Origin: Parcubacteria bacterium C7867-006 | Lineage (GTDB): Bacteria; Patescibacteriota; Minisyncoccia; Phycocordibacterales; DATDWN01 | Assembly (NCBI GenBank): GCA_001189155.1 | Contig: LFCP01000001.1 | Span: forward strand, 23,160-87,159 | Direction of reading: 5' to 3' | DNA length: 64,000 nt | Part shown: positions 1 through 64,000 of the stretch, piece after piece | Numbering within the stretch: the stretch's first letter is position 1 | Layout: every line of letters begins with the position of its first letter | Program-made: the position numbers and the translations under genes | The notes under the pieces: model-generated | What the model was told of the DNA's origin: nothing | Databases searched by the model: none | Seen by the model: the letters and a program-made list of their open reading frames with translations, nothing else

Positions 1-1162
1 AATAGATGTAAGCTACCGCTAAGCCAACTAATATAAAAAAGAAACTATAAAATCCAACACACCAGGAACCAATAATAGCAATGGCAAAAAAGATATAACT
101 AGAACCAATCATATCTTCTTTAGAGATAATATTTTCTGGTAGAGGCCTCTCTGTGTTAGAGATCTTGTCTATCTCGATGTCATAAATATCGTTTATGTGA
201 ACTGAATACATCCACATTCCAAACCAAGATATAAGTAGACAAATTACCCCTAAAATATCTACCCATGAATAAAAAGTTCCATAATCAAAAAATACAGCAT
301 AGCCCATAGCTATAATTAGTGGAGCAAGATAATAAGTTATTCTAATTGGTCTTGAATTTTTTAATATTGATGAGAGTTTTTGTTTATCACTTTTCCAGAA
401 AAATCCAATAGTTATAAAAAAAGATATAACAAAAAGTATTTGTGACATCAGTTTATCAAAACCCAATTGGAAAAATCTAAATCTTGATACAGAAAAAGCT
501 CCTTCGTGAAGAGTATTGTGAAAAATATTTGATTTTAATATTACATCTTCTAGGTATAAAGAAATTTGAGAAGTAGTGATTCCTATGTTGTTAGCGTGGG
601 AGATTATATACAAAAGACTTGGAATTGCTCCGAGTACAAACATAAAAATATAAGAAGATAGTATGGTAAAAAATATATTTTTATAACTACCAGTTTTTAT
701 CCAAACATATGAAGCTATAGCTATAAAAAGAACAGCTATCTGAACATTCATTCCGAAAGTTATTCCGTTTACTGGGATGAAAAAAGGAAATTTAAAAAAA
801 TTAAAAAAAAGTTCTCTTGGTAGTGCGTATATGTATGACATTGCTTGTCCACCCCTATTTAAAGATAGGTCTATAAGTGGAGCTGTCCACATTATTGGAA
901 ATATAAAAAGTATAAATTTACTTGAGCCAACAAAATTTTTTGTAAAATATCCTGTGATAAATATTAGCCCCAGTATTACAGCTAGAAAAAATAATCCATA
1001 ATGAATCAGTGTATATGGATCAGTCGGCATCATTCCAGATGGAGAAGGACTAGATATTGATTCAAGTAAAAATCGGACGAAGACTATGCAAATAAAACCA
1101 ATTATCCAGTCGAAAATACTAATTTTAGTATTTTCTATTTTTTCTATAATTCCTCTAATCAT
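1..1162 (-). pseudogene. UbiA-family prenyltransferase-like integral membrane protein. The 3' end lies outside the window and the frame is broken by at least 3 frameshifts between 1162 and 790; the frame from 790 to 1 is intact.
   Basis: The minus frame is open for 263 codons from 790 to 1 and encodes a hydrophobic protein with NDIYDIEID...ERPLP (UbiA Asp-rich motif NDxxDxxxD...RPL) at about 199..119. Upstream hydrophobic segments sit in the other two minus frames (1162->1031, 1034->921, 1020->772). The ATG at 1162 overlaps the ksgA stop (ATGA). The shifts coincide with A/T homopolymer runs (795-810, 935-941). Confidence 0.45.
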
Positions 1163-1941
1163 ATACTTATTTCTTTACAAAGTTTTATCCAGGTTTCCAA
1201 TCCTAAATCCTCAGCTCTGGCTTTTTCATTTATTTCACATTTTTTAAAAACATCAGCTAAGTCCCCCCTTTTATATATACTACTTAAGTTTGGAAGAAGT
1301 TGTTTTCTTTTGTGTGCAAATCCAGAATGTATAACTTTAAAAAATAATTCTTCTTTAACCCCCCCGAGTCTATTTTTGTTTATGTTTTCTATGTTTATTA
1401 CAGCTGAATCTACATTTGGTTGTGGGGTAAAGGCCCCTCTTCCAACAGTTCTGATTATCTTTGGTTCGCCGAAAATTTTTATAGAAAGAGATAGTAGACT
1501 CTCTTTTCCATCTCTGGCAACGATTCTATCAGCTACTTCTTTTTGAATAAGAAGAGTCATTGAGGTAGGTTGAGCGTCGCTTTCCAAAAACATTCTCATG
1601 ATCTGGCCTGTTATGTAGTATGGAATATTTGCAACTAGTTTATATTTATCTTTTGTTATATGAGTAATACCAACATCCAAAACATCGGCGTGTATAAGTT
1701 CTAACTGTTTGAGGGATATTTCTTTTGAAAATCTTTTTTGGAGTTCGGGTATTAATCTGTCATCTTTTTCTATTGAAATTATATGGGCTCCAGTTTCCAG
1801 AAGTTTTTCCGTGAGAACCCCTTCTCCTGGACCAATCTCTAAAACAACATTATCTTTATTAACATTTCCAGCAGAAACAATATCTTTCACAATCTGTGGT
1901 GAATTTAGAAAATGTTGACCTAGTGATTTTTTCTTTAACAT
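1159..1941 (-). CDS. rsmA: 16S rRNA (adenine1518/1519-N6)-dimethyltransferase RsmA/KsgA
   Basis: SLGQHFL, LEIGPGEGVLT (SAM-binding) and NIPYYIT motifs; 260 aa. Confidence 0.9.
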   Translation of the reverse strand: MLKKKSLGQHFLNSPQIVKDIVSAGNVNKDNVVLEIGPGEGVLTEKLLETGAHIISIEKDDRLIPELQKRFSKEISLKQLELIHADVLDVGITHITKDKYKLVANIPYYITGQIMRMFLESDAQPTSMTLLIQKEVADRIVARDGKESLLSLSIKIFGEPKIIRTVGRGAFTPQPNVDSAVINIENINKNRLGGVKEELFFKVIHSGFAHKRKQLLPNLSSIYKRGDLADVFKKCEINEKARAEDLGLETWIKLCKEISI

Positions 1942-1943
1942 TT

Positions 1944-3923
1944 TTAGAAATCTATACTAAACAAAGGAGCTTTTGGACTCTCACCAAATCCCTCTCTGTC
2001 TATATATTTAGAAGGTATATCATCTATAAACTCAGATGGAGAGTTAACTTCCATTGTACCAAATATAGTGCGTGTTTGGGCGTACGTTAAAAACAACTTT
2101 TTTCCAGCTCTTGTTACTGCTACATAGAATAACCGTCTTTCTTCCTCAGCATCTTCTCCAGATTTTCTAGATTCGCCCATACCTTTATGTGGGAATAAGT
2201 CATTTTCAAGGCCACAAATAAAGACATAATTAAACTCTAACCCCTTTGATGCGTGTACTGTCATTAGTCTTACTCCAGTTTTTTCTCCATCTAGAGAATC
2301 TTGGTCTGAGGCTAGTGATGTATCGGTTAAAAACTTCTCGATTCCCTCCTCTGGGGTCAGTTCGTCATATTTTGTAGCTAAGGTCACCAACTCCATAATG
2401 TTTTCAAGTCTGTCTGTGTCTTCCTCTAATCCCGTTTTTAGAGAGTCTTCGATACCTGATTTTTTAACAATATATTTTAAAGCTTCACTTGGCTTTTCTG
2501 TTGTTAGGACGTTTTTAAAATCCAAAAGCATTTTCCTAAAATTATTTATTTTTATTTTCATGCTTTCTGGAAGTTCACTCTCTTTTCCTTCCATTATTTT
2601 TTGAAGAGTGGTTTTGCCTATTCCTCTAGCTGGAATATTTATTATTCTTGCAAAGTCGCTGACATTTTCTGGATTAAGGCTTGCCCTTATAAAACTAACC
2701 ATATCTTTTATTTCTTTTCTTTCAAAGAACTTTGTTCCTAGCATTTGATATGGAACCCCATATGAAAGAAATGCATCTTCCAAAACTCTAGATTGAAAGT
2801 TTGCTCTATATAGAACAGCTATATGATCTGCTTTTACCCCGTTTTCTATTAGCCATTTTGATTTAAGCGCAATAAAATGTGCCTCATCTATCTCGTTTCT
2901 TCCTTCAAATAACCCTATTTTTTCTCCAGAATCATTTTCTGTAAAAAGTTTTTTTGGTATACGAAAATTATTTTTTTCTATTATTTCATTCGCTACTGCT
3001 AGAATATTTTTTGTTGAACGATAATTCTGTTCTAGAAAAAAAGTTTGAACTTCTGGATATGATCTTTCAAAATGCAGCATATTTTTTATTTCTGCACCTC
3101 TCCAGCTGTATATGTTTTGGTCCGTGTCTCCTACAACACAGATGTTTCTATTTTTTCTGGCAAGCATTTCAACTATTGAGTTCTGGACTTTGTTTGTGTC
3201 TTGGTACTCGTCTATATGGATGTATAAAAACCTTTCTTGGTATTTAGTTAAAACATCAGGATATTTTTCTAGAAGTTTTAAGGTCTTAAGGAGTAAATCA
3301 TCAAAGTCTAATGCATGTTCTTTTTTCAAGCTTTCTTCATAAAGAACCCAGACTTTTTTTGTCATTTCTGAATTAAAATCATAACTTGCTCTTTCCTCGT
3401 ATTCGGAGACGGTTACTCCTCTTCCCTTTTCTCCAGATATTATGTGACGAACACGTTCTAAATGTTCTTTGGGATCAAGTCCAACTTTTGTTAAAACATC
3501 TTTTAAAGTTTTTTTAGTATCAGATGTGTCAAAAATACTAAAATGTCTTGGCAGTTTTAAAATCTCTGCATTTTCTTTTATTATCTGCACTCCCAATGAG
3601 TGAAAGGTGCTGATAAAAGGAGCTCTCTTTCTTAAGTGGGCTAAATTAGTATCGTTTTCTAACAAAGACATAACTCTCTCCCTCATTTCTCTCGCAGCTT
3701 TGTTTGTAAATGTTATAGCTAGAATCCTTTCTGGAGATACCCCACTAGCAATAATATGTAGGATTCTATGTGTTAGGGTTTTTGTTTTGCCTGCTCCTGC
3801 TCCAGCCACGATGAGTACCGGTCCTTCGGTAGCTAAAACTGCCTTTTTTTGTTCAGAATTAAGAGAGTTTAAGTAATATTTTTTATCTTCCATTGCGAGA
3901 TTATAGCATTTTCGTATATCCAC
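1944..3923 (-). CDS. pcrA: UvrD/PcrA-family ATP-dependent DNA helicase
   Basis: Walker A GAGAGKTKTLTHR, DEYQDTN motif and VTRA near the C-terminus; 659 aa. Confidence 0.85.
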   Translation of the reverse strand: MDIRKCYNLAMEDKKYYLNSLNSEQKKAVLATEGPVLIVAGAGAGKTKTLTHRILHIIASGVSPERILAITFTNKAAREMRERVMSLLENDTNLAHLRKRAPFISTFHSLGVQIIKENAEILKLPRHFSIFDTSDTKKTLKDVLTKVGLDPKEHLERVRHIISGEKGRGVTVSEYEERASYDFNSEMTKKVWVLYEESLKKEHALDFDDLLLKTLKLLEKYPDVLTKYQERFLYIHIDEYQDTNKVQNSIVEMLARKNRNICVVGDTDQNIYSWRGAEIKNMLHFERSYPEVQTFFLEQNYRSTKNILAVANEIIEKNNFRIPKKLFTENDSGEKIGLFEGRNEIDEAHFIALKSKWLIENGVKADHIAVLYRANFQSRVLEDAFLSYGVPYQMLGTKFFERKEIKDMVSFIRASLNPENVSDFARIINIPARGIGKTTLQKIMEGKESELPESMKIKINNFRKMLLDFKNVLTTEKPSEALKYIVKKSGIEDSLKTGLEEDTDRLENIMELVTLATKYDELTPEEGIEKFLTDTSLASDQDSLDGEKTGVRLMTVHASKGLEFNYVFICGLENDLFPHKGMGESRKSGEDAEEERRLFYVAVTRAGKKLFLTYAQTRTIFGTMEVNSPSEFIDDIPSKYIDREGFGESPKAPLFSIDF

Positions 3924-4170
3924 AGCTGAAGTTTGCCTAATTGGCTATTGTGTTGACTGTTGGTAACTGCTATTGACCCACAGAGTCCAGTTTATATAAT
4001 GGTTAAGTACAGAAAAGGTTGTAAATAATATGGCTCAACAAAGCCATATTATAATTCGGAAAACTAGAATATACGTTAAATTTTAGCTTATTTTAGGTCT
4101 ACTACAGGATCCAAAGTTCTGGTCAGGTCTTAAAATCACCTCAAAAGTTTTATTTTTAAAACTAAAACAG

Positions 4171-5211
4171 GTGGGATCTACCATTTCCTCGGTGAACATA
4201 TTTGCGTCAATAATCCCAATTTTTCTAATTTTGACGTTATTTTTAGCCCCAAAAACTACACATGCAGGTGTTAGTGATGTTACCTGTTCTATATTTGGGA
4301 TTTTTTGTCCTGTAGAAGCAGAGACAGAAGAACTAGAGGCAAATTCTCAGAACATGGCCCTTCTTCAAGCTGTCATTTCTCCAGACCCAAAAGCTTCTTC
4401 AACAAAAGATAACTCTGTCATTGTTGGTGGTAATTCCCTTGCTCCAGAGACTCAGGCACCAGAATCTAAATCAATAGAGGATGATCAGATTAGTTTATAT
4501 GTTGTTCATCAGGGAGACACCTTGCCAGCTATAGCCAAGATGTTTGGTGTTACAGTAAACACAATAAGATGGGCTAATGATATAAAAGGTAACACAATAA
4601 GTGTCGGTCAAACTTTGGTAATTCTTCCTATATCTGGAATACAACATACTGTTAAATCTGGAGATACACTTCAAAGTATTGCTAAATTACATAAAGGAGA
4701 TTTGAATGAAATATTGCAATATAACAACTTAACTAAAGATGCAAAACTAGCAATCGGAGATATCATTGTTATTCCAGATGGTGAGGCAACAGTCACAACA
4801 AGTTCTTCTGGAACAAAAACTGGAACTACAAAACCTAGTTCCTCATATCCTGTTTACGATGGTTACTATATGAGACCTATAATAGGTGGAATTAGAACTC
4901 AAGGAGTTCATGGTCATAACGGTGTTGATTTGGCTTCATCATATGGCGCAAAGATTTATGCTGCTGCTGATGGTGATGTTATTATTTCAAGAAGTTCTGG
5001 ATGGAATGGTGGTTATGGTTCATATATTGTAATCAAGCATGGAAATGGAACACAAACTTTGTACGGACATTTGAGTGGAACTGCGGTTTCTGCTGGTCAA
5101 CGTGTTACACAAGGACAGGTAATAGGATATATGGGTAACTCAGGACAGGTAACGGGACATACTGGAGTACATCTACACTTTGAGATTCGTGGTGCCAGAA
5201 ATCCATTTTAA
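4171..5211 (+). CDS. Secreted peptidoglycan hydrolase with two LysM domains and a C-terminal M23 peptidase domain
   Basis: N-terminal signal/TM segment. Two LysM repeats (YVVHQGDTLPAIAKMFGV..., HTVKSGDTLQSIAKLHKG...). M23 motifs HNGVDLA and GHTGVHLHFEIR. Confidence 0.8.
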   Translation: MGSTISSVNIFASIIPIFLILTLFLAPKTTHAGVSDVTCSIFGIFCPVEAETEELEANSQNMALLQAVISPDPKASSTKDNSVIVGGNSLAPETQAPESKSIEDDQISLYVVHQGDTLPAIAKMFGVTVNTIRWANDIKGNTISVGQTLVILPISGIQHTVKSGDTLQSIAKLHKGDLNEILQYNNLTKDAKLAIGDIIVIPDGEATVTTSSSGTKTGTTKPSSSYPVYDGYYMRPIIGGIRTQGVHGHNGVDLASSYGAKIYAAADGDVIISRSSGWNGGYGSYIVIKHGNGTQTLYGHLSGTAVSAGQRVTQGQVIGYMGNSGQVTGHTGVHLHFEIRGARNPF

Positions 5212-5366
5212 CACTCAGGTCTTTTTCCTGAATCTCATCGTCTAAAATTTGAAAAATATCTTCACCGTACTATAAGTACGCCTCAGATAATTTTTAAAAT
5301 TTTATACGCGACCTTCAGGAAAAATCCTCTGAGTTATTTTTCAAATTTGATTTTTTTAAAAACCAA

Positions 5367-6929
5367 CTACAAAGTTTGATATTTCTTAGGACGATACTGG
5401 AGAGCTTCTAAAATGTGGTTTTCAGAAATTTCTTTCTCCCCTTCCATATCAGCAATAGTTCTCGCTAGTTTGATAATGCGATGATATGAACGCGCAGAGA
5501 GGTCTAGTTGTTTTGCTGAATTATTTAAAACCTCTTTTACTTTATCTGAAAGTTTTATATGAGAGACTAAATCTTTTGCCGTTAGTTCAGCATTGGTTTT
5601 TATTTTTAATTTTTTATATCTACCTTCTTGTATTTTTCTAGCCTTCCCTATTCTCGGAATTATTTTTTCAGTTTTTTCGTGAAGATCCCTTGAGTCAGTT
5701 AGTTTACCGTGTTCTATCTTTGAAACTTCAACCCATAAATCTATTCTATCTACTATTGGTCCAGATAATTTTCTTTTATATCTTTCTATTGCTTGTACTG
5801 AACAAGTGCAATCTTTGCCTTTTACTCCTAGGTTTCCGCACGGACAAGGATTCATTGTGGCAACCAAAATAAAATGGGCAGGATATTTTACTGAACCTTT
5901 TGCGCGAGAGACCGTCACCACTCTGTCTTCTAGAGGTTGTCTTAAAGTTTCCAAAACTTTTCTATCAAACTCTGGGAATTCATCTAGAAACAAAACTCCT
6001 TTATGGGCCAAAGTCACTTCACCGGGTTTTAGGTTTGTTCCTCCTCCAACCAAAGAGACATATGATGCTGTGTGGTGAGGTGAACGAAAAGGAGGATTCT
6101 CTATTAGACCTTCTTGTAGGATTCCGCCGATAGAATAAATAGATGTAACCTCTAGCATCTCATCAAAAGAAAGTTTTGGAAGTAAGTGCGTAAAAGCTTT
6201 TGCCAGCATAGTTTTTCCAGTTCCAGGTGGGCCATACATTATGATGTTGTGTCCTCCAGCCGCAGCTATCTCAAGTCCCCTTTTTGCGGACTCCTGACCC
6301 TTTACATCTGCAAAGTCTACTTCAATTTCTCTTTTTATTTTCTTTTTCTTTTTGCTCTTGTATAAAGGAAGAAAAATTTTTTGAACAGGATTTGTTTCCT
6401 CATCATATTCTTTTGTGTTTATATGTTTCACCACATCGAGAAGTGACTCTGCTCCGTAAACTTTTATTCCATTTATACTAGAAGCTTCCTCAGCATTTTC
6501 AATTGGCAAAAATATTTCTGTGAAACCATGCTTCGCTGCCATCTGTGCTATAGGCAGAGCACCTTTGATTGGTCTAAGTTTTCCATCCAAAGATAATTCG
6601 CCAATGAATAACCTGTTTTCAACAGACGCTTCTATGTCTCCGGAGGCGATAAGATAAGCTAGTGCAATAGGTAAATCAAACAACGGTCCTTCTTTTTTAA
6701 TATCTGCTGGGGCCAGTGAAACAACAACTTTTTGATTTTTGTTTTTAGGAGATTTCCAGCCAGAATTTTTTATTGCAGCTCCAACTCGGTCTTTTGATTC
6801 ATCAACGGATTTATCGGCTAGGCCGACTATAGAAAAAGAGTGGAGCCCTTTTGAGAGATCCACCTCTATATCTATTAACTGTGCGGAAAGTAGTATTGCT
6901 TGAGCTGAATATATTTTTGAAACAGCCAT
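5367..6929 (-). CDS. comM: YifB/ComM family Mg-chelatase-like AAA+ ATPase
   Basis: Lon-like N-terminal domain, Walker A GPPGTGKTMLA and a ComM/YifB-like C-terminal region. Carries an internal KKKKKIKRE Lys-rich insertion. Confidence 0.85.
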   Translation of the reverse strand: MAVSKIYSAQAILLSAQLIDIEVDLSKGLHSFSIVGLADKSVDESKDRVGAAIKNSGWKSPKNKNQKVVVSLAPADIKKEGPLFDLPIALAYLIASGDIEASVENRLFIGELSLDGKLRPIKGALPIAQMAAKHGFTEIFLPIENAEEASSINGIKVYGAESLLDVVKHINTKEYDEETNPVQKIFLPLYKSKKKKKIKREIEVDFADVKGQESAKRGLEIAAAGGHNIIMYGPPGTGKTMLAKAFTHLLPKLSFDEMLEVTSIYSIGGILQEGLIENPPFRSPHHTASYVSLVGGGTNLKPGEVTLAHKGVLFLDEFPEFDRKVLETLRQPLEDRVVTVSRAKGSVKYPAHFILVATMNPCPCGNLGVKGKDCTCSVQAIERYKRKLSGPIVDRIDLWVEVSKIEHGKLTDSRDLHEKTEKIIPRIGKARKIQEGRYKKLKIKTNAELTAKDLVSHIKLSDKVKEVLNNSAKQLDLSARSYHRIIKLARTIADMEGEKEISENHILEALQYRPKKYQTL

Positions 6930-6938
6930 AGTTTTTAA

Positions 6939-7295
6939 CTACATATGAGACTTGCAAGTTCTGGCTGAAGGGTTGGCCATAAGTCGGTCTTCCTCTATTT
7001 CCTCACCACCAACTTCACAAACTCCATATGTTCCATTTTCTATTTTTTCTAAAGCATCTTTAACATCCTTTAGTTGTCTTTCAAGATTTTCAACTTCAGC
7101 ATTGTTGTTTTCAAATTGTTCTAGACTTCCCGCTACTTCTCCTTCGTCGGCTTCGTCTGCACCATTCTCTGGGATAGTTGCTTGCCAATCAGATGGATTT
7201 TCTGGATTCATTCTTCCAATAGAAGCAAGCTGTTTCTCTACAGTTTCTTTCTCTTTTGATAAAACTTCTTTGAAATGTTGTGTGTCTATAGTCAT
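6939..7295 (-). CDS. DksA/TraR-family zinc-finger-like regulator
   Basis: Coiled-coil N-terminus and a DksA-like C-terminus (GTYGVCEVGGEEIEEDRLMANPSARTCKSH). Only 2 Cys are present, so the zinc finger is degenerate. Confidence 0.55.
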   Translation of the reverse strand: MTIDTQHFKEVLSKEKETVEKQLASIGRMNPENPSDWQATIPENGADEADEGEVAGSLEQFENNNAEVENLERQLKDVKDALEKIENGTYGVCEVGGEEIEEDRLMANPSARTCKSHM

Positions 7296-7332
7296 AATCC
7301 AATTATACCAAAATTAAGATAAATAACCAAAG

Positions 7333-8190
7333 TTATTTTGCTTGTTTGCTAACAGTAAATCTACCAATAATAGCGTTGAAAATCTTATCATTTTTTGTAA
7401 TCAGGAGGGTTTCTTTGTCTATAAAAGAATAAAGAAGTTCAATTTTCCCAGAAGGGCTTCTCAGCACCCTGAGGTCTTTGTTTTTTACTGCTAGGTCGCT
7501 AAATGGACTGGTTGTGCTAACAAGGTCTGGGTTGATTGAAAATATTTTTTGTAAATCTTTCGGCATATCATTTTCCCATTTAAGCATTCCAGAATAACTT
7601 GAAGCAAAATCTTTTACTTTGATGATAAAAAATATTTCATTTGTATCATACGAATAAACCCCAATCATATATTGGCTATCAAATGACCTGATTAGAGATG
7701 ATGGTGCGCTTGGTCCAACAAGAGACATTATTTTACTGAGTTGAACCGGGTTTGTTCCATCTGTGGTGTTTACATACAAAACAGAATTAACTGGTTGTTT
7801 AAATCCCTCTTTCTCTTTGGTTAGTGCGATTATAAGATTTTCTCTTGTTGAGCTAGCGACAGCAATACTGTCTTCTTTTGTAAAACTCAAAAGAGTTTTT
7901 GTTGCTTGTTCTACAATAGTTTTTTCGTGAGCTCTAAAATAATATATACCTATAACACTTCCCACTCCTAGTATAAAAAATATCACACTCAAATATATAA
8001 AAATTTTGTTTCTTGTTCCGCTGTATCTGACACTCACCACTTTCTCAGGTCTCTCTTCTTTTCTCTTTTGTTCTGCAACAAGAATAGTGGTACTGGAGTA
8101 TTTATTTTTACCAATAGCTTCCTCCACATCACCTTGGTATGTACGTAGTGATTTTATTGGAATTCTTCCTTTTTTTTCTTCTGGAGGCAT
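7333..8190 (-). CDS. Hypothetical membrane-anchored protein
   Basis: 285-aa ORF with a single N-terminal TM segment (IFIYLSVIFFILGVGSVIGIYYF); no recognisable domain. Confidence 0.5.
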   Translation of the reverse strand: MPPEEKKGRIPIKSLRTYQGDVEEAIGKNKYSSTTILVAEQKRKEERPEKVVSVRYSGTRNKIFIYLSVIFFILGVGSVIGIYYFRAHEKTIVEQATKTLLSFTKEDSIAVASSTRENLIIALTKEKEGFKQPVNSVLYVNTTDGTNPVQLSKIMSLVGPSAPSSLIRSFDSQYMIGVYSYDTNEIFFIIKVKDFASSYSGMLKWENDMPKDLQKIFSINPDLVSTTSPFSDLAVKNKDLRVLRSPSGKIELLYSFIDKETLLITKNDKIFNAIIGRFTVSKQAK

Positions 8191-8244
8191 TTGTATTAGT
8201 TTAACAAAATATTATCAATTATAAAATCAATTTTTTTGAAAATA

Positions 8245-8440
8245 AAAAAGACCGGCATGTGCCGATCGTGTGTGACTTAACTTTGCACTGACCATATGGT
8301 CAGTAACTCATAACGAACTCCTTAACCTGGTCGGGAGAAGGAGGATCAGAACCAAACGCCCGCATTGGAGGCGCGCGCGTATGGTGCTGGCCCCGCCCCC
8401 CTTCTCCCTTCCAGGTCCCGCCAATTCTTTACGATGGCGA
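8245..8440 (-). ncRNA. Candidate structured small RNA, unclassified (possibly SRP-RNA-like or 6S-like), ending in an intrinsic terminator
   Basis: About 60% GC island in a 33% GC genome with no ORF. A long-range helix CCUGG..GGGAGAAGG / CCUUCUCCC..CCAGG encloses about 60 nt. Minus strand carries tandem 3' hairpins (ACUGACCA/UGGUCAGU, CGGCA/UGCCG) followed by a U6 tract. Confidence 0.35.
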
Positions 8441-8496
8441 AATATCTACCAATATAATATATCTAAAAGTGGTTTATGTCAATTATTATAGACAAC

Positions 8497-8532
8497 AAGA
8501 AACGGAGCTTAAATGCTCCGTTTCTTGTTATT
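8497..8532 (-). terminator. Rho-independent terminator downstream of the NYN gene (possibly bidirectional)
   Basis: agaaacggagc-ttaaat-gctccgtttct hairpin flanked by A/T runs. Confidence 0.6.
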
Positions 8533-9084
8533 TTATTCTTCTGTTTTTGTTCTAGGAACTCTTCTTGTGCTCCTATCTCTGAATCCAAGTAAATATTTTC
8601 TAGGATTTAAATCTAGGTCTATGAAGTCATCACTAGCTTCTATAAGTTTTGCTGAAGTAGCTTTTCCAAAAGACATTACCTCAACTTGGCACCCTTCATT
8701 CTGCAAGTATTCAACTAGTGGAACAAAATCACCATCTCCTGTTACTAGTATTATCGCATCTAGTTTTGGAGCAAGTTTGATAGCATCAACAGCGAGGCCG
8801 ACATCCCAGTCTGCTTTTTTTGAGCCTCCAGCAAATATCTGGAGATTTTTTGTTTTTGTTTCTATTCCCATCTTACCAAGAGCTTCGAAAAAGTTTTTCT
8901 CATCCCCTGCTTCGGTGGTAATAACGTAGGCAACAGCTCTGGTTAGAGATCTGCCTGCTAGACCGTCTTTTACAACTTGGTCAAAGTTTACTTTTGCGCC
9001 ATAAATATTTTTGGCACAATGATAAAGGTTCTGGGTATCTATGAAGATCCCAACCCTTTGGTTTTTGTGTTTAATTACACTCAT
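8533..9084 (-). CDS. NYN-domain (LabA/YacP-like) putative RNase
   Basis: VGIFIDTQNLYH and LVTGDGDFVPLV motifs typical of the NYN/PIN-like fold. Confidence 0.75.
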   Translation of the reverse strand: MSVIKHKNQRVGIFIDTQNLYHCAKNIYGAKVNFDQVVKDGLAGRSLTRAVAYVITTEAGDEKNFFEALGKMGIETKTKNLQIFAGGSKKADWDVGLAVDAIKLAPKLDAIILVTGDGDFVPLVEYLQNEGCQVEVMSFGKATSAKLIEASDDFIDLDLNPRKYLLGFRDRSTRRVPRTKTEE

Positions 9085-9199
9085 ATATAAAAAATTAATT
9101 CTAAAATTTCAAAAAATAGTACAAATCTAATTGTATATCATTTCTAAAATAAATGCTTATTAAAGAAAACAAACTCCGAAGAGTTTGCTTTCAAAGAGA

Positions 9200-9466
9200 T
9201 TATTTTTTAAGACCGATTTTTTTGACTAGCGCACTGTATCTTTTTGGGTTTTTCTTTTCAAGATACTTCATGTGAGTTTTTCTGTCAGCTACCATTTGCA
9301 GTAATCCTCGTCTTGAGTGATTATCTTTTGCATTTTTCTTCAAGTGAGAAGCTAACTCATCAATTCGACGAGTCAAAATAGCTATTTGTACTTCAGGAGA
9401 GCCAGTATCTTTGTCGTGTACTTGCACATCCTTAATAACCTTTGATTTCTTTGTCTTTGTAAGCAT
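9200..9466 (-). CDS. rpsO: 30S ribosomal protein S15
   Basis: HDKDTGSPEVQIAILTRRIDELASHLKKNAKDNHSRRGLLQMVADRK. The true start is at internal Met 9466; the longer ORF listed to 9643 is an artefactual extension. Confidence 0.9.
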   Translation of the reverse strand: MLTKTKKSKVIKDVQVHDKDTGSPEVQIAILTRRIDELASHLKKNAKDNHSRRGLLQMVADRKTHMKYLEKKNPKRYSALVKKIGLKK

Positions 9467-9596
9467 TGATGAAAGAATATCATAAATACCTTTATTTTGC
9501 AAGCTGTTTTGCATAGCTATAAACAGCCTGTTTTCTCTCTTAAAACACTTGACATTTATCTTATTTATGATATTATTGTAGGTAAGGGAGGTCGTC

Positions 9597-9785
9597 ATGG
9601 CTAGCTTCTCAGTTTCTCTCATCGGGTCCACTAACCATATCATCGTTCACTCGTTTGTGGACGGAGACCGGATTGTGGAAATCCCAACTCGCCGCTCCAA
9701 GGAAGACTTTCTCGCTCACATCCGTTGGCTCGAACGCCACGGGCGCCGTGAAGAAGCAAGGGTGCTCCGAGAGAAGTACTCTTAA
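9597..9785 (+). CDS. Small protein (62 aa) of unknown function in GC-rich mini-cassette A
   Basis: About 55% GC versus a 33% host. GGGAGG SD 7 nt upstream of ATG. Upstream TTGACA-16-TATTAT promoter. Followed by a GC-rich terminator. Confidence 0.55.
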   Translation: MASFSVSLIGSTNHIIVHSFVDGDRIVEIPTRRSKEDFLAHIRWLERHGRREEARVLREKYS

Positions 9786-9797
9786 CTCACAACTTTT

Positions 9798-9835
9798 GGC
9801 CGTCAGTTCGTAAGAGCTGACGGCCTCTTCATTTA
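9798..9835 (+). terminator. Intrinsic terminator of cassette A
   Basis: ggccgtcag-ttcgtaagag-ctgacggcc hairpin followed by tcttcatttat. Confidence 0.7.
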
Positions 9836-9924
9836 TATTGATATCGTACCAGAAGAGTACTTCTACTAGACTAAGTATAGTATGTCGCACAATATTTTGA
9901 TTTAATGATACAATTAGACTAAAT

Positions 9925-10881
9925 ATGGCTTCTTTAAAGCAGTTAAAACAACAATTTCTTGAATATATAGAGATAGAAAGAGGACGTTCGGTGAAAACTG
10001 TTGAAAATTACGACCACTACCTTAGTCGTTTTTTTGAATTTATAAAAACAGACAAGCCAGAGGAGATAAAAGATGAGGTTGTGCGACAATTCAGACTTTG
10101 GCTCAACCGCCAACCAACAGGAAATACCAAAGTTCCAAATGAAACTCTCTCTAGAAAAACTCAAAACTACTATCTTATTGCAGTTAGAGCTTTTCTTAAA
10201 TATCTAGCAAGGCAGGAAATCAAATCACTTCCAGCCGAAAGGATAGAGTTAGCAAAAGTCGGAGAACGTTCACTCGATCTTATTACCGAAACAGAGCTTA
10301 ACCGTCTCCTCAATTCTCCAAAAGGTACTGATTTAAAAGATTTAAGAGATAAAGCCATTCTAGAGCTTCTTTTTTCTACCGGTTTACGAGTTTCAGAGCT
10401 ATGTTCCCTTACATCAGATATTGATTTAAGCTCTGACGAAATAAGTATCCGAGGAAAAGGAGGAAAAGTTAGAGTGGTATTTATTTCAGACGAAGCAAAA
10501 AGGCATTTAAGAGCATATCTTTCTGCTAGAAAAGATATGAATGAAGCTTTGTTTGTTCAAGTTGGTGTTGAAATAAAGAAAAAATCAATCCAGAGCAAAA
10601 ACGGAGTTAAGAAAAATGGAGAAAAAGAAATCGGAGCCTTAACTAAGCGTTCTATAGAGAGAATTGTAAAACAACACGCCACAAAAGCTGGTATTTCTAA
10701 AAAAGTTACCCCGCATACCATAAGACACCTTTTTGCTACAGGGCTTCTTTCAAATGGTGCAGATATTCGGTCAGTTCAAGCAATGCTTGGACATTCGAGT
10801 ATTGTCACAACACAGATATATACTCATGTTACTGATAAACATTTAAAAGATATTCACAAGAAGTTTCATAAAAAGAACTAA
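9925..10881 (+). CDS. xerC: Tyrosine recombinase XerC/XerD family
   Basis: SAM-like N-terminal domain. C-terminal catalytic motifs HTIRHLFAT...LGHSSIVTTQIYTHV. Carries an internal Lys-rich insertion. Confidence 0.85.
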   Translation: MASLKQLKQQFLEYIEIERGRSVKTVENYDHYLSRFFEFIKTDKPEEIKDEVVRQFRLWLNRQPTGNTKVPNETLSRKTQNYYLIAVRAFLKYLARQEIKSLPAERIELAKVGERSLDLITETELNRLLNSPKGTDLKDLRDKAILELLFSTGLRVSELCSLTSDIDLSSDEISIRGKGGKVRVVFISDEAKRHLRAYLSARKDMNEALFVQVGVEIKKKSIQSKNGVKKNGEKEIGALTKRSIERIVKQHATKAGISKKVTPHTIRHLFATGLLSNGADIRSVQAMLGHSSIVTTQIYTHVTDKHLKDIHKKFHKKN

Positions 10882-10898
10882 GTTGATACAATAACTTT

Positions 10899-11696
10899 AT
10901 GAAAATTATCTCTTGGAATGTTAATGGAATAAGAGCAGTTCATAAAAAAGACCTATTTGTGCCTTTTGTTGAAAAATACAAGCCGGATTTGCTTTGTTTG
11001 CAGGAAACTAAGGCACAGGAATATCAAAGTGAAGTAGATTTGCCAGAATATGAGGAATATTGGAACTCTGCAGAAAGAAAAGGTTATAGTGGTACAGCTA
11101 TATTTACCAAAGAAAAACCCCTCTCTATATTACTAGGTTTGCCAGAGAAGATTACTAAAAAATATGATTGGAATGAAAACGGATATGGTGATCCAAATAC
11201 AGAGGGTCGTGTTACTACTTTGGAATACAATGATTTCTACATAGTGACTGTCTATACTCCGAACGCAAAAGATGACCTCTCTCGCCTATCTCTTCGTCAC
11301 AAACAATGGGACCCAGCTTTTCTGGCTTATGTTAAAGAGTTAGATAAAAAGAAACCAGTTATATTTTGTGGAGATTTAAATGTTGCTCACACAGAAGATG
11401 ATCTTGCTAGACCAAAAGATAATATTGGTAAAAAAGGTTTTACAAATGAAGAACGCGAAGGAATACAGAAAATGATAGATGAAAATTTTGTAGATACTTT
11501 TAGAATTTTTACAAAAGGAAACGGGTATTACACATGGTGGAGTCATTTTGCAAACGCTCGAGAAAGAAATATTGGTTGGAGAATTGATTATATTTTTGTT
11601 AGTAAAAGACTAGAAGGAAAAGTCAAAAAAGCGTTGATACATAAGGATGTTTTTGGTTCTGACCACTGCCCTGTTGAGTTAGATATTTCTATATAA
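10899..11696 (+). CDS. xth: Exodeoxyribonuclease III (AP endonuclease)
   Basis: IISWNVNGIR, LCLQETK and GDLNVAH...SDHCPV motifs. Confidence 0.9.
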   Translation: MKIISWNVNGIRAVHKKDLFVPFVEKYKPDLLCLQETKAQEYQSEVDLPEYEEYWNSAERKGYSGTAIFTKEKPLSILLGLPEKITKKYDWNENGYGDPNTEGRVTTLEYNDFYIVTVYTPNAKDDLSRLSLRHKQWDPAFLAYVKELDKKKPVIFCGDLNVAHTEDDLARPKDNIGKKGFTNEEREGIQKMIDENFVDTFRIFTKGNGYYTWWSHFANARERNIGWRIDYIFVSKRLEGKVKKALIHKDVFGSDHCPVELDISI

Positions 11697-12053
11697 GACT
11701 TAAAATAATTTAAGGTTATCCACACATTTGTCTCACATTGTCCTTTACTTGTCTTTTAAAAAAACATAAAATGAATTTCAGAACGAGATTATAAATTCGA
11801 TAAACCCCGGATGGACATTCTCAATTGTTCTTTCATATTGTGCTTGAGAGGTGCGCACCTCTCCCCTTGGAAGACACTTTCTGGTTAAGGTGGTGTTGTT
11901 CGATCAACTCATCCCCAACCTTATCTATATTTTTTAGCTTGTGATGCTGTTATCCGCATCATTCTTTGCTGGAGTGATCTTTCTCTCTTCAACCGCCCAA
12001 TGACGAGTGCCTGTGTAAAGATAACACACGGACCCCCTTTATTGGGCGGTTTT

Positions 12054-13520
12054 TTATTTAACGTGATGACTAGAACGGATTTTTTTGATTTCCTCTTCGT
12101 CAGCTTCTTCTTTAGACATTTTACCTTTTTCTCCAAGTGCCTCAAGTTCCTTAATCGGTAAATTAACTAGTATTTTAGCCTTATTTTCCAAATATTCAGC
12201 TGTATTTTTTTTTGGATCTTCTAAAACTTCCTCTAGTAACGCATGCAAAATATAACCAATTTTGGGTCCTGGAGTAATTTCTGTAACTTCCATTATTTTT
12301 TTACCATCAATCTTTAACATTCCAACAGAAATTGGGTCACGAAGAGCCTCTTCTATCATCGCATGATATTTTCGGAGACGGTAGGGGTCTTCTTTGGGTC
12401 TACCAGTCCCTATACGGTCGCATATGCGTAGATTCATCAAATCCCATATATTCTCTCGTCCAACATTTACAATCATTCTACGGACCGCTGAGAGCGTTAT
12501 TTGCTCTGTGTCAGAAAAGAACATATGCCAACGGACCATATTGGTAACTTTTTCAATAATTTTTGTTGGATATTTGAGATTCGTAAGGATTTTTTTTGTA
12601 GTTCTTGCTCCAAGTACTTCATGACCATAAAAAGTCCAAGTATCTTGTTCTTTCCCCCATCTTCTAGATTCCGGTTTAGAAATATCGTGGAATAGAGCCG
12701 CCAAACGGAGATCTAGGGGGTATTTTTTATCAGCAGCTCCCTGCAAAGAACGTAGTAAATGTTCCCAAACATGATATGAGTGTGCCCTGTTTTGCTCTAC
12801 TCCCACAGTTTTTTCTAATTCAGGAACAATGTAAGGTAATAAACCTAGTTTTTTTATGGCCAATAAACCATCCATTGGTCTATCGGACATAATTATTTTT
12901 GTGAATTCATCTCTTACTCTCTCCATTGAGATGTTTTTCAAGAGCTCTGCATTTTCAAATATAGCTTTTTCAGTGTTAGCTTCTATTTCAAAGCCTAATT
13001 CAGCTGAAAATCTAACTGCACGCAGTATTCGAAGACCATCTTCCTTAAAACGACTAACAGAATCCCCTACAGTTCTGATTATTTTATTTTCTATGTCATT
13101 TTGTCCCCCAAATAGGTCAATTATCTCTTTTTTTGATGTAGAGTAAGCCAAAGAGTTCATTGTGAAGTCCCTTCTTTTTAGATCATCTTCTATTTTTTGG
13201 CTAAAAATAACGGTATCAGGGTGTCTATTGTCGGAATATTCCCCTTCTATTCTGTATGGAGTAACTTCAATAACAGTAAGGGTTGGATCAGTTGTTTCCT
13301 CGTTTACAACCCCGACTGTTCCAAAGGTATTTTCGTAAAAAGTCTTTGGAAATAAAGCGATAATCTCATCTGGTTTTGCATTTGTTGTAATATCCCAATC
13401 CTTTGGAGTTTTATTTAACAAAAGATCTCTTACGCATCCACCTACGACAAAAGCCTCAAAACCATCTTTTTCAAGTTGCTCTGTTACATATGAAACTTCT
13501 GTTGGAATTGAGAATGTCAT
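12054..13520 (-). CDS. cca: CCA-adding tRNA nucleotidyltransferase with an HD domain
   Basis: GGCVRDLLL...DWD polymerase-beta motif plus an HD motif (HD..K); 488 aa. Confidence 0.85.
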   Translation of the reverse strand: MTFSIPTEVSYVTEQLEKDGFEAFVVGGCVRDLLLNKTPKDWDITTNAKPDEIIALFPKTFYENTFGTVGVVNEETTDPTLTVIEVTPYRIEGEYSDNRHPDTVIFSQKIEDDLKRRDFTMNSLAYSTSKKEIIDLFGGQNDIENKIIRTVGDSVSRFKEDGLRILRAVRFSAELGFEIEANTEKAIFENAELLKNISMERVRDEFTKIIMSDRPMDGLLAIKKLGLLPYIVPELEKTVGVEQNRAHSYHVWEHLLRSLQGAADKKYPLDLRLAALFHDISKPESRRWGKEQDTWTFYGHEVLGARTTKKILTNLKYPTKIIEKVTNMVRWHMFFSDTEQITLSAVRRMIVNVGRENIWDLMNLRICDRIGTGRPKEDPYRLRKYHAMIEEALRDPISVGMLKIDGKKIMEVTEITPGPKIGYILHALLEEVLEDPKKNTAEYLENKAKILVNLPIKELEALGEKGKMSKEEADEEEIKKIRSSHHVK

Positions 13521-13572
13521 TTAAGTTTAATTATAGACCACTTTGTAGATTTATAGTATAGTAGTTTACTAA

Positions 13573-13644
13573 TGCACCCGTAGCTCAACGGATAGAGTAC
13601 CGGTCTTCGGAACCGTGGATGTGGGTTCGATTCCTGCCGGGTGC
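13573..13644 (+). tRNA. tRNA-Arg (anticodon TCG); no encoded CCA
   Basis: Manual fold: acceptor GCACCCG/CGGGUGC, GGUUCGAUUCC T-arm, anticodon loop CUUCGGA. Confidence 0.8.
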
Positions 13645-13797
13645 ACAATTTGTTTTTATAGTGCGGGATACACGACTCGGAAACCCAAGGTTTTCCGACG
13701 CTCGTTTCACTCGCTGCCTTCCTCCACGGAAAACTACCGTTTTCCGACCCTTTCCCACCGCTACCCACACAAAACATTCGCTATGCTCATTTATTTG

Positions 13798-13868
13798 TGC
13801 GGGTAGCGGTAATCGAAACCGCGTCTCGTCCTTGGCAAGGACGTGTTCTACCACTAAACCATACCCGC
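13798..13868 (-). tRNA. tRNA-Gly (anticodon GCC)
   Basis: Minus-strand GCGGGUA acceptor, anticodon loop UUGCCAA, T-loop UUCGAUU. Confidence 0.8.
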
Positions 13869-14173
13869 AATATTTGAACTTTATCATCATATACTAAAGC
13901 TTTTAAAATTAAAAGAGGTGGACTTATCCCCTAGTTTTTGTGGAAAACTGTGGATAAGTCTGGGGACATGTGTATTAAAGACAGGTCTTTGACTAGTGTC
14001 AATTTTTGAGACATTTCTCTGTCTCTATCCGAGATATGGCTCTAAATAAGGTTATTTTTACAGACATATGTCTCTATTCTGTCTGTTTTTTAGAAATATA
14101 GATAAATGTTTCACGTGAAATATATAAATAAGGTTACATGTGTAACAACCAGGGTTAGAGTTATAATATAGCA

Positions 14174-14632
14174 ATGTATAACAAAAACTTCTTCAAAGAA
14201 CCAACAGAAAAACAAAAAATTGGCCAGATAGGGGAAGATTCTGCTTGTAAATGGCTAGAAAAGGAGGGTTACAGGGTTATTGAGAGGAACTATCTAAAGA
14301 AGTGGGGAGAGATAGATATTGTTGCCACAAAGGGAAATAAGATCCATTTTATTGAGGTCAAAAGTGTTTCTAGAAACTTATCTGATGTTACACATGTAAC
14401 CTCAGTAGCAGAGCAGAGCTCGCTAATGGGCAGGCAATCAGAGGGGGATTATAGGGCAGAGGATAATATGCATCCATGGAAACTAAAAAGGTTGGGCAGG
14501 GCAGTTCAATCATATTTTCTGGATAGAAATGTTTCAGATGAAACAGATTGGCAGTTTGATATTGTAACTGTTCATATAGATATGTCTAAAAGACTAAGTC
14601 GTGTCTTTTTTATTCCAGATATTGTTTTATAG
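14174..14632 (+). CDS. yraN: YraN/UPF0102 family endonuclease-like protein
   Basis: GEDSACKWLEKEGYRVIERNY...EIDIVA...IHFIEVK and a C-terminal WQFDIVTV; carries an extra internal ~35-aa insert. Confidence 0.7.
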   Translation: MYNKNFFKEPTEKQKIGQIGEDSACKWLEKEGYRVIERNYLKKWGEIDIVATKGNKIHFIEVKSVSRNLSDVTHVTSVAEQSSLMGRQSEGDYRAEDNMHPWKLKRLGRAVQSYFLDRNVSDETDWQFDIVTVHIDMSKRLSRVFFIPDIVL

Positions 14633-14691
14633 GCTTTTTATTTGTTATTTGAATTTTTTGTGATAGACTCTATTCTGTATTTGTCGGTATT

Positions 14692-14733
14692 CGGAGTGTA
14701 GTGTAACGGCTAACATTCCTTTTTGGGGAAGTG
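14692..14733 (+). repeat. Degenerate copy of the tRNA-Pro 5' half (acceptor through anticodon stem), 59 nt upstream of the intact gene
   Basis: 29/29 nt identical to 14751..14779 (cggagtgtagtgtaacggctaacattcct), then diverging. Confidence 0.7.
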
Positions 14734-14750
14734 ATCTTTGAAAATTGCGT

Positions 14751-14823
14751 CGGAGTGTAGTGTAACGGCTAACATTCCTGTTTTGGGAACAGGCGACTCC
14801 GGGTTCGAATCCCGGCACTCCGA
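14751..14823 (+). tRNA. tRNA-Pro (anticodon TGG)
   Basis: Acceptor CGGAGUG/CACUCCG, anticodon loop UUUGGGA, T-arm CCGGGUUCGAAUCCCGG, discriminator A. Confidence 0.8.
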
Positions 14824-14876
14824 CGGAATTTTTAAAATCAATTCCAGAAACATGTTATGTTTCTGTGGTCCGCAGG

Positions 14877-14911
14877 AAGGCGACTCCGGGTTCGAATCCC
14901 GGCACTCCGAC
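14877..14911 (+). repeat. Direct repeat of the tRNA-Pro 3' end (variable loop, T-arm and acceptor 3' strand), 55 nt downstream of the gene
   Basis: ggcgactccgggttcgaatcccggcactccgac is identical to 14790..14822. Confidence 0.75.
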
Positions 14912-14919
14912 AATTTAAA

Positions 14920-15225
14920 ATGGTTTTTATTCGTAAAACTGAAGATTTTACTTGCGAGCATTGCGGATTTTTTGTAGAAGGCAATGGTTACACTAATCAC
15001 TGTCCTCAATGCCTGTATTCAAAACATGTTGATATAAACCCTGGAGATAGGTTGGCTACTTGTGGGGGATTGATGAAACCTATTGGAATAGAAAAGAAAG
15101 GTAAAGAATATATAATTAAACACAAATGTGTTAAATGTGGTTTTGAAAAACCAAATAAGGCAGTAAAGGAGGATAGTTTTGATATGATAGTTCAGATTTC
15201 TGCCAGCAGTCTTTCGAAGATTTAG
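14920..15225 (+). CDS. RNHCP-domain zinc-ribbon protein
   Basis: CEHCGF...NGYTNHCPQCLYSKHVD...GDRLATCGGLM...CVKCG matches the RNHCP domain pattern. The start is taken at Met 14920, inside the longer listed ORF. Confidence 0.65.
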   Translation: MVFIRKTEDFTCEHCGFFVEGNGYTNHCPQCLYSKHVDINPGDRLATCGGLMKPIGIEKKGKEYIIKHKCVKCGFEKPNKAVKEDSFDMIVQISASSLSKI

Positions 15226-15418
15226 TTTTCCAGAGACTGCGGAAGTAATTAGCAATTAACGACGAAGATAAAGTAAGCCCGAAGCATTGTTTGAGCACTA
15301 GTAATCTAGGCGAGTTTGCGAGAGGGCTACGTATCGAGAAGATTAATTGCTTGATTGCTGAGCGAGAGGAAAATTCTAGCAAGAATTTATCCGTGCTCTG
15401 GAAAACTAAATCGGAGTA

Positions 15419-16546
15419 TTATTTATTTAACTCGTCGGTTATTAGTTTTGTTAGTTCTGGTGCTGTGGTGCTTGCAAACATTTTTGCAAAATCTCCTGGA
15501 TCCTGAGATAGGAATTGAGCAAAATTAATTTTCAGCTCTCTTTGTAGGTCTCTGTTTATGTATGCGAGAGTTATAGCATTTAAACCTCTTTGGCTTGTTG
15601 TATCTCCGTCTGAACTAGTAGATATAACACCTATGAGTGTAGCTTTTTTATCAACTACGAGTCCTCCAGATGAGCCCTTTTGAGAAACAATTGTGCCTCC
15701 GACCGAAATAATATCAATAGTTCCATCTTTGAAAGTATAAACATCTTGAATATTTGTTATTGAGCTTGTTATATTCAGATTTTGCAGTATTGATAATCCA
15801 CCTAAAAATCCAGCAGGGTAGGAGACAAGTATTACTGGTTCATTTATCTCTATATTTTCACGAACATTCATAGTTATAAACGGTAACTGCTCTGGAAGGT
15901 TTGAGTTGTCTATCATTTTTGTTATTCGCAAGAAAGCAAAATCATCTTCGCCCGTACCTTTTGGATTTTGTTCTTTTAGTTCTGTTTTGTTATTTGCTAC
16001 CCAAGTAGGGGATATGTAAACCAGTTCCAAGTTGTATGTTGGGTATGCGGGGCTTCCTGTTCTAGCAACACATTGAATAAAATCTTTTTCTCTATAATCT
16101 TTTAGTAATAAATATTGTGCTACGTGTGCGTTGGTTAATATAAGACCGTTCGGTTCAACTATGGCTCCGGTCCCAGATATTGGGTTTAACTCTCCACCTT
16201 TCGTTGTACACAAAATATTCACTGTAGCTTTTCTAGCAAAAGTGTTTATTGCTTCAAAATCTGGTGTAGGTTCAGGAGCTTTTGGGATTTGGGGTTGGAC
16301 AACTACTTCCGGTGTTGTTTTTTGAACCTCTGCCGGCTTTTTTACTGTAGTTTTTTTAGTCTCTGTTGTAGTGGGTTTGGTGTCTTTTATTGTTTTTATT
16401 ATTGAAGATGTTGCTATCGCAATTGTGTTTGTTGTGGTTGCTTGGATAGAAATAGGTTCTTCTGGAGCAACATACACTTTAGTGTTTGTTCCTCCCAGAA
16501 ACATTAAGTGGGCCAATATGAAAGATATGACTGTTTTAATAAACAT
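15419..16546 (-). CDS. Secreted trypsin-like (S1 family) serine protease with a Thr-rich linker
   Basis: N-terminal signal/TM segment. LILTNAHV (His region) and GSSGGLVV (Ser region). Confidence 0.65.
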   Translation of the reverse strand: MFIKTVISFILAHLMFLGGTNTKVYVAPEEPISIQATTTNTIAIATSSIIKTIKDTKPTTTETKKTTVKKPAEVQKTTPEVVVQPQIPKAPEPTPDFEAINTFARKATVNILCTTKGGELNPISGTGAIVEPNGLILTNAHVAQYLLLKDYREKDFIQCVARTGSPAYPTYNLELVYISPTWVANNKTELKEQNPKGTGEDDFAFLRITKMIDNSNLPEQLPFITMNVRENIEINEPVILVSYPAGFLGGLSILQNLNITSSITNIQDVYTFKDGTIDIISVGGTIVSQKGSSGGLVVDKKATLIGVISTSSDGDTTSQRGLNAITLAYINRDLQRELKINFAQFLSQDPGDFAKMFASTTAPELTKLITDELNK

Positions 16547-16632
16547 TGGTTAATTATAGCACTTTAGTTATAGTACTCATTTGATAGAGGATTTATTTTC
16601 TGGTATGATGGCCTAGTTGAGATAGTGAATAT

Positions 16633-16703
16633 GCGGGATTAGTTTATCGGTAAAACGACAGTTTTCCAAACTGTAGTGAGCGGTTCGACTCCGCTATCCC
16701 GCA
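16633..16703 (+). tRNA. tRNA-Gly (anticodon TCC)
   Basis: Acceptor GCGGGAU/AUCCCGC, anticodon loop UUUCCAA, T-arm AGCGGUUCGACUCCGCU. Confidence 0.8.
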
Positions 16704-16749
16704 CAGACGAAAGGCCCCTCGAAAGAGGCGGCCTTTCGCTTTTAGCGGG

Positions 16750-16960
16750 ATAGCGGAGAGAGGGGTCGGGAGAGGATACTCTCCCGTGGAGGAAGGTGAG
16801 GTTGGGATGGGACCCAACCGCAAGACCTTTTTCAGGTATTTTATGAGCAGAGCGAAATAAAATACCGAAAAGGTGTACTGCTCCTGTAAGGAGGGGAGTA
16901 TTTAAAACCGCCGGTTTCCCAGCCCGCGTATTCCCGCACTTTACAATTATTTTTGTAATG
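16750..16960 (+). other. GC-rich structured non-coding element bracketed by tRNA-Gly-like 5' and 3' end sequences
   Basis: Starts GCGGGAUAGCGG (compare tRNA 5' GCGGGAUUAG) and ends UAUUCCCGCAC (compare tRNA 3' UAUCCCGCACA). Internal hairpins GGGAGAG-GAUA-CUCUCCC, GGUUGGG..CCCAACC and GGUAUUUUAU..AUAAAAUACC. Preceded by a 13-bp terminator hairpin at 16706-16745. Confidence 0.3.
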
Positions 16961-16973
16961 ATAAAGTTCGTTT

Positions 16974-17594
16974 ATGTTAACAGCAACAAGTACAGAATTT
17001 ATACTCCTTTCTCGTCAGGTAGATTATTTGAATAATTCATTTAATTGGGTTGTGGGTGGAATTGGTGTAGTAATTACAATTGTAATTGGAGTTATTGGTC
17101 TGACCCAGTTTTTTTACAATAGAAAATTGATTTCACAAGAATCAGAGGTAATAAAGAAAGATCTTGCTGATGTTGTAAATAAGATAGTGGACGATAAGGC
17201 GCTAAGTTTGCAATCATTTATCGAGGAAAGCATTGCAGATGTAAGGATGGAGTTGGAACTTCAAAAGAAATCAATGGGAGGTGATATTGCAAGAAGTTAC
17301 GCTCTTTCGTGTGAAAAAGATGATCTTCATGCCACTGCATTTAATTGGTGGCTTTCTGCTGCAGAAAATTATGATTCTAGAAATAATGGTTTGTTGCCAA
17401 TGACTATTAAATCAGCAAAAGATTGTCTGGAAAAGATAGTAGCCGGTGATAGTTTTAATATAAAAATATTGTGGGATAAAATGACAGATAATCAGGAAAA
17501 AATAGCTAGACTAAAAATAAAGCACCCCACAGAGGCAAAATTACTTGAAGATTTAATGATGGCGAAAGCTAGTCTTTCAGAAACAAAACTTTAA
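16974..17594 (+). CDS. Hypothetical membrane-anchored protein
   Basis: 206-aa ORF with one N-terminal TM segment (VVGGIGVVITIVIGVIGLTQFF). Confidence 0.5.
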   Translation: MLTATSTEFILLSRQVDYLNNSFNWVVGGIGVVITIVIGVIGLTQFFYNRKLISQESEVIKKDLADVVNKIVDDKALSLQSFIEESIADVRMELELQKKSMGGDIARSYALSCEKDDLHATAFNWWLSAAENYDSRNNGLLPMTIKSAKDCLEKIVAGDSFNIKILWDKMTDNQEKIARLKIKHPTEAKLLEDLMMAKASLSETKL

Positions 17595-17607
17595 TATTTA
17601 ACCAATC

Positions 17608-17637
17608 AAAAAAGAGCTCAATTGAGCTCTTTTTTGA
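17608..17637. terminator. Bidirectional intrinsic terminator between the 16974 ORF and hup
   Basis: aaaaaagagctcaattgagctctttttt: an 8-bp perfect palindrome flanked by A6 and T6. Confidence 0.75.
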
Positions 17638-17656
17638 TTTCTCTCGAGAGAAATGT

Positions 17657-17929
17657 CTATTTTACGGCCTCCTTCAAAGCCTTAGCAGCTCTGAATTTCG
17701 GAACCTTCATTGAAGGAACTGAGATAGTCTCTCCAGTTCTAGGGTTTCGAGCCTGTCTTGCAGCTCGAGTCTTTGTTGAGAAGATACCTAGACCAGCTAT
17801 TGATACCTCACCACCTTTTTTAAGTGTTGAGACAATTGAGTCGATCATTGTATCTACAACCTCCTCCGCCTGAACTTTCGTACCACCTAGTTTCGCATGT
17901 ACTGCGTCAACAATTGCTTGTTTATTCAT
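17657..17929 (-). CDS. hup: DNA-binding protein HU
   Basis: MNKQAIVDAV...GFGIFSTKTRAARQARNPRTGETI; 90 aa. Confidence 0.9.
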   Translation of the reverse strand: MNKQAIVDAVHAKLGGTKVQAEEVVDTMIDSIVSTLKKGGEVSIAGLGIFSTKTRAARQARNPRTGETISVPSMKVPKFRAAKALKEAVK

Positions 17930-18028
17930 GATGATAAAAATTAACTACACTTATAAATCCATACCTTATCTATAAAGGTATTATATATTAAGGCTTTTTT
18001 AACGCAACATCTAGACAAATGTCAATTT

Positions 18029-19561
18029 TTATCGTGCAAATTCTATGTTTCTAGACTCTCTGATTAGTGTAACTTTTATTTCACCAGGATATTTTAGTTC
18101 TGATTCAATACGAAGTGCAATATCACGCGCCATTTTCTTTGCTTCTAGGTCTGTAACTTCAGTTGGTGTAACAAAAATTCTTATTTCACGACCAGCTTGT
18201 AATGCATAAGATTTTTCTACACCTTTAAATGAAGAGGCAACAGCTTCTAGGTCTTTCAATCTCTTCAAATAATTTTCAATACTATCTCTTCTTGCACCAG
18301 GTCGTCCTCCAGATATTGCATCAGCAGATTGAACGATCATTGATTCCAATGTTTCGTAAGGATACTCGTTGTGATGCGCTTCCATTGCTTTGATAATATT
18401 TTCATCAGTTCCAAATTTTTGTAGAATTCTTCTTCCGATTTCAACGTGAGTACCAACAACTTCATGATCAAGAGCTTTTCCGATATCGTGAACTAGTGCT
18501 CCCGCTTTTGCAACCTGAACATTTGCACCGATTTCTTCTGCAATCATTCCTGCGATGTGCGCCATCTCAACAGAGTGTGCTAGAACATTTTGTCCGTAAC
18601 TTGTTCTGAAGTGCAGTCTTCCTAGTATAGAAACAACTCTCGGATCCAAACCAAGCACTCCGGTTTCGTAAACAGCTTCTTCACCTTTTTCTTTTATTGT
18701 TTTTGCAATTTCTGCCTCAGCTTTTTGAACCATCTCTTCAATTTTTGCTGGTTGTATTCTTCCGTCAGCAACCAGTTTCTCGAGAGCGTTTTTAGCTATT
18801 TGTCTTCTGACTGGATCAAAAGAAGAGATTGTGATTGAACCGGGAGTATCATCCACGATAACTTCAACTCCTGTTGCTCTCTCAAAAGCCTTTATATTTC
18901 GACCTTCTTTTCCGATTATTTTTCCTTTTAGCTCATCGTTAGGAATAGCAACTTGGGTAGTTAGCATATCCGAAGAAACAGAGTTGGCCAAACGCTGTAT
19001 TGATGTGGCCAGAATTTCTTTTGCTTTTTCTTCAAGTTTTTCTTGGCCAGATTGTTCTAGTTTTCTCATCTTAACCAAAATGTCTTCTTCTGATTCTCTC
19101 TCAACTTTTTTTATAATTTCTTCCCTAGCTTCTTCTTGTGAAAGTTTTGCAATTTTTTCTAACTCTTCTTTTTTCTGAGACTCAAGTAGTTCCGCATTTT
19201 GTCTGATATTTTTTATTTCTTCAATTCTTTTTTTTACTTCTTCTACTTCTTTATCTATTTCTGTTTGTCTATGATCAAGAAGCTCATCTTTTTTGATAAG
19301 TCTTTCCTCATTTTTTTTGTTATCTTCTTCTTTCTGCTTTATTTCTACTCGGGCTACTTTCAGTATTTCTTCAGCTTTGTTTTCCGCCTCTTCAATTATT
19401 TTCTGTTCTCGGTCTTTGGCTTCCAACATCATTTGTTTGATGTCGAGTTCCATTGATCCTCGTCTTCCTCTTGAAACCAAAATTCTCAAACCGTAACCAA
19501 GCGCCAATGAAACCAGTGACGCTGTGCTCAACATGAGCGCAATTATTTTTAATGAAAACAT
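18029..19561 (-). CDS. rny: Ribonuclease Y
   Basis: N-terminal TM segment, coiled coil, KH domain (GKIIGKEGRNIKAFERATG) and HD domain (HSVEMAHIAGMIAEE...VHDIGKA). Confidence 0.9.
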   Translation of the reverse strand: MFSLKIIALMLSTASLVSLALGYGLRILVSRGRRGSMELDIKQMMLEAKDREQKIIEEAENKAEEILKVARVEIKQKEEDNKKNEERLIKKDELLDHRQTEIDKEVEEVKKRIEEIKNIRQNAELLESQKKEELEKIAKLSQEEAREEIIKKVERESEEDILVKMRKLEQSGQEKLEEKAKEILATSIQRLANSVSSDMLTTQVAIPNDELKGKIIGKEGRNIKAFERATGVEVIVDDTPGSITISSFDPVRRQIAKNALEKLVADGRIQPAKIEEMVQKAEAEIAKTIKEKGEEAVYETGVLGLDPRVVSILGRLHFRTSYGQNVLAHSVEMAHIAGMIAEEIGANVQVAKAGALVHDIGKALDHEVVGTHVEIGRRILQKFGTDENIIKAMEAHHNEYPYETLESMIVQSADAISGGRPGARRDSIENYLKRLKDLEAVASSFKGVEKSYALQAGREIRIFVTPTEVTDLEAKKMARDIALRIESELKYPGEIKVTLIRESRNIEFAR

Positions 19562-19773
19562 ATTTTATGCTGGCAGTTTCTCGTCTCTCGTTTTAGGAAT
19601 TTCTAGTGTTATTTAAGTAAATTCTATAAGTCTTTAAGATTTTGTATGTGTTGGGGTTTCAGTCAGTCGGGATATAAACAGGAAAGTCATCAGGAAAAAC
19701 AAAAAACAACCGTTTATTATTTAATCAATAATAAACTCACTATATAAGAAACGTCGTCATAAGTCAAAAATGG

Positions 19774-19903
19774 ATAAAACTCGTAAATCTGGCAAATTTC
19801 TGTGTTGCTAGGATTATTTGCTCCACGCGCAGTACTATAATGTACAGCTTGGTCACAAATAATCCGTCGCGCCTTGAACTTTACTCAGATTTACGAGTTT
19901 TAT
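19774..19903 (-). repeat. Structured repeat element, copy 1: nested long hairpin (18-bp outer and 10-bp inner inverted repeats) homologous to 41722..41834
   Basis: Outer ataaaactcgtaaatctg / cagatttacgagttttat; inner ggattatttg / caaataatcc; conserved core GUUCAAGGCGCGACG...UAGUACUGCGC.UGGAG...CUAGCAAC. Confidence 0.6.
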
Positions 19904-19926
19904 GAAATACCAGAATAGATTTGAGA

Positions 19927-20499
19927 CTATAAAACTTTATCCACGATTCCGTATTTTTTAGCCTCCTCAGCTGACATAAAGAAATCTCTATCCATATCTT
20001 TTTCTACTTGAGCTAGGGGTTTACCTGTATTTTTAGAGAATATTTTGTTCAGACTGTCCTTGTTTTTAAGCATTTGTCTAGCTGTAATTTCAATATCTGA
20101 GACTTTTCCTTCAATTCCTCCTCCCCAAGGTTGGTGGATCATAACCTCTGCGTTAGGCAAAGAGAATCTTTTACCCTTTGTCCCTGCAGCTAGTATGTGA
20201 GCGCCCATAGAAGCAGCTATCCCTACAGCAACTGTAGAAATATCGTTCTTTATATGGTTCATTGTGTCTATAATAGCCAAACCTGCTGTAACGCTACCTC
20301 CAGGAGAGTTTATATAGAAAGAAATATCCTTTTTTGGGTCTTCTGACTGCAAAAATAGCATTTGAGCTATGATGAGGTTAGCTACGTGGTCATCAATTGG
20401 ACCATCTAGAAAGATGATATTGTCTCGTAAAAGTCTAGAGAATATATCGTATGCTCTCTCTCCAAACTGTGATTTTTCTATTACTGTTGGTATTAACAT
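19927..20499 (-). CDS. clpP: ATP-dependent Clp protease proteolytic subunit
   Basis: ClpP fold with the catalytic Ser in GIAASMGA, plus MIHQP. Confidence 0.9.
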
Positions 20500-20604
20500 G
20501 AAAATGAGTATAGCAGAAAGTAAAGAATAGGTAAAATTGGTTTAAAAAAGAGCCCGGCAGAATTATCTACCGGGCCCTCAACTCTTCCAGTGGCCGTTCG
20601 ACCT

Positions 20605-20790
20605 CTACTGGAAACGCGATCTTCCTTCCGATGTGGTCCTCAGCCCGACGGTTTCGTCCTGGGTCGGGTTGTTTTTGGGAAGGTTGTTGTACTCGGGACA
20701 CGCCTTGCCGTGCCCTGCATTTCCATGGAAAGTCTGGTTGCACCACGGGCACTCGCGTTCCCGAGGCGGGTCCACAAAAGATCTTGGCAT
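20605..20790 (-). CDS. Small Cys/His-rich protein (61 aa, putative zinc ribbon) in GC-rich mini-cassette B
   Basis: About 60% GC. GGAGGAGGAG SD immediately upstream of ATG. CPWCNQTFHGNAGHGKAC motif. GC hairpin terminator gagggcccgg..ccgggctc followed by T6 at 20550-20590. Confidence 0.5.
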   Translation of the reverse strand: MPRSFVDPPRERECPWCNQTFHGNAGHGKACPEYNNLPKNNPTQDETVGLRTTSEGRSRFQ

Positions 20791-20822
20791 ACTCCTCCTC
20801 CGAAATATGTTATCATTTTGTC

Positions 20823-21527
20823 ATGAGAATTCATAGATTCTACATAAGTACACCAATAACTGATAAAAAGTTTGATATTTCAGATAGGGAGTTAGTTCAT
20901 CAGTGGAGGTCAGTATTTCGTTATAATGTTGGTAGTCAGGTTATTCTTTTTGATGGAAGCGGGGTAGACTATGTTTGCATGATAACCTCAATCAGAAACC
21001 TCGGCGCATCCGTAGAAGTATTTAGTGAGAAAAATACAGAGCTTGCACCACGTAGGAATATCTACCTGTGTATGGCGCTTGTTAAAAAGGATAACTTTGA
21101 ACTTATTGCGCAAAAAGCTACAGAACTTGGTGTTAACCATATTATTCCAATACTATGTGAGCATAGTGAAAAGAGAAAATTAAATATGGAGAGATTAAAA
21201 AAAATTACGATTGAAGCCTCTGAACAGTCTGGTAGGGGAGATGTTCCAACTATTTACGAAATAATGAAGATCGAAGAGATCTTCCAGAAGGGTATTCTCC
21301 CTCAAGAAAAAATAGCTCTTCATCCAGAAGGTGAAGGTATTCATAAATATTTGTCAGGGTTAAATAGTGTAAACTCCTTTGCTGTTTTTATTGGTCCAGA
21401 AGGAGGATTTAGTCCAAAGGAAATAGAACTTTTTAAGTCATATAACATATCAGTCATATCTCTAGGTTCTCAGATTCTGCGTGCAGAAACAGCAGCTATT
21501 GCTACTGCAAGTATTTTATTGATTTAG
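20823..21527 (+). CDS. rsmE: 16S rRNA (uracil1498-N3)-methyltransferase RsmE
   Basis: MRIHRFYI start, PUA-like N-terminus and a SPOUT C-terminus (GPEGGFSPKEIE). The listed ORF from 20631 is an upstream extension running into cassette B. Confidence 0.8.
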   Translation: MRIHRFYISTPITDKKFDISDRELVHQWRSVFRYNVGSQVILFDGSGVDYVCMITSIRNLGASVEVFSEKNTELAPRRNIYLCMALVKKDNFELIAQKATELGVNHIIPILCEHSEKRKLNMERLKKITIEASEQSGRGDVPTIYEIMKIEEIFQKGILPQEKIALHPEGEGIHKYLSGLNSVNSFAVFIGPEGGFSPKEIELFKSYNISVISLGSQILRAETAAIATASILLI

Positions 21528-21568
21528 ATTAAACAAAAAAACGGTATTCACCGTTTTTTGTTTCGCTG

Positions 21569-22000
21569 TTATTTATTGTACCAATTTTTATACCACTCTT
21601 GCATTTGTAATATTTCTTTGTTTTGTGCGGTAATTATGTTTGTAGACAAGTCTTTTATCTCTTGGTGTTTTGCATTTTGTAGTGCTGACTGTGCCATTAG
21701 GACTGCACCTTGATGATGAACTATCATTTCAGAAAGGAAGGCTTTGTCAAAATCATCTCCTGTCTTTCCATTTAGACCCAACATCATATCATCCATCATT
21801 CCAGACATACCTCCCGCACCATTGTTACTCATTAACTGTCCGTCTGGCATTTTATGCATACCTGAAAATTTTGAAGAGTTGTTACTAGCAAGCATATAAC
21901 CAAGAACAAGTCCCAAGATCATAGTTGATACCACCAAAACAATCGTATTGTTTTTTTCCATTATATTTTCAATTAATTTAGTCCTATGTTTGTTATACAA
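21569..22000 (-). CDS. DUF305 family membrane-anchored protein
   Basis: FDKAFLSEMIVHHQGAVLMAQ DUF305 motif with an N-terminal TM segment. Confidence 0.6.
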   Translation of the reverse strand: MYNKHRTKLIENIMEKNNTIVLVVSTMILGLVLGYMLASNNSSKFSGMHKMPDGQLMSNNGAGGMSGMMDDMMLGLNGKTGDDFDKAFLSEMIVHHQGAVLMAQSALQNAKHQEIKDLSTNIITAQNKEILQMQEWYKNWYNK

Positions 22001-22014
22001 ACATCAAGAGGCTT

Positions 22015-23085
22015 TTATTCCAAATTCTCTAAAAATTGAAATACTAACTCATTTGTCATAAAAGTCTCTACATACATTCTTACTCGGAATCTATCAGCGT
22101 CTTTGTAGTGAGAAAGAATATGTTCCATTTCTTTTTTAACCTCCTCTTCGTTTGGAGATAGACTCTCATCTTTTGCTATAGTGTTCAGTATTACTTGAGA
22201 TTTAGCTCTTTTTGTCGCTGTATCTTTCCACTCAGATCTTAAATCATCCTCTGTTTTCTTAATGTGTTTCAAGTAATCTTCAAAAGATAATCCTGATCTA
22301 GCAATATCGTCTTTGAACTGTGCTGTCATTTTATCCAGCTCTCCATCAATTATTATTTTAGGTAAATCAATAGTTGATTCTTCCATAATTTTTTCCAACA
22401 CCTCTGTTCTTCTTTTATCTTTTTCTTTAACTTCTTTTTCTTTGGCTAGGTTTTCTTTAATTTTTGACTTGAAGTCATCAACATTTTTGAAGTCTCCCAA
22501 CATTTTTACAAAATCATCATTTACTTCCGGTAGGTCTGCATCAGTTACTTCTCTGTGGTTATGCTCTTTACCTCCTCCAGCTTCAGCGTGAACTTTTTCG
22601 TGAGCAATATTTTCTCTGATTGTTTTTATTACATCATCAACTTCTTTTTCGGAAACTTCAGTTTTCTCAACATCTTTTGAGAAAGTTTTTTTTGAAATTT
22701 TTTTGTAGTCAGCAAGTTTTACCTCTGGCATTAAAGCAGTTTTAACTTTAAACTCCATATCACTACCAACACCAATTTTTGTGATCGTTATTTCCGGTCG
22801 TCCAATAGCGTCTATTTTGTGTTCTTCCAAAATATTAGGATATTCTTCGTTTAGAGCTATTTCAGCAGCTTCTTCTAATAGAGAACCCTCTCCAACTTTT
22901 TGAGCAATAAGATTTTCTGGAGCATTACCTTTTCTAAATCCCGGTATTTCTACGGTCTCCCTAAGTCTTTTTATAGCTTTCTCTCTCATTAAGCTCATTT
23001 TTTCTGCAGTAATAGTTCCTATAATTTCCAACTCTCTTTCTGGAAGAGGGCTAAGTTTAACGTCTTTATAGTGTTTTTTTGTCAT
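22015..23085 (-). CDS. tig: Trigger factor lacking the PPIase domain
   Basis: N-terminal ribosome-binding domain (GFRKGNAPENLIAQKVGE signature) and C-terminal chaperone arm. Synteny with clpP. Confidence 0.7.
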   Translation of the reverse strand: MTKKHYKDVKLSPLPERELEIIGTITAEKMSLMREKAIKRLRETVEIPGFRKGNAPENLIAQKVGEGSLLEEAAEIALNEEYPNILEEHKIDAIGRPEITITKIGVGSDMEFKVKTALMPEVKLADYKKISKKTFSKDVEKTEVSEKEVDDVIKTIRENIAHEKVHAEAGGGKEHNHREVTDADLPEVNDDFVKMLGDFKNVDDFKSKIKENLAKEKEVKEKDKRRTEVLEKIMEESTIDLPKIIIDGELDKMTAQFKDDIARSGLSFEDYLKHIKKTEDDLRSEWKDTATKRAKSQVILNTIAKDESLSPNEEEVKKEMEHILSHYKDADRFRVRMYVETFMTNELVFQFLENLE

Positions 23086-23170
23086 GGATTTCAGTCTATA
23101 TTGCTGATTTACTTTTGTAAAGCAAAAATCACCTTTAGGGTGATTTTTGTTAATTTACCTATTTTTTATT

Positions 23171-23449
23171 TTAGTTGCTTACTTCTGTTCCTAGGCCGTC
23201 TAGTTTTGTGTTATTTAGGTCTGCTTCGATAGAGTTCAGGTCGTCAGAATTTGAAACACTTTTTATTGTTGCAGCCTCACTCATTTCTACTGGCTGTTGA
23301 GTGTTTGCACTATCTGTTACAAGGTTTTGTCTCAATTTTGATTCTTCTACTCTTTTACCCCAGAAATAGAGTCCTCCAAGAATAATAATCGCGATGATGA
23401 CTATTGTTCCTATGATAGAGCCAACTGATGATTTGTTTTCTTGTTCCAT
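23171..23449 (-). CDS. Small hypothetical membrane protein
   Basis: 92 aa with one TM segment (IIGTIVIIAIIILGGLYFW). Confidence 0.4.
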   Translation of the reverse strand: MEQENKSSVGSIIGTIVIIAIIILGGLYFWGKRVEESKLRQNLVTDSANTQQPVEMSEAATIKSVSNSDDLNSIEADLNNTKLDGLGTEVSN

Positions 23450-23469
23450 ATGTTTTATTTATCCTATTG

Positions 23470-24069
23470 TTAATTTGTCTCTTTAGTAGAAGATGCGTTT
23501 TTTAGCTGTGATACTCCTCTCAAAACTCCCACTGATTTCAATAAATCTTTGTGTGCCTCTCTAAGGTGTTTTTCTATTTCCTGAGCAGAATTTCTCATGC
23601 TTTTTATTGTTGTTGTTGAGAGTCTATCTGTAGTTGATGATGCTATTTCTTTGTCTTCATTCGCTATTACTTCTAGAGCGTCTAAATTTTTCTGTGCCTC
23701 ATCTATGTGAGTTTTTGCACTAGCTACCAATTTTTCTGCTTCTGTTGTTGATCCTCCGTTGGCTTTAATTTTGTCAATTCTTGAGTTTATTTTTGCCATT
23801 ATTATTTTCTCTCTGTCTATTGTAGCTTGGAATCTGTCAAACATTTTTCCATATCTTTTTTCAACTTTGTTTTTTATAAGATCCTTCAATGCATTTATTT
23901 GTGCCTGAGTTGAGCTCGCTATGTTTTTTATTTCTGCACGAGTATCCTGTCTAACAGTTTTCATCTGATTTCTTATTGTCGAACTAGAATTTGTTTCAGC
24001 ATTTGCAACTACAGCTCCTCCTAGTGCTAGAGCAGTAATCAATGAATTTAATATAATTTTTTTCATCAT
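23470..24069 (-). CDS. Hypothetical secreted coiled-coil protein
   Basis: Signal peptide MMKKIILNSLITALALGGAVVANA, then an alpha-helical repeat-like sequence. Confidence 0.45.
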   Translation of the reverse strand: MMKKIILNSLITALALGGAVVANAETNSSSTIRNQMKTVRQDTRAEIKNIASSTQAQINALKDLIKNKVEKRYGKMFDRFQATIDREKIIMAKINSRIDKIKANGGSTTEAEKLVASAKTHIDEAQKNLDALEVIANEDKEIASSTTDRLSTTTIKSMRNSAQEIEKHLREAHKDLLKSVGVLRGVSQLKNASSTKETN

Positions 24070-24210
24070 CTTTGGATAATTTTATTAATGGATAATATTA
24101 TATACCAAATAGGGTATATTTGTCCTTGCGACGTTTAAAACATTATGAACTTACAAAAAACTGTATCATGTTTGTGATACAGTTTTTTGTTTTGTTTTAT
24201 TACAATAGCT

Positions 24211-24732
24211 TTATTTCTGGCTGTTTTTGTAGCTTTCTATTGCGTGATCAAAAGCTTCTTTTGCTTTATCTGCTCCCTCAGTACTTTTTATTTCTACAGT
24301 TTTCTTTGAAAGACCTTTGTATGTTTTATAGAAATGCTCGATTTCTTTCATTGTATGTTTGTTAACATCAGCTAGGTCTCTTACATCGTCCCATCTTGGA
24401 TCATGAACTGGTACTGCAATAATTTTTACATCACTTTCTCCACCGTCAATCATATCTACCATTGCAACAGGTCTAACCTTCACTAGGATCCCTGGTAGTA
24501 GTGGGTATGTTGTTAGAACAAGCACATCTAGTGGGTCTCCATCTTCCCAAAGAGTCTGTGGAACAAATCCGTAGTCGTATGGATAGTCTTGTGCAGTGTG
24601 CATTGCTCGGTCTAGGCTGATAAGACCAGTTTTTTTATCTATCTCGTACTTGTTTTTAGAACCTTTATTTATTTCTATGATGACATTTATTTCATCTCGT
24701 GTTCCTGGATCAACTTCTTTTATTAGATTCAT
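24211..24732 (-). CDS. ppa: Inorganic pyrophosphatase (family I)
   Basis: EINKGSKNKYEID...DYPYDYGFVPQTLWEDGDPLDVLV. Confidence 0.9.
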   Translation of the reverse strand: MNLIKEVDPGTRDEINVIIEINKGSKNKYEIDKKTGLISLDRAMHTAQDYPYDYGFVPQTLWEDGDPLDVLVLTTYPLLPGILVKVRPVAMVDMIDGGESDVKIIAVPVHDPRWDDVRDLADVNKHTMKEIEHFYKTYKGLSKKTVEIKSTEGADKAKEAFDHAIESYKNSQK

Positions 24733-24772
24733 GTTTTTATTAAATTTAATCCTGATATTGTATCACAATTTA

Positions 24773-25930
24773 TTATTCTGATACTCCTGTTTCAGATTCT
24801 ACTGGAGCTTCTGAAGTTTCAGTTTTTCCTCCAACAGACTGAATATCTATTTTCCAACCAGTAAGTTTTGCTGCTAGTCTAACGTTCTGTCCACCTTTTC
24901 CGATTGCTAATGACTGTTGGTCTTCAGAAACAGTAACAGTTGCTTGTTTTTCTGCTTCATTGATTTTTACGTCAATAGTTTTTGCAGGGGATAGAGCATC
25001 CTCAATGAATTTCTTTGGATCATCATTCCACTCTATAATATCTATTTTTTCTCCACCCAACTCTGACATAACAGTAGAGACACGAACTCCTCTTTGTCCA
25101 ACCATAGAACCGACAGGATCTATATGAGAATCTTTTGATGAAACAGCTATTTTTGTTCTAGAGCCAGCTTCTCGTGCTATAGATTTAACTATTACAGTTC
25201 CATTAGCTATTTCTGGAGCCTCTGTTTCAAAAAGTTTTTCTAGGAATTTTGGATGACTTCTAGAAAGTCTTAGAAACACACCTTTTCCTGACTCTTCTAC
25301 TCTGTATAGATAGGCTCGGATTCTCTCTCCCTGACCAAATCTTTCTCCAGGGATTTGTTCCTCATATGGAAGTAGTCCAGTAGCTCGGCCCATATCTATA
25401 AATATATTACCTCGCTCTATTCTCTGAACTGTTCCAGAGACAATTTCTCCTTCTCTTTTTCCATATTCAGACATAACAGAAACTTTCTCTGCTTCTCTGA
25501 TTTTTTGCATAATAACCTGCTTTGCTGTTTGAGCGGCAATTCTACTATAATCTTCCTGGCCTTCTAGAGGGAAAACCATCTCATCCCCAAGCTGAACGTC
25601 TTTTTTAATACGACGAGCATCACCAATCATTATGTGTTTCTCTGGGTTGTATAGTTCTATTTCAGCTTCACCTTCTTTGGGTTCTAGGGGTATTTCGTCC
25701 TCGTTCATTGCTACTGTTGACTCATCAACTACGATTTTTACCTGAAACATTTCAGTTTTTCCTGAATTCATATCAAATTTAGCTCGAACGATTTGTCCTT
25801 TCTTTCCATATTCCTTTTTGTAAGCAGTAGCTAAGGCAAGTTCAATAGCCTCAATGATTTTTGCTTGAGGGATTCCTCGCTCTTCTTCTAGTTGAGCTAG
25901 TACTGAATGTATAACTTTTAAGTCCATCAT
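24773..25930 (-). CDS. nusA: Transcription termination/antitermination factor NusA
   Basis: NusA N-terminal domain, S1 and KH domains. Start taken at MMDLKV (25930); the listed ORF to 26053 is an upstream extension. Confidence 0.85.
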   Translation of the reverse strand: MMDLKVIHSVLAQLEEERGIPQAKIIEAIELALATAYKKEYGKKGQIVRAKFDMNSGKTEMFQVKIVVDESTVAMNEDEIPLEPKEGEAEIELYNPEKHIMIGDARRIKKDVQLGDEMVFPLEGQEDYSRIAAQTAKQVIMQKIREAEKVSVMSEYGKREGEIVSGTVQRIERGNIFIDMGRATGLLPYEEQIPGERFGQGERIRAYLYRVEESGKGVFLRLSRSHPKFLEKLFETEAPEIANGTVIVKSIAREAGSRTKIAVSSKDSHIDPVGSMVGQRGVRVSTVMSELGGEKIDIIEWNDDPKKFIEDALSPAKTIDVKINEAEKQATVTVSEDQQSLAIGKGGQNVRLAAKLTGWKIDIQSVGGKTETSEAPVESETGVSE

Positions 25931-25949
25931 AATGATTTTTGTTAATTTT

Positions 25950-25980
25950 TTTAAAAAAATGGCCCGCCGTGAGGCGAACT
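25950..25980 (-). terminator. Intrinsic terminator/attenuator hairpin immediately upstream of the nusA start
   Basis: Minus strand GUUCGCC-UCAC-GGCGGGC followed by U7, about 25 nt before the ATG. Confidence 0.5.
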
Positions 25981-26029
25981 TCAATAAAACAATAATATCA
26001 GCAACTAAATTATTTGTCAAATTAATAAA

Positions 26030-26300
26030 GAGAGGGGGCCTGTCCGAAGACAAGGCCCCCTCTGGTTTTGGTGCGGGACGTTATTAGTCCGCACCTAGGG
26101 TATAGGAATACCCTATAGCATCCAAGTCTAGATCTAAAAGACAATGATTACGACTACGGCGTGCTCTCAAGTCCCAGATGTACGTCTGTGGACGAGGCAC
26201 AGGTGACGGACTAATCATTGGTTTTGATCTAAATGAGTGTTGCGGGCACCCACTGGTGATATGGACTTGTCACCATTACGACACGGCGTCCGTCACCCCT
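26030..26300. promoter_or_regulatory. GC-rich highly structured leader/intergenic element between divergent nusA and pilB
   Basis: Hairpins AGAGGGGGCC..GGCCCCCUCU (10 bp), UAGGGUAU-AGGA-AUACCCUA and GGUGACGGAC...GUCCGUCACC (10-bp inverted repeat spanning about 75 nt). No ORF. Confidence 0.3.
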
Positions 26301-26373
26301 CAAATGTAAACGATATGCAGATTATTGCTTTAGTCAATTATTTTTATTTCTTATTAACATATGCGATTAGAAA

Positions 26374-28167
26374 TTGAATACTACGGCATGCTATAATTTA
26401 AAAACAAATTTCTCTATGCACATTGAAGAATCACAATTAAAGAATTTTATTCTTGATTCAGGCCTTGTCTCACGCGCTGATTTAGAGTCTGCAGAAAAAG
26501 AAGCAAAAGAAACTGCCGGCAATCTTGGGAAAATTCTTGTAAATAAAGGAAAACTAACGGAGGATGATCTGCGAAGAATGCAAGCTTATATTCTCGGGAT
26601 ACCATTCGTAGATTTGAAAGGCGAGAAACTGCCTTTTGATGTACTTTCTCTTATTCCAGAACCAATTGCTAGAAACCACAACATTGTAGCTTTCAAAAAA
26701 ACTAGTGACACACTAGAGGTTGCTATGCTTGATACAGAGGATCTAACAGCTATTGATTTCGTAAAGAAAAAAGTAGGCTTGAAAATTCTTCCTCGTCTTA
26801 CAGATGCTGATTCAATGAAAAGTGCTATTTTGCAATATCAAAAAAGTTTGAAAGCAGAGTTTGGTGATTTGATTGCAGAAGATGTTGGTCAAATAAAAAG
26901 TATCCCAGATGATAAACTAGATGATTTGAATGAATCCGATCTAAAAAAGTTGGCTGATGATGTGCCGATGATTCGTATAGTAGACACTCTTTTAAAGCAT
27001 GCTATTTTACAAAATGCATCAGATATTCATATCGAGCCACAAGAAACTCAGCTTTTAGTTAGATATAGGATAGATGGACTTTTGCACGATGCTATGATTT
27101 TGCCAAAAAATATGGCTCCTAGTATAGCCGCCCGTATAAAAGTTCTTTCCGGTTTGAAACTAGATGAAAAAAGATTACCTCAGGATGGAAGATTTAAAAT
27201 TGACTCTGATGGAGAAAAAGTTTCTTTCCGTGTTTCTACGTTACCAACATACTATGGAGAGAAAATTGTAATGCGTCTTTTGAGAGATGCTGTTTCAGGA
27301 TTTACTTTGGAGGGTTTGGCTTTTCATGGTTCAGGTCTTGAGAGAATTCACACAGCTTTGAAATCTACAACAGGAATGATTCTAGCTACTGGTCCAACTG
27401 GTTCTGGAAAAACAACCACTCTTTATACTATTTTGGATATTTTAAATACTCCAGACGTAAATATTTCTACTATTGAAGATCCTATTGAGTACCAAATGAA
27501 AAGAATCAATCAAACTCAAGTCAGACCAGAGATAGGTTTCTCTTTTGTATCTGGACTTAGAACTTTAGTTCGTCAGGACCCAGATATTATTATGGTTGGT
27601 GAAATTCGAGATAACGAAACAGCTTCTTTGGCTGTTAACGCTTCTCTTACTGGTCACGTTGTGCTTTCTACTCTTCACACAAACTCTGCTGCTGGAGCCG
27701 TACCAAGACTTATAGATATGAAGGTAGAACCTTTTCTTATCGTTTCCACGGTAAATATAATAGTAGGACAGAGACTTGTGAGAAAATTAACAGATCAAAA
27801 AGAAAAATACTTTTTAACAAAGGCAGAAATAAACACTCTCGGTAAGTCAATTAATCTAGATAAAGTTTTGAATGCATTGAAAGAAGAAAAAGTTGTTGGA
27901 AAGTCAGACGACTGGGAAAAAATTCCATTTTGGAGAGTTAAAGAAGGAGTCTCTCCTTCAGAGGGTTTTTCTGGAAGAGCTGGTATTCATGAGATTTTGA
28001 AAGTTTCTCCGGCAATTAAAGAAGCTATTTTGAAATCTGGAAATGCTGATGAGATTCAAAAAATTGCAGAACAGGAGGGTATGCTAACTATGTTTGAGGA
28101 CGGTATTTTCCAAGCAGTACAAGGTAACACAACAATAGAGGAGGTATTAAGAGTAATATCAGAGTAA
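26374..28167 (+). CDS. pilB: Type IV pilus assembly ATPase PilB (GspE family)
   Basis: T2SE N-terminal domains and Walker A GPTGSGKTTTL; 597 aa. An alternative start at 26416 is possible. Confidence 0.85.
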   Translation: MNTTACYNLKTNFSMHIEESQLKNFILDSGLVSRADLESAEKEAKETAGNLGKILVNKGKLTEDDLRRMQAYILGIPFVDLKGEKLPFDVLSLIPEPIARNHNIVAFKKTSDTLEVAMLDTEDLTAIDFVKKKVGLKILPRLTDADSMKSAILQYQKSLKAEFGDLIAEDVGQIKSIPDDKLDDLNESDLKKLADDVPMIRIVDTLLKHAILQNASDIHIEPQETQLLVRYRIDGLLHDAMILPKNMAPSIAARIKVLSGLKLDEKRLPQDGRFKIDSDGEKVSFRVSTLPTYYGEKIVMRLLRDAVSGFTLEGLAFHGSGLERIHTALKSTTGMILATGPTGSGKTTTLYTILDILNTPDVNISTIEDPIEYQMKRINQTQVRPEIGFSFVSGLRTLVRQDPDIIMVGEIRDNETASLAVNASLTGHVVLSTLHTNSAAGAVPRLIDMKVEPFLIVSTVNIIVGQRLVRKLTDQKEKYFLTKAEINTLGKSINLDKVLNALKEEKVVGKSDDWEKIPFWRVKEGVSPSEGFSGRAGIHEILKVSPAIKEAILKSGNADEIQKIAEQEGMLTMFEDGIFQAVQGNTTIEEVLRVISE

Positions 28168-28171
28168 TAAT

Positions 28172-29389
28172 ATGCCAATATTTAAATACAAAATTTTAAC
28201 TCCAGCTGGAAGTTCGAAAGAGGGGACAGTGGATGCAAAGGATAAATTCTCTCTTTATCACTCCATAAAACAGGATGGAAGTACTGTTATATATGCAGAG
28301 GAAGTTAAAAAGGGGGGATTATCTCTCAACAATATTAAACTTCCTTTTTTGGGTGGAGTGAAAATGCACGAGAAAATTGTTTTTGCAAAAAATATGTCAA
28401 AAATGATTGATGCAGGTCTTCCCATGACAAGAGCTCTGACTATCATGGAAAAAGAATCTAAAGGAGATTTGAAAAGTATTTTGAATAATCTTAATGATTC
28501 TCTGTCCAAAGGAAACACTTTAAGTGATGCTATGAAAAACTATCCAGATGTGTTTTCTACTTTATTTGTTTCTATGGTTAGGGCTGGAGAAGAATCAGGT
28601 AATCTTTCTTTAGCTTTGCAAAATGTTAGTTTACAGATGGAAAAATCCTATCAGTTGAATAAGAAAATTAGAGGAGCTTTGATGTATCCAACAATCATTT
28701 TGATTTTAATGGTTGCTATCGGTATTTTGATGATGATTTATATGGTTCCAACTCTTACTTCGACATTTACCGGACTTGGATTAAAACTTCCTCTTTCAAC
28801 AAGGCTTATAATTGGAACTAGTAATTTTTTGGTTTCTTACTTTTTGTTTGTTTTAGCTGGACTTATTGTTTTAATTGCTGGTTTGGTTTTTGCTTTTAGA
28901 ACAGCTAGAGGGCAAAGATTTCTTGATTATTTTATTTTGCACGTTCCGGTTATAAAAGAAATGGTTAAGCAGATTAACTCCGCTAGAACTACTAGAACAT
29001 TATCATCTCTTGTGACTTCTGGAGTAGATATCGTTGTAGCTATAGATGTTACAAAGGATGTTTTACAGAACTCTTATTACAAAGAAGTTCTGGATGAAAT
29101 AAAAGTTGTTATTCAAAAAGGAGGTTCAGTTTCATCAGTTTTCTCATCTCACTCAAATCTTTATCCAACATTCGTTTCAGAGATGGCTTCTGTTGGAGAG
29201 GAAACTGGAAAAATTGGCGATATGCTTTTGAGTGCCGCTATGTTTTATGAAGAGGAGATAGACCAAAAGACAAAAGATCTATCTTCTGTTATAGAACCAT
29301 TCCTAATGATATTTATAGGTTTGGCTGTTGGATTTTTTGCTATTTCAATAATAAGTCCTATTTATTCTATAGGAGACAGTATTCAATAA
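28172..29389 (+). CDS. pilC: Type IV pilus platform protein PilC (GspF family)
   Basis: Two T2SSF domains with three TM segments. Confidence 0.85.
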   Translation: MPIFKYKILTPAGSSKEGTVDAKDKFSLYHSIKQDGSTVIYAEEVKKGGLSLNNIKLPFLGGVKMHEKIVFAKNMSKMIDAGLPMTRALTIMEKESKGDLKSILNNLNDSLSKGNTLSDAMKNYPDVFSTLFVSMVRAGEESGNLSLALQNVSLQMEKSYQLNKKIRGALMYPTIILILMVAIGILMMIYMVPTLTSTFTGLGLKLPLSTRLIIGTSNFLVSYFLFVLAGLIVLIAGLVFAFRTARGQRFLDYFILHVPVIKEMVKQINSARTTRTLSSLVTSGVDIVVAIDVTKDVLQNSYYKEVLDEIKVVIQKGGSVSSVFSSHSNLYPTFVSEMASVGEETGKIGDMLLSAAMFYEEEIDQKTKDLSSVIEPFLMIFIGLAVGFFAISIISPIYSIGDSIQ

Positions 29390-29391
29390 TT

Positions 29392-29856
29392 ATGAATATA
29401 AAATACAAATTAGGTATTACTCTGGCAGAACTATTGGTAGTTCTGGGAATAATGTCTTTGCTCGTCACTATATTTATGGGAACTTTTATAAGTTTTAGAA
29501 GAAATCAGGCTTTAGTTATGGATACAGATACTGTAGTTAGTTTACTCAGACAAGCCAGAAACCAAACTTTGTCGTCAAAAAACTCTATGTCGTATGGCGT
29601 TCATTTTACTGCTCCGAAAGTCACAATTTTTACTGGACCAACATATGATGCAAACGCGGTAGATAATCAAGATTTTGTTTTAAGTTCCACCGATACTGTT
29701 CTGGCGATTAGTTTAAATGGTGGTGGAAGTGATGTCGTTTTTAATCGTTTGACCGGTGAGACTTCACAAGATGGGACAGTCGTCATATCTTCTACTGGAA
29801 TATCACAAACAAAAACTGTTACAATATATAAAACAGGATTGGTTCAGTCTCAATAA
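29392..29856 (+). CDS. Prepilin-type N-terminal cleavage/methylation domain pilin
   Basis: KLGITLAELLVVLGIM class III signal (G|xTLxE). Confidence 0.75.
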   Translation: MNIKYKLGITLAELLVVLGIMSLLVTIFMGTFISFRRNQALVMDTDTVVSLLRQARNQTLSSKNSMSYGVHFTAPKVTIFTGPTYDANAVDNQDFVLSSTDTVLAISLNGGGSDVVFNRLTGETSQDGTVVISSTGISQTKTVTIYKTGLVQSQ

Positions 29857-29861
29857 TAAAT

Positions 29862-30332
29862 ATGAAAAAAACAAAAGGCATGGCCTTGGTTGAAATCATA
29901 ATAGGTTCAGCAATCATCTCAGTAGGAATACTGGCAGCTATAACTTCTTATAATACTTATATAAATTACGCCCTAGCGAATAATAAAAACATTCAAGCTT
30001 CATATATCTTGGAAGAGGGCTTGGAGGTTATGACTTTTTTTAGAGATGTGTCTTGGACAAATATATCGGGTTTAAGTACAACAACTACTTATCATTTAGT
30101 TTTCAATGGTGTTTCTTGGGCTACCACGACAACACCAGAGTATGTTGACGGAGAATTTTTAAGAAGTATTACTGTTTCAGATGTGAAAAGGAATGGTAGC
30201 GACCAGATAGATATTTCTGGGGTTTACGATCCAAATATTAAAATGATTACTACTACAGTTGATTATTCACAAGGTCACACAACAACAACAAAGTCTATTT
30301 CAACTTATATAACAAATATAAATGCAAATTAA
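29862..30332 (+). CDS. Prepilin-like pseudopilin
   Basis: KGMALVEIIIGSAIISVGILA N-terminal methylation-motif-like segment. Confidence 0.65.
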   Translation: MKKTKGMALVEIIIGSAIISVGILAAITSYNTYINYALANNKNIQASYILEEGLEVMTFFRDVSWTNISGLSTTTTYHLVFNGVSWATTTTPEYVDGEFLRSITVSDVKRNGSDQIDISGVYDPNIKMITTTVDYSQGHTTTTKSISTYITNINAN

Positions 30333-30834
30333 AAATAAAAAATCTGGTTATACATTGGTAGAGATGGTCATTTATGTGGCTGTAATGTCTATTGTATTTT
30401 TACTTATAGTAAATACAGTTTTATCTTTCACTAAATCTTATAAAGGTATTTACGTTTTAAGAATTGTAGATGGCTCTGCGGTAGATGCGATGGAAAGAAT
30501 GACTCGAGAAATAAGGGGAGCTACTAGTGTAGATACTGTGAACAGTACATTTGGCTCTAATCCTGGAGTTCTAACTTTAGTTTCTGTATCGAGCAGTAAC
30601 TCCACAACAACTAAGTTTTATTTAGATAATGGAGTTTTAAAGGTTGATATTAATGGAGTTTATTCCGGTCCTTTAAGTGGGGTTGGGGTTAGTGTTGATA
30701 GTCTAATCTTTACAAAACTCGATAGTGGTATATCGACAGCTATAAAAATAGATATGATTGTTCGTGGTACAGCTGGACAGACAACTAGGACAAAAAATTA
30801 TCATACAACCATATTATTAAAAATATTTAATTAA
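30322..30834 (+). CDS. Prepilin-like pseudopilin
   Basis: SGYTLVEMVIYVAVMSIVFLL prepilin N-terminus. Confidence 0.65.
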   Translation: MQIKNKKSGYTLVEMVIYVAVMSIVFLLIVNTVLSFTKSYKGIYVLRIVDGSAVDAMERMTREIRGATSVDTVNSTFGSNPGVLTLVSVSSSNSTTTKFYLDNGVLKVDINGVYSGPLSGVGVSVDSLIFTKLDSGISTAIKIDMIVRGTAGQTTRTKNYHTTILLKIFN

Positions 30835-30838
30835 AAAT

Positions 30839-32122
30839 ATGACTAACAATAAAATTAGAACTGATGGTGGCGCTGCTATGCTTATCGCAGTTATATTTTT
30901 TCTATTTGCAACGATGACTATTATTTTGGGAGTAGCGAGTCCGGTACTAAAACAGGCTGCTGTTTCAAAAAATATAATTACCTCTAAAGGGAGTTATTAT
31001 TCTGCAGAGTCTTCTGTTGAAGATATTTTATATAGGTTAAAAAATGGAAAACAAGTTTCTGCTACAGAGTCTCTGTCTTTAAATGGGGGAACAGTAATTA
31101 CTGATGTAACAGATACTGGAAATGGAAAGAAACTGGTTTCTAATGGTGTAATCTCAAGTTTGAACAGAAAAGTACAAACGATTGTATCTTTCGGTACCGG
31201 AGTAGCATTCTTTTACGGTGTACAAGCTGGACAAGGAGGATTCGATCTTCAAAATAGTTCTTCTATTGTTGGTAATGTATATTCTGGCGGTCCAATAACT
31301 GGTAGTGGGAATATTATCTACGGAGATGTAGTTTCATCTGGCCCAAGTGGTATTATAGATGGCATTCATGCAACAGGCACTGCTTATTCTCACACAATAC
31401 AAAATTCAACCATAGATAAAGATGCTCACTATGTAACAAAAACTAGTACTACTGTCGGGGGAGTCTCCTATCCTAATAGTCCAGATTTGCCAGATGCACC
31501 ACTTCCTATTTCAGACGCTCAGATTTCAACATGGGAATCTGATGCTACTACTGGCGGAACCGCAACCTGTTCTGGTGGCACATATACAATAAGTTCAAGT
31601 AGATCAATTGGACCAATTAAAATTCCTTGTGATTTGTCTATTAGCGGAAACACAACTTTGACTTTAAATGGAGCTGTTTGGGTTACAGGCAATATAACTG
31701 TACAAAACAGTGTCATAATAAAAGTTTCTCCAAGTTTTGGTAATAAAAGTGTTATGATGATTGCTGACAATCCATCGAACAGAAGCTCAAGTAGTAAGAT
31801 TTCTCTACAAAACAGCAGTTCATTCCAGAATTCCGGCACAGCTGGCTCTTTCGTGTTAATGATAGCTATGAATAATAGTGGTGAAAACGGTGGAGGAACA
31901 GCTGCTATTGAAAACGCAAATAGTGCCGGAGGAGCTGTTGTTTTATATGCACCACACGGACTAATCACTCTTCAAAATAGCATTAATGTGAAAGAAGTTA
32001 CAGCTTATAGAATAACCCTACAAAACTCTGCACAAGTTAAGTACGATACGGGTTTACCAAGCTCACTTTTTGATAGTGGTCCTGGGGGAGGATACACTAT
32101 AACTGACTGGAGAGAGATTTAA
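30839..32122 (+). CDS. Large pilus-associated protein (putative minor pilin / tip adhesin) with Gly/Ser/Thr-rich beta-helix-like repeats
   Basis: N-terminal hydrophobic pilin-like helix, then repetitive GxxxSG/NxS motifs; 427 aa. Confidence 0.45.
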   Translation: MTNNKIRTDGGAAMLIAVIFFLFATMTIILGVASPVLKQAAVSKNIITSKGSYYSAESSVEDILYRLKNGKQVSATESLSLNGGTVITDVTDTGNGKKLVSNGVISSLNRKVQTIVSFGTGVAFFYGVQAGQGGFDLQNSSSIVGNVYSGGPITGSGNIIYGDVVSSGPSGIIDGIHATGTAYSHTIQNSTIDKDAHYVTKTSTTVGGVSYPNSPDLPDAPLPISDAQISTWESDATTGGTATCSGGTYTISSSRSIGPIKIPCDLSISGNTTLTLNGAVWVTGNITVQNSVIIKVSPSFGNKSVMMIADNPSNRSSSSKISLQNSSSFQNSGTAGSFVLMIAMNNSGENGGGTAAIENANSAGGAVVLYAPHGLITLQNSINVKEVTAYRITLQNSAQVKYDTGLPSSLFDSGPGGGYTITDWREI

Positions 32123-32165
32123 TAAAACTTTCCTTTTATCCGTCTAAATCTGATATAATCGGGTT

Positions 32166-32924
32166 ATGAAAAAAGTAAAGAAACTTGTTGTTGGGAACTG
32201 GAAGATGAACCCGGTTAGTCTAGAGGAGGCCAGAAAAATTGTTGGTACGGTTAAAAGAAATATGAAAAATATAAAGAGGACAGAGGTTGTTTTTTGTCCT
32301 CCATTTGTATATCTATCTCCATTATCAAAAGCAATGAAGGGCAGTTTGTCTTTAGGAGCACAGGATGCTAACAGTGAAACTGCAGGACCTTTTACAGGTG
32401 AGGTGGGGCATCTCCAGTTGCCACAGTTTGGTGTTAAGTATGTAATCGTCGGTCACTCAGAGAGAAGAAACATGGGGGAGACTGATGAAATTGTAAACAA
32501 AAAAGTTCAATCTGTTACTTCTTTAGGTATGACCGCTATAGTTTGTGTTGGGGAGTCTTCAAGGGACGCAAATGGAGAGTATTTGGATTTTGTAAAACAA
32601 CAAATATTGAAAGCTTTAAAAGATGTTCCTAAAAAATCTTTTGAAAATATTGTTATTGCATATGAGCCAATATGGGCAATTGGAGCAAAGCAAGCAATGA
32701 CATCATTGGATCTGCACGAAATGTCTATTTTTATAAAAAAAGTTTTGAAAGATAGTTACAGTATTGCCTCTGATGGAGTTAGAATTATCTATGGCGGTTC
32801 TGTTGATAGAGTAAATGCTAGTTCTTTAGTGAAAGAGGGTAATGTTTCAGGTCTTTTGGTTGGACGACAAAGTTTGGAATCAAAAGATTTTGTTGAGATT
32901 ATTAATTTAGTTGATGCACAGTAA
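32166..32924 (+). CDS. tpiA: Triosephosphate isomerase
   Basis: VVGNWKMN, GHSERR and AYEPIWAIG motifs. Confidence 0.9.
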   Translation: MKKVKKLVVGNWKMNPVSLEEARKIVGTVKRNMKNIKRTEVVFCPPFVYLSPLSKAMKGSLSLGAQDANSETAGPFTGEVGHLQLPQFGVKYVIVGHSERRNMGETDEIVNKKVQSVTSLGMTAIVCVGESSRDANGEYLDFVKQQILKALKDVPKKSFENIVIAYEPIWAIGAKQAMTSLDLHEMSIFIKKVLKDSYSIASDGVRIIYGGSVDRVNASSLVKEGNVSGLLVGRQSLESKDFVEIINLVDAQ

Positions 32925-32934
32925 ATAATTCTTT

Positions 32935-34074
32935 ATGAAATACATTGATGAATTAAAGGGTGACGATCTGAAAGGTAAGTATGTTTTACTTAGACTTGAT
33001 TTGAATGTTCCTGTGTCTAACGGACAAGTTGTTAATGCATATAGAATAGACAGAGCAATTCCAACTATAGATTATTTGAGAGAGCATGGGGCCAAAGTGA
33101 TTATAATCGCTCATACTGAAAGCGATGCAAATATGACTCTTGTTCCGGTTGCGCAGTATTTAAGTGGTTTTTTTAAAATTGATTTTTGTCAGACCTACTT
33201 TAATCCAATAGCTATAGATAAAATATCAAAACTAGAAGATAGAGGTGTTTTGCTTTTTGAAAATCTCAGAATAAATCCAGAAGAAAAAGAAAACAATATA
33301 GAATTTGCAAAAAAATTAGCTCAAATGGCAGATATCTACGTTGATGATGCTTTTGGTGCAATGCACAGAAAGCACGCTTCCATTATAGGAGTCCCGGAGT
33401 TTCTTCCTCATTATGGTGGTTTGCTTTTGAAACAGGAGATTGAAAATCTATCAAAAGTTTTTTCTCCAAAGAAACCATTTCTATTTATTGTTGGTGGAGT
33501 GAAGTTCAGCACAAAACTACCTTTAATTAAAAAATATTTAGATAAGGCCGATTATGTTTTTATTGTTGGAGCTTTAGCTAACGGGATTTTTAAGGAGAAG
33601 GGTTTCACTTTGGGAACATCGCTATCTATTGATGGAGATTTTGGCATTAAAGAATTAATGAATAAGGATAATTTTTTGTATCCTATTGATGTAACAGTTC
33701 AAAAATCAGATGGATCTTTTGAATTCAGAAATCCAGATGAAATAGGTAACGACGAATATATCGGAGATCTTGGTCCAAAAACTATGGAAAAATTAAAGGA
33801 ATTGATTGGTATTTCAAAAACTGTCGTTTGGAATGGACCTTTGGGTGATTTTGAAAAAGGTTTCAAGGATAAGACAGAACAATTAGCAGAGGTTATTATG
33901 AAAGCTACAGAAGAAGGAAAGATAGAGAGTATTGTTGGTGGAGGTGATACTTTGGCTTCAATAAATATAAATGAGTTTGAGCATGGGTTTACTTTTGTCT
34001 CTACTGGTGGTGGAGCAATGCTTGATTATCTTGTCAACGAAACACTACCCGGCATAGAAGCATTAAATAAATAA
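32935..34074 (+). CDS. pgk: Phosphoglycerate kinase
   Basis: LLRLDLNVP N-terminal motif and GGGDTLA...STGGGAML C-terminal motif. Confidence 0.9.
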   Translation: MKYIDELKGDDLKGKYVLLRLDLNVPVSNGQVVNAYRIDRAIPTIDYLREHGAKVIIIAHTESDANMTLVPVAQYLSGFFKIDFCQTYFNPIAIDKISKLEDRGVLLFENLRINPEEKENNIEFAKKLAQMADIYVDDAFGAMHRKHASIIGVPEFLPHYGGLLLKQEIENLSKVFSPKKPFLFIVGGVKFSTKLPLIKKYLDKADYVFIVGALANGIFKEKGFTLGTSLSIDGDFGIKELMNKDNFLYPIDVTVQKSDGSFEFRNPDEIGNDEYIGDLGPKTMEKLKELIGISKTVVWNGPLGDFEKGFKDKTEQLAEVIMKATEEGKIESIVGGGDTLASININEFEHGFTFVSTGGGAMLDYLVNETLPGIEALNK

Positions 34075-34076
34075 AA

Positions 34077-34100
34077 TAAAACCGCCAATTGGCGGTTTTA
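34077..34100. terminator. Bidirectional intrinsic terminator shared by pgk and the HIT gene
   Basis: aaaaccgccaattggcggtttta. Confidence 0.75.
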
Positions 34101-34102
34101 TT

Positions 34103-34471
34103 TTATATAAACTCTTTTATCTTTTTTAAATTCTCTTCAAAATCTTTTGGATTGCCGGAGACTTCTTTGTTTGGAAACACCCATATATGAGCGTGGGGGA
34201 CTTCGTCTCCTATTATTCTAGATAATATAAAATCAGTATTAAAAGCTGATCGGAGAGCTAGAGCCACTTTTTTTGCTACTTCAAAATACTCTCCAGTGTT
34301 ATCAGTGTCCCAAACCCATCGAACGTGCTTCTTTGGGATTATTTGAGTATGTCCAGGGGATTGGGGGTTGATGTCTAGAAAAGCTAGATAATTATCATCC
34401 TCATATACTTTATATGAGGGTATTTCTCCAGCTACTATTTTGCAAAATATACAGTTTTCCATGGACTTCAT
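34103..34471 (-). CDS. HIT-family nucleotide hydrolase
   Basis: HIT motif HAHIWVFP and a CxxC N-terminus. Confidence 0.7.
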   Translation of the reverse strand: MKSMENCIFCKIVAGEIPSYKVYEDDNYLAFLDINPQSPGHTQIIPKKHVRWVWDTDNTGEYFEVAKKVALALRSAFNTDFILSRIIGDEVPHAHIWVFPNKEVSGNPKDFEENLKKIKEFI

Positions 34472-34485
34472 TATATCAAATGATG

Positions 34486-34628
34486 AGGTTTTTGTTTTTC
34501 CAGACCGCTCACTCCGCCAGCGCTTTGTTCGCTTAGTCCTCGGTTGAAATCTGTCAATGAGCCTTGCGGACGTTGACAGAACCAGCTTTCAACCTGCAGG
34601 GTCTTTCAAAACAAAAACCTCATCATTT
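34486..34628. ncRNA. Candidate structured RNA: about 140-nt nested perfect hairpin in the HIT/recJ divergent region
   Basis: Outer 18-20-bp stem tgatgaggtttttgtttt / aaaacaaaaacctcatca. Inner stems AGACC/GGUCU, GGUUGAAA/UUUCAACC and CUGUCAA/UUGACAG. GC-rich core. Confidence 0.3.
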
Positions 34629-34648
34629 GGTTGTGGTAAACTGTTTCT

Positions 34649-36391
34649 ATGTCAAAAAAGTACGCCTTGCGGGAGCCTATTCCAGAAAAGATAGATAAAT
34701 TATTTGAAGCTTATTCTCCTTTAGTCAGGTCACTTCTATACTCTAGAGGGATAGAAGATTTAGAGAATGCAGAAAGTTTTCTGAATCCAAAATACGAAAG
34801 TCTGCATAATCCTTTTCTTTTGAAAAACATGGATAAAGCGACGGAAAGAATTTTGAAAGCAATAAAAGAAAATGAAAAAATTGCCATATTCAGTGACTAT
34901 GATGCAGACGGTATTCCTGGGGGAGTAACGCTGCACGACTTTTTCAAAAAAATAGGTTACAACAATTTTATAAACTACATACCTCTCCGAAATGAAGAAG
35001 GGTTTGGACTAAACCATACAGCTATAGATAACATTGCATCACAAGATGTAAAATTGGTTATCACAATAGACTGTGGTATCACAGATGTTGAACAAGTAGA
35101 GACTGCGAACAAACATGGAATGGATGTGATCATCACCGATCACCACATTCCTGGAAAGAAACTTCCAAAAGCTTTTGCAATAATTAATCCAAAACAAAAT
35201 GGATGTGATTATCCAGAGAAAATGTTGCGTGGATCTGGAGTTGTTTTCAAAGTTATTCAGGCACTAATAATAAAAGGAAAAGAGGAAAAAGTTTTTGATT
35301 GGAAAGATGGGCAAGAGAAATGGTTTTTGGATATGGTTGGGCTTGCTACGCTTTCTGACATGGTGCCACTTTTAGGAGAGAATAGAATACTTTCATATTT
35401 TGGAATGAAAGTTTTACAGAGGACCCCGCGAGTTGGGCTTTTGAAACTATTATCCTTACTCAAGATAAACCAGGTAACACTTACAGAGGATGATATTGGT
35501 TTTATGGTTACTCCTCGTATAAATGCAGCCTCACGAATGGGTATACCACTTGATGCATTTAAACTTTTGTCTACAACAGACGAGGTTGAGGCGGGAATGC
35601 TGGCAGAACATTTGAATAATAAAAATGACGAGAGAAAAGGTGTGGTGGGGAGTATGATAAAGGAGGTTAAAAAAAGAATTGAAAATAGTGATACTGAGAT
35701 GAAGCATGTGCTCGTGTTTGGAAATCCAGAATGGAAACCGTCATTACTTGGTTTGGTTGCAAACAGTTTTGGTGATGAGCACAATCGACCAGTTTTCTTT
35801 TGGGGTAGGAATGGAGAGACAGAAGGTGATGGGATAATAAAAGGATCTTGTAGAGCTGGCGGAGATACAGATATAGTAAAACTAATGGAGAAAGCCAGTA
35901 CAATTTCTCCGGATATTTTTGTCGACTATGGGGGACACAAGGGAGCTGGAGGGTTCTCTATTTTGCAGGACAATATTCATACACTCGAAGACAGATTGAA
36001 CAAGGCTTTTGTAGAACTCTTGAATGAGCACAAAATTATAGAAGACACTCTACTAGACAAAAAGCTTTCAATCGATGACGTTAATTGGAATACATACAGC
36101 TCTGTCGAAAAGTTTGCACCATTTGGATTGGATAATCCCAAGCCACTATTTCTATTTGAAAACATAACTGTTTCGGCAATGAAATTGTTTGGTAAAGAAA
36201 AAAATCATCTAGAATTAAAATTTAAAAATTCAAATAGTAAGGATGTTACTGCAATAGCATTTTTTCAAAATGGAGACAGATTCGCTGTTCCAGTAAAAGA
36301 AGGAAGCAGTATAAATCTTGTAGCCACTTTGGAAAAATCCACTTTCCGAAACTTCCCAGAACTCCGTCTCAGAATAGTGGATGTGTTTTAG
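34649..36391 (+). CDS. recJ: Single-stranded-DNA-specific exonuclease RecJ
   Basis: DHH motifs (DYDADGI, DHH) and a DHHA1 domain; 580 aa. Confidence 0.85.
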   Translation: MSKKYALREPIPEKIDKLFEAYSPLVRSLLYSRGIEDLENAESFLNPKYESLHNPFLLKNMDKATERILKAIKENEKIAIFSDYDADGIPGGVTLHDFFKKIGYNNFINYIPLRNEEGFGLNHTAIDNIASQDVKLVITIDCGITDVEQVETANKHGMDVIITDHHIPGKKLPKAFAIINPKQNGCDYPEKMLRGSGVVFKVIQALIIKGKEEKVFDWKDGQEKWFLDMVGLATLSDMVPLLGENRILSYFGMKVLQRTPRVGLLKLLSLLKINQVTLTEDDIGFMVTPRINAASRMGIPLDAFKLLSTTDEVEAGMLAEHLNNKNDERKGVVGSMIKEVKKRIENSDTEMKHVLVFGNPEWKPSLLGLVANSFGDEHNRPVFFWGRNGETEGDGIIKGSCRAGGDTDIVKLMEKASTISPDIFVDYGGHKGAGGFSILQDNIHTLEDRLNKAFVELLNEHKIIEDTLLDKKLSIDDVNWNTYSSVEKFAPFGLDNPKPLFLFENITVSAMKLFGKEKNHLELKFKNSNSKDVTAIAFFQNGDRFAVPVKEGSSINLVATLEKSTFRNFPELRLRIVDVF

Positions 36392-36395
36392 AAAT

Positions 36396-36424
36396 TTGAC
36401 ATTAATAATATTTACTACATAATC
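36396..36424 (+). promoter_or_regulatory. Near-consensus sigma70 promoter driving cassette C
   Basis: TTGACA, 17-nt spacer, (c)ATAAT(c), directly abutting the AGGAGG SD. Confidence 0.5.
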
Positions 36425-36460
36425 AATTTCTGATCCCAATATTGGGGAAAGGAGGCCAGA

Positions 36461-36826
36461 TTGAAGGTTGTGTACACAGCGCAAATGCCATTCATGAGAG
36501 ATGGGCGTCCTGTTGGTGCGCGTTTCGAGACTGAGGATGACTTTATCCCTGATTTCGAAATGGAAATCAAGCCAACAGACGACGTAACTCTCTACGTTGA
36601 GAGTCGATCGTACAACCCGCATGACAAGTCGGTCTGCATCGAACTCACATTCCTCAACCCCTTCGATGAAGAAGACGAAGGCGCAACAGATCTCGATTCA
36701 CGAGAGCTGGCGCAGATCGAGATGGCACTCGAGCAGTTGATCGCGAATGGTTGGTTACCCATCAACGATGATGACCTCATTCGTTCTGATGGTGAGTTGC
36801 CGAAGCGCAGGGAGTCGACTCACTAA
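36461..36826 (+). CDS. Acidic protein (about 121 aa, roughly 23% Asp+Glu) of unknown function in GC-rich mini-cassette C
   Basis: AGGAGG SD 6 nt before a TTG start (alternative ATG at 36485). About 55% GC. Terminator ggtcggcac-ttcg-gtgccgacc at 36851-36880. Confidence 0.5.
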   Translation: MKVVYTAQMPFMRDGRPVGARFETEDDFIPDFEMEIKPTDDVTLYVESRSYNPHDKSVCIELTFLNPFDEEDEGATDLDSRELAQIEMALEQLIANGWLPINDDDLIRSDGELPKRRESTH

Positions 36827-36962
36827 CTCTTTCAACCTCCACCCATGAGTTCAACAAGGTCGGCACTTCGGTGCCGACCACTTTTATATAAAAATATATT
36901 CTGAAATAGTCGAAAGGCCCCGGTCAGATGACACGAGGCCTGTTCTCAGTTGACTTGAGCGT

Positions 36963-37340
36963 CTAGATACCCAAGTCGTAGCGTTCGGTTGATGGAAGAT
37001 ATTTTCTTCCCAGCCACCGAAAGATGTAGTCCACGATAGATGAGACTTCAGGGATTTCTGGGTCGTTAGTCCTCCCGTACGGCTCAAATTTCATGAAGGT
37101 GAACTTCTTCACGAACACTCGGAGCGGAACTCCTCTTTGCAAGGAAGCCGAAGTTCCCATTGCAATAGAGTTCAGAAGACCAGAGAGAGTTGAGCCCTCT
37201 TTGTTCATTCTGACAAAAATCTCACCGAGTGTACCGTCGTCATAGACGCCGGTAGTGATGATGATTTCGTGTTCTCCGTTGATCCACACTGTCCGTGTAA
37301 ACCCGGCCCTTTCTGGGGGTAGACGATTTCTTTCTGCCAT
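36963..37340 (-). CDS. Isolated C-terminal fragment (125 aa) homologous to class II (B12-dependent) ribonucleotide reductase, part of cassette C
   Basis: GEIFVRMNKEGSTLSGLLNSIAMGTSASLQRGVPLRVFVKKFTFMKFEPYGRTNDPEIPEVSSIVDYIFRWL resembles the NrdJ C-terminal region. Own GGAGG SD. About 48% GC. No N-terminal catalytic part nearby. Confidence 0.45.
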   Translation of the reverse strand: MAERNRLPPERAGFTRTVWINGEHEIIITTGVYDDGTLGEIFVRMNKEGSTLSGLLNSIAMGTSASLQRGVPLRVFVKKFTFMKFEPYGRTNDPEIPEVSSIVDYIFRWLGRKYLPSTERYDLGI

Positions 37341-37407
37341 AGCGCCTCCGGACTTGATACTACCATTGATTACAAATAAGAAAAGACTTTCTGATATAAT
37401 AAAAAAT

Positions 37408-38082
37408 ATGACAATTATATTTACTGACGGATCATCTAGAGGTAATCCTGGTCCAGGAGGGTGGGGGGCGATAGTCTTAACAGAGGATTCTGCTCATGAA
37501 CTTGGTGGTAGGGAGGATGAAACTACAAACAACAGAATGGAAATGATGGCAGTTATTTCTGCATTAGAGTTCGCAAAAAATGAAAATGATATAATTCTAT
37601 ATACTGACTCTGCATATGTACTGAACGGTGCCACTCGTTGGGTAAAAGGTTGGGAGAAAAATAATTGGAAAACTTCAACAAAGGAAGATGTTGTAAATCG
37701 TGATTTGTGGGAAAAAATAATTCCTTTAACTGTACACAAAAATATTGATTGGCAGTTGGTTAAAGGTCACAGCGGAACAGAAGGCAATGAGCGTTGTGAT
37801 GTTATAGCAACATCATTTGCAGATAATGCTCCAGTTGTTTTGTATAACGGATCACGTGAGAGATATGGTGTTGATGTAAAAATAAACCAACCGAATTCAA
37901 ATAAAAAATCTAAATCAAAGAGCAAAGCCTATTCATATGTGAGTATGGTAGATGGTGTAATTCAAACTCACAAAACTTGGGATGAGTGCAAAGCTCGTGT
38001 AAATGGTGTTGCTGGAGCAAGATATAAAAAATCTGTTTCACCTGCAGACGAAGAGGAGATTATAAAAGAATTTGCTAACTAG
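37408..38082 (+). CDS. rnhA: Ribonuclease HI with a C-terminal hybrid-binding (caulimovirus viroplasmin-like) domain
   Basis: RNase H core TDGSSRGNPGPGGWG...TNNRMEMMAV...YTDS. C-terminal YSYVSMVDGVIQTHKTWDECKARVNGVAGARYKKSVSPADEEEIIKEF matches the HBD consensus. Start taken at 37408. Confidence 0.75.
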   Translation: MTIIFTDGSSRGNPGPGGWGAIVLTEDSAHELGGREDETTNNRMEMMAVISALEFAKNENDIILYTDSAYVLNGATRWVKGWEKNNWKTSTKEDVVNRDLWEKIIPLTVHKNIDWQLVKGHSGTEGNERCDVIATSFADNAPVVLYNGSRERYGVDVKINQPNSNKKSKSKSKAYSYVSMVDGVIQTHKTWDECKARVNGVAGARYKKSVSPADEEEIIKEFAN

Positions 38083-38222
38083 TTATGACACCTACTATAG
38101 TTAAAATTTTTTTGGAACATCGCGGAGTCCGTGAAGAGACGAGCGCGAAGAAAATTTTCAGCAGAAAATTATTCTGTTTCCAAAAAAGTTTTAAATATAG
38201 TAGGCGATAAATTTTAAAATTT

Positions 38223-39689
38223 ATGTTACTTCAACTCTCGATTGGTTTCATGGTTGGGATTGCGATTGGGTCATTTATTCCGATTAACTTCGGATTTTTT
38301 ATTGCTTGTGCTTTTCTGACTATTCTTGTTTATTTTTATAAATATTTTGTTTCAGAAAAAGAAAGGAATTTTGTTGTAGCAACTTCGTTTATTTTGATTG
38401 GAGTTTTGTTTGGGATGGGTCGAATGCTTGTTTCTGATTTATATAAACCATCACATCTAGATAGCTATGTTGGTGGAAAAATATCTGCAGAGGGAATAAT
38501 AGTTGATGAACCGGATATTAGGGAGAGTAATACAAAATTAACTGTGAAACTCACAAACGTAGAGGGCAATAGTGTTTCGGAGAGGGTTTTGGTTTCTGTG
38601 CCCATTCATCCAGAGTACCAGTATGGAGATAAAGTTTCACTAACTCTTGTGCTGAAAGAACCAGAGCTAATTGAATCAGAAAATGGAAGAGTTTTTGATT
38701 ACAAAGGATATCTTCGTGTTCGTGGTATTTGGTATACAAGTCAGTTTACAACTATCAAACTACTCTCTTCGGGTAACGGTAGTCCTATAAAAACAATGTT
38801 ATTCAGAGTTAAACATTTATTTACTAACTCGATTAACAACACTCTACCTGAACCAGAATCAAGTTTGCTTTCAGGGCTTTTATTGGGAGGGAAACAGTCA
38901 CTTGGAAAGGATTTGTTATCAGAGTTTCAAAAAACTGGCACGTCACACATAGTTGTTCTTTCTGGTTATAACATTGTAATAGTAGCAGAAAGCATAATGG
39001 ATGTTTTTAAGTTTCTGCCAAAAAATATTTCGTTTGGTGCAGGGGCAGTGGGGATTATTTTATTCACTATTTTATCTGGTGGTGGAGCGTCAGCATGGAG
39101 AGCGGCTATTATGGTTTTGGTTGCTCTGTTTGCAAAAAAGATGAACCGGGATTACAAAGTTTCTCGCGCATTAGGTTTTGCTGTTGTCCTCATGCTTGCT
39201 GGAAATCCAACTCTTCTTGTTTTTGATCCATCGTTTCAACTTTCTGTTTTAGCAACAATAGGACTTGTTTTTGTTTCACCATTTATTGAGCCATTTCTAA
39301 AAAAAGTTCCAGAACGTTTTGGTTTGCGAGAAATTATTTCAGCTACTATTGCAACTCAAATAACAGTTCTACCTTATCTTGTCTATTCAACAGGAATAGT
39401 TTCTCTAGTTTCACTGCCAGTAAATATTTTGATATTGAGCACCATTCCGTTAACAATGTTTCTTGGTTTTGTAACAGGAATATTTGGTTTAGTTTCTCTT
39501 TATCTTTCTTTCATCCCTGCATTATTTGCATACAGTCTTTTGTGGTACCAGTTAGCTGTTGTTCATATTGGAAGTATTGTGCCGATGGGTTACATAAAAC
39601 TCCCAGCTTTTTCACCAGGAGTTTTATTGTTTACCTATTCAGTTATTTTTATTGGATTATATTTTTTAAAACAAAATAAAACTATTTAG
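38223..39689 (+). CDS. comEC: ComEC/Rec2 competence channel protein (membrane core, no MBL domain)
   Basis: Multi-TM protein with a DUF4131-like N-terminus and a competence-domain core; 488 aa. Confidence 0.7.
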   Translation: MLLQLSIGFMVGIAIGSFIPINFGFFIACAFLTILVYFYKYFVSEKERNFVVATSFILIGVLFGMGRMLVSDLYKPSHLDSYVGGKISAEGIIVDEPDIRESNTKLTVKLTNVEGNSVSERVLVSVPIHPEYQYGDKVSLTLVLKEPELIESENGRVFDYKGYLRVRGIWYTSQFTTIKLLSSGNGSPIKTMLFRVKHLFTNSINNTLPEPESSLLSGLLLGGKQSLGKDLLSEFQKTGTSHIVVLSGYNIVIVAESIMDVFKFLPKNISFGAGAVGIILFTILSGGGASAWRAAIMVLVALFAKKMNRDYKVSRALGFAVVLMLAGNPTLLVFDPSFQLSVLATIGLVFVSPFIEPFLKKVPERFGLREIISATIATQITVLPYLVYSTGIVSLVSLPVNILILSTIPLTMFLGFVTGIFGLVSLYLSFIPALFAYSLLWYQLAVVHIGSIVPMGYIKLPAFSPGVLLFTYSVIFIGLYFLKQNKTI

Positions 39690-40308
39690 CTTTAGCAAAA
39701 TTCTCTTCAATCTTTGACCAGTTTAGATTTGCAAAAAAGTCTTCAATGTATTGTTTCTTTCCAGATGGTTGGTAGTCAGCAACAAAAGAGTGCTCCCACA
39801 TATCTAGTGCAAGTATTGGTGTACAACCCTGGAGTTGTCCTAGATGCTGTTCATCAACCCATGTATTGAGTAGTCTATCTTCTTGTTTGTTGTACCACAT
39901 AACAGCCCATCCGACTCCGCGAGTCATTGCAAGCATTTTGAAAATTGAGAGCCATGTTTCAAAAGAACCTTGAGTTTCTTCAATTTTCTTTTTTAGAGGG
40001 CTATTGTCTGAAAGTGGAGTTGCTCCTCCAGATAGTGAATCAAAATAAACTTCGTGATTTCGCATTCCATTGTATTCAAAACTGAAACGTCTAACTATTT
40101 CAGAAGCCTCATATTGATGTTTATCCATTCCATCTTTGTACATTTCTCCAAGTTTCTCTCCAACAAGGTTTGCGTTCTTTACATAACCAGAATATAGCTT
40201 CAAATGTTCCTCAATAGTTTTACTACTTATACCTTTCAGTTCACCGATGTTAAATTTTTTCTCTTCAAATGGTTTCATATTGTTTTTATAAAATCTTTTA
40301 CTCGGCAC
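39682..40308 (-). CDS. sodA: Fe/Mn superoxide dismutase
   Basis: HHxxHH-type N-terminus and DMWEHSFVADYQ C-terminal metal-ligand motif. Confidence 0.8.
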   Translation of the reverse strand: MPSKRFYKNNMKPFEEKKFNIGELKGISSKTIEEHLKLYSGYVKNANLVGEKLGEMYKDGMDKHQYEASEIVRRFSFEYNGMRNHEVYFDSLSGGATPLSDNSPLKKKIEETQGSFETWLSIFKMLAMTRGVGWAVMWYNKQEDRLLNTWVDEQHLGQLQGCTPILALDMWEHSFVADYQPSGKKQYIEDFFANLNWSKIEENFAKAK

Positions 40309-40398
40309 AATTTTTGATAGGCCAGACCCTACCCCTAACCCCTATAAAAAATTTTGCCTCGACGAGATTTTCAAATATTAATAAGTATAATATAGCAT

Positions 40399-41307
40399 AT
40401 GCGAAGTGCCTTTTCCCATTTCAAAACCTATTTGCGTTGGTATATATTAGTTTTTCTAATAATTCTGAGTACTTTAATTTGGTTTGCTGTATTTCATGAA
40501 AACAGACAGGGCATTCTTACTTTTGAAGTTTTAAATATTGGTCAGGGTGATGCTCTTTGGATCGAGTCTCCAACTGGGGTCCAAGTTTTGGTTGATGGTG
40601 GGCCAAACAATACTTTGATGAAAGAAATATCAAAAGTGATGCCTTGGTATGATAGACACATAGATATGTTGGTGGTAACAAATCCGGATAAAGATCACTT
40701 TGAAGGTTTTATTTCTCTTTTAAAAAAATACTCTGTTGACGTTGTTTTGGAACCTGGTACTGAAAATAATACTGATACATATAAAACTTTAGAAAAAGAA
40801 ATTGATGATAAAAAAATTCCAAAAGTTTTGGCTCGTCGTGGTCAGGTGGTGGATTTGGGTGGGGGAGCTTATTTACAAATACTTTTTCCAGATAGAGATG
40901 TCTCAGGATTGTCTTCAAATGACGGTTCTCTTGTGATGAAACTAGTTTATGGGGAAACAACCGTTATGCTTACAGGAGATTCTACAGAAAAAATAGAGCA
41001 TTATCTTGTGAGTATGGATGGAGAAGGTCTAAAAAGCACAATACTTAAAGCTGGTCATCATGGAAGTAGAACTAGTAGCAGTGAAGAATATGTTAGCGCT
41101 GTTAATCCGGAGTGGACTGTGATTTCTTCTGGGATAAAAAATGATTACGGTCATCCTCACAAAGAAACTATTGAGACTATGCAAAAATTAAAAATCCTAA
41201 CATATGATACCTGTAATAACGGTAGAATCATTTTTGTCTCGGATGGAGAAAAATTTGTACTAAAAAATAAAAATATAAAAGAAGCTGTTGTTGGGTGTAA
41301 AATTTAA
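40399..41307 (+). CDS. MBL-fold metallo-hydrolase (ComEC C-terminal-like beta-lactamase domain) with an N-terminal TM segment
   Basis: VLNIGQGDALWIE...LVVTNPDKDHFEGF...LKAGHHGSRTSSS...YGHPH. Confidence 0.7.
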   Translation: MRSAFSHFKTYLRWYILVFLIILSTLIWFAVFHENRQGILTFEVLNIGQGDALWIESPTGVQVLVDGGPNNTLMKEISKVMPWYDRHIDMLVVTNPDKDHFEGFISLLKKYSVDVVLEPGTENNTDTYKTLEKEIDDKKIPKVLARRGQVVDLGGGAYLQILFPDRDVSGLSSNDGSLVMKLVYGETTVMLTGDSTEKIEHYLVSMDGEGLKSTILKAGHHGSRTSSSEEYVSAVNPEWTVISSGIKNDYGHPHKETIETMQKLKILTYDTCNNGRIIFVSDGEKFVLKNKNIKEAVVGCKI

Positions 41308-41358
41308 TTTTGACAGAGTCCAAAAACAGTGTTATTTTGATAAACAGAGGAGGCCGCC

Positions 41359-41643
41359 GTGAGACACGCCAAATTTGAGCAGTATACTTTCCGGTATACT
41401 GTCCCAAGCACTGACGCACAAGGAGAGGAGACGAGGGTGAAAAGAGAGATTCCCCTCGGTTTCAAGACCAGAGAGACAGCTTTGGCGATGGTGAGGGAAT
41501 ACGCCATCAGCCTCAGCTCTGACCCGAATCTTCAAGGGTTCAAGCTCATCTGCCCAGACGATTCCGAGATCGAAATCGATGTCTCGGGGGTGGTTCGGGT
41601 GAACGAGACGGCGCTGGGGATGCTTTCCCACAGCCGGCCTTAA
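41359..41643 (+). CDS. Small protein (94 aa) of unknown function in GC-rich mini-cassette D
   Basis: AGGAGG SD 5 nt before a GTG start. About 55% GC. Upstream TTGACA-17 promoter. Terminator acgaccgg..ccggtcgt followed by a T-run at 41668-41710. Confidence 0.5.
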   Translation: MRHAKFEQYTFRYTVPSTDAQGEETRVKREIPLGFKTRETALAMVREYAISLSSDPNLQGFKLICPDDSEIEIDVSGVVRVNETALGMLSHSRP

Positions 41644-41721
41644 TCTCAAGTTCTACACAAACAAAACGACCGGGCCTATCAAGGTTCCGGTCGTTCTCAT
41701 TTTTATTTAAGTTTGTGTGGA

Positions 41722-41834
41722 TTTTTGTTTGAGTTCAAGGCGCGACGTTTTATTTTTGACTAAGCTTTACATCTAGTACTGCGCATGGAGAAAATAAAAC
41801 TAGCAACGAAGAAATCAGACAAAAAGACGACAAA
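41722..41834 (+). repeat. Structured repeat element, copy 2 (homolog of 19774..19903)
   Basis: Shares GUUCAAGGCGCGACG, UAGUACUGCGC(A/G)UGGAG and CUAGCAAC..AGAAAU. Inner stem GUUUUAUUUU / AAAAUAAAAC shows compensatory changes relative to copy 1. Confidence 0.6.
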
Positions 41835-42077
41835 CTATACTATTCCTGCTTTGTGGAGTGTGGCGTATGCTCCGTTTTTCTGAATAGTTTTTATTCCTTT
41901 TGTAGATAGAGTTAAAGTTACTGATTTTTTAAGTTCAGGAATGTAGATCTTCTTTTTCTGAAGATTTGCGTATCGTCTTTTTACTCCAGTTGGGTTGAAC
42001 TGTGTAGCACGAGTTCGGTTAGAGTAACCTCCACCTAACTGAGATGATTTGTTTGTTATTGCGCAGACTTTTGCCAT
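41835..42077 (-). CDS. rpmB: 50S ribosomal protein L28
   Basis: MAKVCAITNKSSQLGGGYSNRTRAT...; 80 aa. Confidence 0.85.
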   Translation of the reverse strand: MAKVCAITNKSSQLGGGYSNRTRATQFNPTGVKRRYANLQKKKIYIPELKKSVTLTLSTKGIKTIQKNGAYATLHKAGIV

Positions 42078-42118
42078 ATGTTTTATTTGTTTGGATATGC
42101 TAACATAAAACTCATATT

Positions 42119-42733
42119 ATGCAAATAGATTTCATATTTTCAATAATAATACTTATATTTTCAGTTATTGTTCACGAAGTATCTCATGGTTACTCAGCCT
42201 ATCTTCTAGGGGATAATACTGCTAAATATGCTGGCAGACTTAACCTAAACCCGTTAAACCATCTAGAGTGGTTTGGTTCATTTATATTACCAGTACTCTC
42301 GTATAGTCTAGGAGGTTTTATTCTTGGTTGGGCGAAACCAGTACCTTTTAACCCTTATAATCTTAGAAATCAAAAATGGGGTGAAGCTATGGTGGCTATA
42401 GCTGGGCCTCTATCTAATATATGTATAGCTCTATTTTTCGGATTACTTATTCGGTTTGGTATAGCAGCACAGTTCGGTGTGCCTTTTGTTAATATCTCTC
42501 TTATGATAGTTATTATCAATCTAGTATTGGCAACATTTAATCTAGTGCCAATCCCTCCTCTAGACGGTTCAAAAATACTGTTTTCTTTAATACCATATAA
42601 TATGAGGTATATAAGGGATTTTCTTGAGAAAAATCAGCTTTTTCTTATTCTTGTGTTCATATTCTTTCTTTGGAATCTTATTTCTCCACTGGTCAGTCTA
42701 GAACTCAAACTTATTACAGGCCTATCTATTTAG
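42119..42733 (+). CDS. Site-2 protease family (peptidase M50) membrane metalloprotease
   Basis: HEVSHG (HExxH) and NLVPIPPLDGSKIL motifs; multi-TM. Confidence 0.75.
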   Translation: MQIDFIFSIIILIFSVIVHEVSHGYSAYLLGDNTAKYAGRLNLNPLNHLEWFGSFILPVLSYSLGGFILGWAKPVPFNPYNLRNQKWGEAMVAIAGPLSNICIALFFGLLIRFGIAAQFGVPFVNISLMIVIINLVLATFNLVPIPPLDGSKILFSLIPYNMRYIRDFLEKNQLFLILVFIFFLWNLISPLVSLELKLITGLSI

Positions 42734-42796
42734 CCGCGGTAAATCACTTGCGTTTTTCTATCGGATATATTAGAGTAGCAAGGTTAATTAAAAGAA

Positions 42797-43210
42797 ATGT
42801 CAACAATAAATCAACTAATCAGACGAAAGCGATCAAAGCCTAAGGTAAAGCCAAAGGCTGTTGCTCTTACTCGTGGTTTTAACACTCTTACAAACAGACC
42901 TGTATTTTATGGTTCTCCATTTAAGAGAGGTGTATGTACAAAGGTAACAACAAAGACTCCAAAGAAGCCTAACTCAGCTATCCGAAAATACGCGAGAGTT
43001 CGACTTACAAACGGAATGGAAGTTTCTGCTTACATCCCAGGTATGGGTCACAACCTACAGGAGCACTCAGTGGTTCTACTTCGAGGAGGAAAGGTAAAGG
43101 ATGTCGGTCTTCGATACACTATTGTTCGAGGTGTTTTGGATGCTACTGGAGTTGATTCAAGACGACAAGGACGATCACGATACGGTAACAAGAAGCCAAA
43201 AGCTAAGTAA
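42797..43210 (+). CDS. rpsL: 30S ribosomal protein S12
   Basis: [11 protein letters not shown]...[19 protein letters not shown]. Confidence 0.95.
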
Positions 43211-43221
43211 TTTAAATATAT

Positions 43222-43692
43222 ATGCGACGAAAAGTAACTAACAGAAATATAGTAGGACCAGATCACGTATACAACTCTGAAAAGATTGGTAAATTTATCA
43301 ACTATGTAATGCTACGAGGTCAAAAAGAAACAGCTAGAGGTATAGTTTACGAGGCTCTTGAGTTGGTTAAAGAAAGAGCAAAAGTAGAAGATCCTATGGA
43401 GGTTTTGGATGCAGCTTTGAAAAATGCAGGTCCTCTAACAGAAGTACGATCAAGACGAGTTGGTGGTGCTAACTACCAGATTCCTCGAGAGGTTAGACCT
43501 GAGAGACGATCTTTTCTATCTATGAAATGGATCATCGAAGCAGCACGAGAAGGAAAGGGTGCTCCTATGGCATCACGACTAGCAGATGAGATCATTCTAG
43601 CTTCAAAGAACGAAGGAAAGGCGGCAAAGAAGAGAGAGGATACTCATAAGATGGCGGAAGCCAATAAAGCCTTTGCTCATTTTGCTTGGTAA
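43222..43692 (+). CDS. rpsG: 30S ribosomal protein S7
   Basis: Canonical S7 sequence with str-operon synteny. Terminator at 43692-43722. Confidence 0.95.
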   Translation: MRRKVTNRNIVGPDHVYNSEKIGKFINYVMLRGQKETARGIVYEALELVKERAKVEDPMEVLDAALKNAGPLTEVRSRRVGGANYQIPREVRPERRSFLSMKWIIEAAREGKGAPMASRLADEIILASKNEGKAAKKREDTHKMAEANKAFAHFAW

Positions 43693-43924
43693 GAAAAAGC
43701 CCTTCGGGGCCTTTTTCTTACCAAGCAAAATCAATTAAATAGTGCATGGTCGGTAGATAAAATTGCTTTAGAAATTTTATCTCCGGGTGTATTTTTTAAA
43801 AACTCTTAACGTCGTATCTCATCCAAATTGTGAAAACTTAAATTAAACAGTGCTTGATCGGTAAGAAAAAGTTTTTTAATTTTTGTCTTCTGGGTTGGAT
43901 TTTACTTATGATAAAATATTTCAT

Positions 43925-44122
43925 ATGGAAACCTTTTTTGATCTAGTTAAAGATCCGGCACATTGGGAGTTTGAGATATTACTCATCATTATTTTTGATG
44001 TAATTATTGGTTTGGTTATCTGGCCTTTTGTACAGAAGGCTCTTGTTCACCACAAGTCAGATCACGAGAGGTTGGAGGATTTAGAGAGGGAAGTTGAAAG
44101 GCTGAAGAACCCTCAGGGTTAG
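43925..44122 (+). CDS. Small hypothetical membrane protein between rpsG and fusA
   Basis: One TM segment (ILLIIIFDVIIGLVIWPFV); 65 aa counted from the internal Met. Confidence 0.35.
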   Translation: METFFDLVKDPAHWEFEILLIIIFDVIIGLVIWPFVQKALVHHKSDHERLEDLEREVERLKNPQG

Positions 44123-44207
44123 GATTGCTCAAAATGGTCTTTTGGTATATAGTTTGCACATTCCACTCAGGAATTTTTTTTACTCTTTATTATTCATTAA
44201 TTAATTT

Positions 44208-46349
44208 ATGAACCGCGATTATTCATTAGATAAAGTTCGAAACTTCGGTATTATTGCTCACATTGACGCAGGAAAGACAACAACTTCAGAGCGTGTGCTT
44301 TTCTATACAGGAATGACTCACAAAATCGGTGAGGTGCACGAGGGAGAAACTGTTACAGACTGGATGGAGCAGGAGAGAGAGCGAGGTATCACTATTACAG
44401 CTGCTGCTATTACTTGTTTCTGGAACCCAACATACAAACCAAAGGGACAGAAGCCAGAGTATCGATTTAACGTTATTGATACACCGGGTCACATTGACTT
44501 TACAGCTGAAGTAAAAAGATCTCTTAGAGTTTTGGACGGCGCGGTTGTTGTGTTCGATGGAGTTGCTGGAGTAGAACCTCAGTCAGAAACTAACTGGAGA
44601 TACGCTGATGATGGAAACGTTCCACGAATCTGTTTCATCAACAAACTGGACCGAACGGGTGCATCTTTTGAGCGTTCATATGCTTCTATTCTAGATAGAC
44701 TAACTAAAAATGCTGTTAGAGTTCAGATTCCTATCGGACTTGAAGATAAGTTTGAGGGGGTTATCGATCTTTTGAAAATGAAGGCGTTTTACTTTGAGGG
44801 AAACATGGGAATGACTATTAGAGAGGAAGAAATTCCTGCTGAGTATTTAGATGAAGCAAATAAATACAGAGCTGAGCTTGTTGAAAAAGTTGTCGAGCAA
44901 GATGATACTTTGATGGCCGCATATTTAGAAGGAAAGGAGCCTTCATTTGATGACTTAAAGGCTACACTTAGAAAAGCTACTTTGGCGGTTAAGCTAGTGC
45001 CGGTATTTGCTGGTTCAGCTCTGAAAAACAAAGGAGTTCAGTTGGTGCTAGACGGTGTGGTTGATTATCTACCATCTCCACTAGATATTCCTCCTGTTCA
45101 CGGAATTGATCCAAAGACAGGTGGTGAGATATATAGAAATGCATCTGACACAGAACCTTTTGCAGCGCTTGCATTCAAACTTCAGAACGACCCATTCGTA
45201 GGACAGCTAACATTCTTTCGAGTATATTCTGGAACAGTAGAAGCTGGTACATATCTATATAACTCAACTACAGGTGAGAAAGAAAGACTGGGACGTATTG
45301 TGCGACTACAGGCAGATAAACGAGAAGAAGTGAAAAAAGTTTTTGCCGGAGAAATCGCAGCCGCTGTGGGACTAAAGTCAGCAAAGACTTCTCACACGCT
45401 TTGTGATGAAACAAATCCGATCATCCTAGATCCTATTAAATTCGTTGCACCTGTGGTGTCTCTACGAATTGAACCAAAAACAAAAGCAGACCAGGAGAAA
45501 ATGGGTATGGCTTTGAAGAAACTTTCTGACGAAGATCCAACTTTTGTTATTTCATCAAACACAGAAACAGGAGAGTCTATTGTTTCAGGAATGGGTGAGC
45601 TACACCTTGAAATTATGGTTGATCGTATGAAAAGAGAGTTCGGTGTTGAAGTAAATGTCGGTAAACCTCAAGTAGCATACAGAGAGACTATTTTGGGAAC
45701 TGCAGAAGCAGAGCACAAATACATCAAGCAGACTGGAGGTAAGGGTCAGTATGGTCACGTTAAACTGACAATCAAACCAATGGAGAAGATTGAGGAGGGA
45801 GATAAAATTCCAAAGAATGTTAAAAGATACGAAGACTTTGAATTTATTGACTCAATCAAAGGAGGAGTTATTCCACAGGAGTTTATTCCTGCAGTTGAAA
45901 AGGGAGTTCACGAGGCTATGGATAGAGGAATCGTTGCTGGTTTCAAAATGGTAAATATTTCTTGTGAACTAACATTCGGTTCATACCACGATGTGGACTC
46001 ATCTGAAATTGCATACAAGATTGCAGCATCACAAGCCTTCCAAGAAGCAGCTAAAAAAGCAAAACCAGTTATTCTAGAACCTATTATGAAAGTTGAAGCT
46101 ATAATGCCAGAACAATTCATGGGAGATGTGACTGGTTCACTTTCAGGTAAACGAGGACAGATAGAAGGAATGGATGAAAGAGGAATGCTTCGAGTTATTC
46201 ATGCAAAAGTACCTCTATCAGAGATGTTCGGTTATACAACAGATATCCGATCTATGACACAGGGAAGGGGTTCAGTGATGATGGAGTTTGATCATTATGA
46301 AGTTGTTCCTCCTAATGTTGAGAAACAAATAGTAGAAAGCAGAAAATAA
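44208..46349 (+). CDS. fusA: Elongation factor G
   Basis: AHIDAGKTT and DTPGHIDF motifs; 713 aa. Terminator at 46355-46388. Confidence 0.95.
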
Positions 46350-46441
46350 TTAAACAAAAAACTCACCGTACGGTGAGTTTTTTGTTTTAATACACAGAAT
46401 TTTTTGCTAGTACATTTTAAAAAAGTTACAATGTATGCATA

Positions 46442-49400
46442 ATGGTTACTGTTTCAGAAAAAATACAATCTCCAGATGAATTAAAAAGTGAGCTTGATCG
46501 TGAACTTCATGGTGCTCATTTTTCTGAGTCTAGTGAAAAAGATCTTGGAAAACTAGTTTCTCACCAACCGACAGAACTTCCTCCAGTTGAGTACATTCCT
46601 ACATCAGTTAGAGGAAAAAGGCACGGTCCTTTAACCAAAAAAGAAGATCAAAAAAGAGTATTTAGAGAGAGTTCTGAGGGTATAGCTTTATCAAAAGAGT
46701 TGGAAGCTTTAAATACGGGGAAACCATCTGATATTGATAAATCTCAATTTAATTTTAATCCAGACGAGGTTAAAGAGTTTGTCCCGTCAGGAAGACCTTT
46801 TAAGCCATATGAAGATGTCGCAAAACCATCATATATTCTTAAGAGAAAAATTAAAAAACTCATAAGTTTTGTAAGATCAAATATAAAAAATTCAGCCAGT
46901 ATTGTTTTTGATTTATACCAGTTCGAAAAAGATTCGGATACTCCTTTGGTTATAAAAGAAATAGATAAATTAGAGGAGAATGGAGTTCTAAATACTGAAC
47001 AAGCAGATGAAGCTAGAAGCTTGATTTCTGATGATTCACAAAATATTATTGAAGAAAAATCAGAAGTTGATAATGTTTTAAAAACAGAAACGGAAACGGA
47101 AACAAAGCCAGAACCTGAAGTTAATACTGATAAAGTTGAGCCGGTTAAAAATATAGATAAAAAAAGAGAGTTAAGTGTAGATGAACTCAAGGCTAGTGCA
47201 ATGGATGCTTATGAAAAAGGAAATACAAGCATCTCTTTGTCTTATATTGATAAAATAAATGACGAAGAGGTTAGAGCTAATTTAATACGAGATATTGTTA
47301 TAGACTCCGTAAACAATAAGTCTTTCTCAAAAGCACGTAAATTTATAGACAAAATTAGGGATGATAGTTACAGGGTAGAATTGGGCGGTTGGTTAGATGG
47401 TCAGATTAAAATTCCTGTAGAAAAAATCAGGTCAGATAACGGAGAGGTATCTTTTGTGAAACCAGAGCCAAAATCTGTATATGCAGATATGCCAGTTATA
47501 GAGGATGACACACAAAAACCTGATTTAGATTTAAATACTGAATCTGAGACAGAAAATAATATTGGTGATTTGAAAATTAGAGAAGCTGAGGCGGAAGAAG
47601 AAACTCCAAAGATTGAGGATGTTAAGCCAAAAGATATTCCAGTAGTTGAAAATTCTGAAGTATTCGGTCCAGAAAACACTCCTCAGTTAGGGCCTTTAAC
47701 ACAAAAAGCACAGGAAGAAGCAGATAAAAAATTGGAAGAAAATCTAGAAAAAACTCGTGATGAGTACGCGAGATTTTATATTGATCATAAAAATAAAATA
47801 AGAGATAGAAAAGGATGGTTTGGTAAACATTTGGCTGATTTAGGTTTCGATAAACAGTTACCAAAAACAGAAGAACCAGAAGAGCTTAGGGAGGCACATA
47901 GAGCTTATGTGGAGGCAAAGAAACATAAAAATGAAATACTTTTTTCTCAGACAGAAAAACGTAAAAAAGAAGTAACTGGCCAGATACTATCGTTGAGAGA
48001 AGTTAGTTATGATTTCAACCCAAAATTACTAGATGAGACAGAAAAGGAATTTGTACTACTTCAAGAGAGAATACAGAACGGTATGCCTCCGTTAGAAAAA
48101 GGTATTGCTGGAAAAGTTTTTGAAAAGTGGGCAAAAATGAGTCGAGTTCAGAGAATTGCATTTAGTAGTGCAATTATAACTGGTACAAATATTGTTTTTG
48201 GAGCATTAACTTTACCAGCAGCTGTTGCGTATGGGGGTTACAGGGCTGGGCGTTCTGCATTGATTGGAACAGGGGTTTCTCAGGGAGTAGGTAAGGGGGT
48301 GGATACTATATTTAAAAAGAAAAATGAAAAGATTCATAAAGAAATGGCCGAAGAGTATTCATTTGAAATAAATGAAGAAAATTTTGCTGAAAAGGAAAAA
48401 GAGATGATGGAAAAAATGCAGAATGAGCAAAATAAAATAAAACGTCAACGCCTCTACAAAGCCGGAGTAATGATTGGAGCAGGAGGTTTGGCCACAATGG
48501 GAGCAGCAAGTTTGGAGTCTTTGGTTAAATCAACTATCGATATTCCTACTACTGTACCAGAACTTCCAAATCATCCAAAAATTAGAATCATGGATTCTAT
48601 TCCAGAAAAAAATATTCCTGAGAGCGTACATTCAGTAGAGGTTCCTGTTTCAAGTAAAGGTTTTATTGATACTTTCCATAATATAAAAGATGAGATAGTA
48701 AAACAGTATGGGGGAGAGGGTAATGTTCCAGAAGAAATTCACCGAACTATTCTAGATAGGTCAGATGTTGATTTGGCAAAACAGTTTCATATGTATGATC
48801 CAGAGCATAATTTGAGCGCAGTTGGGTATAAAGGAGAAACTCTCGGTTTAGATAGCTCAGGAAATCTCGTGTATCATCATTTGGATGGAAACAGTGAAAT
48901 AATGCTTGATACAAAAACCGGATTAACTCACGAGTTTGGTGGTCAGATTGAACATCATCCCGTTAAATTGAAAGTGGTTAGTCATGATACTCCCGGTAAT
49001 CTTGAAGTGAACGAGACTCCAGTTCAATCAACTCATATCGAAGATCAGGATGTTATTCCTACTGGAGATTCTATTCAAGAGTCTATTCCAGTTAGTGAAG
49101 TTACAAACTCAAATATAGAGAGTCGTGTATTTTATAATAATTCGTCTGTTGATGTGCTCCCAATAAACAATGGTGCCGGAAAAGCTGTGACATATCTTGG
49201 TAGGGAAATTGCTCATGAGTATACCGTTGGTGATAAAAAAGTTTTTTATCTAGATGATCAGTATCAAGACAATCCAGCATTCAAGGAAATTAGAGGAGCC
49301 TTTAATGCTTTTTATGAAAAAAATATCCCTAGTAATACACAGGTAGTTGCACCAATAGATTTTGAAGGTGGTAAGATATATATAATAAAGGACGCGATTA

Positions 49401-49585
49401 ATCCTAAAGGTGTAAGTGTGTTGTTAAATGGAAGGGAGATTGCCAAAGGCTTAATAAATGGAACTAGTGCGAAGGTTCAAATAATCAGTAATTTAAAAGG
49501 AGGATGGTTTCTCGCTGACAATGCTTACGAAAGGGCTTTTAAGTTGGCACAGAATGTCATAAAGAACTCTAAATTAACACCATAA
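46442..49585 (+). CDS. Large (1047 aa) acidic membrane protein of unknown function inserted between fusA and tuf
   Basis: N-terminal 550 aa acidic and repetitive (ETETETKPEPEV). Two central TM helices (AIITGTNIVFGALTLPAAVAYGGY; AGVMIGAGGLATMGAASL). C-terminal 350-aa domain. No recognisable family. Confidence 0.55.
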   Translation: MVTVSEKIQSPDELKSELDRELHGAHFSESSEKDLGKLVSHQPTELPPVEYIPTSVRGKRHGPLTKKEDQKRVFRESSEGIALSKELEALNTGKPSDIDKSQFNFNPDEVKEFVPSGRPFKPYEDVAKPSYILKRKIKKLISFVRSNIKNSASIVFDLYQFEKDSDTPLVIKEIDKLEENGVLNTEQADEARSLISDDSQNIIEEKSEVDNVLKTETETETKPEPEVNTDKVEPVKNIDKKRELSVDELKASAMDAYEKGNTSISLSYIDKINDEEVRANLIRDIVIDSVNNKSFSKARKFIDKIRDDSYRVELGGWLDGQIKIPVEKIRSDNGEVSFVKPEPKSVYADMPVIEDDTQKPDLDLNTESETENNIGDLKIREAEAEEETPKIEDVKPKDIPVVENSEVFGPENTPQLGPLTQKAQEEADKKLEENLEKTRDEYARFYIDHKNKIRDRKGWFGKHLADLGFDKQLPKTEEPEELREAHRAYVEAKKHKNEILFSQTEKRKKEVTGQILSLREVSYDFNPKLLDETEKEFVLLQERIQNGMPPLEKGIAGKVFEKWAKMSRVQRIAFSSAIITGTNIVFGALTLPAAVAYGGYRAGRSALIGTGVSQGVGKGVDTIFKKKNEKIHKEMAEEYSFEINEENFAEKEKEMMEKMQNEQNKIKRQRLYKAGVMIGAGGLATMGAASLESLVKSTIDIPTTVPELPNHPKIRIMDSIPEKNIPESVHSVEVPVSSKGFIDTFHNIKDEIVKQYGGEGNVPEEIHRTILDRSDVDLAKQFHMYDPEHNLSAVGYKGETLGLDSSGNLVYHHLDGNSEIMLDTKTGLTHEFGGQIEHHPVKLKVVSHDTPGNLEVNETPVQSTHIEDQDVIPTGDSIQESIPVSEVTNSNIESRVFYNNSSVDVLPINNGAGKAVTYLGREIAHEYTVGDKKVFYLDDQYQDNPAFKEIRGAFNAFYEKNIPSNTQVVAPIDFEGGKIYIIKDAINPKGVSVLLNGREIAKGLINGTSAKVQIISNLKGGWFLADNAYERAFKLAQNVIKNSKLTP

Positions 49586-49587
49586 AT

Positions 49588-49887
49588 ATGAACACAGCTT
49601 TATCTATAGATGTAATAAAAGAATGGGGCTTACAAAAACTTTCTCCCGAGAAACAGGAGGAAATGGTTGAGCGCATAGGTCGTATAATGTACCAGGCTAT
49701 TTTAGTGAGGTCTTTGGATATTCTTTCAGAAAAAGAACAAGATGAGTTCGATGCTCTTTTAGACAAAGACGATACAACTCCACAGACCGTTCTATCTTTT
49801 CTAGAATCAAAAATCCCAACTTTTCAAGAGTTACTAAAAGAAGAAAAAAACAATCTAAAGAGAGATTTATTGATACCGTTGGAGTAG
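49588..49887 (+). CDS. Hypothetical 99-aa protein
   Basis: ORF tightly coupled to the preceding gene (3-nt gap); no motif recognised. Confidence 0.4.
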   Translation: MNTALSIDVIKEWGLQKLSPEKQEEMVERIGRIMYQAILVRSLDILSEKEQDEFDALLDKDDTTPQTVLSFLESKIPTFQELLKEEKNNLKRDLLIPLE

Positions 49888-50075
49888 GGCAACCATTGAC
49901 TATTTTTGGTGTTTTGACTACTATATTCTAATCGCCGTTTTTGCGTGTCAGGAAAGTATTTTTCTGCACTAAAGTTCCTAAAATTCAGCGATAATATTTA
50001 TTGCTCGAACGTTGAGTTTTTGGAATTTCCAAAATGGCAAAATTATAAGGGTTTAATAATTTTAATAATAAAAAT

Positions 50076-51272
50076 ATGACAGATTTTGATCGATCAAAGC
50101 CGCATATGAACGTTGGTACAATCGGCCACGTTGACCACGGTAAGACAACATTAACAGCAGCTATCCTTACAGTTCTAGGACGACAAGGAAATGGTTACGG
50201 TGCCAAAATCAAGGGAGTTGGAGAAATCGACTCAGCACCTGAGGAAAAAGCAAGAGGAATTACTATTGCTCTTTCACACAACGAGTACGAGACACCTACA
50301 AGACACTATGCTCACGTAGATGCCCCAGGACACGCTGACTACATCAAAAACATGATTACTGGTGCCGCTCAAATGGACGGTGCAGTACTAGTGGTAGCAG
50401 CTACAGATGGTGTGATGCCTCAAACACGAGAGCACGTACTTTTGGCAAAGCAGGTTGGAGTTCCAAAGATCATTGTTTTCCTAAACAAGTGTGACATGGT
50501 TCCAGATGCAGAGCTTATTGATCTAGTTGAGGAGGAAGTTCGAGAACTCCTTACAAAGCAAGGATTCGATGGAGCAGGAGCTCCAGTTATCCGAGGTTCA
50601 GGACTAAAAGCTCTTGAATCAGCATCTAACGACGACGAGTGGGCAAAGAAAGTGTTGGATCTAGCAAATGCACTAGACACATACTTCCCAGTTCCACAAC
50701 GAGATCTTGATAAGCCATTCCTAATGCCAGTTGAGGACATATTCTCAATCGAAGGACGAGGAACAGTGGTTACAGGAAGAATCGAGAGAGGTGTTATCAA
50801 AGTAGGTGAGGAAATCGAGTGTGTTGGTCTACACGATACACAGAAGTATACAGTTACTGGTATTGAAATGTTCAACAAATCTCTATCAGAAGGACAAGCT
50901 GGAGACAACGCAGGTATCCTACTCCGAGGTGCAAAGAAAGAAGAAATTCACCGAGGTCAGGTTCTTGCAAAGCCAAAGTCAGTGACTCCACACACAGAGT
51001 TTACAGCTGAGGTTTATATCCTAAAGAAAGAGGAAGGAGGACGACACACACCATTCTTCTCTGGTTACAAGCCACAGTTCTACATCCGAACTACAGACGT
51101 TACAGGAGATGTGACTCTAAACGAGGGAGTAGAGATGGTTATGCCAGGAGATACAGTTACATTCAAAGTTAAACTAGTAGCACCAGTTGCTCTAGAAGAT
51201 AACACAAGATTTGCTATTCGAGAGGGAGGTAAAACAGTTGGAGCCGGCGTGGTTACAAAAATCATCGCTTAA
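50076..51272 (+). CDS. tuf: Elongation factor Tu
   Basis: [10 protein letters not shown] and DAPGHADY motifs; 398 aa. Confidence 0.95.
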
Positions 51273-51293
51273 TTTTAAACTTTAATAAGTTTT

Positions 51294-51322
51294 CAAAAAA
51301 CCACCTTTGGGTGGTTTTTTGA
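51294..51322 (+). terminator. Intrinsic terminator after tuf (module copy 1)
   Basis: aaaaaaccaccttt-gggtggtttttt. Confidence 0.75.
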
Positions 51323-51388
51323 TTGTATGAAAAAACACTTGAACAAAAAATGATTATCTGGTAGTATCTTGAAATCAATTAAATTGAC

Positions 51389-51769
51389 ATGGCAACAAAA
51401 GAAACAACAAAGAAATCAGCTCCAAAGAAGGCTTCTGCAAAGTCTGCTGTAAAATCAGATGTTATTTCAAAGCTACGAATACGAGTTCGAGCTTATGAAT
51501 ACAAGATTCTAGACCTTTCAGTAAAGCAGATTATAGATACAGCTCTAAGATATGATGCAAAGGTAGAAGGACCCATCCCTCTTCCTACTGAGATAAAGAA
51601 ATATACTGTAAACCGATCATCTTTCGTTTACAAAAACGCCAGGGAGCAGTTCGAAATGAGAATTCACAAGAGGGTAATAGACATTCTAAACCCTACACCA
51701 AAGATAATGGAGGCTTTAACAAACCTTTCATTACCATCAGGAGTGAACATCGACGTAAAGATAATTTAA
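51389..51769 (+). CDS. rpsJ: 30S ribosomal protein S10 with an N-terminal Lys-rich extension
   Basis: IRVRAYEYKILD... Confidence 0.9.
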   Translation: MATKETTKKSAPKKASAKSAVKSDVISKLRIRVRAYEYKILDLSVKQIIDTALRYDAKVEGPIPLPTEIKKYTVNRSSFVYKNAREQFEMRIHKRVIDILNPTPKIMEALTNLSLPSGVNIDVKII

Positions 51770-51771
51770 TC

Positions 51772-51800
51772 AAAAAACCACCTTCCAGGTGGTTTTTTGA
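51772..51800 (+). terminator. Intrinsic terminator after rpsJ (module copy 2, near-identical to 51294..51322)
   Basis: aaaaaaccaccttcc-aggtggtttttt, followed by the same acttgaa(t/c)aaaaaa...tagtat promoter-like segment. Confidence 0.7.
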
Positions 51801-51946
51801 TATCTACTAAAAAAGACTTGAATAAAAAAACATTATCTGCTAGTATGACCCAATCGCCGAATAGGCTTTTTTAAATGGTAACTAGTGAAGGGCAATGTTG
51901 AGAAATTCTTTCTCATTACTGTCCGCAAATCGTTACCGCAAATAAC

Positions 51947-52558
51947 ATGAAATTTATATTAGGAACAAAAGTAAATATGACTCAGATCTTTGACGAAAAA
52001 GGTCTAGTTCATCCTGTAACAGTTGTAAAAGCTGGTCCAGTTGTTGTTACACAGGTTAAAACAGTTGCAACAGATGGTTACAATGCTGTTCAAGTAGGTT
52101 TTGGCTCAAAGAGTGCAAAGAACACAAACAAAGCCATGACAGGTCACACAAAAGGTGGTAACTATGCACACCTAGTTGAGTTTAGAACAGAAGGAGAGCC
52201 TTCTTTTAAAGTTGGAGACTCTATCGATCTTTCTACATTTTCAGCGGGTGATATGGTTGTTGTTTCTTCAGTTTCTAAAGGAAAAGGATTCCAAGGGGGT
52301 GTTAAGAGACATGGTTTCAAAGGAGGTTCACGAACACATGGTCAGAAACACTCTGAACGAGAACCAGGTTCTATTGGAGGAGGGGGACGAGATGGAGGCC
52401 GTGTTGCAAAAGGAAAGAGAATGGCCGGAAGAATGGGTGGTGATAGAATCACATCAAAAGGTCTAACAGTTGTTAGTGTAAAGCCAGAGACTAACGAGAT
52501 TTTTATACAAGGAGCTATTGCTGGACGAAGAGGGACTCTTGTTGAGGTTGTAGGCTAA
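51947..52558 (+). CDS. rplC: 50S ribosomal protein L3
   Basis: Canonical L3 sequence. Confidence 0.9.
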   Translation: MKFILGTKVNMTQIFDEKGLVHPVTVVKAGPVVVTQVKTVATDGYNAVQVGFGSKSAKNTNKAMTGHTKGGNYAHLVEFRTEGEPSFKVGDSIDLSTFSAGDMVVVSSVSKGKGFQGGVKRHGFKGGSRTHGQKHSEREPGSIGGGGRDGGRVAKGKRMAGRMGGDRITSKGLTVVSVKPETNEIFIQGAIAGRRGTLVEVVG

Positions 52559-52569
52559 TTTTAAATAAT

Positions 52570-53235
52570 ATGGAAACTGTAATCTATAACACAAAAGGAA
52601 AAGAAGCGGGAAAAATTTCTCTACCAGAGGCAGTATTTGGTCTAAAATGGAATGCAGACTTGGTTCACCAGGTTGTGACTTCAATGGAGTCGTCTGCTAG
52701 AACAAATGTAGCTCATACAAAAAACCGAGGAGATGTACGAGGAGGAGGAAAGAAACCTTGGCAGCAAAAAGGAACAGGACGAGCTAGACACGGTTCTATC
52801 CGATCTCCACTATGGAGAAAGGGAGGTGTTACTCACGGTCCTTTAAAGGAGGAAAATTTTGAGAGAAAAGTAAACAAGAAAATGAAAGCAAAAGCTCTTT
52901 ATACTATTCTTTCATCAAAACTAAAAAAAGGTCAGATACTTTTCGTTGATGATATTTCAATGACTGCTCCAAAAACTAAAGACGCTGTTAGTGTAGTATC
53001 AAATCTTTCAAAAATAAAAGGTTACACAGATTTACTTTCAAAGAGAAAAAATTCAGCATATATAAATCTAGCTGATAAAAATATAAATACAGAAAAGAGC
53101 TTTAGAAACATGAATAACTTAGTTGTTGATGAAATAAGAAATATGAATCCTGTTGATTTGATGAAATATAAATATGTTGTTATTTCAAATCCAGAAAAAG
53201 CTCTTCCTCAAATAGTAAATAAACTCGATAAATAA
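52570..53235 (+). CDS. rplD: 50S ribosomal protein L4
   Basis: Canonical L4 sequence. Confidence 0.9.
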   Translation: METVIYNTKGKEAGKISLPEAVFGLKWNADLVHQVVTSMESSARTNVAHTKNRGDVRGGGKKPWQQKGTGRARHGSIRSPLWRKGGVTHGPLKEENFERKVNKKMKAKALYTILSSKLKKGQILFVDDISMTAPKTKDAVSVVSNLSKIKGYTDLLSKRKNSAYINLADKNINTEKSFRNMNNLVVDEIRNMNPVDLMKYKYVVISNPEKALPQIVNKLDK

Positions 53236-53236
53236 T

Positions 53237-53518
53237 ATGAAAAAAGATCTTAACGCATTTATAATAAGACCTCACATTACAGAAAAAGCTTCAATGAAGG
53301 CTGAGGGAGGAGTTTATGTTTTTGAAATTGCTTCAAATGCAACAAAGGCACAGGTTGAAAAAGCTTTCGAGGAAAAATACAAATTTAGTCCAGTAAAAGT
53401 TTCTACTGTAACTATTCCTGCAAAGAACGTTTTTGTTAGAGGAAAGAGAGGAAAGAAATCTGGCTATAAAAAAGCTTATGTTTACCTAAAGAAAGGAGAC
53501 AAGATTGAGACTCTATAA
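53237..53518 (+). CDS. rplW: 50S ribosomal protein L23
   Basis: Canonical L23 sequence. Confidence 0.9.
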   Translation: MKKDLNAFIIRPHITEKASMKAEGGVYVFEIASNATKAQVEKAFEEKYKFSPVKVSTVTIPAKNVFVRGKRGKKSGYKKAYVYLKKGDKIETL

Positions 53519-53534
53519 TTTTTAAAAAACTTAT

Positions 53535-54377
53535 ATGAAACGATATAAACCAACATCAAAGTCTCGACGAGGAATGACAACAATCTCTTTTGGAGACTAC
53601 ATAACAGCAACAGAACCAGTAAAGTCACTTACTCATGGTTTTAGACGACAGATGGGAAGAAACCATCATGGAAAAATAACTACTCGACATAAAGGAGGAG
53701 GAGCAAAGAGACTATTCCGAGAGATTGATTTTAAATATGACAAAATAGACGTGCCTTATACTATAAAAACAGTTGAGTACGATCCAAATAGATCAGGATT
53801 TATTGGTCTCGCTCAGTATCAAGATGGAGCAAAGAGATACGTTCTTATCCCTAGAGGAATAAAAGTTGGTGATACATTTATAACATCTCCAAACGCTGAA
53901 CAAAAACCAGGAAATAGATTACAGTTAAAGAACATTACTATTGGTACTTTTGTTTACAATGTTGAAGTAAAACCAGAAGGGGGAGCAAAGCTAGCTCGTT
54001 CTGCTGGAAACTATGTAGAAGTTATTGCAAAGGATGCAGGATACGTAGATATCAAACTTCCATCAACTGAAGTTAGAAAAATAAAAGATACAGCATGGGC
54101 TTCTATTGGAGATGTTTCAAACCCAGAAAACAGACTAGTTAATCTAGGAAAAGCTGGAAGATCACGATGGCTAGGTATAAGACCTACAGTTCGAGGAACA
54201 GCTCAAAACCCAGTTGACCACCCATACGGAGGAGGAGAAGGAAGACAGGGAAGAGGCCGAAAGAGAGCAATCTCAGTTTACGGAAAGCCGACAGGAAAGG
54301 GTCAGAAGTCACGAACTCCAAAGAAGTATTCAAACAAATTCATCGTTTCAAGACGAAAAGTTGGAAAGAAGAAGTAA
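53535..54377 (+). CDS. rplB: 50S ribosomal protein L2
   Basis: Canonical L2 sequence. Terminator aaaaccgccgaaaggcggtttt at 54378-54412. Confidence 0.95.
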   Translation: MKRYKPTSKSRRGMTTISFGDYITATEPVKSLTHGFRRQMGRNHHGKITTRHKGGGAKRLFREIDFKYDKIDVPYTIKTVEYDPNRSGFIGLAQYQDGAKRYVLIPRGIKVGDTFITSPNAEQKPGNRLQLKNITIGTFVYNVEVKPEGGAKLARSAGNYVEVIAKDAGYVDIKLPSTEVRKIKDTAWASIGDVSNPENRLVNLGKAGRSRWLGIRPTVRGTAQNPVDHPYGGGEGRQGRGRKRAISVYGKPTGKGQKSRTPKKYSNKFIVSRRKVGKKK

Positions 54378-54615
54378 AAAACAAAACCGCCGAAAGGCGG
54401 TTTTGTTTTTGGTTTATTTATTCGAAATTATTGGATTTTAGTGAAAATAGTCAAAGGTTGGTTTATTGGGGTTATATCTGTTGACATTATTAAGAGTTTT
54501 GTATAGTATAGTCGTCACTGAAGTATTTACATTCTGTTTGAGTTTTTAAGTAAGTCAGTACCACGAAAATGTGGTTTTCTTCTTGCCGATTTGGCGGGGA
54601 ATTAAAATAGACACA

Positions 54616-54960
54616 ATGACACGATCATCAAAAAAAGGTCCATATGTTGACGAAAGACTCCTTAAGAAAATTGAGGGTAAAAAGCCTATAGAAACAGGTG
54701 TTATAAAAACATGGTCTAGAGCCTGTGTTATTTCTCCCGAAATGATAGGTTTTAATTTTGGTGTACACAATGGAAAGACTCATATAGAAGTTCTAGTTTC
54801 AGAAGATATGGTTGGACACAGACTAGGCGAGTTCTCTCCTACAAAGAAATTCATAAAACACGGAGGAAAGATGCAGAAAGAGTTAGAGCAGAAGAAAAAG
54901 GAAAGTGAAATTGCTGCAGCTCAATCAGCTAAATCAGCAGGTGATTCAGCTAAGAAATAA
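54616..54960 (+). CDS. rpsS: 30S ribosomal protein S19 with a C-terminal Lys/Ala-rich tail
   Basis: [19 protein letters not shown]. Start at 54616 inside the listed ORF. Preceded by TTGACA-17-TATAGT. Confidence 0.9.
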
Positions 54961-54969
54961 TAAACTATC

Positions 54970-55410
54970 ATGGCAACAGCAAAAGCAACATTATCAAACT
55001 TCCGACAGGCACCTCGAAAAATGCGAATGGTGGCTAATACAGTAAGAGGAAAGAAAGTTTCTGAGGCTTTGATAAACCTAGACTTTGTTGCAAAGAAAGC
55101 TTCAGCTCCTATTAAAACTTTAATTGCTTCTGCTCTTGCTAACGCAAAAGCTCTTGATATTCCTACAGAAAATTTGGTTGTAAAAACAATCAAAGTTGAT
55201 GGTGGTTCAATAATGTACAGAAGACGACCAGCTGCTAGAGGATCAGCTCATCCTATCCGAAAGAGAACTTCTAGTATTTTTGTTGAGTTAGGAGAAGTAG
55301 AGTCAAAAAAGAAAGTTAAGGTTGCAAAGGAGGTTGCTATAGAAGCTCCAAAGGCTGAAGTAGTTAAAAAAGCTCCTAAGGCTAAAAAAACAACTACATC
55401 TAAAAAATAA
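54970..55410 (+). CDS. rplV: 50S ribosomal protein L22
   Basis: Canonical L22 core with a C-terminal Lys-rich extension. Confidence 0.9.
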   Translation: MATAKATLSNFRQAPRKMRMVANTVRGKKVSEALINLDFVAKKASAPIKTLIASALANAKALDIPTENLVVKTIKVDGGSIMYRRRPAARGSAHPIRKRTSSIFVELGEVESKKKVKVAKEVAIEAPKAEVVKKAPKAKKTTTSKK

Positions 55411-55415
55411 ATTCT

Positions 55416-56072
55416 ATGACACATACAGTACACCCATATTCACATAGACTTGGAATCATAAGAGATTGGAAATCTCGATGGTTTGGAGTTAAAGGAAAGT
55501 ACAAAGAGTTCTTAAAGAGCGATGTGCTTTTGCGAGAGTACCTAGAAAAGAAAATGCGAGGTATGTATGTTTCTAATATAGAGATGGAAAGAGGGGAGAA
55601 GGTTTTAAGAATCATTATAGAAACATCTAGACCTGGAGTTATTATAGGACGATCTGGTGATGGTGCTGTAAAACTAAAAAACGATATCATTGCTTTTCTA
55701 TCAAAAAATAAACTATCTTCAGGAGGAGAAGTAAAAGTTGATATCAAGGAGGTAAAATCTCCTGAATCAAATGCTACTATTGTTGCTCAGATGATTGCTG
55801 ATGGTCTTGAAAAGAGACTTCCTTTCAGAAGGGTAACAAAACAAATGGTTGAGAAAGTTATGGCTAACAGAGATGTTCTTGGAGTAAAGATTGAACTATC
55901 TGGAAGACTAGCTGGAGCAACTATGGCACGACAGGAGAAGATAAAGAGAGGACGAATTCCTCTTCAAACTCTTCGAGCTGACGTGGATTTCTGTAAGTAT
56001 GAAGCTAGACTTCCATACGGAGGAATCGGAATAAAGGTCTGGATATACAAAGGTGATATTTTCAATAAATAA
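55416..56072 (+). CDS. rpsC: 30S ribosomal protein S3
   Basis: KH-type S3 N-terminal and C-terminal domains. Confidence 0.9.
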   Translation: MTHTVHPYSHRLGIIRDWKSRWFGVKGKYKEFLKSDVLLREYLEKKMRGMYVSNIEMERGEKVLRIIIETSRPGVIIGRSGDGAVKLKNDIIAFLSKNKLSSGGEVKVDIKEVKSPESNATIVAQMIADGLEKRLPFRRVTKQMVEKVMANRDVLGVKIELSGRLAGATMARQEKIKRGRIPLQTLRADVDFCKYEARLPYGGIGIKVWIYKGDIFNK

Positions 56073-56082
56073 TTAAACTACC

Positions 56083-56505
56083 ATGTTATTACCAAAGAAA
56101 GTTAAATACAGAAAGTGGCACACATTCAGAAAAAACGCTAACAAGGTTGGAGTTGCTTCTCGTGGAACAACTGTTGCTTTCGGATCTCATGGTCTAAAGG
56201 CTCTTGAGGGTGCTCGAATTATGTCTAACCAGCTAGAGGCTGCTCGAAAAGCACTTTCAAGAGAGTCTGGAAAGACGGGAAAACTTTGGATTAGAGTTTT
56301 TCCAGATATGCCTCTTACAAAGAAACCAGCTGAAGTAAAGCTTGGAAAAGGAAAAGGAGACTTGTTTGGTTACTGTGCTCCAGTAAAACCAGGAAGAGTT
56401 ATTTTTGAAGTTGACGGTGTTTCAGATGCCGTTGCTAGAGAGGCTCTAAGAAAGGCTGGAACAAAGCTTCCTTTAAAGACAAAGGTAATAGCAGCTCACA
56501 ACTAA
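56083..56505 (+). CDS. rplP: 50S ribosomal protein L16
   Basis: MLLPKKVKYRK... Confidence 0.95.
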   Translation: MLLPKKVKYRKWHTFRKNANKVGVASRGTTVAFGSHGLKALEGARIMSNQLEAARKALSRESGKTGKLWIRVFPDMPLTKKPAEVKLGKGKGDLFGYCAPVKPGRVIFEVDGVSDAVAREALRKAGTKLPLKTKVIAAHN

Positions 56506-56509
56506 TACT

Positions 56510-56698
56510 ATGAAAGATTTAATCAAAAAAACTCCAAAGGAATTGATGACACTTTTGAAAGAAAAGCAGACAGCTCTTCGAGCATTCAGATTTTCTGTTG
56601 CAGGAAGTAATGCTAGAAATGTAAAAGAGGGAAGTGTGTTGAAAAAAGACATAGCTAGAATAATGACACTTCTTAACAAACCTACAGAGGCTAAATAA
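56510..56698 (+). CDS. rpmC: 50S ribosomal protein L29
   Basis: 62 aa, at the syntenic position. Confidence 0.85.
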   Translation: MKDLIKKTPKELMTLLKEKQTALRAFRFSVAGSNARNVKEGSVLKKDIARIMTLLNKPTEAK

Positions 56699-56703
56699 AA
56701 CAT

Positions 56704-56961
56704 ATGAACAAGACTATGAAAAAAACAGAAGTAAGTAAATCACGAAAGCAACTAGTTGGAACAGTTGTTTCTGACAAGATGAAAGACACGGTAGTTGTTG
56801 AGGTAAGCCGCTTTGTAAAACACCCAAAGTATGATAAATATCTTTCTAAGGATAAGAGATTTAAAGCTGACGATAAGGGAAACACAAAGAAAGTGGGAGA
56901 TAAAGTAACTATCGAGGAGTGTGCACCTATCTCAAAAGATAAGAAATTCCGAGTAATATAA
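56704..56961 (+). CDS. rpsQ: 30S ribosomal protein S17
   Basis: GTVVSDKMKDTVVVEV... Confidence 0.9.
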   Translation: MNKTMKKTEVSKSRKQLVGTVVSDKMKDTVVVEVSRFVKHPKYDKYLSKDKRFKADDKGNTKKVGDKVTIEECAPISKDKKFRVI

Positions 56962-56982
56962 TCTCGATTAACATTAAAAGCC

Positions 56983-57360
56983 ATGATACAACCAAGAACA
57001 ATAGTTAAAATAGCTGACAACACAGGAGCAAAGCTCGGAAGAATTTTCAAAGTGCTTGGAAGCTCAAAAAAGCGATACGCTAGTATCGGTGAATTGGTTG
57101 TACTTTCAGTTCAGAAGGCAGAGCCAAGAAAGTCTACAAAGAAAAAAGACGTAGTTTACGGTATTGTTGTTAGGCAAAAAGCTCCTTTCAGAAGAAAAGA
57201 TGGATCATACATTAGATTTGATGAGAATGCTGTTGTTATTGTAATGAAGGATGCAAAGAAAAAAGAGCCAGTTGCTGGACGTGTATTCGGTCCTATTCCA
57301 AGAGAGATTGGTGAAGTTGGATATCAGAAGATTATTTCTCTAGCACCAGAGGTAGTTTAA
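56983..57360 (+). CDS. rplN: 50S ribosomal protein L14
   Basis: MIQPRTIVKIADNTGAK... Confidence 0.95.
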   Translation: MIQPRTIVKIADNTGAKLGRIFKVLGSSKKRYASIGELVVLSVQKAEPRKSTKKKDVVYGIVVRQKAPFRRKDGSYIRFDENAVVIVMKDAKKKEPVAGRVFGPIPREIGEVGYQKIISLAPEVV

Positions 57361-57371
57361 TTTTTAAATAT

Positions 57372-57593
57372 ATGCACGTAAAGAAAGATGATAAAGTAAT
57401 AGTTCTAACAGGAAAAGACAAGGGAAAAACTGGTACAGTTATTAAGTCTATGCCAAAAGAGGGTAAGGTAGTAGTTTCTGGAGTAAACGTATTAAAGTCT
57501 CATCAGAAGCCTAGAAGAGGGGGGGAGAAGGGACAGATTGTAGAGAAGACTATGCCTATTAGTGCTTCAAATGTTAAGAAAGTAGGTAAGTAA
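57372..57593 (+). CDS. rplX: 50S ribosomal protein L24 (short form)
   Basis: MHVKKDDKVIVLTGKDKGKTG, KOW motif. Confidence 0.9.
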   Translation: MHVKKDDKVIVLTGKDKGKTGTVIKSMPKEGKVVVSGVNVLKSHQKPRRGGEKGQIVEKTMPISASNVKKVGK

Positions 57594-57608
57594 GATAAAT
57601 AAAACACC

Positions 57609-58157
57609 ATGGAATCAACAAAAACAAAAACAGCAGGTGCATTCGAGGCTTTGAAAAAAGATTTCGGATACAAAAATAAGATGCAGGCTCCAAAAATACA
57701 GAAGCTGGTTGTTTCTGCTGGTGTCGGTTCAATAAAAGATAAAAAGAAAATTGAATTAGTTGCAGATAGACTTTCAAAAATCACTGGACAAAAACCAGTT
57801 AAGAAAGGAGCAAAGGTTTCTATTGCATCATTTAAAACACGACAGGGTGATATTGTTGGAATGCAAGTTACTTTGCGAGGAGCTAGAATGTATGATTTCC
57901 TAGATAAGCTTATTCATGTTGCTATTCCTAGAACAAAGGACTTCCGAGGTATTTCTCCTACAGGAGTAGATGAGATGGGTAACTACACTATGGGTATAAA
58001 AGAAAATACTATTTTCCCAGAATGTTCAGATGAAGAGTTGAAAGATGTTTTCGGCCTAGCTATCACAGTAGTTACAAACATAAAGAATCCAAAGGAAACA
58101 AAAGCATTTCTAGACTATCTAGGATTTCCATTTAAAAAAGTAGAAGCAAAGAAGTAG
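57609..58157 (+). CDS. rplE: 50S ribosomal protein L5
   Basis: Canonical L5 sequence. Terminator aaaaaccgctcaattgagcggttttt at 58166-58193. Confidence 0.95.
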   Translation: MESTKTKTAGAFEALKKDFGYKNKMQAPKIQKLVVSAGVGSIKDKKKIELVADRLSKITGQKPVKKGAKVSIASFKTRQGDIVGMQVTLRGARMYDFLDKLIHVAIPRTKDFRGISPTGVDEMGNYTMGIKENTIFPECSDEELKDVFGLAITVVTNIKNPKETKAFLDYLGFPFKKVEAKK

Positions 58158-58269
58158 CATTAAGAAAAACCGCTCAATTGAGCGGTTTTTCTTTGGATTA
58201 CTAATGTTGACTTTTAATGGCTATTCTGATAACCTAAACCCAGCTTGAAAAAGCTTTTTTAATTACTTT

Positions 58270-58455
58270 ATGGCTAAGACATCAGTAAAAGCACGAGCAG
58301 CAAAGAAACCAAAGTTTAGTACAAAAGCTACTAATCGATGTTTTCGATGTGGCCGTGGAAGAGGATTCATGCGAGATTTCGGTCTTTGTAGAATCTGCTT
58401 TAGAGAGTTAGCTAATGAAGGTAAGATCCCAGGAATAAAAAAAAGTTCTTGGTAA
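58270..58455 (+). CDS. rpsZ: 30S ribosomal protein S14 type Z (zinc-binding)
   Basis: [23 protein letters not shown]. Confidence 0.9.
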
Positions 58456-58525
58456 GATAAAAGAAGTCTAGGAAAGTCTAGAACCGCTAGGGGACAGAAA
58501 CTGCCGAGATATAATAACAAAACAA

Positions 58526-58915
58526 ATGCACGATCCAATCGCAGACATGATAGTTAGAATGAAAAACGCTTCTGATTCAAGAAAAGAGTCAGTTGTATTT
58601 CCTCATTCAAAATTAAAACTAGCAATTCTAGATGTTTTAATGAAAAATGGTTTCGTAAAATCATTTGGTAAAAAGGGTAAGAAGGTTGCAAAATTTATTG
58701 AGGTTGTGTTGTCATATGATGATAATGGACCAAAAATAACTGGAGTAGAAAGAGTCTCAAAAACTTCAAAGAGAGTTTACAGTAAATCAAAAGAAATTAG
58801 AAAAGTTAAAAATGGTCTAGGTTTACTTGTTATATCAACTCCAAAAGGCATTATGACAGACAAAGAAGCGAAAGCTGCAAATGTTGGAGGTGAAGCTCTA
58901 TTTAAGATCTGGTAA
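58526..58915 (+). CDS. rpsH: 30S ribosomal protein S8
   Basis: Canonical S8 sequence. Confidence 0.9.
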   Translation: MHDPIADMIVRMKNASDSRKESVVFPHSKLKLAILDVLMKNGFVKSFGKKGKKVAKFIEVVLSYDDNGPKITGVERVSKTSKRVYSKSKEIRKVKNGLGLLVISTPKGIMTDKEAKAANVGGEALFKIW

Positions 58916-58927
58916 TAATATAAATAT

Positions 58928-59461
58928 ATGTCACGAATCGGAAAAAAAATAATAGCAATACCAGCAGGAACAGAAGTCTCTTTCACTTCAGGTGTTTTGA
59001 CTGTAAAAGGTTCACAAGGAACTCTATCAAAAACTTTCAAGGGTGATATTTTGGTAAATATTGCTGATGGAAATGTAACATTATCTCCAAAAATAATGAA
59101 TCTTGAAAACAAAGCTCTTTGGGGAACATATGCTTCTCACGTTATGAATATGATAACTGGTGTTACAACTCCATTTACAAAGAAACTTATCCTAGAAGGT
59201 ATTGGATATAAGTCAGAGGTAAAAGGAACAAATCTCGTTTTGGCCCTAGGTTTCTCACACCCAGTTAATGTACCAATTCCAGAGGGATTGAAAGTTACAG
59301 CTGATAAAAACGTTATAACAGTTACAGGTATAGATAAAGAAGTAGTAGGTGAGTTCGCTGCATCTGTTAGAGCTCTAAAGAAACCAGAACCATATAAAGG
59401 TAAGGGTATGAGATATGATGGTGAGGTTATTAAGCGAAAGCAGGGTAAGAAGACTGCATAA
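58928..59461 (+). CDS. rplF: 50S ribosomal protein L6
   Basis: Canonical L6 sequence. Confidence 0.9.
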
Positions 59462-59475
59462 TAGAATCTAAAAAA

Positions 59476-59826
59476 ATGAAATCATTAAATTCAAAAGTAG
59501 CTAGTAGAACAAGAAGACACAAGAGAATCCGAGCAAAGATTTCAGGTACTTCTGACACACCTCGTCTTTCTGTTTTCAAATCTAACAAGCACATATCTGC
59601 TCAGCTTATTGATGACGTAAATGCAAAAACAATTGCTTCTGTGCACTCAAGAGATGTAAAAGGAAAGGGGATGATGGAAAAATCAACTAAAGTTGGAGAG
59701 GAGATTGCAAAGAAAGCTATTGCAAAAAATATAGATAAGGTTGTTTTTGATAGAGGAGGATTTATTTACACAGGGAATGTTAAGGCTTTAGCAGATGGTG
59801 CAAGAGCTGGAGGACTTAAGTTTTAA
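59476..59826 (+). CDS. rplR: 50S ribosomal protein L18
   Basis: Canonical L18 sequence. Confidence 0.9.
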
Positions 59827-59837
59827 TTAAAAATTAT

Positions 59838-60416
59838 ATGGAACCAATTGTTACAAAAACAGAAGAAGTAATAGCAGAGACTCTACCAGTAGAGACTGCT
59901 TCTCCTGCACAAGATAAACAAGGAAGAGAATTCAAAAAGAATTCACGAAAAGGAGCTCCAAGAAGAGAAGCTAGAGTTAAGCCTGAATTTGATCAAAAAA
60001 TAATTGATATCAGAAGAGTGACTCGTGTTGTTACTGGAGGACGAAGATTTTCTTTCTCAGTATCAGTTGTTATTGGAGACCGTAAAGGACGTGTTGGTGT
60101 TGGAATGGGTAAGGCAGGGGATACTCCTGTTGCTATTGATAAGGCTGTTAGAGATGCGCGAAAAAATATGATCAAAGTGAATCTAACAAAAAATTCTTCT
60201 GTTCCTCATGAAGCTGATGCAAAATACTCAAGTTCAAGGATATTGATTATGCGAGCTCCAGGTAAAGGAGTTTTGGCTGGATCTTCTGTTCGTGTAGTTT
60301 TGGAGCTTGCTGGAATAAAAGAAGTCAGTGCAAAAATATTCTCTAGAAGTAAAAACAAAATCAATAACGCAAAGGCTGCTATCAAAGCGCTAAGCAAAAT
60401 GAAAGCTGTTAAATAA
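59838..60416 (+). CDS. rpsE: 30S ribosomal protein S5
   Basis: Canonical S5 sequence, followed directly by L15 with no L30 gene between them. Confidence 0.9.
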   Translation: MEPIVTKTEEVIAETLPVETASPAQDKQGREFKKNSRKGAPRREARVKPEFDQKIIDIRRVTRVVTGGRRFSFSVSVVIGDRKGRVGVGMGKAGDTPVAIDKAVRDARKNMIKVNLTKNSSVPHEADAKYSSSRILIMRAPGKGVLAGSSVRVVLELAGIKEVSAKIFSRSKNKINNAKAAIKALSKMKAVK

Positions 60417-60437
60417 TATTGATTTAATAAAAAAGCC

Positions 60438-60878
60438 ATGCAAAATCATAATTTAAAAAGAAAAACAAAAAATAAGAAGCACCGACAGATGGGGCGAGGA
60501 GGAACTCGTGGTAAAACTTCTGGACGAGGTACAAAAGGACAGAATGCTAGAGCGGGTCACAAAAAGCGACCAGAAATCCGAGATTTCATCAAAAGAATTC
60601 CAAAGATGAGAGGACGAGGAAAAAATCTTAACACAGGTATTCAATCTAAATACTCAGTAGTTAATATTGGTCTTTTGAATAAACTATGTAAAAACGGTGA
60701 TACCATATCTCCAGAGACATTGGTAAAACACAATGTTCTATCTATGAACAAGGGTTCTCTTCCAAAGGTAAAAATTTTGGCAAAAGGAGAGCTAGATAAA
60801 AAACTATCTTTTGAAGGTTGTTTAGTTTCAGCTACTGCAAGAGTAGCTATTGAGAAAGCAGGTGGTAGTGTAAAATAA
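60438..60878 (+). CDS. rplO: 50S ribosomal protein L15
   Basis: Canonical L15 sequence. Confidence 0.9.
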   Translation: MQNHNLKRKTKNKKHRQMGRGGTRGKTSGRGTKGQNARAGHKKRPEIRDFIKRIPKMRGRGKNLNTGIQSKYSVVNIGLLNKLCKNGDTISPETLVKHNVLSMNKGSLPKVKILAKGELDKKLSFEGCLVSATARVAIEKAGGSVK

Positions 60879-60882
60879 TAAT

Positions 60883-62154
60883 ATGAAAGACTTCTTCAAT
60901 AAATTTTCTCTCGTCTTTGCTGATAAAATCCTAAGACGACGAATATTTTTCACACTTTTTGCTCTAGTAATATTTAGAGTTCTTGCTTCTATTCCAGTTC
61001 CAGGAGTTGATCATGGTAGACTAGCTCAGTTTTTCTCAAGCAACGAATTTTTCGGTCTACTTAATATTTTCTCTGGAGGAGGACTTTCACAACTTTCTAT
61101 TGTTATGCTAGGAGTTGGTCCTTATATTACTGGTTCAATCATAATGCAGCTTTTGACTATCATGTCTCCTAGATTAAAGGAGATGTATCAGGAAGAAGGG
61201 GAAGCAGGAAGAATGAAGTTTGCTCAATACTCAAGACTTATAACTGTGCCTTTAGCAGTGCTTCAGTCATTTAGCTTTATAAAACTTTTAGAAAGTCAGG
61301 GTGTAATAGCTCATTTGTCACCATTGGCTTTAATTACAAATATTTTAGTAATAACAGCAGGTTCAGTTCTACTTATGTGGATTGGAGAACTTATTTCTGA
61401 GTTTGGAATTGGTAATGGTATGAGTCTCATTATCTTCTCTGGTATTGTTGCTTCTCTACCAACAGAGATAAGTCAGTTAGCATTTGCTTTTGATGTATCA
61501 CAGATACCTGTTTATCTAGCTTTTGCGGCAGTCGCAGCTATTGTTATTGTTGCTGTAGTTGTTATTACAGAAGCCGAAAGACCAATACCGGTAACATATG
61601 CAAAGCAGGTTAGAGGAAATAGAGTTTATGGTGGAACTTCAACATATCTACCACTAAGAATAAATCAAGCTGGAGTTATTCCAATTATTTTTGCTTTGTC
61701 TATTCTTCTTTTCCCTCAGATGATTTTGAGATTTTTGCAGAATTCAAGTCACGCTATTGTAAAAACAGTTTCATCTGCAGTTTTGGGAGTTTTGGCTAAC
61801 AGCTGGTTCTATGCAATAGCATATTTCCTACTAGTATTTATATTCACATATTTCTATACAGCAGTTACTTTTGATCCAGATCAGATTGCAAACAACCTTC
61901 AGAAAAACGGAGCATTTATTCCAGGAGTTAGACCAGGAAAATCTACTTCAGAGCATATCGCTAGAATACTAACTAGACTTACTCTTGTCGGTGCGCTATT
62001 CCTAGGTTTCATCGCAGTTCTTCCGTTAATCATGAGAGGTGTTACAGGTATCACAGCTGTTTCAGTTGGAGGTACAGCTCTTCTTATCGTAGTTTCTGTA
62101 GTTATTGATTTGATTAAGCGAGTTGATGCTCAGGCTTCAATCCGAGAATATTAA
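60883..62154 (+). CDS. secY: Preprotein translocase subunit SecY
   Basis: 10-TM SecY; 423 aa. Terminator hairpin aaaaaacagtgtt...gacactgtttttt at 62196-62245. Confidence 0.95.
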   Translation: MKDFFNKFSLVFADKILRRRIFFTLFALVIFRVLASIPVPGVDHGRLAQFFSSNEFFGLLNIFSGGGLSQLSIVMLGVGPYITGSIIMQLLTIMSPRLKEMYQEEGEAGRMKFAQYSRLITVPLAVLQSFSFIKLLESQGVIAHLSPLALITNILVITAGSVLLMWIGELISEFGIGNGMSLIIFSGIVASLPTEISQLAFAFDVSQIPVYLAFAAVAAIVIVAVVVITEAERPIPVTYAKQVRGNRVYGGTSTYLPLRINQAGVIPIIFALSILLFPQMILRFLQNSSHAIVKTVSSAVLGVLANSWFYAIAYFLLVFIFTYFYTAVTFDPDQIANNLQKNGAFIPGVRPGKSTSEHIARILTRLTLVGALFLGFIAVLPLIMRGVTGITAVSVGGTALLIVVSVVIDLIKRVDAQASIREY

Positions 62155-62288
62155 TTAGTTTTTTGTTCTGTTTCGTTACATTGAATTTGTAGAAAAGAAA
62201 AAACAGTGTTGGAATATTAAATATTTTGACACTGTTTTTTCTTTTCTATAGACTGGCATAAGAGTTGTTAAAGAGAGGAGGCGATAAG

Positions 62289-62993
62289 GTGGCAGATTGG
62301 AAAAAGAGCAAACCTAGAAGAGACTGGAATGCTCCTCCGAAGAAGTACGCAGGCCTACCACCCCCTCCAAAAGAGGCTGTGGCTAGGTATGTCGAGATGC
62401 TCGACAAAATCCCCAGACCAGGAAGGGTCATTGATTGGGGGCTTAGGGAAGGTGACCAGTTGCTCGTGAGCTGGCTTCCTCCATACGTAGCTGATGGTTC
62501 TCCACAAGGTGATATAAGAGGGTGTCAGATCGCAGTTCTGCGAGACGGCAAGTATCTTCTTTGGAGCGCTCGGCTCCTAATGAAGGACCCAACTGAAACT
62601 TACCTTTGTGCTCCATACCTAACATCCAAGAAGGATGTCGGCCACTTTGTTGATCTCATTGCGCGACTCTCCGGTTACGCTTTGCAGGTGAATGTAGAGG
62701 CTACAACATCCTTCAGGGCTGTGCTGGTGGATTCTGGTAATGAAGTTAGTCGCCGTGTGGTTCGTGGCGACGAGCTTTACTACAGCTTCGCATCCAGAAT
62801 ATTCACTGTTTCTCGCTCTCACATGACAATTGATATGAACCTTTATCATCCAACTGACTCTGGTATTATCATTGAGGCTAGGACTCCATACCTCAATGCT
62901 ATTCACCATGGTGTTGCGCTGGTGCACTTGGCCGCTGAGGTCAACGGGTTCATGCCAAAGTGTGTGGGTAACAACAAGTACGTTTGTGTGTAG
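62289..62993 (+). CDS. Protein (about 234 aa) of unknown function in GC-rich mini-cassette E, inserted between secY and adk
   Basis: About 55% GC. AGGAGG SD 7 nt before a GTG start (62289). Upstream TTGACA-17-TAGACT embedded in the secY terminator. GC hairpin terminator ggccgcgacgatgttctcgtcgcggcc at 62997-63023. Confidence 0.5.
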   Translation: MADWKKSKPRRDWNAPPKKYAGLPPPPKEAVARYVEMLDKIPRPGRVIDWGLREGDQLLVSWLPPYVADGSPQGDIRGCQIAVLRDGKYLLWSARLLMKDPTETYLCAPYLTSKKDVGHFVDLIARLSGYALQVNVEATTSFRAVLVDSGNEVSRRVVRGDELYYSFASRIFTVSRSHMTIDMNLYHPTDSGIIIEARTPYLNAIHHGVALVHLAAEVNGFMPKCVGNNKYVCV

Positions 62994-63076
62994 TTAGGCC
63001 GCGACGATGTTCTCGTCGCGGCCGGCTTGTTTACATTATATGAGCAATATTTATATATTTTGGTATAATTCTTTTT

Positions 63077-63667
63077 ATGACACCACAAACTTTTATATTT
63101 ATAGGGCGTTCTGGATGCGGAAAGGGAACACAGGCGGCACTGATACAAGAATTAATAAAACAAAAAGATCCAACAGGCGAGGTGTCTTATATTGAAACAG
63201 GAGCTCAGTTCAGAGAGTTCATAAAAGGTTCTGGTTTCTCAAATAAACTTTCAAATAAAATATATGAGAATGGAGAAAGACAACCAGACTTTTTAGCTAT
63301 ATGGATGTGGGCGCATCTTCTTTTGGAAAAATTTAAAGGAACAGAGCATTTAGTTTTTGATGGAATAAATCGATCTTTAGCAGAAGCTATGGCTTTTACT
63401 ACTGCTTTAGAGTTTTATGGTAGACGGGCAACCATTGTTTTTATAAATGTTAGTAGAGAGTGGTCAAAAACAAGACTTTTGGAAAGAAAAAGATCAGATG
63501 ATATAAATCCCGCTGAAGTAGAAAAAAGATTGAATTGGTTTGATAGGGATTCAGCTCCCGCTATAGCTTATTTTAAGGTAAATGATAAATATGACCTTAT
63601 TCAGGTTGATGGTGAGAGGACTATTGAGGAAGTTCATGATGATATTGTGTCCAGAGTTAGTTGGTAG
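63077..63667 (+). CDS. adk: Adenylate kinase-like NMP kinase
   Basis: P-loop GRSGCGKGTQA; syntenic position after secY; 196 aa. Confidence 0.7.
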   Translation: MTPQTFIFIGRSGCGKGTQAALIQELIKQKDPTGEVSYIETGAQFREFIKGSGFSNKLSNKIYENGERQPDFLAIWMWAHLLLEKFKGTEHLVFDGINRSLAEAMAFTTALEFYGRRATIVFINVSREWSKTRLLERKRSDDINPAEVEKRLNWFDRDSAPAIAYFKVNDKYDLIQVDGERTIEEVHDDIVSRVSW

Positions 63668-63682
63668 TAGTATCAATCTATC

Positions 63683-64000
63683 GTGATTTATATAAAAACA
63701 CAGGAGGAAATAGCTATTCTAAGAGAGGGGGGAAAGCGCCATGCTTATATTCTTGCAGAAGTGGCAAAAAAAGTAGCTCCAGGAGTTTCAACACAACACT
63801 TAGAGGATTATGCCCAGAAACTTATTCATGAAGGTGGAGACACTGCGGCTTTTTTTAATTACACACCAAGAGGGGCAAAAAGACCATATCCAGCAGCTTT
63901 GTGTGTTTCAGTAAACAATGAAATTGTTCACGGTATTCCAAATGAAGACCCTATTATATTGCAAGATGGAGATGTAGTATCTCTGGATCTAGGTCTGGTC
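63683..64000 (+). CDS. map: Methionine aminopeptidase type I (5' part; continues beyond the window)
   Basis: IKTQEEIAILREGGKRHAYIL...PGVSTQHLEDYA...CVSVNNEIVHGIP...DGDVVSLDLG. GTG start. Truncated by the window edge. Confidence 0.7.
   Translation, partial: MIYIKTQEEIAILREGGKRHAYILAEVAKKVAPGVSTQHLEDYAQKLIHEGGDTAAFFNYTPRGAKRPYPAALCVSVNNEIVHGIPNEDPIILQDGDVVSLDLGLV

Follow-up and report, generated by a model that had tools for sequence, protein, structure and literature searches.

The stretch of DNA analysed here (the window, 64,000 nucleotides of contig LFCP01000001.1 from Parcubacteria bacterium C7867-006) carries three copies of a small palindromic repeat. Its family is new, although small palindromic mobile repeats in general are familiar, and it was found in Candidatus Zambryskibacteria, the clade in which the host is placed. 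The repeat is probably a non-autonomous mobile hairpin element of the class that includes ERIC, Correia and REPIN. A preliminary description of the window had offered three readings, namely a small RNA family, a protein-binding cruciform and a miniature mobile element, and the last of these fits best: orthologous spacers of related genomes have or lack the element, it lies in both orientations, and the arms of its subfamilies recur at unrelated sites. The descriptive features are those of a MITE (small, non-coding, dispersed and insertion-polymorphic, with inverted termini common to unrelated loci), an assignment to be read together with the fact that no parent transposase was seen in the window and the related loci and that a TA duplication is compatible with the flanks at best.

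Copies in the window and in related genomes

Copies 1 and 2 lie at 19.8 kb and 41.7 kb, on the strands and between the neighbours given in the preliminary description, whereas its tally of two was not complete, as a third, more diverged copy is present near the start of the window (Table 1). The blocks that it quoted as shared by copies 1 and 2 are exact: a search tolerating three mismatches still gives just two occurrences of the 15-mer GTTCAAGGCGCGACG in the window (0.41 expected), and likewise two of the 17-mer TAGTACTGCGCRTGGAG (0.03 expected). Read on the minus strand, copy 1 runs AAAACTCGTAAATCTG ... CAGATTTACGAGTTTT and copy 3 runs ACTCAGAGGATTTTTCCTGA ... TCAGGAAAAAGACCTGAGT, while copy 2 reads AGTTTGTGTGGATTTTTGTTTGA ... 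TCAGACAAAAAGACGACAAACT on the plus strand. Copy 1 is located between clpP and rny, 25 nt downstream of the clpP stop and about 10 nt upstream of the -35 of the rny promoter. Copy 2 is preceded by a short GC-rich ORF and then the GC-rich terminator of that ORF, and at its 3' end it overlaps the TAG stop of the oppositely oriented rpmB. Copy 3 occupies the spacer on which an M23/LysM peptidase gene and a ComM/Mg-chelatase-like ATPase gene converge, with its 3' end 1 nt from the peptidase stop codon; its nearest relative is L079 997-1129.

Table 1. Positions in the window of the three copies, their parts, and the genes and weak matches referred to in the text
Feature	Position	Strand	Remarks
M23/LysM peptidase gene	4171-5211	plus	convergent with the ATPase gene
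Copy 3	5213-5334	minus	subfamily C; 61.9 bits, E = 2e-12
ComM/Mg-chelatase-like ATPase gene	5367-6929	minus	
Xer-like tyrosine recombinase gene	9925-10881		
rny	18029-19561	minus	
Copy 1, whole hairpin	19774-19903		includes the flanking T-A and A-T pairs
Copy 1, element proper	19776-19901	minus	AAAAC...GTTTT; subfamily A; 141.7 bits with model R2
Copy 1, apical block TAGTACTGCGCGTGGAG	19821-19837	minus	conserved; GUAC paired with upstream GUAC
Copy 1, 5' internal-loop block GTTCAAGGCGCGACG	19865-19879	minus	conserved
Copy 1, 5' outer arm AAAACTCGTAAATCTG	19886-19901	minus	perfect 16-bp pairing with 19776-19791
clpP	19927-20499	minus	
Weak model match	34063-34113		about 20-25 bits
MBL-fold protein gene	40399-41307		
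Short GC-rich ORF (cassette D)	41359-41643		
Copy 2	41710-41836	plus	subfamily B; 115.8 bits with model R2
Copy 2, block GTTCAAGGCGCGACG	41733-41747	plus	
Copy 2, block TAGTACTGCGCATGGAG	41774-41790	plus	
rpmB	41835-42077	minus	TAG stop
Weak model match	46345-46393		about 20-25 bits

Loci of relatives (labelled L075-L110) were fetched around homologues of RNase Y, HU and the MBL-fold protein; among the matches listed, the RNase Y homologues were 82-98% identical and bore names such as Candidatus Zambryskibacteria, Parcubacteria and Paceibacterota. Two covariance models, R1 built from 4 copies and then R2 from 15, yielded 20 separate copies, which come from 8 genomes or metagenomes and occupy 11 different spacer positions, with scores of 53-142 bits (E from 1e-9 to 1e-32) and loop sequences common to them. 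The element is 122-127 bp long, contains no ORF and has no coding capacity. Its density was highest in one contig (L079 plus L110), with 7 copies in about 30 kb, i.e. one per 4-5 kb, and L104 and L077 have 3 copies each in 11-15 kb.

Searches of existing collections returned no relative. Rfam 15 at the gathering threshold matched four tRNAs alone in the whole window and no family for the element, and Rfam in E-value mode (E up to 10) gave chance-level matches alone at the loci of copies 1 and 2, outside or across the element. No match to the element was obtained by blastn against phage and plasmid collections. Exact-pattern scans of genome, metagenome and viral contigs produced GC-rich chance matches alone, with patterns that were stricter than the true relatives; the blocks required in these scans are altered in L076 (GTTTAAGGCGCGAAG) and L077 (GGTACTGCGC). 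Since the true relatives depart from the required blocks at one or two bases, the exact-pattern scans are silent on the true distribution of the family.

Structure of the element

The outer arms are 16-20 bp long and fall into three types, which define subfamilies A (arms AAAACnnnnAAATCTG, at least 9 copies), B (arms AGTTTGnnTGGATTTTTGnTTGA, copy 2, L104 2356 and L104 10906) and C (arms ACTCAGAGGATTTTTC, copy 3 and L079 997). The same arms are found at unrelated loci, and therefore the arms are part of the element and the difference between the arms of copies 1 and 2 is one of subfamily, rather than drift of a single covarying stem as had been proposed at first. Inside the arms lies a conserved asymmetric internal loop, with rUUCraGGCGC.. 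on the 5' side and ..GCAACnnaGAAa.. on the 3' side, followed inward by an inner stem of 10-11 bp, whose sequence is free to vary while its pairing is kept, and at the apex by a conserved stem-loop, UGAY..GUAY-loop-RUAC. The two halves of the element differ, as can be seen from the block GTTCAAGGCGCGACG compared with the reverse complement of CTAGCAACnnAGAAAT. The blocks that had been called single-stranded are indeed conserved, but they are not unpaired throughout, as UUC/GAA, GC/GC and GUAC/GUAC are paired in the family consensus.

Copies 1 and 2 each fold as a single long hairpin well past shuffled controls (-55.2 kcal/mol, z = -10.1, and -37.6 kcal/mol, z = -4.6), as does copy 3 (-51.1 kcal/mol, z = -9.1), and all 8 copies tested against shuffles were single long hairpins, with z of about -4.6 to -10. 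The inner stems of copies 1 and 2 (GGAUUAUUUG/CAAAUAAUCC vs GUUUUAUUUU/AAAAUAAAAC) differ at three pairs, all three compensated, which confirms the covariation first noticed there. The check proposed in the preliminary description, a search for more copies and a larger alignment, came out in favour of the fold. In the alignment of 20 copies, standard pairs filled 90.4% of cells (63.2% when shuffled, 37-46% with the 3' partners slid), 39 of the 46 pairs had changed on both sides with pairing kept, the covariation score was 0.679 vs 0.214, and none of 500 shuffles matched any of the five fold measures. Pairing was supported in all four helices, the short UUC/GAA helix and the apical GUAC/GUAC stem among them. 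Moreover, differences between copies at the same site are mostly compensated: copy 1 and L077 3624 differ by 5 double changes and 2 wobble-preserving changes, with no broken pair.

The pair counts were taken on alignments fitted to the covariance model; MAFFT plus RNAalifold on trimmed copies recovered the apical helix alone, and the full fold is supported by single-sequence folds and model-based alignments. A pseudoknot between the two GCGC blocks was dropped by eye, as L079 12048 is without the second block while the first is unchanged. Overall, the fold of the family is strongly supported and has been kept through compensating double changes, in agreement with the original suggestion that secondary structure rather than stem sequence is selected or otherwise maintained. 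Compensatory changes are common in REPIN hairpins as well (PMC3116915), so that covariation by itself is no proof of an RNA gene.

Polymorphism of the spacers among relatives

Six spacers were found filled in some relatives and empty in others, or filled differently. The clpP-rny spacer is filled in the same orientation in the window and in L077 (RNase Y 94% identical), with compensated differences from copy 1 in the outer and inner stems; L076 (RNase Y 91%) has an inverted copy with different arms that directly abuts the clpP stop; and L078, L079 and L080 (RNase Y 86-87%) are empty, their spacer being shorter by about one element length, with the rny promoter almost immediately after the clpP stop. 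In L075 a 100-N assembly gap falls exactly at this spacer. The rny-hup spacer is empty in the window, L079 and L097 have an antisense copy against the rny stop, and L077 has a separate sense copy in the hup 5' UTR. After hup, L077 and L079 are filled and the window, L075 and L091 are empty. The ORF488-tpiA spacer holds a B-type copy in L104 and an A-type copy in L100 and L110, and is empty in the window. Of two convergent spacers, PGK-HIT is filled in L104 and L110 and has a plain terminator in the window and L100, and MBL-rpmB holds a B-type copy in the window and L104-L109, an A-type copy in L110 and a plain terminator in L100. Copies thus occur in both orientations, and one spacer may hold different subfamilies or orientations in different lineages.

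TA adjoins both ends of the element in most copies, and exactly so in L077 5992, L104 2356, L100 1761, L097 and L081. At the hup site the empty state is AAATAAGCC and the filled state AAATA[AAAAC...GTTTT]TAAGTC. Such flanks are compatible with TA target duplication, which is ambiguous here because of the A-run and T-run at the element ends and because TA is self-complementary. No transposase, HUH enzyme or free-standing reverse transcriptase (RT) was recognisable in the Pfam-scanned ORFs of the window or in the precomputed gene tables of the fetched loci, a search that covered roughly 0.4 Mb in all, of which about 0.35 Mb were related loci; the only RT seen was part of a DGR in L081. A full-length parent element or autonomous IS with the same arms was likewise absent from the window and the related loci examined, where the arm motifs occur just as pairs bounding small elements.

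With clearly less confidence than for the mobile nature of the element, we presume that copies may be moved in trans by an enzyme encoded elsewhere and may insert at TA, which would very often belong to a stop codon. IS630 elements target TA. The intermediate could be single-stranded, like that of REPIN/RAYT or IS200/IS605, or double-stranded and handled by a TA-targeting DDE enzyme, like that of IS630-derived MITEs.

Some genomes that share a filled site have no more than 69-80% identity in the flanking proteins, which could reflect long retention through selection for a host function or, equally, repeated insertion. A replication-linked orientation bias was considered and rejected: the three window copies are co-oriented with the local majority of genes, and five copies of relatives are opposite at syntenic sites. 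The window has a GC-skew switch near 26 kb, with which its three copies are co-oriented.

Strand-specific fold and polarity at stop codons

The sense strand of the element was the better-folding one in 17 of 17 copies tested (of the 20), by 4.5-21 kcal/mol with RNA parameters, and in the four copies tested with DNA parameters by 3-5 kcal/mol. G·U pairs outnumbered A·C by 60 to 11, and by 35 to 11 when three conserved G·U columns were removed (p = 5e-4). The preference was equal in copies antisense to the surrounding genes; as it does not follow the direction of the host gene, it stems from the element itself rather than from host transcription.

When the model coordinates of the 20 copies were compared with the gene tables, a stop codon was found within 0-3 nt in 16 copies, and in all 16 the contact was made by the 3' end of the element with a convergent gene; L104 10906 touches stop codons at both its ends. 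Counted by site and subfamily, these contacts represent about 10-11 independent insertions (two-sided p about 0.002). The four copies off stop codons are all sense: copy 1 and L077 3624 lie 22-25 nt past a stop, L077 5575 lies inside a 5' UTR, and L079 9073 lies just before a start codon.

Neither the preference for one strand nor the constant orientation at stop codons would be expected of a plain cut-and-paste MITE, and both lean to a single-stranded or polar process or to orientation-dependent selection at the RNA level. Orientation-dependent effects on mRNA have been described for ERIC (PMC3184786), and a single-stranded DNA intermediate, as proposed for REPINs (PMC3116915), would account for the strand-specific fold. 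A bolder proposal, which we consider unlikely, is that of a polar, strand-specific hairpin transposon of CPR, which would pass through a folded single-stranded DNA or RNA intermediate, attach its 3' end, always in the same orientation, to the TA of a stop codon and install a bidirectional terminator or insulator, the conserved asymmetric internal loops serving as the recognition site of the mobilising enzyme.

The same observations could be read as those of a small structured RNA gene or cis-antisense RNA family, in which a product of roughly 125 nt from the element's own strand has spread by duplication and serves a host function such as protein binding through the internal loops. The strand-specific fold and the excess of G·U pairs, the conserved unpaired blocks between covarying stems, the compensated changes between same-site copies, and a 3' end with a U-run at the neighbour's stop in 16 of 16 cases, like a convergent transcript ending at a gene boundary, would all suit such a gene. 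However, no recurring promoter-like site was found upstream of the copies in their own orientation, which speaks against the free-standing small-RNA gene among the first readings; a perfect TATAAT promoter match on the complement of copy 1 was discarded, as it is not conserved in other copies. In addition, L077 5575 sits in the 5' UTR of another gene and L079 9073 directly against a start codon, no Rfam family matches, and the copy content is very different in close relatives, with differing subfamilies per site, unlike conserved sRNA genes. We judge the RNA gene improbable.

Still lower stands a retro-mobile RNA, i.e. a hairpin RNA copied to DNA by an RT acting in trans and inserted with polarity, which we consider very improbable. 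Its support comes from the polar placement, from a fold advantage that is greater with RNA than with DNA parameters, and from the L081 copy at 2278-2396, which overlaps and follows the 3' end of the DGR-type RT gene in the same orientation. Against it, an RT is adjacent to 1 of 20 copies and none was found among the scanned ORFs of the window, no promoter for a sense RNA was found, there is no poly-A or other mark of retroposition, and the palindromic termini with TA flanks resemble a DNA transposon.

Gene ends and GC-rich cassettes

The convergent PGK-HIT and MBL-rpmB spacers contain either an AAAAC-stem-GTTTT terminator or the element, which then occupies the whole spacer, and behind clpP in the window there is no other hairpin ahead of the rny promoter TTGACT-17-TATAGT. 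A-type copies have AAAAC at one end and GUUUU(U/A) at the other, so that a hairpin followed by a U-run is read in both directions; B and C types are without a clean U-run. A simple terminator scanner skips the A-type copies, as their stem is too long and their loop too large. From the position of the element in the two convergent spacers, which hold a plain terminator or the element, we infer that after insertion the A-tract, long hairpin and U-tract may define the ends of the adjacent genes, as a 3'-end hairpin or a bidirectional terminator; we put this well below the mobile nature of the element in confidence, and lower again for the B and C types.

The window has several mutually unrelated GC-rich cassettes (50-62% GC vs 36.5% overall), each with a promoter-like site, GGAGG, a small ORF and a GC-rich terminator, and the preliminary description had implied a tie between these and the element. 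This tie did not hold. In L104-L109 the element fills the entire 122-nt MBL-rpmB spacer and the cassette is absent; cassette B and copy 1 are separated by clpP, and L076 and L077 carry the clpP-rny element but lack cassette B, their rsmE-clpP spacer being empty; and most cassettes of the window have no element alongside. A homologue of the cassette D ORF can be recognised in L110 at the corresponding position, with an A-type element after it. The element and this ORF simply share one of few permissive spacers.

These neighbourhoods also bear on an integron attC-like or other folded single-strand att site capturing the GC-rich small-ORF cassettes, a reading that we place marginally below the retro-mobile RNA. 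attC sites and VCRs are imperfect palindromes of about 60-140 nt that fold from one strand and have AAC...GTT ends, and the element, an imperfect palindrome of about 125 nt with a strand-specific fold and AAC...GTT termini, resembles them. Moreover, copy 2 follows cassette D, the homologous small ORF of L110 is followed by an element, a small ORF lies 76 nt away from L079 9073, and the window encodes a Xer-like tyrosine recombinase. However, the ends are ATAAAAC ... GTTTTAT and do not fit RYYYAAC/GTTRRRY beyond AAC/GTT, the copies form no array, share no orientation and have no intI next to them, and the Xer-like gene, which encodes the only tyrosine recombinase, belongs to the syntenic core of all relatives. 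Most cassettes lack an element and most elements lack a cassette, including those at the copy-2 site of L104-L109. The conserved parts of attC are the R and L boxes, in stems near its ends, whereas those of the element are the internal loops. Without the core sites and without an integron, the element is not attC.

An accidental likeness among ordinary intrinsic terminators, or among chance hairpins of AT-rich spacers, is refuted as an explanation: although the element sits at terminator positions and the model weakly matches plain A-tract/hairpin/T-tract terminators of the window (two examples in Table 1), plain terminators are without the core, the identical 15-mers and 17-mers are far past chance, and 20 copies score 53 bits or more with common loop sequences.

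Comparison with known small repeats

ERIC elements, which are classed as MITEs, are about 127 bp long, have terminal inverted repeats (TIRs) and TA flanks, often lie at gene 3' ends and are co-transcribed, with orientation-dependent effects on mRNA (PMC3184786). The element resembles ERIC/IRU of Enterobacteriaceae in size, in forming an imperfect hairpin over its whole length, in its intergenic location in either orientation, in its TA termini and in its presence or absence between related genomes (PMC3184786). It has no evident sequence relationship with ERIC, its hosts belong to a different phylum (CPR) and, unlike ERIC, it has three arm subfamilies around a related core; the one-strand fold and the docking of the 3' end on stop codons are features of the element that do not appear in the account of ERIC consulted here (PMC3184786).

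With REPINs the element shares the form of a non-autonomous extragenic hairpin of about 100 nt (PMC3116915). A REPIN is built from a short REP palindrome that is present twice in inverted orientation; its ends are conserved, the spacer between them varies, and it is moved by a RAYT (Y1 HUH). The halves of the element, in contrast, have different conserved loop sequences and its centre is the most conserved part. No RAYT or Y1_Tnp domain was found in the Pfam-scanned ORFs of the window or in the gene tables of the fetched loci. With halves that differ and no RAYT seen in the loci examined, the element falls outside the definition of a REPIN.

Correia elements (CREE) of Neisseria, and other TA-targeting MITEs derived from the IS630/Tc1 superfamily, are also among the nearest counterparts; they are 100-160 bp long, have TIRs and a TA target duplication, lie adjacent to genes, are co-transcribed and can act on transcript ends (PMC3184786). 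The conservation of Correia elements lies in 26-bp TIRs, their interior is not one continuous covarying hairpin, and they carry promoters and an IHF site, whereas no conserved promoter was found among copies of the element. SPRITE (pneumococcal, Rho-independent-terminator-like), RUP and BOX are likewise dispersed small repeats, some of which mimic terminators according to PMC3184786; on a brief comparison, their sequence and architecture are unrelated to those of the element.

Significance

Genomes of CPR/Patescibacteria are small and tightly packed and are usually described as repeat-poor, and a literature search on repeats or structured RNAs in CPR, Parcubacteria and Patescibacteria found nothing relevant. 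The element affects the annotation and assembly of CPR genomes, breaking assemblies where it sits, and its occupation of terminator positions bears on how CPR gene ends are defined. It is also a natural case of a mobile element with RNA-like covariation, which is unusually clean here, and a warning to those who hunt for motifs that covariation alone is not an RNA gene. In view of its one-strand fold and its polarity at stop codons, how the element moves is a question that merits an answer. Further, if the proposal of a polar hairpin transposon were true, the element would be a ready-made terminator or insulator installed in genomes that have almost no intergenic space.

GC-rich cassettes and neighbouring features

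The GC cassettes of the window, short GC-rich segments with small ORFs, have 50-62% GC against 36.5% for the genome, and most of them combine a promoter-like site, GGAGG, a small ORF and a GC-rich terminator. The small ORFs of most window cassettes had no Pfam match, and the cassettes showed no kinship among themselves. Among the relatives' loci, the rsmE-clpP spacer, which holds cassette B in the window, carries distinct small ORFs in L078 and L079; L076, L077 and L080 have an empty spacer there. L110 contains a homologue of the ORF of cassette D (10959-11192) in the same location as in the window, where this cassette lies upstream of an element copy near rpmB.

The Pfam domains of the rsmE ORF begin ~60 codons downstream of its listed start, and the relatives' protein has 232 aa. 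Cassette B, on the other strand, overlaps this extra 5' stretch, so translation probably begins at a later start codon. The GC-rich stretch adjoining a tRNA gene has incomplete copies of that tRNA's 3' end at its borders, such as AGCGGGATAGCGGAG. This stretch looks like what is left of small elements that had inserted at the tRNA, and like cases occur in relatives.

The 1047-aa ORF had no significant Pfam match. Cumulative GC skew is lowest at ~26000-26370, where gene orientation also flips from mostly minus to mostly plus, with nusA pointing left and the type II secretion/pilus genes pointing right; a replication origin may lie in this region.

Coordinates of features in the window and in relatives' loci (L numbers, own coordinates)
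Feature	Locus	Position	Strand	Remark
GC-rich short segments	Window	8238-8485, 9574-9864, 20513-20845 (-), 26026-26321, 36561-37376, 41336-41700, 62251-63054		
GC-rich stretch	Window	16704-16938		adjoins tRNA gene 16633-16703
Like cases	L077; L079; L092	6150-6400; 12260-12640; 2900-3100		
rsmE ORF as listed	Window	20631-21527	+	298 aa
1047-aa ORF	Window	46442-49585	+	between fusA and tuf
Element copy	L081	2278-2396		overlaps 3' end of RT gene 2352-3386 (-)
bAvd	L081	3434-3817		
Further long hairpins, rny-hup spacer	L091; L092; L081/L084	1740-2119; 2249-2566; 		

Element copies and other hairpins

In two public assemblies a gap falls precisely on or within a copy of the element, the ~122-127-bp, probably mobile hairpin repeat: 100 N in L075 (~9900) and an N run in L090 (~2430). 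This suggests that the hairpin disrupts assembly or scaffolding. The L081 copy directly follows a DGR-type reverse transcriptase (RT) gene in the same orientation and shares bases with the 3' end of that gene, an arrangement also found in L082 and L083.

In the window the ORF488-tpiA spacer has no element, but within it lies AAAACTTTCC...TAAATCTGA (32123-32165), similar to the two arm motifs of the A-type subfamily (AAAAC...GTTTT ends). This segment received no score from the covariance model of the element family and may be the leftover of a deleted copy.

Long hairpins unrelated to the element were observed in the rny-hup spacer of other lineages, for example GGAAATCAAGAAAACAA...TTGTTTTCTAATTTCC in L091 and L092, and CCAGTAGTGAAGTTGACAT...ATGTCAACTTCTACTACTGG in L081 and L084. 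This spacer is one that gathers hairpin insertions from several families.

Follow-up and report, generated by a model that had tools for sequence, protein, structure and literature searches.

The spacer between nusA and a divergently transcribed pilB-like gene in a genome assigned to Patescibacteria (Paceibacterota) holds two unrelated features that an earlier note on this DNA had joined into one, namely a small hairpin in the nusA leader and a GC-rich block. Our overall reading, which we hold with moderate confidence, is that the first would be a promoter-proximal attenuator of nusA, probably sensed by NusA, and that the second would be an orphan small RNA or foreign DNA.

The stretch of DNA that was analysed, hereafter the window, is 64 kb long with a mean GC content of 36.5%. 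Genes identical to its nusA and pilB-like genes are carried by JGI metagenome contig 3300001199 J055_10000064, on which the Pfam domains NusA_N, S1, KH_NusA_1st, and KH_NusA_2nd were found for nusA and MshEN and T2SSE for the pilB-like gene. On the 3′ side of nusA lie a pyrophosphatase, two unknowns, and trigger factor. The nusA/pilB spacer measures 485 nt here versus 168–399 nt in the closest relatives, its length varying greatly among relatives, and when read on the nusA strand it contains, in order, the reversed pilB promoter, a weak promoter-like site, the GC-rich block, a strong terminator-like hairpin, a near-consensus nusA promoter, and a small hairpin followed by U7, after which nusA begins. 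A 51-aa ORF called by JGI on the opposite strand spans the nusA promoter and hairpin and is probably spurious. The genes, promoters, and leader features of the window are as follows:

24773 to 25930, minus strand: nusA coding sequence, 385 aa from the first ATG (25930); the JGI start is the second ATG, at 25927
25948 to 25985, minus strand: full match of the nusA-leader motif to covariance model R1 (51.0 bits, E = 4e-8), the sole match in the 64-kb window
25961 to 25953, minus strand: CA spacer (25961–25960) and U7 (25959 to 25953), the presumed termination point, followed by A7 (25952–25946)
25979 to 25962, minus strand: nusA-leader hairpin GUUCGCC-UCAC-GGCGGGC, 7 bp with two G-U pairs next to the closing G-C, −9.4 kcal/mol
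26020 to 25992, minus strand: predicted nusA promoter, with the −35 TTGACA at 26020–26015, a 17-nt spacer, TG at 26000–25999, and the −10 TATTAT at 25997–25992
26368 to 26397, plus strand: predicted pilB promoter TAGAAA-18-TGcTATAAT, 10/12 consensus matches with TG, downstream of the GC-rich block
26416 to 28167, plus strand: pilB-like type IV pilus ATPase gene, recognised from its translation and divergent from nusA

The hairpin and U7 that the earlier note had described before nusA are present, with 22 nt between the U-tract and the first nusA ATG (25930) where "about 25" had been claimed. That note had named a nusA promoter downstream of the hairpin as the arrangement that would speak against a leader terminator, and the opposite was found: the sole credible nusA promoter in a consensus scan (TTGACA-17-TGaTATTAT, 11/12 consensus matches plus an extended −10) lies upstream of the hairpin, with a gap of 12 nt between the two. 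From this promoter the start site is predicted at about 25985–25982, and the hairpin begins some 4–7 nt after it. The consensus scan rated the hairpin as terminator-like, finding 2 such sites versus 0.7 expected in 900 nt. The 71-nt nusA leader folds at −10.7 kcal/mol (z = −0.84) into a predicted structure that contains this hairpin and no other, so that the hairpin taken alone is no better than chance; its significance derives from the comparison with relatives, as the single sequence proves nothing.

For comparison, nusA loci were taken from species-representative genomes (80) and from metagenomes (80); all were Paceibacteria-like, with NusA 66–89% identical. Covariance model R1, built from 19 hairpins and applied with a match threshold of E ≤ 1, matched in 105 of 161 sources (the 160 related nusA loci plus the window; 54/81 and 51/80). 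All 105 matches fell on the nusA strand, no more than about 300 nt before nusA, and a search of 1.09 Mb on both strands gave none elsewhere, a specificity for nusA that rests on the ±2.5–4 kb flanks of the nusA loci plus one 64-kb window. When the spacer was compared with the 160 related loci by blastn, alignment was restricted to the segment comprising promoter, hairpin, and U-tract. In an independent, rule-based scan, 125 of 155 usable loci had a terminator-like hairpin before nusA, and in 88 of these a sigma-70-like promoter ended 7–31 nt ahead of the hairpin. With the loci anchored on the G of GUUCG, TTGAC peaked at −43 to −41 and TAnnnT at −19 to −17, and TTGAC was present in 76 of 116 loci compared with 3.3% of random windows. 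These comparisons show that the order of predicted promoter, predicted hairpin, U-tract, and nusA is kept on the nusA strand across Paceibacteria, and the earlier proposal of a leader terminator or attenuator of nusA gains its support from that conserved order. In 112 of 146 loci the nearest large upstream ORF is divergent from nusA, and the hairpin therefore does not serve to terminate an upstream gene; the distance from hairpin to ATG, which ranges from 12 to about 300 nt across relatives, counts by its variability against control through the ribosome-binding site.

In the model-fitted alignment of 91 distinct sequences, 93% of cells are paired and the stem consensus is GUUCGCC...GGCGRRC, with a nearly invariant 5′ arm. 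A sequence-conserved inverted repeat that overlaps +1 to +25 of a strong promoter might also be the operator of a dimeric repressor, in which case the GTTCGCC-N4-GGCGAAC palindrome would act as DNA over the transcription start and not as RNA structure. The pattern of substitution makes this highly improbable: variation is confined to the 3′ half, where A and G replace one another opposite two U residues (UA 65, UG 26, other 0 at one pair; UG 57, UA 29, CG 4, other 1 at the other), changes that fit RNA pairing on the sense strand and break the dyad symmetry of the DNA. The loop, moreover, is 3–8 nt long and reaches about 20 nt among relatives, which would destroy the spacing of half-sites, and the adjoining U-tract is conserved.

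Covariation is slight within the main family, with double changes at 3–4 of 8 pairs in 6–7 cells, and the helix is therefore supported mostly by conservation and by diverged lineages. RNAalifold recovered 2 pairs from a 93-sequence alignment with gap-rich loop columns, and explicit pair counts were used instead. The diverged lineages carry other stems with the U-tract kept, namely GUUCGGC/GCCGGGC, GUUCUC/GAGAAC, GUUCGCG/CGCGAAC, GUCCGCC/GGCGGAC, UCCGC/GCGGA, and GGAUCGCC/GGCGGUCC.

Among 114 related GUUCG hairpins, the median stem energy is −9.9 kcal/mol, and stem pairs 2 and 3, counted from the base, are A-U or G-U in every case. The 10-nt tails of these hairpins contain a mean of 7.0 U versus 3.0 expected from a background of 0.30 per base, with positions +4 to +6 and +9 being 89–96% U; a degraded U-tract (e.g., CUUCUUUCAU), which pairs in part with an upstream purine run, is seen in about 20% of loci. 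The tail bears on a second alternative, in which the hairpin would be a 5′-terminal stabiliser against 5′-end-dependent decay, the U-tract incidental, and termination absent. Such a role suits a hairpin that, in relatives as in the window, starts some 4–7 nt from the predicted start site, and it suits the variable distance to the ATG, which is expected of an element acting at the 5′ end of an RNA. A stabiliser needs no U-tract, however, yet the tails are as rich in U as the counts above indicate, nor does stability call for conservation of the stem at the level of sequence, and we regard this alternative as quite unlikely. The two roles can coexist in one hairpin. The conserved U-tract argues for an intrinsic terminator rather than a mere stabilising stem at the 5′ end, and the best reading of the hairpin and U-tract, supported by strong comparative evidence, is thus a predicted promoter-proximal transcription attenuator.

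In the mechanism that we propose, the sigma-70-type promoter would start transcription about 4–7 nt before the hairpin, giving a leader that runs from 25985 to 25931 on the minus strand, and the hairpin with its U-tract would act as an intrinsic terminator that halts a share of the polymerases after about 30 nt, such that nusA would be expressed solely by read-through past the U-tract. The level of read-through would be set by the weakness of the hairpin itself (about −10 kcal/mol) and by proteins. As the hairpin begins at the 5′ end of the RNA, there is no room for an RNA antiterminator, and this lack, conserved among relatives as the promoter spacing is, makes it most likely, together with the weak hairpin, that termination efficiency is set by protein. 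NusA stabilises marginal terminator hairpins and would be the best candidate, with more NusA leading to more termination and hence to less nusA mRNA, i.e., to negative autoregulation. NusA-stimulated termination in its own leader autoregulates NusA of B. subtilis in the account of PMC12288461, which cites Mondal 2016, and terminators that depend on Nus factors are characterised by weak terminal A-U and G-U pairs (PMC8060035). By analogy with these systems, the sensor of the attenuator is probably NusA.

An arm as little varied as GUUCGCC suggests that a specific protein, not necessarily NusA, recognises it. An attenuator of the kind proposed could be real and have another sensor, with NusG, a ribosomal protein, or the product of a downstream gene reading the arm. 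The arm stays near-invariant though the NusA proteins are 66–89% identical and the flanks unalignable, which points to a sequence-specific reader, and NusG too acts on terminators with weak terminal pairs (PMC8060035). The motif, however, occurs solely before nusA in the DNA searched, autoregulation by NusA at a leader terminator has precedent as reported in PMC12288461 and PMC2965389, and no other candidate gene is consistently linked to the motif, the downstream neighbours in the window being the pyrophosphatase, the two unknowns, and trigger factor noted above. A sensor other than NusA consequently appears unlikely to us, and NusA is retained as the probable one.

The closest known counterpart is the rimP-leader, a sequence-conserved terminator that lacks an antiterminator, precedes rimP-nusA-infB, has been called the most widespread attenuator, and is proposed to be read by NusA (Naville & Gautheret 2010, PMC2965389); it is also an Rfam family (as used in PMC5955585). 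Both elements place a short terminator hairpin and a U stretch in the 5′ UTR of the nusA operon, both have a stem conserved in sequence and not in pairing alone with no antiterminator, both stand at variable distances from the start codon (4–130 nt there, 12–300 nt here), and NusA is the proposed sensor of both. They differ in the stem, which in the rimP-leader is GGGc...gCCC with a G-rich 5′ arm, whereas the GUUCGCC...GGCGRRC stem here is rich in C in its 5′ core and in G in its 3′ arm, and in the operon, as nusA is the first gene here, with no rimP upstream and no infB downstream and with the divergent pilB as its upstream neighbour; the hairpin here, unlike that of the rimP-leader, also lies within a few nucleotides of the predicted start site. 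The Rfam model of the rimP-leader gave no match at E ≤ 1 over 3 kb or at E ≤ 10 over 131 nt. The nusA-leader element would work like the rimP-leader yet lies outside the rimP-leader family.

Likenesses of a more general kind link the element to better-studied leaders. The nusA leader of B. subtilis (Mondal et al. 2016, as presented in PMC12288461 and PMC8060035) likewise contains an intrinsic terminator, which here is a matter of prediction and conservation, and there too the hairpin falls short of the optimum, its pairs near the base being weak, to which the element here adds a 2-nt non-U spacer before the U run. The dependence on NusA was shown in B. subtilis by depletion and Term-seq, according to the same two papers, whereas here it is proposed by analogy, and organism, operon layout, and sequence all differ from what they describe. 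In the nusA-infB operon of E. coli (Plumbridge 1985 and Nakamura 1985, as cited in PMC2965389), NusA represses its own operon, as it is proposed to do here by analogy; the E. coli operon, as cited there, is metY-rimP-nusA-infB with a more complex leader, which shares no sequence with the one described here. In the literature collection searched, no paper linked nusA, Patescibacteria, and terminators.

As judged from its conservation among relatives, the nusA hairpin is a conserved, previously unannotated, putative regulatory RNA motif, familiar in type but found in a phylum that has been little studied, and it provides a simple motif for RNA annotation in over 100 Paceibacteria genomes where Rfam offers no model for it. 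If the motif is sensed by NusA, feedback of NusA on a leader terminator would extend to the candidate phyla radiation with its reduced genomes, even where the usual partners rimP and infB are missing from the operon, and the nearly invariant GUUCGCC...GGCGRRC stem would, if this is true, provide a compact candidate signal in RNA for one specific contact between a protein and a terminator.

The second feature of the spacer is the GC-rich block, with which the following elements are associated:

26019 to 26063, minus strand: terminator-like hairpin closing the block, AGAGGGGGCCUUGUC-UUCG-GACAGGCCCCCUCU with the tail CUUUAUUAAUUU, −27.3 kcal/mol
26022 to 26305, about 280 nt, minus strand (tentative): GC-rich structured block, an orphan, defined by fold z-scores and by having no homolog
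26310 to 26337, minus strand: promoter-like site that could drive the block, TTGACT-16-TATCGT, 9/12 consensus matches

The GC-rich segment with multiple perfect stems that the earlier note had reported was confirmed. The GC content of the block is 46–52% versus the window mean of 36.5%, and its perfect stems are 8–11 bp long (26031–41/26053–63, 26202–11/26288–97, 26083–91/26207–15, and 26096–103/26108–15). The fold of the 284-nt block scored z = −6.71 on the minus strand and −6.60 on the plus strand relative to shuffled sequences, with 0 of 200 shuffles folding as well. The hairpin that closes the block has 14 pairs with its stem at 26063–26031, and its U-rich tail runs into the −35 of the nusA promoter; it was missed by the consensus scan because of a bulge in the stem.

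The strand of the block is favoured only tentatively. Counts of G-U pairs (8 vs 5) were uninformative, and GNRA and UNCG loops taken as a strand marker (8 vs 5 of 39) gave no significant difference. The cUUCGg loop of the closing hairpin, however, reads so on the minus strand only, and the JGI contig, which differs from the window over 15 nt, has a better promoter-like site at this place (TTGACT-16-TATACT). The minus strand is tentatively preferred on account of the cUUCGg loop, the U-rich tail abutting the nusA −35, as terminators of upstream genes do in two of the related loci (L003 and L008), and the better promoter-like site of the JGI contig.

Several candidate identities for the block were considered and set aside. 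A housekeeping RNA (tmRNA, RNase P, SRP, 6S, or tRNA) was rejected as no Rfam or ARAGORN model matched, ARAGORN placing no tmRNA or tRNA in the region and four tRNAs elsewhere. As coding sequence the block offers ORFs of at most 46 aa, none of them convincing. A mobile repeat of the MITE or REP type was rejected because neither the 64-kb window nor 1 Mb of related loci yielded a further copy; at the block ends a 6-nt inverted match, GAGGGG/CCCCTC, was seen and nothing more. A small RNA pairing with the nusA start was rejected as well, the 8-nt match AAGUCCAU/AUGGACUU having a duplex energy that was equalled by 216 of 300 shuffles.

Searches for relatives of the block were likewise negative. 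By blastn, nothing above chance was found in the 160 related loci, and no match was obtained to phages and plasmids. Exact 17–20-mers of the block were sought in viral contigs, where one gave 0 matches and another gave 4 that extended over 18–20 nt, as expected by chance. Look-ups by exact protein yielded no variant copy of the block, and one Logan contig ends at the block edge. The inserts that some relatives carry in their 5′ UTRs showed no similarity to the block (z from −0.95 to 2.05). Rfam was scanned with both gathering and permissive cut-offs, on stretches of 3 kb, 346 nt, and 131 nt as well as on the full window, with tRNAs detected elsewhere; on both strands at E ≤ 10, no family was placed on the block, the c-di-GMP riboswitches suggested for the pilB side included, and the output there amounted to noise at the level of individual hairpins.

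Since both divergent promoters are downstream of it, the block is part of neither the nusA nor the pilB leader. The earlier note had assigned a 260-nt GC-rich segment to the nusA leader, which the data do not support: the segment is upstream of the conserved nusA promoter, has a terminator-like hairpin of its own, and is absent from the 160 related loci. The assignment could be rescued if the block were a long structured nusA leader transcribed from the distal promoter-like site at 26337–26310, with two promoters and two successive terminators. The block is highly structured and sits on a plausible minus-strand unit that points at nusA, as this arrangement demands, but a hairpin of −27 kcal/mol with a U-rich tail closes it immediately before a complete conserved promoter, all 160 of the 160 relatives lack it while keeping the proximal promoter and hairpin, and its complementarity to the nusA start region does not exceed that of shuffles. 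We therefore consider a long nusA leader very improbable.

On the pilB side, the extended −10 TGcTATAAT (26389–26397) is kept close to the pilB ATG in two related loci (L001 and L002) and is downstream of the block, which leaves a pilB leader of only about 15–20 nt. The proposal that the region is the 5′ leader of the pilus operon and could be a riboswitch-like element thus finds no support in the position of the promoter. The block does precede pilB and has a strong plus-strand fold (z = −6.6), but the conserved pilB promoter stands between the two, the consensus scan detected no plus-strand promoter-like site upstream of the block, the Rfam scan returned no riboswitch family, and relatives with the same pilB-nusA arrangement do without the block; that it should be a plus-strand riboswitch-like leader of the pilus operon is scarcely credible.

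The block is probably an independently transcribed orphan small RNA gene or foreign DNA. Stand-alone bacterial small-RNA genes are intergenic and have a promoter and a Rho-independent terminator of their own; the block likewise sits between divergent genes, carries a promoter-like site, is predicted to be strongly structured over about 280 nt, and is closed by a GC-rich hairpin whose tail is rich in U. It departs from them in belonging to no family, in having no homolog, and in a length and GC content atypical for a genome of 36.5% GC; unlike them, it is known here from sequence alone. Its terminal hairpin would also shield the nusA promoter from upstream transcription. The block shows that the spacer between the divergent promoters accepts lineage-specific structured insertions.

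A more ambitious interpretation, which we think very unlikely, would have the block function as one of a class of large structured RNAs not yet described, acquired horizontally by this Paceibacteria genome. A folded or switching architecture, as opposed to hairpins merely strung together, is hinted at by mutually exclusive pairings, by loop complementarity, and by the block's own promoter-like site and terminator-like hairpin next to nusA. GGUGACGGAC can pair over 9–10 bp with either GUCCGUCACC or AUUAGUCCG, the alternatives being 26202–11 with 26288–97 or, in a shifted register, with 26083–91, and the 10-nt loop CAAGUCCAUA is complementary to an internal GGACUUG, these being pairings predicted from a single sequence.

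In the closest relatives, an extra element of ~150-230 nt was found between the leader hairpin (the conserved stem and U-tract separating the nusA promoter from the nusA ATG) and the nusA start codon, and five further relatives carried an element of a second type in the nusA 5'-UTR. These elements are listed here by locus (L numbers denote fetched DNA, mostly related nusA loci), together with two other features.

L001 3829-4000, L003 3830-4000, L009 795-943, L010 3846-4000 and L011 about 3770-4000: extra nusA 5'-UTR element.
L078 3804-4000, L116 1531-1635, L159 2235-2500, and the last ~60 nt before nusA in L121 and L055: second-type nusA 5'-UTR element.
L003 about 3720-3745, L006 about 1540-1570 and L008 about 3835-3865: terminator-like hairpin before the nusA -35.
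Window 26312-26313, L082 2881-2897 and L083 1-21: indel at the edge of the GC-rich block.

The extra element reads ...ACUUUCAGAUUUGAG...GGAGGCGUAC-loop-GUACGGUGAC...AAUUUUAGACGAUGAGAUUGGCCAAAUUUGGAAGU in L001 and L003, with diverged versions in L009-L011; the element is absent from the window and had no match in Rfam. The second type has a variable centre, GC-rich in some loci, between ends common to L078, L116 and L159 (GAGCGAAGCGA...AACCCnGUG ... CACnGGGUGrYGAUUUUUAUAGUCG...CACUCC...AAAAAUCArCC-AUG), of which only the 3' part is common to L055 and L121, and it had no Rfam match at gathering score.

Since terminator-like hairpins lie directly upstream of the nusA -35 in several relatives, as in the window, their placement suggests routine insulation of the nusA promoter against transcription from upstream. 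The window and JGI contig J055_10000064, a metagenome contig, differ by a 15-nt indel at the pilB-side edge of the GC-rich block, the structured segment between the divergent nusA and pilB genes; the contig has ACTTTCAAAAGTCTTT on the minus strand vs a single C in the window. The long form also occurs on an independent Logan contig (SRR2043728) that ends 5 nt into the block, and the indel may be a strain polymorphism.

Three other GC-rich features were recorded in the window.

8232-8450, minus strand: second GC-rich intergenic element.
16705-16950: GC-rich stretch immediately after tRNA-Gly(UCC).
20605-20790, minus strand: GC-rich 61-aa ORF (MPRSFVDPPRERECPWCNQTFHGNAGHGKACPEY...).

The intergenic element, in which GC content reaches 62%, folds as a single extended, rod-shaped hairpin (z = -6.66), after which come a terminator hairpin and a U-tract of its own. 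No Rfam family matched the element at E <= 0.5, and it may be a so far unrecognised small RNA that resembles SRP RNA only in its shape. The stretch after the tRNA gene, likewise unmatched in Rfam, could be an integration-site remnant. Several GC hairpins lie within it, and it includes GCGGGATAGCGGAG, an inverted copy of the tRNA-Gly(UCC) 3' end. The ORF has both a terminator and a Shine-Dalgarno sequence (GGAGGAGG). For a genome of 36.5% GC its composition is unusual, and it may therefore have been horizontally acquired.

Follow-up and report, generated by a model that had tools for sequence, protein, structure and literature searches.

ERIC/IRU elements of the Enterobacteriaceae and Vibrio are imperfect intergenic palindromes of ~130 nt that recur across genera, are linked to no particular gene and vary in length owing to internal insertions or deletions. 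BOX elements of Streptococcus pneumoniae are built from boxA and boxC, which pair as a stem, and from variable modules in the middle; they occur in tens to hundreds of intergenic copies, are restricted to the species and are near-identical to one another. Correia elements (NEMIS) of Neisseria have near-identical copies with TA target duplications. These elements and the RNase III signals of phage T7 early mRNA are cut by RNase III and modulate the stability of the flanking mRNA.

Such structured intergenic repeats (ERIC, BOX, REP/BIME and Correia) are the nearest known kind to the element described here. We analyzed a 64,000-nt stretch of DNA from Parcubacteria bacterium C7867-006 (the window) and found that a hairpin at positions 34477-34629 belongs to a widespread family of palindromic intergenic elements, branched and covarying, in Parcubacteria/Paceibacteria-type CPR bacteria. 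Like REP/ERIC/BOX-type repeats, family members are dispersed, intergenic imperfect palindromes, many per genome by extrapolation, with no linked gene.

A branched element between HIT and recJ

A HIT-family gene (minus strand) and recJ (plus strand) diverge from a 177-nt spacer, which the element fills; the HIT and RecJ domains were confirmed. The TATAAT -10 box of the HIT gene (34470-34475, minus strand) lies in the left flank, outside the element and 7 nt before the ATG at 34462. The extended -10 box of recJ, TGTGGTAAACT (34632-34642, plus strand), lies in the right flank, also outside the element and 6 nt before the ATG at 34649. With -10 boxes only 6-7 nt from their ATGs, both genes look leaderless. 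Between pgk and the HIT gene, at 34068-34109, AAAACCGCCAA/TTGGCGGTTTT and its A and T tracts make up a canonical bidirectional terminator, so ordinary terminators coexist with the branched elements.

The segment 34470-34645 has an RNA minimum free energy (MFE) of -65.9 kcal/mol, compared with -38.9 +/- 4.2 kcal/mol for 200 dinucleotide shuffles (z = -6.41), none of which folds equally well. Its closing helix, P1, has two arms of 30 nt each (34477-34506 and 34600-34629) with 90% complementarity. The outer part is a perfect 21-bp stem, AAATGATGAGGTTTTTGTTTT (34478-34498 with 34608-34628), followed by a 3x3 internal loop (TCC at 34499-34501 opposite TTC at 34605-34607) and an inner pairing of AGACC (34502-34506) with GGTCT (34600-34604). 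The 21-mer of the P1 arm occurs once in the window (0.01 matches expected), and searching the window by sequence returned no further copy of arm or core; relatives there surfaced only through a covariance model and inverted repeats.

Inside P1, positions 34507-34535 (plus strand, as are all parts of the element) form a branch hairpin, P2, and the junction, as delineated by an alignment of family copies, RNAalifold and mutual information. The P2 pairs of the window copy are G34507-C34532, C34508-G34531, A34511-T34528, C34512-G34527, G34516-C34523 and C34517-G34522, with a CAGC tetraloop (34518-34521) and a UC/UC internal loop (34509-34510/34529-34530). A TTA within the same segment is the junction to the third arm. 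The base of that arm is P3a, in which GTCCTC (34536-34541) pairs with TGCAGG(G) (34595-34601), and P3 follows, pairing GGTTGAAA (34542-34549) with TTTCAACC (34587-34594). ACCAGC (34581-34586; family consensus ACC-N1-2-GCU) is the long side of an asymmetric internal loop between P3 and P4. P4 pairs TCTGTCAA (34550-34557) with TTGACAGA (34573-34580), that is, (T)CTGTCAA with TTGACAG(A), and encloses a 15-nt apical loop, TGAGCCTTGCGGACG (34558-34572). The 3' strands of P3, P3a and the remainder of P1 thus occupy 34587-34629.

Covariation of P2 across the family identifies the fold as a three-way junction, formed by the long closing helix P1, the side hairpin P2 and a long arm (P3a, P3, the ACC..GCU loop, P4 and the apex). 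The original prediction described a 140-nt perfectly nested hairpin. All of the stems that it listed are in place, but the structure is branched and the 29 nt of P2 (34507-34535) had been missed. Its further claim, that there is more structure here than a terminator or operator needs, agrees with a conserved structured element that has abundant compensatory changes. The window copy is somewhat degenerate (P2 contains a 3x3 mismatch, P3a a C-A mismatch) and shares its degenerate upper P2 with three other copies (L006, L109 and L137). It belongs to a class with UCC-AGACC-GC / GCRG-GGUCU-UYC, which also includes L034, L044, L094, L111, L122, L127 and L137.

Covariation in the family and its superfamily

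We drew a core pattern from the conserved blocks of six copies, which are separated by covarying stems. The pattern matched in at least 120 metagenome stretches, and a search of viral contigs with it gave 0 matches. Among the matches listed are 128 instances, 116 of them distinct, including one likely chance match (L141). An alignment of 115 copies among the matches listed (alignment A2) was read by RNAalifold, mutual information and explicit pair counting. Against the family covariance model, the window copy reaches 97.5 bits (E = 1e-23).

Conservation and covariation in related genomes had been proposed as a check, and covariation is strong across the 115 aligned copies. In A2, 91.6% of cells are paired, compared with 71.6% in column shuffles and 35-51% with slid partners. 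Double changes occur in 745 cells (239 when shuffled) and in 19 of the 28 pairs. The covariation score is 0.564, against 0.193 for shuffled and 0.07-0.20 for slid controls. Mutual information recovered nested helices only, with no tertiary or pseudoknot pairs in this alignment, and the P2-loop and GCU-loop bases show no variation in it.

P1 is long (20-45 bp) and variable in sequence across the family. P2 spans ~10 bp and is capped by a YNGY tetraloop (C-NGC in A2); of 115 copies, 63 have a 2x2 UC/UC internal loop and 26 have A-U pairs in its place. All eight P2 pairs have double changes, and mutual information extends the helix to columns 28-29/57-58. The junction to the third arm reads UCU(A), and P3a reads GUCC(U)C / G(C)GGAU, with 84 U-A and 30 U-G pairs. 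P3 has 7-8 bp, and its seven pairs covary heavily (column 74/147, for example, has UA 42, GC 25 and CG 25). The asymmetric loop has A on one side and ACC-N-GCU on the other; P4 is NNNGUCAA / UUGACNNN, with covariation in its outer three pairs (UA 54, CG 38, GC 21), and the apex varies from 8-10-nt loops to hairpins of up to ~35 nt.

The blocks GTCCTC, GTCAA, TTGA, ACC and TGCRG, including the P3a C-G pairs, were fixed by the search pattern, and their invariance is therefore inflated and partly a product of construction. Copies recovered only by the covariance model keep P4 and ACC..GCU, and P3a is compensated among them (GUGCUC/UGCGCA in L095:2310-2458 and GUUUUC/UCAAAUAC in L094:1077-1223). 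Outer P1 boundaries from RNAfold and RNAduplex were over-extended and were left unused. In one orthologous series (L035, L062, L114 and L058), the core is nearly invariant and P1 and P3 change by paired substitutions, while the flanks outside the element diverge.

The family is absent from Rfam 15 and apparently uncatalogued; in the literature on non-coding RNAs and repeats of CPR/Patescibacteria we found no earlier description. It is easy to model, since the covariance model already separates members cleanly, and it is of practical use as a marker in metagenome-assembled CPR genomes, where it is also a source of annotation artefacts.

Many relatives have termini of the form AATCTCTT(T/A)CTC ... 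CTC(A/G)ACGAGATT and a conserved 7x6 bubble in P1. A wider superfamily is united by common termini, AATCTCTTTCTC...CTCAACGAGATT, and a YNGY-loop P2, and its third arms differ. It includes 'mini' elements of 114-122 nt (two in L008 and others in L006, L020 and L090), an 'M2' scaffold (L101, L120 and L129), 'type C' (L007, L095:6501 and L001) and 'type D', which is M2 plus a ~110-nt arm (two in L144, and L135 and L005). In the sampled DNA a superfamily member occurs about every 15-30 kb; extrapolated to a whole genome, this amounts to tens of members. CPR genomes are tiny and have very short spacers, yet an estimated 1% of their DNA seems to be spent on branched elements.

The window contains at least three superfamily members, at 34477-34629 (plus strand), 38091-38204 (minus strand) and 15219-15412 (minus strand), in all of which perfect P1 stems take the place of the canonical termini and bubble. 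The 114-nt 'mini' member at 38091-38204 (covariance model 22.9 bits, E = 0.006; inverted repeat I4) has a 27-nt P1, a P2 of AGAATAATTTTC-TGCT-GAAAATTTTCT and a short third hairpin closed by TCGCG/CGCGA; its blastn homologues are in L090, L008 (two), L006, L020 and L065. It sits just downstream of an RNase H gene (37255-38082). The 194-nt 'type D' member at 15219-15412 is closed by a perfect 17-bp P1 (GATTTAGTTTTCCAGAG / CTCTGGAAAACTAAATC); its P2 loop is TGCT, and its third arm measures ~110 nt. Its homologues are the type D copies named above, that of L005 being in a HIT-recJ spacer.

Three other features of the window were recorded. A separate conserved element, 'type E' (19774-19903), is an 18-bp perfect inverted repeat around 94 nt. 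Its interior has blastn homologues at 12 loci (L053, L042, L001, L065, L096, L038, L087, L144, L046, L079, L124 and L082), and its conserved blocks include UUGCUCCACGCGCAGUA-hairpin-UACAGCUUGGUCGCA. At 58077-58208, a 22-nt imperfect inverted repeat surrounds a canonical terminator hairpin (58162-58193) and has no homologues in the fetched loci. Finally, GC skew turns from negative to positive at ~25000-26000, with a cumulative minimum near 24-26 kb that may mark a replication origin or terminus.

Dispersal, module exchange and orthologous sites

Confirmed neighbours of the element are housekeeping genes: ftsK, recA, efp, rpsF-ssb-rpsR, rplM-rpsI, grpE and dnaK. Two more, rpoD and gyrA, are suggested by reading of the flanking sequences. 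No adjacent gene is conserved; the largest protein cluster among the matches listed (8 of 117) reflects RecJ synteny. The element mostly fills its spacer, beginning a few nucleotides past the upstream stop codon. Among the matches listed, 65 copies have the same orientation as the upstream gene and 33 have the opposite one, and tandem contexts are same-sense in 41 and antisense in 21.

Two to three copies can occur within a few kb (up to three in 4-5 kb; L031, L117, L090 and L095). Others form tail-to-tail pairs on opposite strands, 25-60 nt apart (L094:1077-1391 and L071:987-1303). Copies on the same contig are mosaics: in L117 and L031 they have an identical third arm and unrelated P1 and P2, in L090 they share P1, P2 and the 3' flank and differ in their arms, and in L095 they share P2 only. 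The exchange boundaries are GTCCTC and TGCGG, and the mosaics look like short-tract gene conversion or cassette exchange among dispersed copies. Thirteen copies lie near contig ends against 10 expected; this lack of enrichment indicates that the copies are not near-identical recent repeats.

A RecJ search of species-representative genomes returned 29 loci, all from CPR bacteria (labelled Zambryskibacteria, Paceibacterota, Parcubacteria or Minisyncoccia), and the divergent HIT-recJ order is retained in ~21 of them. Five of the 21 spacers contain a clear homologue (L002, L004, L006 and L012, with an inverted copy in L023) and two contain a related element with a different third arm (L007 and L005). 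The other 14 have no member, including that of L001, whose RecJ is 92% identical and whose spacer holds the two -10 boxes 8 nt apart. TGTGnTAnACT precedes recJ in L001-L027 whether or not the element is present, and relatives with an empty site keep the HIT TATAAT box directly beside the recJ box. The element is thus dispensable for HIT and recJ.

A dedicated regulatory role at HIT/recJ does not agree with these empty spacers or with the occurrence of the same family beside unrelated housekeeping genes. Absence from close relatives had been named as a sign against the original prediction; the element is indeed missing in some close relatives, but is conserved in many distant ones. An ordinary locus-specific feature, whether a chance hairpin, a terminator or a HIT/recJ operator, would suit a location between two promoters. 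It is already refuted by at least 120 homologues elsewhere, the covariation and the 14 syntenic relatives without the element. The folding score (z = -6.4) and a terminator scan that does not call the element also count against it, and we assign it practically no probability.

Where the element is absent, some spacers upstream of recJ (those of L003, L015 and L027) contain unrelated perfect palindromes, such as AAATTTCACAGCGATATATCGCTGTGAAATTT in L003. The HIT-recJ site thus seems to collect palindromes and could be a hot spot.

Several observations would fit selfish, non-autonomous mobile DNA of a MITE- or REPIN-like kind, whose folded single strand would be recognized by a transposase or recombinase encoded elsewhere and whose conservation would reflect competence for mobility. 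First, presence varies at the same spacer in close relatives, with the inverted copy and the other element types at HIT-recJ. Second, the family has conserved, imperfect terminal inverted repeats (AATCTC..GAGATT) and a fixed asymmetric bubble, although these termini are missing in the window copy. Finally, there are several copies per contig with module exchange, long perfect stems and helices that lack strand asymmetry. Against mobility, comparison of filled and empty HIT-recJ spacers revealed no direct repeat that would be a target-site duplication; the flanks of the element are often complementary in inverted orientation. No transposase-like gene or ORF recurs, and no RAYT (IS200/IS605-like) transposase is among the neighbours examined. 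Copies within a genome have diverged to the point that whole modules differ, assemblies are unbroken at them, P1 sequences are unique to each locus and the orthologous core is conserved in place while its flanks diverge. Persistence across a class in streamlined genomes would also be unusual for selfish DNA. We regard mobile DNA as an unlikely explanation, though one to be taken seriously; if it holds, long-lived repeat families persist in streamlined genomes. Conservation of the core at orthologous sites and long persistence make a fold used by the host somewhat likelier than purely selfish DNA.

Strand, function and known classes

We detected no promoter, terminator or T-run at a fixed distance on either strand, and enrichment of T past the element is limited to the first two positions. 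An apparent outward promoter in the 3' 'tail' (TGTTAGTGGTAAT...) was rejected, since the tail pairs with the 5' flank and is an additional outer part of P1. The terminator scan called 34071-34106 and did not call the element; an intrinsic terminator, which has a U tract directly after a short G+C-rich stem, was set aside.

Signals for strand conflict when G-U/A-C counts, MFE and loop composition are compared. Mismatch counts are A-C 61 and G-U 37 in P2 and A-C 20 and G-U 12 in P3, and the G-U fraction of P1 is 7.3% forward and 6.8% reverse. The two kinds of mismatch are of similar frequency and the helices lack strand asymmetry in G-U versus A-C; only P3a has one-sided U-G pairs. On the strand that is usually sense to the neighbours (plus in the window), unpaired positions are 37% C and 28% U, with conserved U-C mismatches. 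On the complement they are purine-rich (37% G, 28% A), and tandem sheared G-A pairs would form at the P2 loop, the P1 bubble and P3a. The complement folds ~3 kcal/mol better and is the more stable RNA in 89 of 115 copies. Four loci (L146, L057, L068 and L065) have perfect P1 stems of 30-34 bp with unrelated sequences, which suggests a process at the level of DNA that restores complementarity (palindrome homogenization).

The explanation we favour, tentatively and at a little under even chances, is a cis-acting punctuation module read as RNA, serving as a site of RNase III-type processing, end protection or insulation. We infer that the element, lying between transcription units, would be transcribed passively with its neighbours. 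The transcript would fold into a long stem resembling double-stranded RNA and capped by the junction, and a conserved host factor would recognize this fold, with one of these three outcomes. The modules would be kept alike by gene conversion among the copies, of which a genome probably has tens. Several observations count against this punctuation role: the genome has canonical terminators, so that a terminator role is not needed; the helices have no G-U versus A-C asymmetry; RNA-like features (G-A pairs, purine loops, better MFE) are on the complement; orientation relative to neighbours is only 2:1; and the perfect 30-34-bp P1 stems have unrelated sequences.

The features of the complement could instead point to trans-acting, stable small RNAs made from that strand (minus in the window) and trimmed at P1, which would act as a protein scaffold in the manner of Y, 6S or pRNA. 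Strong covariation and the lower MFE agree with such RNAs, as do the purine-rich unpaired positions and the tandem sheared G-A pairs, which fall in three conserved internal loops. Ribonucleoprotein RNAs typically combine a conserved three-way junction with peripheral arms that vary. But a promoter or terminator at a fixed distance is absent on either side, there are probably tens of heterogeneous copies per genome, two of every three tandem contexts place the complement antisense to its neighbours, the U-G pairs of P3a speak for the opposite strand and Rfam holds no relative. On balance we consider trans-acting RNAs rather improbable.

Lower still we place a role as double-stranded or cruciform DNA, the latter an alternative in the original prediction; examples would be a BIME-like site bound by a nucleoid protein or gyrase, or a supercoil sink between transcription units (here the divergent HIT/recJ promoters). 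Pairing is strand-symmetric, P1 is perfect and AT-rich, orientation is largely indifferent and unrelated perfect palindromes occur in the same divergent spacer of L003 and L015. In a duplex, it is hard to see a use for the conserved three-way junction, the tetraloops and the asymmetric loops, and extrusion of a cruciform would be kinetically hard with ~90 nt between the arms.

A speculative and unlikely possibility is that modular three-way-junction RNAs (the family, the mini elements, types C and D and perhaps type E) constitute a genome-wide punctuation or ribonucleoprotein system of CPR bacteria, or a catalytic junction. Polycistronic transcripts would be cut or marked by a dedicated factor that recognizes the junction, in partial analogy to the tRNA punctuation of mitochondria. 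If either holds, the elements would be a new functional RNA class specific to a large and poorly understood branch of bacteria. For a new class of self-cleaving ribozyme in particular, the conserved junction core, variable peripheral stems, lack of gene association and several copies per genome recall twister and hammerhead. Such a class is very improbable given that there is no hammerhead, twister or hairpin core motif, no match to an Rfam ribozyme (hammerhead, twister, twister-sister, pistol, hatchet, hairpin or HDV) and few invariant unpaired bases shared by superfamily members. If the elements act as RNA in any manner, they would be one of few structured RNA classes specific to CPR bacteria and a clue to transcript organization in organisms with few regulators and leaderless genes.

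Known classes were compared by way of Rfam 15, a check that the original prediction had called for. A gathering-score scan of the window returned four tRNAs only, a scan of 34300-34800 at E <= 10 returned nothing credible on the element and 18 other element-bearing loci gave no match at E <= 5. The suggestion of a 6S-like RNA fails as well. There is a likeness to 6S RNA (RF00013) in size (~150-190 nt) and in the long, irregular hairpin outline, but RF00013 does not match. In place of the open central bubble of 6S is a three-way junction with covarying P2 on one side and ~3-8 nt on the other. 6S has one or two genes per genome with their own promoter and terminator, whereas the modular element reaches three copies in 4-5 kb and has neither signal at a fixed distance on either strand.

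Other candidates were rejected individually. A riboswitch or cis-regulatory leader does not fit, as no neighbour family occurs beyond synteny and all four orientation classes occur. A retron msr-msd would have an adjacent reverse-transcriptase gene, and the neighbours here are HIT and RecJ. Motifs such as GUCC, ACAGAACC..GCU, CAGAGAC and UUGCGG recall SRP, RNase P, group I intron, hairpin/hammerhead and Y RNAs, whose motif order or topology misfits and whose models do not match. An integron attC site is likewise a structure-defined site after genes; inward from its conserved outer stem come a central unpaired bubble, an inner stem and a terminal structure that varies. The element has no RYYYAAC/GTTRRRY boxes, its termini are AATCTC/GAGATT, its terminal structure is conserved rather than free and the genes between copies (recA, efp, dnaK, grpE and rpsI) are housekeeping genes rather than cassettes. 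Together, the phylum-scale, multi-copy, modular and covarying nature of the branched element, its dispensability at HIT-recJ and its lack of a cognate gene or of its own transcription signals exclude 6S RNA, a riboswitch or leader, an ordinary terminator or operator, attC and retrons.

The comparison with structured intergenic repeats is closer. The element has the imperfect-palindrome, intergenic and gene-unlinked character of ERIC/IRU, but adds a conserved three-way junction, a swappable third arm and a locus-specific P1, occurs in another phylum and has no sequence similarity to ERIC. With BOX it shares a modular build and dispersal between genes; its copies, in contrast, are diverged, its stems covary and the family spans a class-level radiation. 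REP, BIME and REPIN sequences are also intergenic palindromic repeats after genes with a hairpin maintained by compensatory change, whereas the element lacks a GTAG-type motif, is much larger and is branched. Correia elements and the T7 signals resemble it in having long stems with a conserved internal bubble between cistrons, RNase III cleavage being a proposal in the case of the element. What sets it apart from ERIC, BOX, REP and Correia is the combination of a three-way junction, a swappable third arm, locus-specific stems and class-wide persistence in streamlined genomes.

Follow-up and report, generated by a model that had tools for sequence, protein, structure and literature searches.

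The spacer between recJ and rnhA in this Patescibacteria genome is a hotspot for accessory genes, and the two small genes that occupy it, ORF1 and ORF2, appear on comparative evidence to be unrelated, separately transcribed cassettes whose pairing is accidental. We are highly confident of the identity of ORF2 and of its evolutionary status: it encodes a single domain of NrdJ, the vitamin B12-dependent (class II) ribonucleotide reductase (RNR), and it is being maintained rather than decaying. The complete explanation that we favour, at somewhat less than even chances, is a hotspot holding two unrelated cassettes, in which ORF2 is a selected domain derived from NrdJb (the small subunit of split class II enzymes) and would serve as a docking or modulator module, and in which ORF1 has no part. 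What is new here is a free-standing architectural variant of the known NrdJ IscU-like domain family.

A variable spacer between recJ and rnhA

The stretch of DNA analysed here (the window) is 64 kb long, with a mean GC content of 36.5% and a GC3 of about 0.23 in typical genes. The recJ-rnhA spacer is 1016 bp long and stands out from its surroundings in composition, having a GC content of 47-51% against about 0.37 in the flanks, and a GC3 of 0.54-0.59 in ORF1 and ORF2 against about 0.23 in host genes. The two genes are convergent, as a sequence-only reading of this DNA had described them, and each has a GGAGG ribosome-binding site and a terminator hairpin (Table 1); the GGAGG which that reading had seen before ORF2 does lie 4 nt upstream of the ATG. 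The start of rnhA is 67 bp upstream of ORF2, on the opposite strand. An assembly chimera was considered and rejected, as a separate assembly (L004) has the identical arrangement and syntenic alleles occur in many MAGs.

Table 1. Features of the recJ-rnhA locus (positions in the window) and loci with stand-alone copies of the ORF2 domain in mobile elements
Feature or locus	Position	Strand	Basis or context
recJ	34649..36391		Pfam scan: DHH, DHHA1 and RecJ_OB domains
recJ-rnhA spacer, GC-rich variable hotspot with two independent cassettes	36392..37407		GC and spacer comparison
Candidate promoter of ORF1 (TTGACA, 16 nt, CATAAT)	36396..36423	+	11/12 consensus positions; consensus match only
GGAGG ribosome-binding site of ORF1, 5 nt before TTG	36451..36455	+	Read from sequence
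ORF1, 121-aa acidic orphan, TTG start	36461..36826	+	ORF listing, charge
Predicted intrinsic terminator of ORF1: 9-bp GC-rich stem, then T-rich tract (hairpin 36858-36879)	36858..36889	+	Terminator scan
AT-rich junction between cassettes; right end of ORF1 insertion relative to L072	36890..36908		Junction comparison
Terminator-like hairpin 3′ of ORF2, conserved in L072	36915..36941	-	Fold
ORF2, 125-aa free-standing NrdJ-type IscU-like (Pfam TSCPD) domain, ATG start	36963..37340	-	Profile matches, alignment
GGAGG ribosome-binding site of ORF2 (plus-strand cctcc), 4 nt before ATG	37345..37349	-	Read from sequence
rnhA (RNase H), followed by a ComEC-like gene	37408..38082
L006			Beside serine recombinase and HTH_17 gene
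L007			Directly after N6_N4 DNA methylase; phage-like array with RNA ligase, VRR-NUC and amidase
L008			Near ArdC-N and integrase
L009			Adjoining methyltransferase
L043			47-kb Saccharopolyspora plasmid; 149 aa, annotated "vitamin B12-dependent ribonucleotide reductase"; adjoins SAM methyltransferase
L058			Viral contig; beside ThyX, Nudix, NADAR and ERCC4
L061			Viral contig; beside primase-helicase, UvrD and HNH
L069			Viral contig; beside methylase and DNA polymerase A

Among related Patescibacteria, the gene order recJ-rnhA-comEC is kept in most of 29 species-level loci, with a few cut short or missing one gene. The spacer itself is only 12-47 bp long in nine related species, and extends to 140-2520 bp with varied cargo in others. 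It is this variability in both length and cargo that identifies the spacer as an accessory-gene hotspot. In relatives the GC-rich cargo may be other small ORFs, an ABC transporter (L026), or a conserved noncoding stretch of about 270 nt with a promoter and terminator of its own. Near-consensus promoters occur in the ORF1 cassette and in three other cassettes, and neither this locus nor related spacers gave any match to an Rfam RNA family. That ORF1 and ORF2 lie side by side is particular to this genome.

Foreign composition is a lasting property of the ORF2 cassette. GC3 is mostly 0.5-0.7 among Patescibacteria alleles of ORF2 (lower in L001, at 0.32, and L027, at 0.38) against about 0.23 in their genomes, and the high values persist between alleles that are more than one synonymous substitution per site apart. 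The cause may be repeated delivery from a reservoir richer in GC, biased gene conversion where recombination is concentrated, or selection for GC. Either repeated re-delivery from a GC-richer mobile reservoir or biased gene conversion would explain why cassette GC3 stands near 0.5 rather than at 0.23.

A search for repeats revealed neither direct nor inverted copies at the ends of the insert. The five nucleotides GAAAT are present at both ORF1 junctions in the comparison with L072, and are too short for interpretation. The cassettes also differ from integron gene cassettes: a near-consensus promoter precedes ORF1, the two ORFs converge, recJ and rnhA flank them, and the 3′ structures of both cassettes are simple GC hairpins with T tracts, without an attC-type site.

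ORF2 as an internal domain of NrdJ

The sequence-only reading had assigned ORF2 to the C-terminal region of NrdJ. The similarity to RNRs is highly significant. In NCBIfam, ORF2 matches NF005122 (a model of vitamin B12-dependent ribonucleotide reductase) over positions 741-862 of 960 with E 2.3e-39, and NF005736 with E 9.5e-34. Pfam TSCPD (PF12637) scores 38.9 bits, above its curated cut-off of 22.8 (E 1.1e-9), and is covered from profile position 13 to 86 of 88. Sequences that share 40-59% identity with ORF2 come from the C-terminal portions of NrdJ proteins, ORF2 contains the motifs GEIF, KEGS, LQRGVPL, FEPYG and DYIFRWL, and the only match in PHROGs is a weak one to the RNR large subunit. 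The assignment needs correcting in one respect, in that ORF2 is not the extreme C-terminus. An alignment of NrdJ C-termini places its start at the RLPxER motif, as in viral NrdJb-like ORFs, and its end directly ahead of the linker and CxxCGS...C..C..CG.TSGCS zinc finger that close full-length NrdJ. These boundaries make ORF2 a single, complete domain from the interior of the NrdJ C-terminal extension.

In long class II RNR C-termini, as in the NrdJb proteins of split enzymes, a zinc finger comes after an IscU-like domain (Burnim et al. 2022, PMC9669993). Most NrdJ copies of the IscU-like domain lack Fe-S ligand cysteines, and the domain has no reported role, although a part in higher oligomerisation has been suggested (PMC9669993). 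The NrdJ C-terminal region that contains the domain is an independently folded unit; dimers and tetramers need it in order to form, and thioredoxin-type electron delivery needs the cysteines that it carries (Loderer et al. 2017, PMC5704485). In the crystallised NrdJ of T. maritima, the domain-bearing region had been lost by cleavage (PMC5704485). A literature search on "TSCPD" returned nothing relevant.

ORF2 resembles the NrdJ IscU-like domain (PMC9669993; PF12637) in its strong homology, its matching boundaries and its predicted IscU/NifU alpha+beta fold class, and, like most NrdJ copies, it has no Fe-S ligand cysteines. It differs in being encoded alone, as 125 aa; the gene has a ribosome-binding site and a terminator to itself, at a site that has no relation to RNR genes. 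Of a class II RNR it has neither the ten-stranded alpha/beta catalytic barrel with its finger-loop cysteine (Pfam finds TSCPD only, and not Ribonuc_red_lgC) nor the C-terminal redox cysteine pair and zinc finger; it contains no cysteine at all. What it does have is the NrdJ-type IscU-like domain, an alpha+beta fold with structural homology to IscU that in NrdJ lies N-terminal to the zinc finger. By comparison with IscU/NifU scaffold proteins themselves, sequence similarity is undetectable and the cysteine and histidine cluster ligands are absent, which makes Fe-S assembly by ORF2 implausible.

The AlphaFold2 model of ORF2 is confident (pLDDT 93), with the order strand-strand-strand-helix-helix-strand-helix-helix. 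Its match to the IscU fold is modest, and lipoate-ligase and flavoprotein interface domains score equally. Searches of the PDB gave no sequence match at E <= 1, and Foldseek nothing significant.

Stand-alone members of the Pfam TSCPD subfamily typically carry four conserved cysteines and a C-terminal TSCPD motif. The equivalent motif in ORF2 is SSIVD, the four cysteines are missing, and ORF2 belongs to the NrdJ-type, cysteine-less TSCPD branch. It keeps every residue that is invariant across embedded and stand-alone copies, namely K47, G49, S64, L67, Q68, G89, S101, D104 and Y105.

Six full-length NrdJ queries matched the window at ORF2 alone, in agreement with the earlier observation that no catalytic RNR part is nearby; neither nrdJa nor any other catalytic part was found in the 64 kb. 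One tblastn alignment ran past the ORF2 stop codon and raised the candidate of a zinc-finger relic, which on inspection was noise. A complete RNR gene broken by a frameshift is excluded because rnhA begins only 67 bp upstream of ORF2, the NrdJ queries match only at ORF2, and the extension past its stop is not real.

Selection and allele history

Homologues of ORF2 occupy the same position and orientation in several relatives, at identities of 76% (L072/P0002), 63% (L001), 53% (L027), 51% (L029), 48% (L016) and 47% (L014). The reading frame is intact in at least eight alleles (the window, L001, L014, L016, L027, L029, P0002 and P0003). Between the window and its closest allele, L072, dN is 0.16 and dS 1.82, giving a dN/dS of about 0.09; the other allele pairs have a dN of 0.27-0.53, and in most of them dS is saturated.

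The sequence-only reading had left open whether ORF2 was a decaying remnant or a repurposed domain, and of these two the remnant has to be given up, while the second is favoured by ends that coincide with domain boundaries and by the retention of invariant residues. A functionless piece of nrdJ brought in with transferred DNA might be expected from several properties of the gene: it spans only about 13% of NrdJ, its island is foreign in composition, it is scattered unevenly among relatives, and, compared with RecJ (dN 0.05-0.15) and RNase H (0.06-0.15), its protein changes 2-6 times faster. Yet decay is hard to reconcile with a dN/dS of about 0.09 against the closest allele, or with at least eight frames that have stayed open despite saturated synonymous sites. 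The check for conserved residues under purifying selection thus had a positive outcome, the residues invariant in NrdJ all being kept. Further, ORF2 begins and ends exactly at a domain boundary with its own GGAGG and ATG, is confidently predicted by AlphaFold2 to fold, and shows similarity that stops at its stop codon with no relic beyond. We therefore regard a decaying remnant as very unlikely.

The maintained gene has a history that is partly independent of its hosts. In L014, RecJ is 92% identical while ORF2 is only 47% identical, so that ORF2 divergence is out of step with host divergence, a mismatch that hints at allele replacement. ORF2 is also dispensable, since it is missing from the close relatives L010, L013, L017 and L070, in two of which (L010 and L017) recJ is 92% identical.

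The alleles of L016, L027 and L029 are longer (155-173 aa) and end in short Cys-rich tails, that of L027 reading CHQC-x12-CIAC; such tails are lacking from the alleles of the window, L001, L014 and L072. In sequence, this series looks like a stepwise reduction from an NrdJb-like ancestor to an IscU-like core. The most probable origin of ORF2 is an NrdJb-like gene from which the linker and zinc finger were lost.

ORF1 and its chance neighbourhood

ORF1 is strongly acidic, as had been noticed, with 29 Asp and Glu among its 121 residues (24%), a pI of 4.2 and a net charge of -17. Its TTG start is supported by an N-terminal KVVYT that is invariant in the three closest homologues, the same stretch being variable in the more distant P0053-P0055. 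The fold of its terminator has an energy of -20.4 kcal/mol (z = -5.0). No family was found for ORF1 in Pfam, NCBIfam, PHROGs or PADLOC, and an exhaustive profile search of 1.84 billion representative proteins yielded only four related clusters at E < 1e-10, all context-checked members of which sit in the recJ-rnhA hotspot. With a dN/dS of about 0.11, which indicates purifying selection, ORF1 appears from these searches to be a lineage-restricted orphan under such selection.

The predicted structure of ORF1 (AlphaFold2, pLDDT 76) combines a sheet of four strands with an acidic loop, a single long helix and a disordered tail, and had no meaningful structural match, known mimic and immunity proteins included. 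ORF1 resembles acidic DNA-mimic and anti-restriction proteins of the Ocr/ArdA type in being small and strongly acidic and in its place within an accessory-gene hotspot. It differs in sharing neither sequence nor structure with the solved mimics, in being predicted as a small beta-sheet with one helix and a disordered tail, and in belonging to a family confined to a few Patescibacteria species. The sequence-only reading had offered a DNA mimic or an immunity-like protein as possibilities for ORF1; a DNA-mimic role would be a guess from charge alone.

ORF1 and ORF2 had earlier been taken as a pair within one cassette, and this pairing did not survive comparison with relatives. At the same site, ORF2 is found without ORF1 in L001, L014, L016, L027, L029 and L072, and ORF1 without ORF2 in L010/L015, L013 and L070. 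It is this independent occurrence that points to an accidental pairing. Relative to L072, the closest relative with ORF2 only, the DNA between the recJ stop and the ORF2 terminator holds an extra block of about 514 bp, cleanly inserted, which is the ORF1 cassette; homology to L014 starts at 36906. The minus-strand fold of 36890-36965, which takes in the hairpin 3′ of ORF2, has an energy of -24.1 kcal/mol (z = -3.4).

A two-gene module, such as a toxin with its immunity protein or an inhibitor with its target, might still be read into two genes that are adjacent and convergent both in the window and in the independent assembly L004, the more so as the acidic partner is superficially antitoxin- or mimic-like. 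But the conserved co-occurrence and co-transcription expected of a toxin-antitoxin or immunity module are both lacking: either gene stands alone at the site in several species, the two have separate terminators, a candidate promoter is specific to ORF1, and ORF1 is a discrete 514-bp insertion relative to L072. PADLOC, in addition, gave no defence match for ORF1, ORF2 or three other cassette ORFs. We consider such a module highly improbable.

Stand-alone relatives in phages and mobile elements

Outside the hotspot, stand-alone copies of the ORF2 domain with no catalytic part nearby recur in the replication or nucleotide-metabolism modules of phages and other mobile elements (Table 1). In these elements the GC content of the gene equals that of its surroundings, at 47-65%. 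A rough NJ tree places stand-alone copies here and there among the branches of full-length NrdJ and groups most Patescibacteria alleles together; on these sequences, the scatter suggests that the domain has been excised repeatedly and independently. We dropped an attempt to count stand-alone family members by profile search, as many short matches on long contigs were broken full-length nrdJ genes, their pieces stemming from frameshifts or inteins (for example P0070). P0012 is probably a truncated copy of a 210-aa NrdJb-like protein.

Possible functions of ORF2

With no catalytic barrel and no cysteines, ORF2 should, we infer, be unable to catalyse the reduction of nucleotides or to shuttle electrons. 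We tentatively propose, at appreciably less than even chances, that it modulates a class II reductase by docking or oligomerisation. ORF2 would act as a protein-protein module, making the same molecular contact that the domain makes inside NrdJ; since it keeps exactly the residues conserved in NrdJ, the contact made within the enzyme seems the most likely one. It could dock on the body of a class II reductase, co-oligomerise with the enzyme, or pair with another IscU-like domain. The target might be the cell's own reductase or that of an invader, and the outcome would be to tune or block its oligomeric state or its re-reduction.

Some observations sit awkwardly with docking. The IscU fold match is modest, a simple consensus scan detected no promoter for ORF2, and close relatives do without the gene. 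Methyltransferases are frequent neighbours of the domain in mobile elements (L007, L009, L043, L069), and could mean a role unrelated to RNR.

Such a role would make ORF2 a stand-alone domain, for example a ligand-binding or adaptor component of DNA-modification or replication modules in mobile elements, later captured by the hotspot. The DNA or SAM methyltransferases at those four loci, with polymerase and helicase genes nearby, are in keeping with this, although any phage early or replication module is apt to contain methyltransferases, so that their adjacency may mean little. Repeated independent excision, as suggested by the scattered NJ tree, would also fit. The conserved polar residues K47, Q68, E86, S101, D104 and Y105 could form a ligand site, but the same residues are invariant inside NrdJ, which argues for the same molecular activity there and here. 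On balance, we think a function unrelated to RNR unlikely.

ORF2 might instead be a working NrdJb-like small subunit, with the catalytic subunit of the same split class II reductase encoded at another place in the genome. Like NrdJb of the Pseudomonas aeruginosa type (Crona et al. 2015 as cited in PMC9669993; PMC5704485), it is a separate gene with the same N-terminal motif and an IscU-like domain; its N-terminal boundary is that of viral NrdJb-like ORFs, NrdJb contains an IscU-like domain (PMC9669993, PMC5704485), and the related alleles L016, L027 and L029 retain Cys-rich tails. However, NrdJb joins its IscU-like domain in one polypeptide to a linker and a six-cysteine zinc-finger/redox region, and its known job is electron delivery through those zinc-finger cysteines, whereas ORF2 has the IscU-like domain only. 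The gene nrdJb partners nrdJa (PMC5704485, PMC9669993), while the neighbours of ORF2 are recJ and rnhA and the 64 kb window contains no nrdJa. Absence of ORF2 from L010 and L017, whose recJ is 92% identical, would be odd for a subunit of an essential enzyme. A working small subunit is, for these reasons, quite improbable.

Returning to a docking or oligomerisation module, we can extend the proposal from this locus to mobile elements at large, at the cost of becoming speculative and, in our judgement, improbable. Free-standing IscU-like domains without cysteines would then be a recurrent weapon or regulator of mobile elements, binding class II RNRs and so controlling the supply of dNTPs in conflicts between phages and hosts, and the Patescibacteria hotspot would have captured one of them.

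Implications

The IscU-like domain occurs in many class II RNRs without a reported role (PMC9669993). A natural, isolated version offers a clean handle on what this domain binds and does, being small, free of cysteines, confidently folded (as predicted) and maintained by selection in Patescibacteria and in modules of phages and mobile elements. If ORF2 modulates the oligomerisation or re-reduction of a reductase, it would count as a new kind of regulator acting in trans on dNTP synthesis. The locus is also a concrete example of a hotspot in the ultra-small genomes of Patescibacteria, stocked with compositionally foreign and self-contained cassettes, each a ribosome-binding site, an ORF and a terminator hairpin, and as such it bears on how genes are gained and swapped in reduced genomes.

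Composition of ORF1 and ORF2 and insertion of the ORF1 cassette

Alleles of ORF1 and ORF2 have a GC3 of 0.5-0.7, compared with ~0.23 in their hosts (the window and the homologous loci L072, L014, L016, L029, L010 and L013). GC3 remains high despite synonymous sites that are saturated, or nearly so, between alleles across loci. Consequently, the composition of these alleles is either maintained or repeatedly re-imported.

Comparison with L072, the closest relative carrying only ORF2 at this site, shows that the ORF1 cassette was inserted precisely, adding ~514 bp, with junctions at window positions 36390-36396 and 36902-36909. The uninterrupted L072 sequence reads TTTTAG (recJ stop)-AAA-GTCGAAAGGCC. 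Both junctions have the pentamer GAAAT, which may represent microhomology or a target duplication.

Relatives of the ORF2 domain

The ORF2 alleles of L016, L027 and L029 are longer (155-173 aa), with short Cys-rich C-terminal tails directly after the IscU-like domain. These tails, exemplified by CHQC-x12-CIAC in L027, resemble what would be left of the NrdJ zinc finger after miniaturisation. Separately, NrdJb-like ORFs of 194-255 aa occur in related phage contigs of ~40% GC (L053, L054, L056, L057, L059, L060 and L063), and comprise an IscU-like domain, a linker and a zinc finger. In some of these contigs the frame upstream of the ORF is open, suggesting that the phage nrdJ genes are split or interrupted.

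Other cargo of the recJ-rnhA spacer

In one species (L026), the spacer holds a 628-aa ABC-transporter-like gene (spacer positions 562-2448), and therefore the hotspot is able to take kilobase-sized cargo. Besides this gene, the L026 spacer contains a conserved GC-rich noncoding unit of ~270 nt, found in the recJ-rnhA spacers of six species other than that of the window, L026 being one of them. It carries its own TTGACA/-10 promoter and terminator, and contains the core GTAGGCTAAGGGCTGGCGACCC..GGGGGATACAGCC. The unit had no match in Rfam and was not found in the window by nhmmer. It is a candidate for an unknown small RNA of Patescibacteria.

Further GC-rich loci in the window

Two GC-rich islands of the window contain no ORF and were without match in Rfam and ARAGORN. 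On its minus strand, the island at 26 kb starts with GGGGTGACGG and ends with GCACCAAAACCA, a sequence vaguely resembling tmRNA. Both islands may be divergent structured RNAs.

Coordinates of GC-rich cassettes and noncoding elements
Feature	Location	Strand	Signals
Cassette, 62-aa small ORF	window 9597-9785	+	GGAGG site, terminator hairpin
Cassette, ~75-aa small ORF	window ~20560-20790	-	GGAGG site, terminator hairpin
Cassette, 94-aa small ORF	window 41359-41643	+	GGAGG site, terminator hairpin
Cassette, ~240-aa ORF	window 62265-62993	+	GGAGG site, terminator hairpin
Noncoding island	window 8250-8450
Noncoding island	window 26050-26300
Noncoding unit, ~270 nt	L001 spacer ~45-395; also L040, L033, L027, L026, L028

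At least four additional cassettes, with a GC content of 47-58%, lie within AT-rich intergenic DNA of the window. By eye, a TTGACA-type promoter could be read at three of the four, the exception being that at 20.6 kb. Searches with the three ORFs of 62, 94 and ~240 aa returned nothing significant from Pfam, NCBIfam or PADLOC, and a single weak match from PHROG. These four cassettes may represent more accessory hotspots like that between recJ and rnhA.
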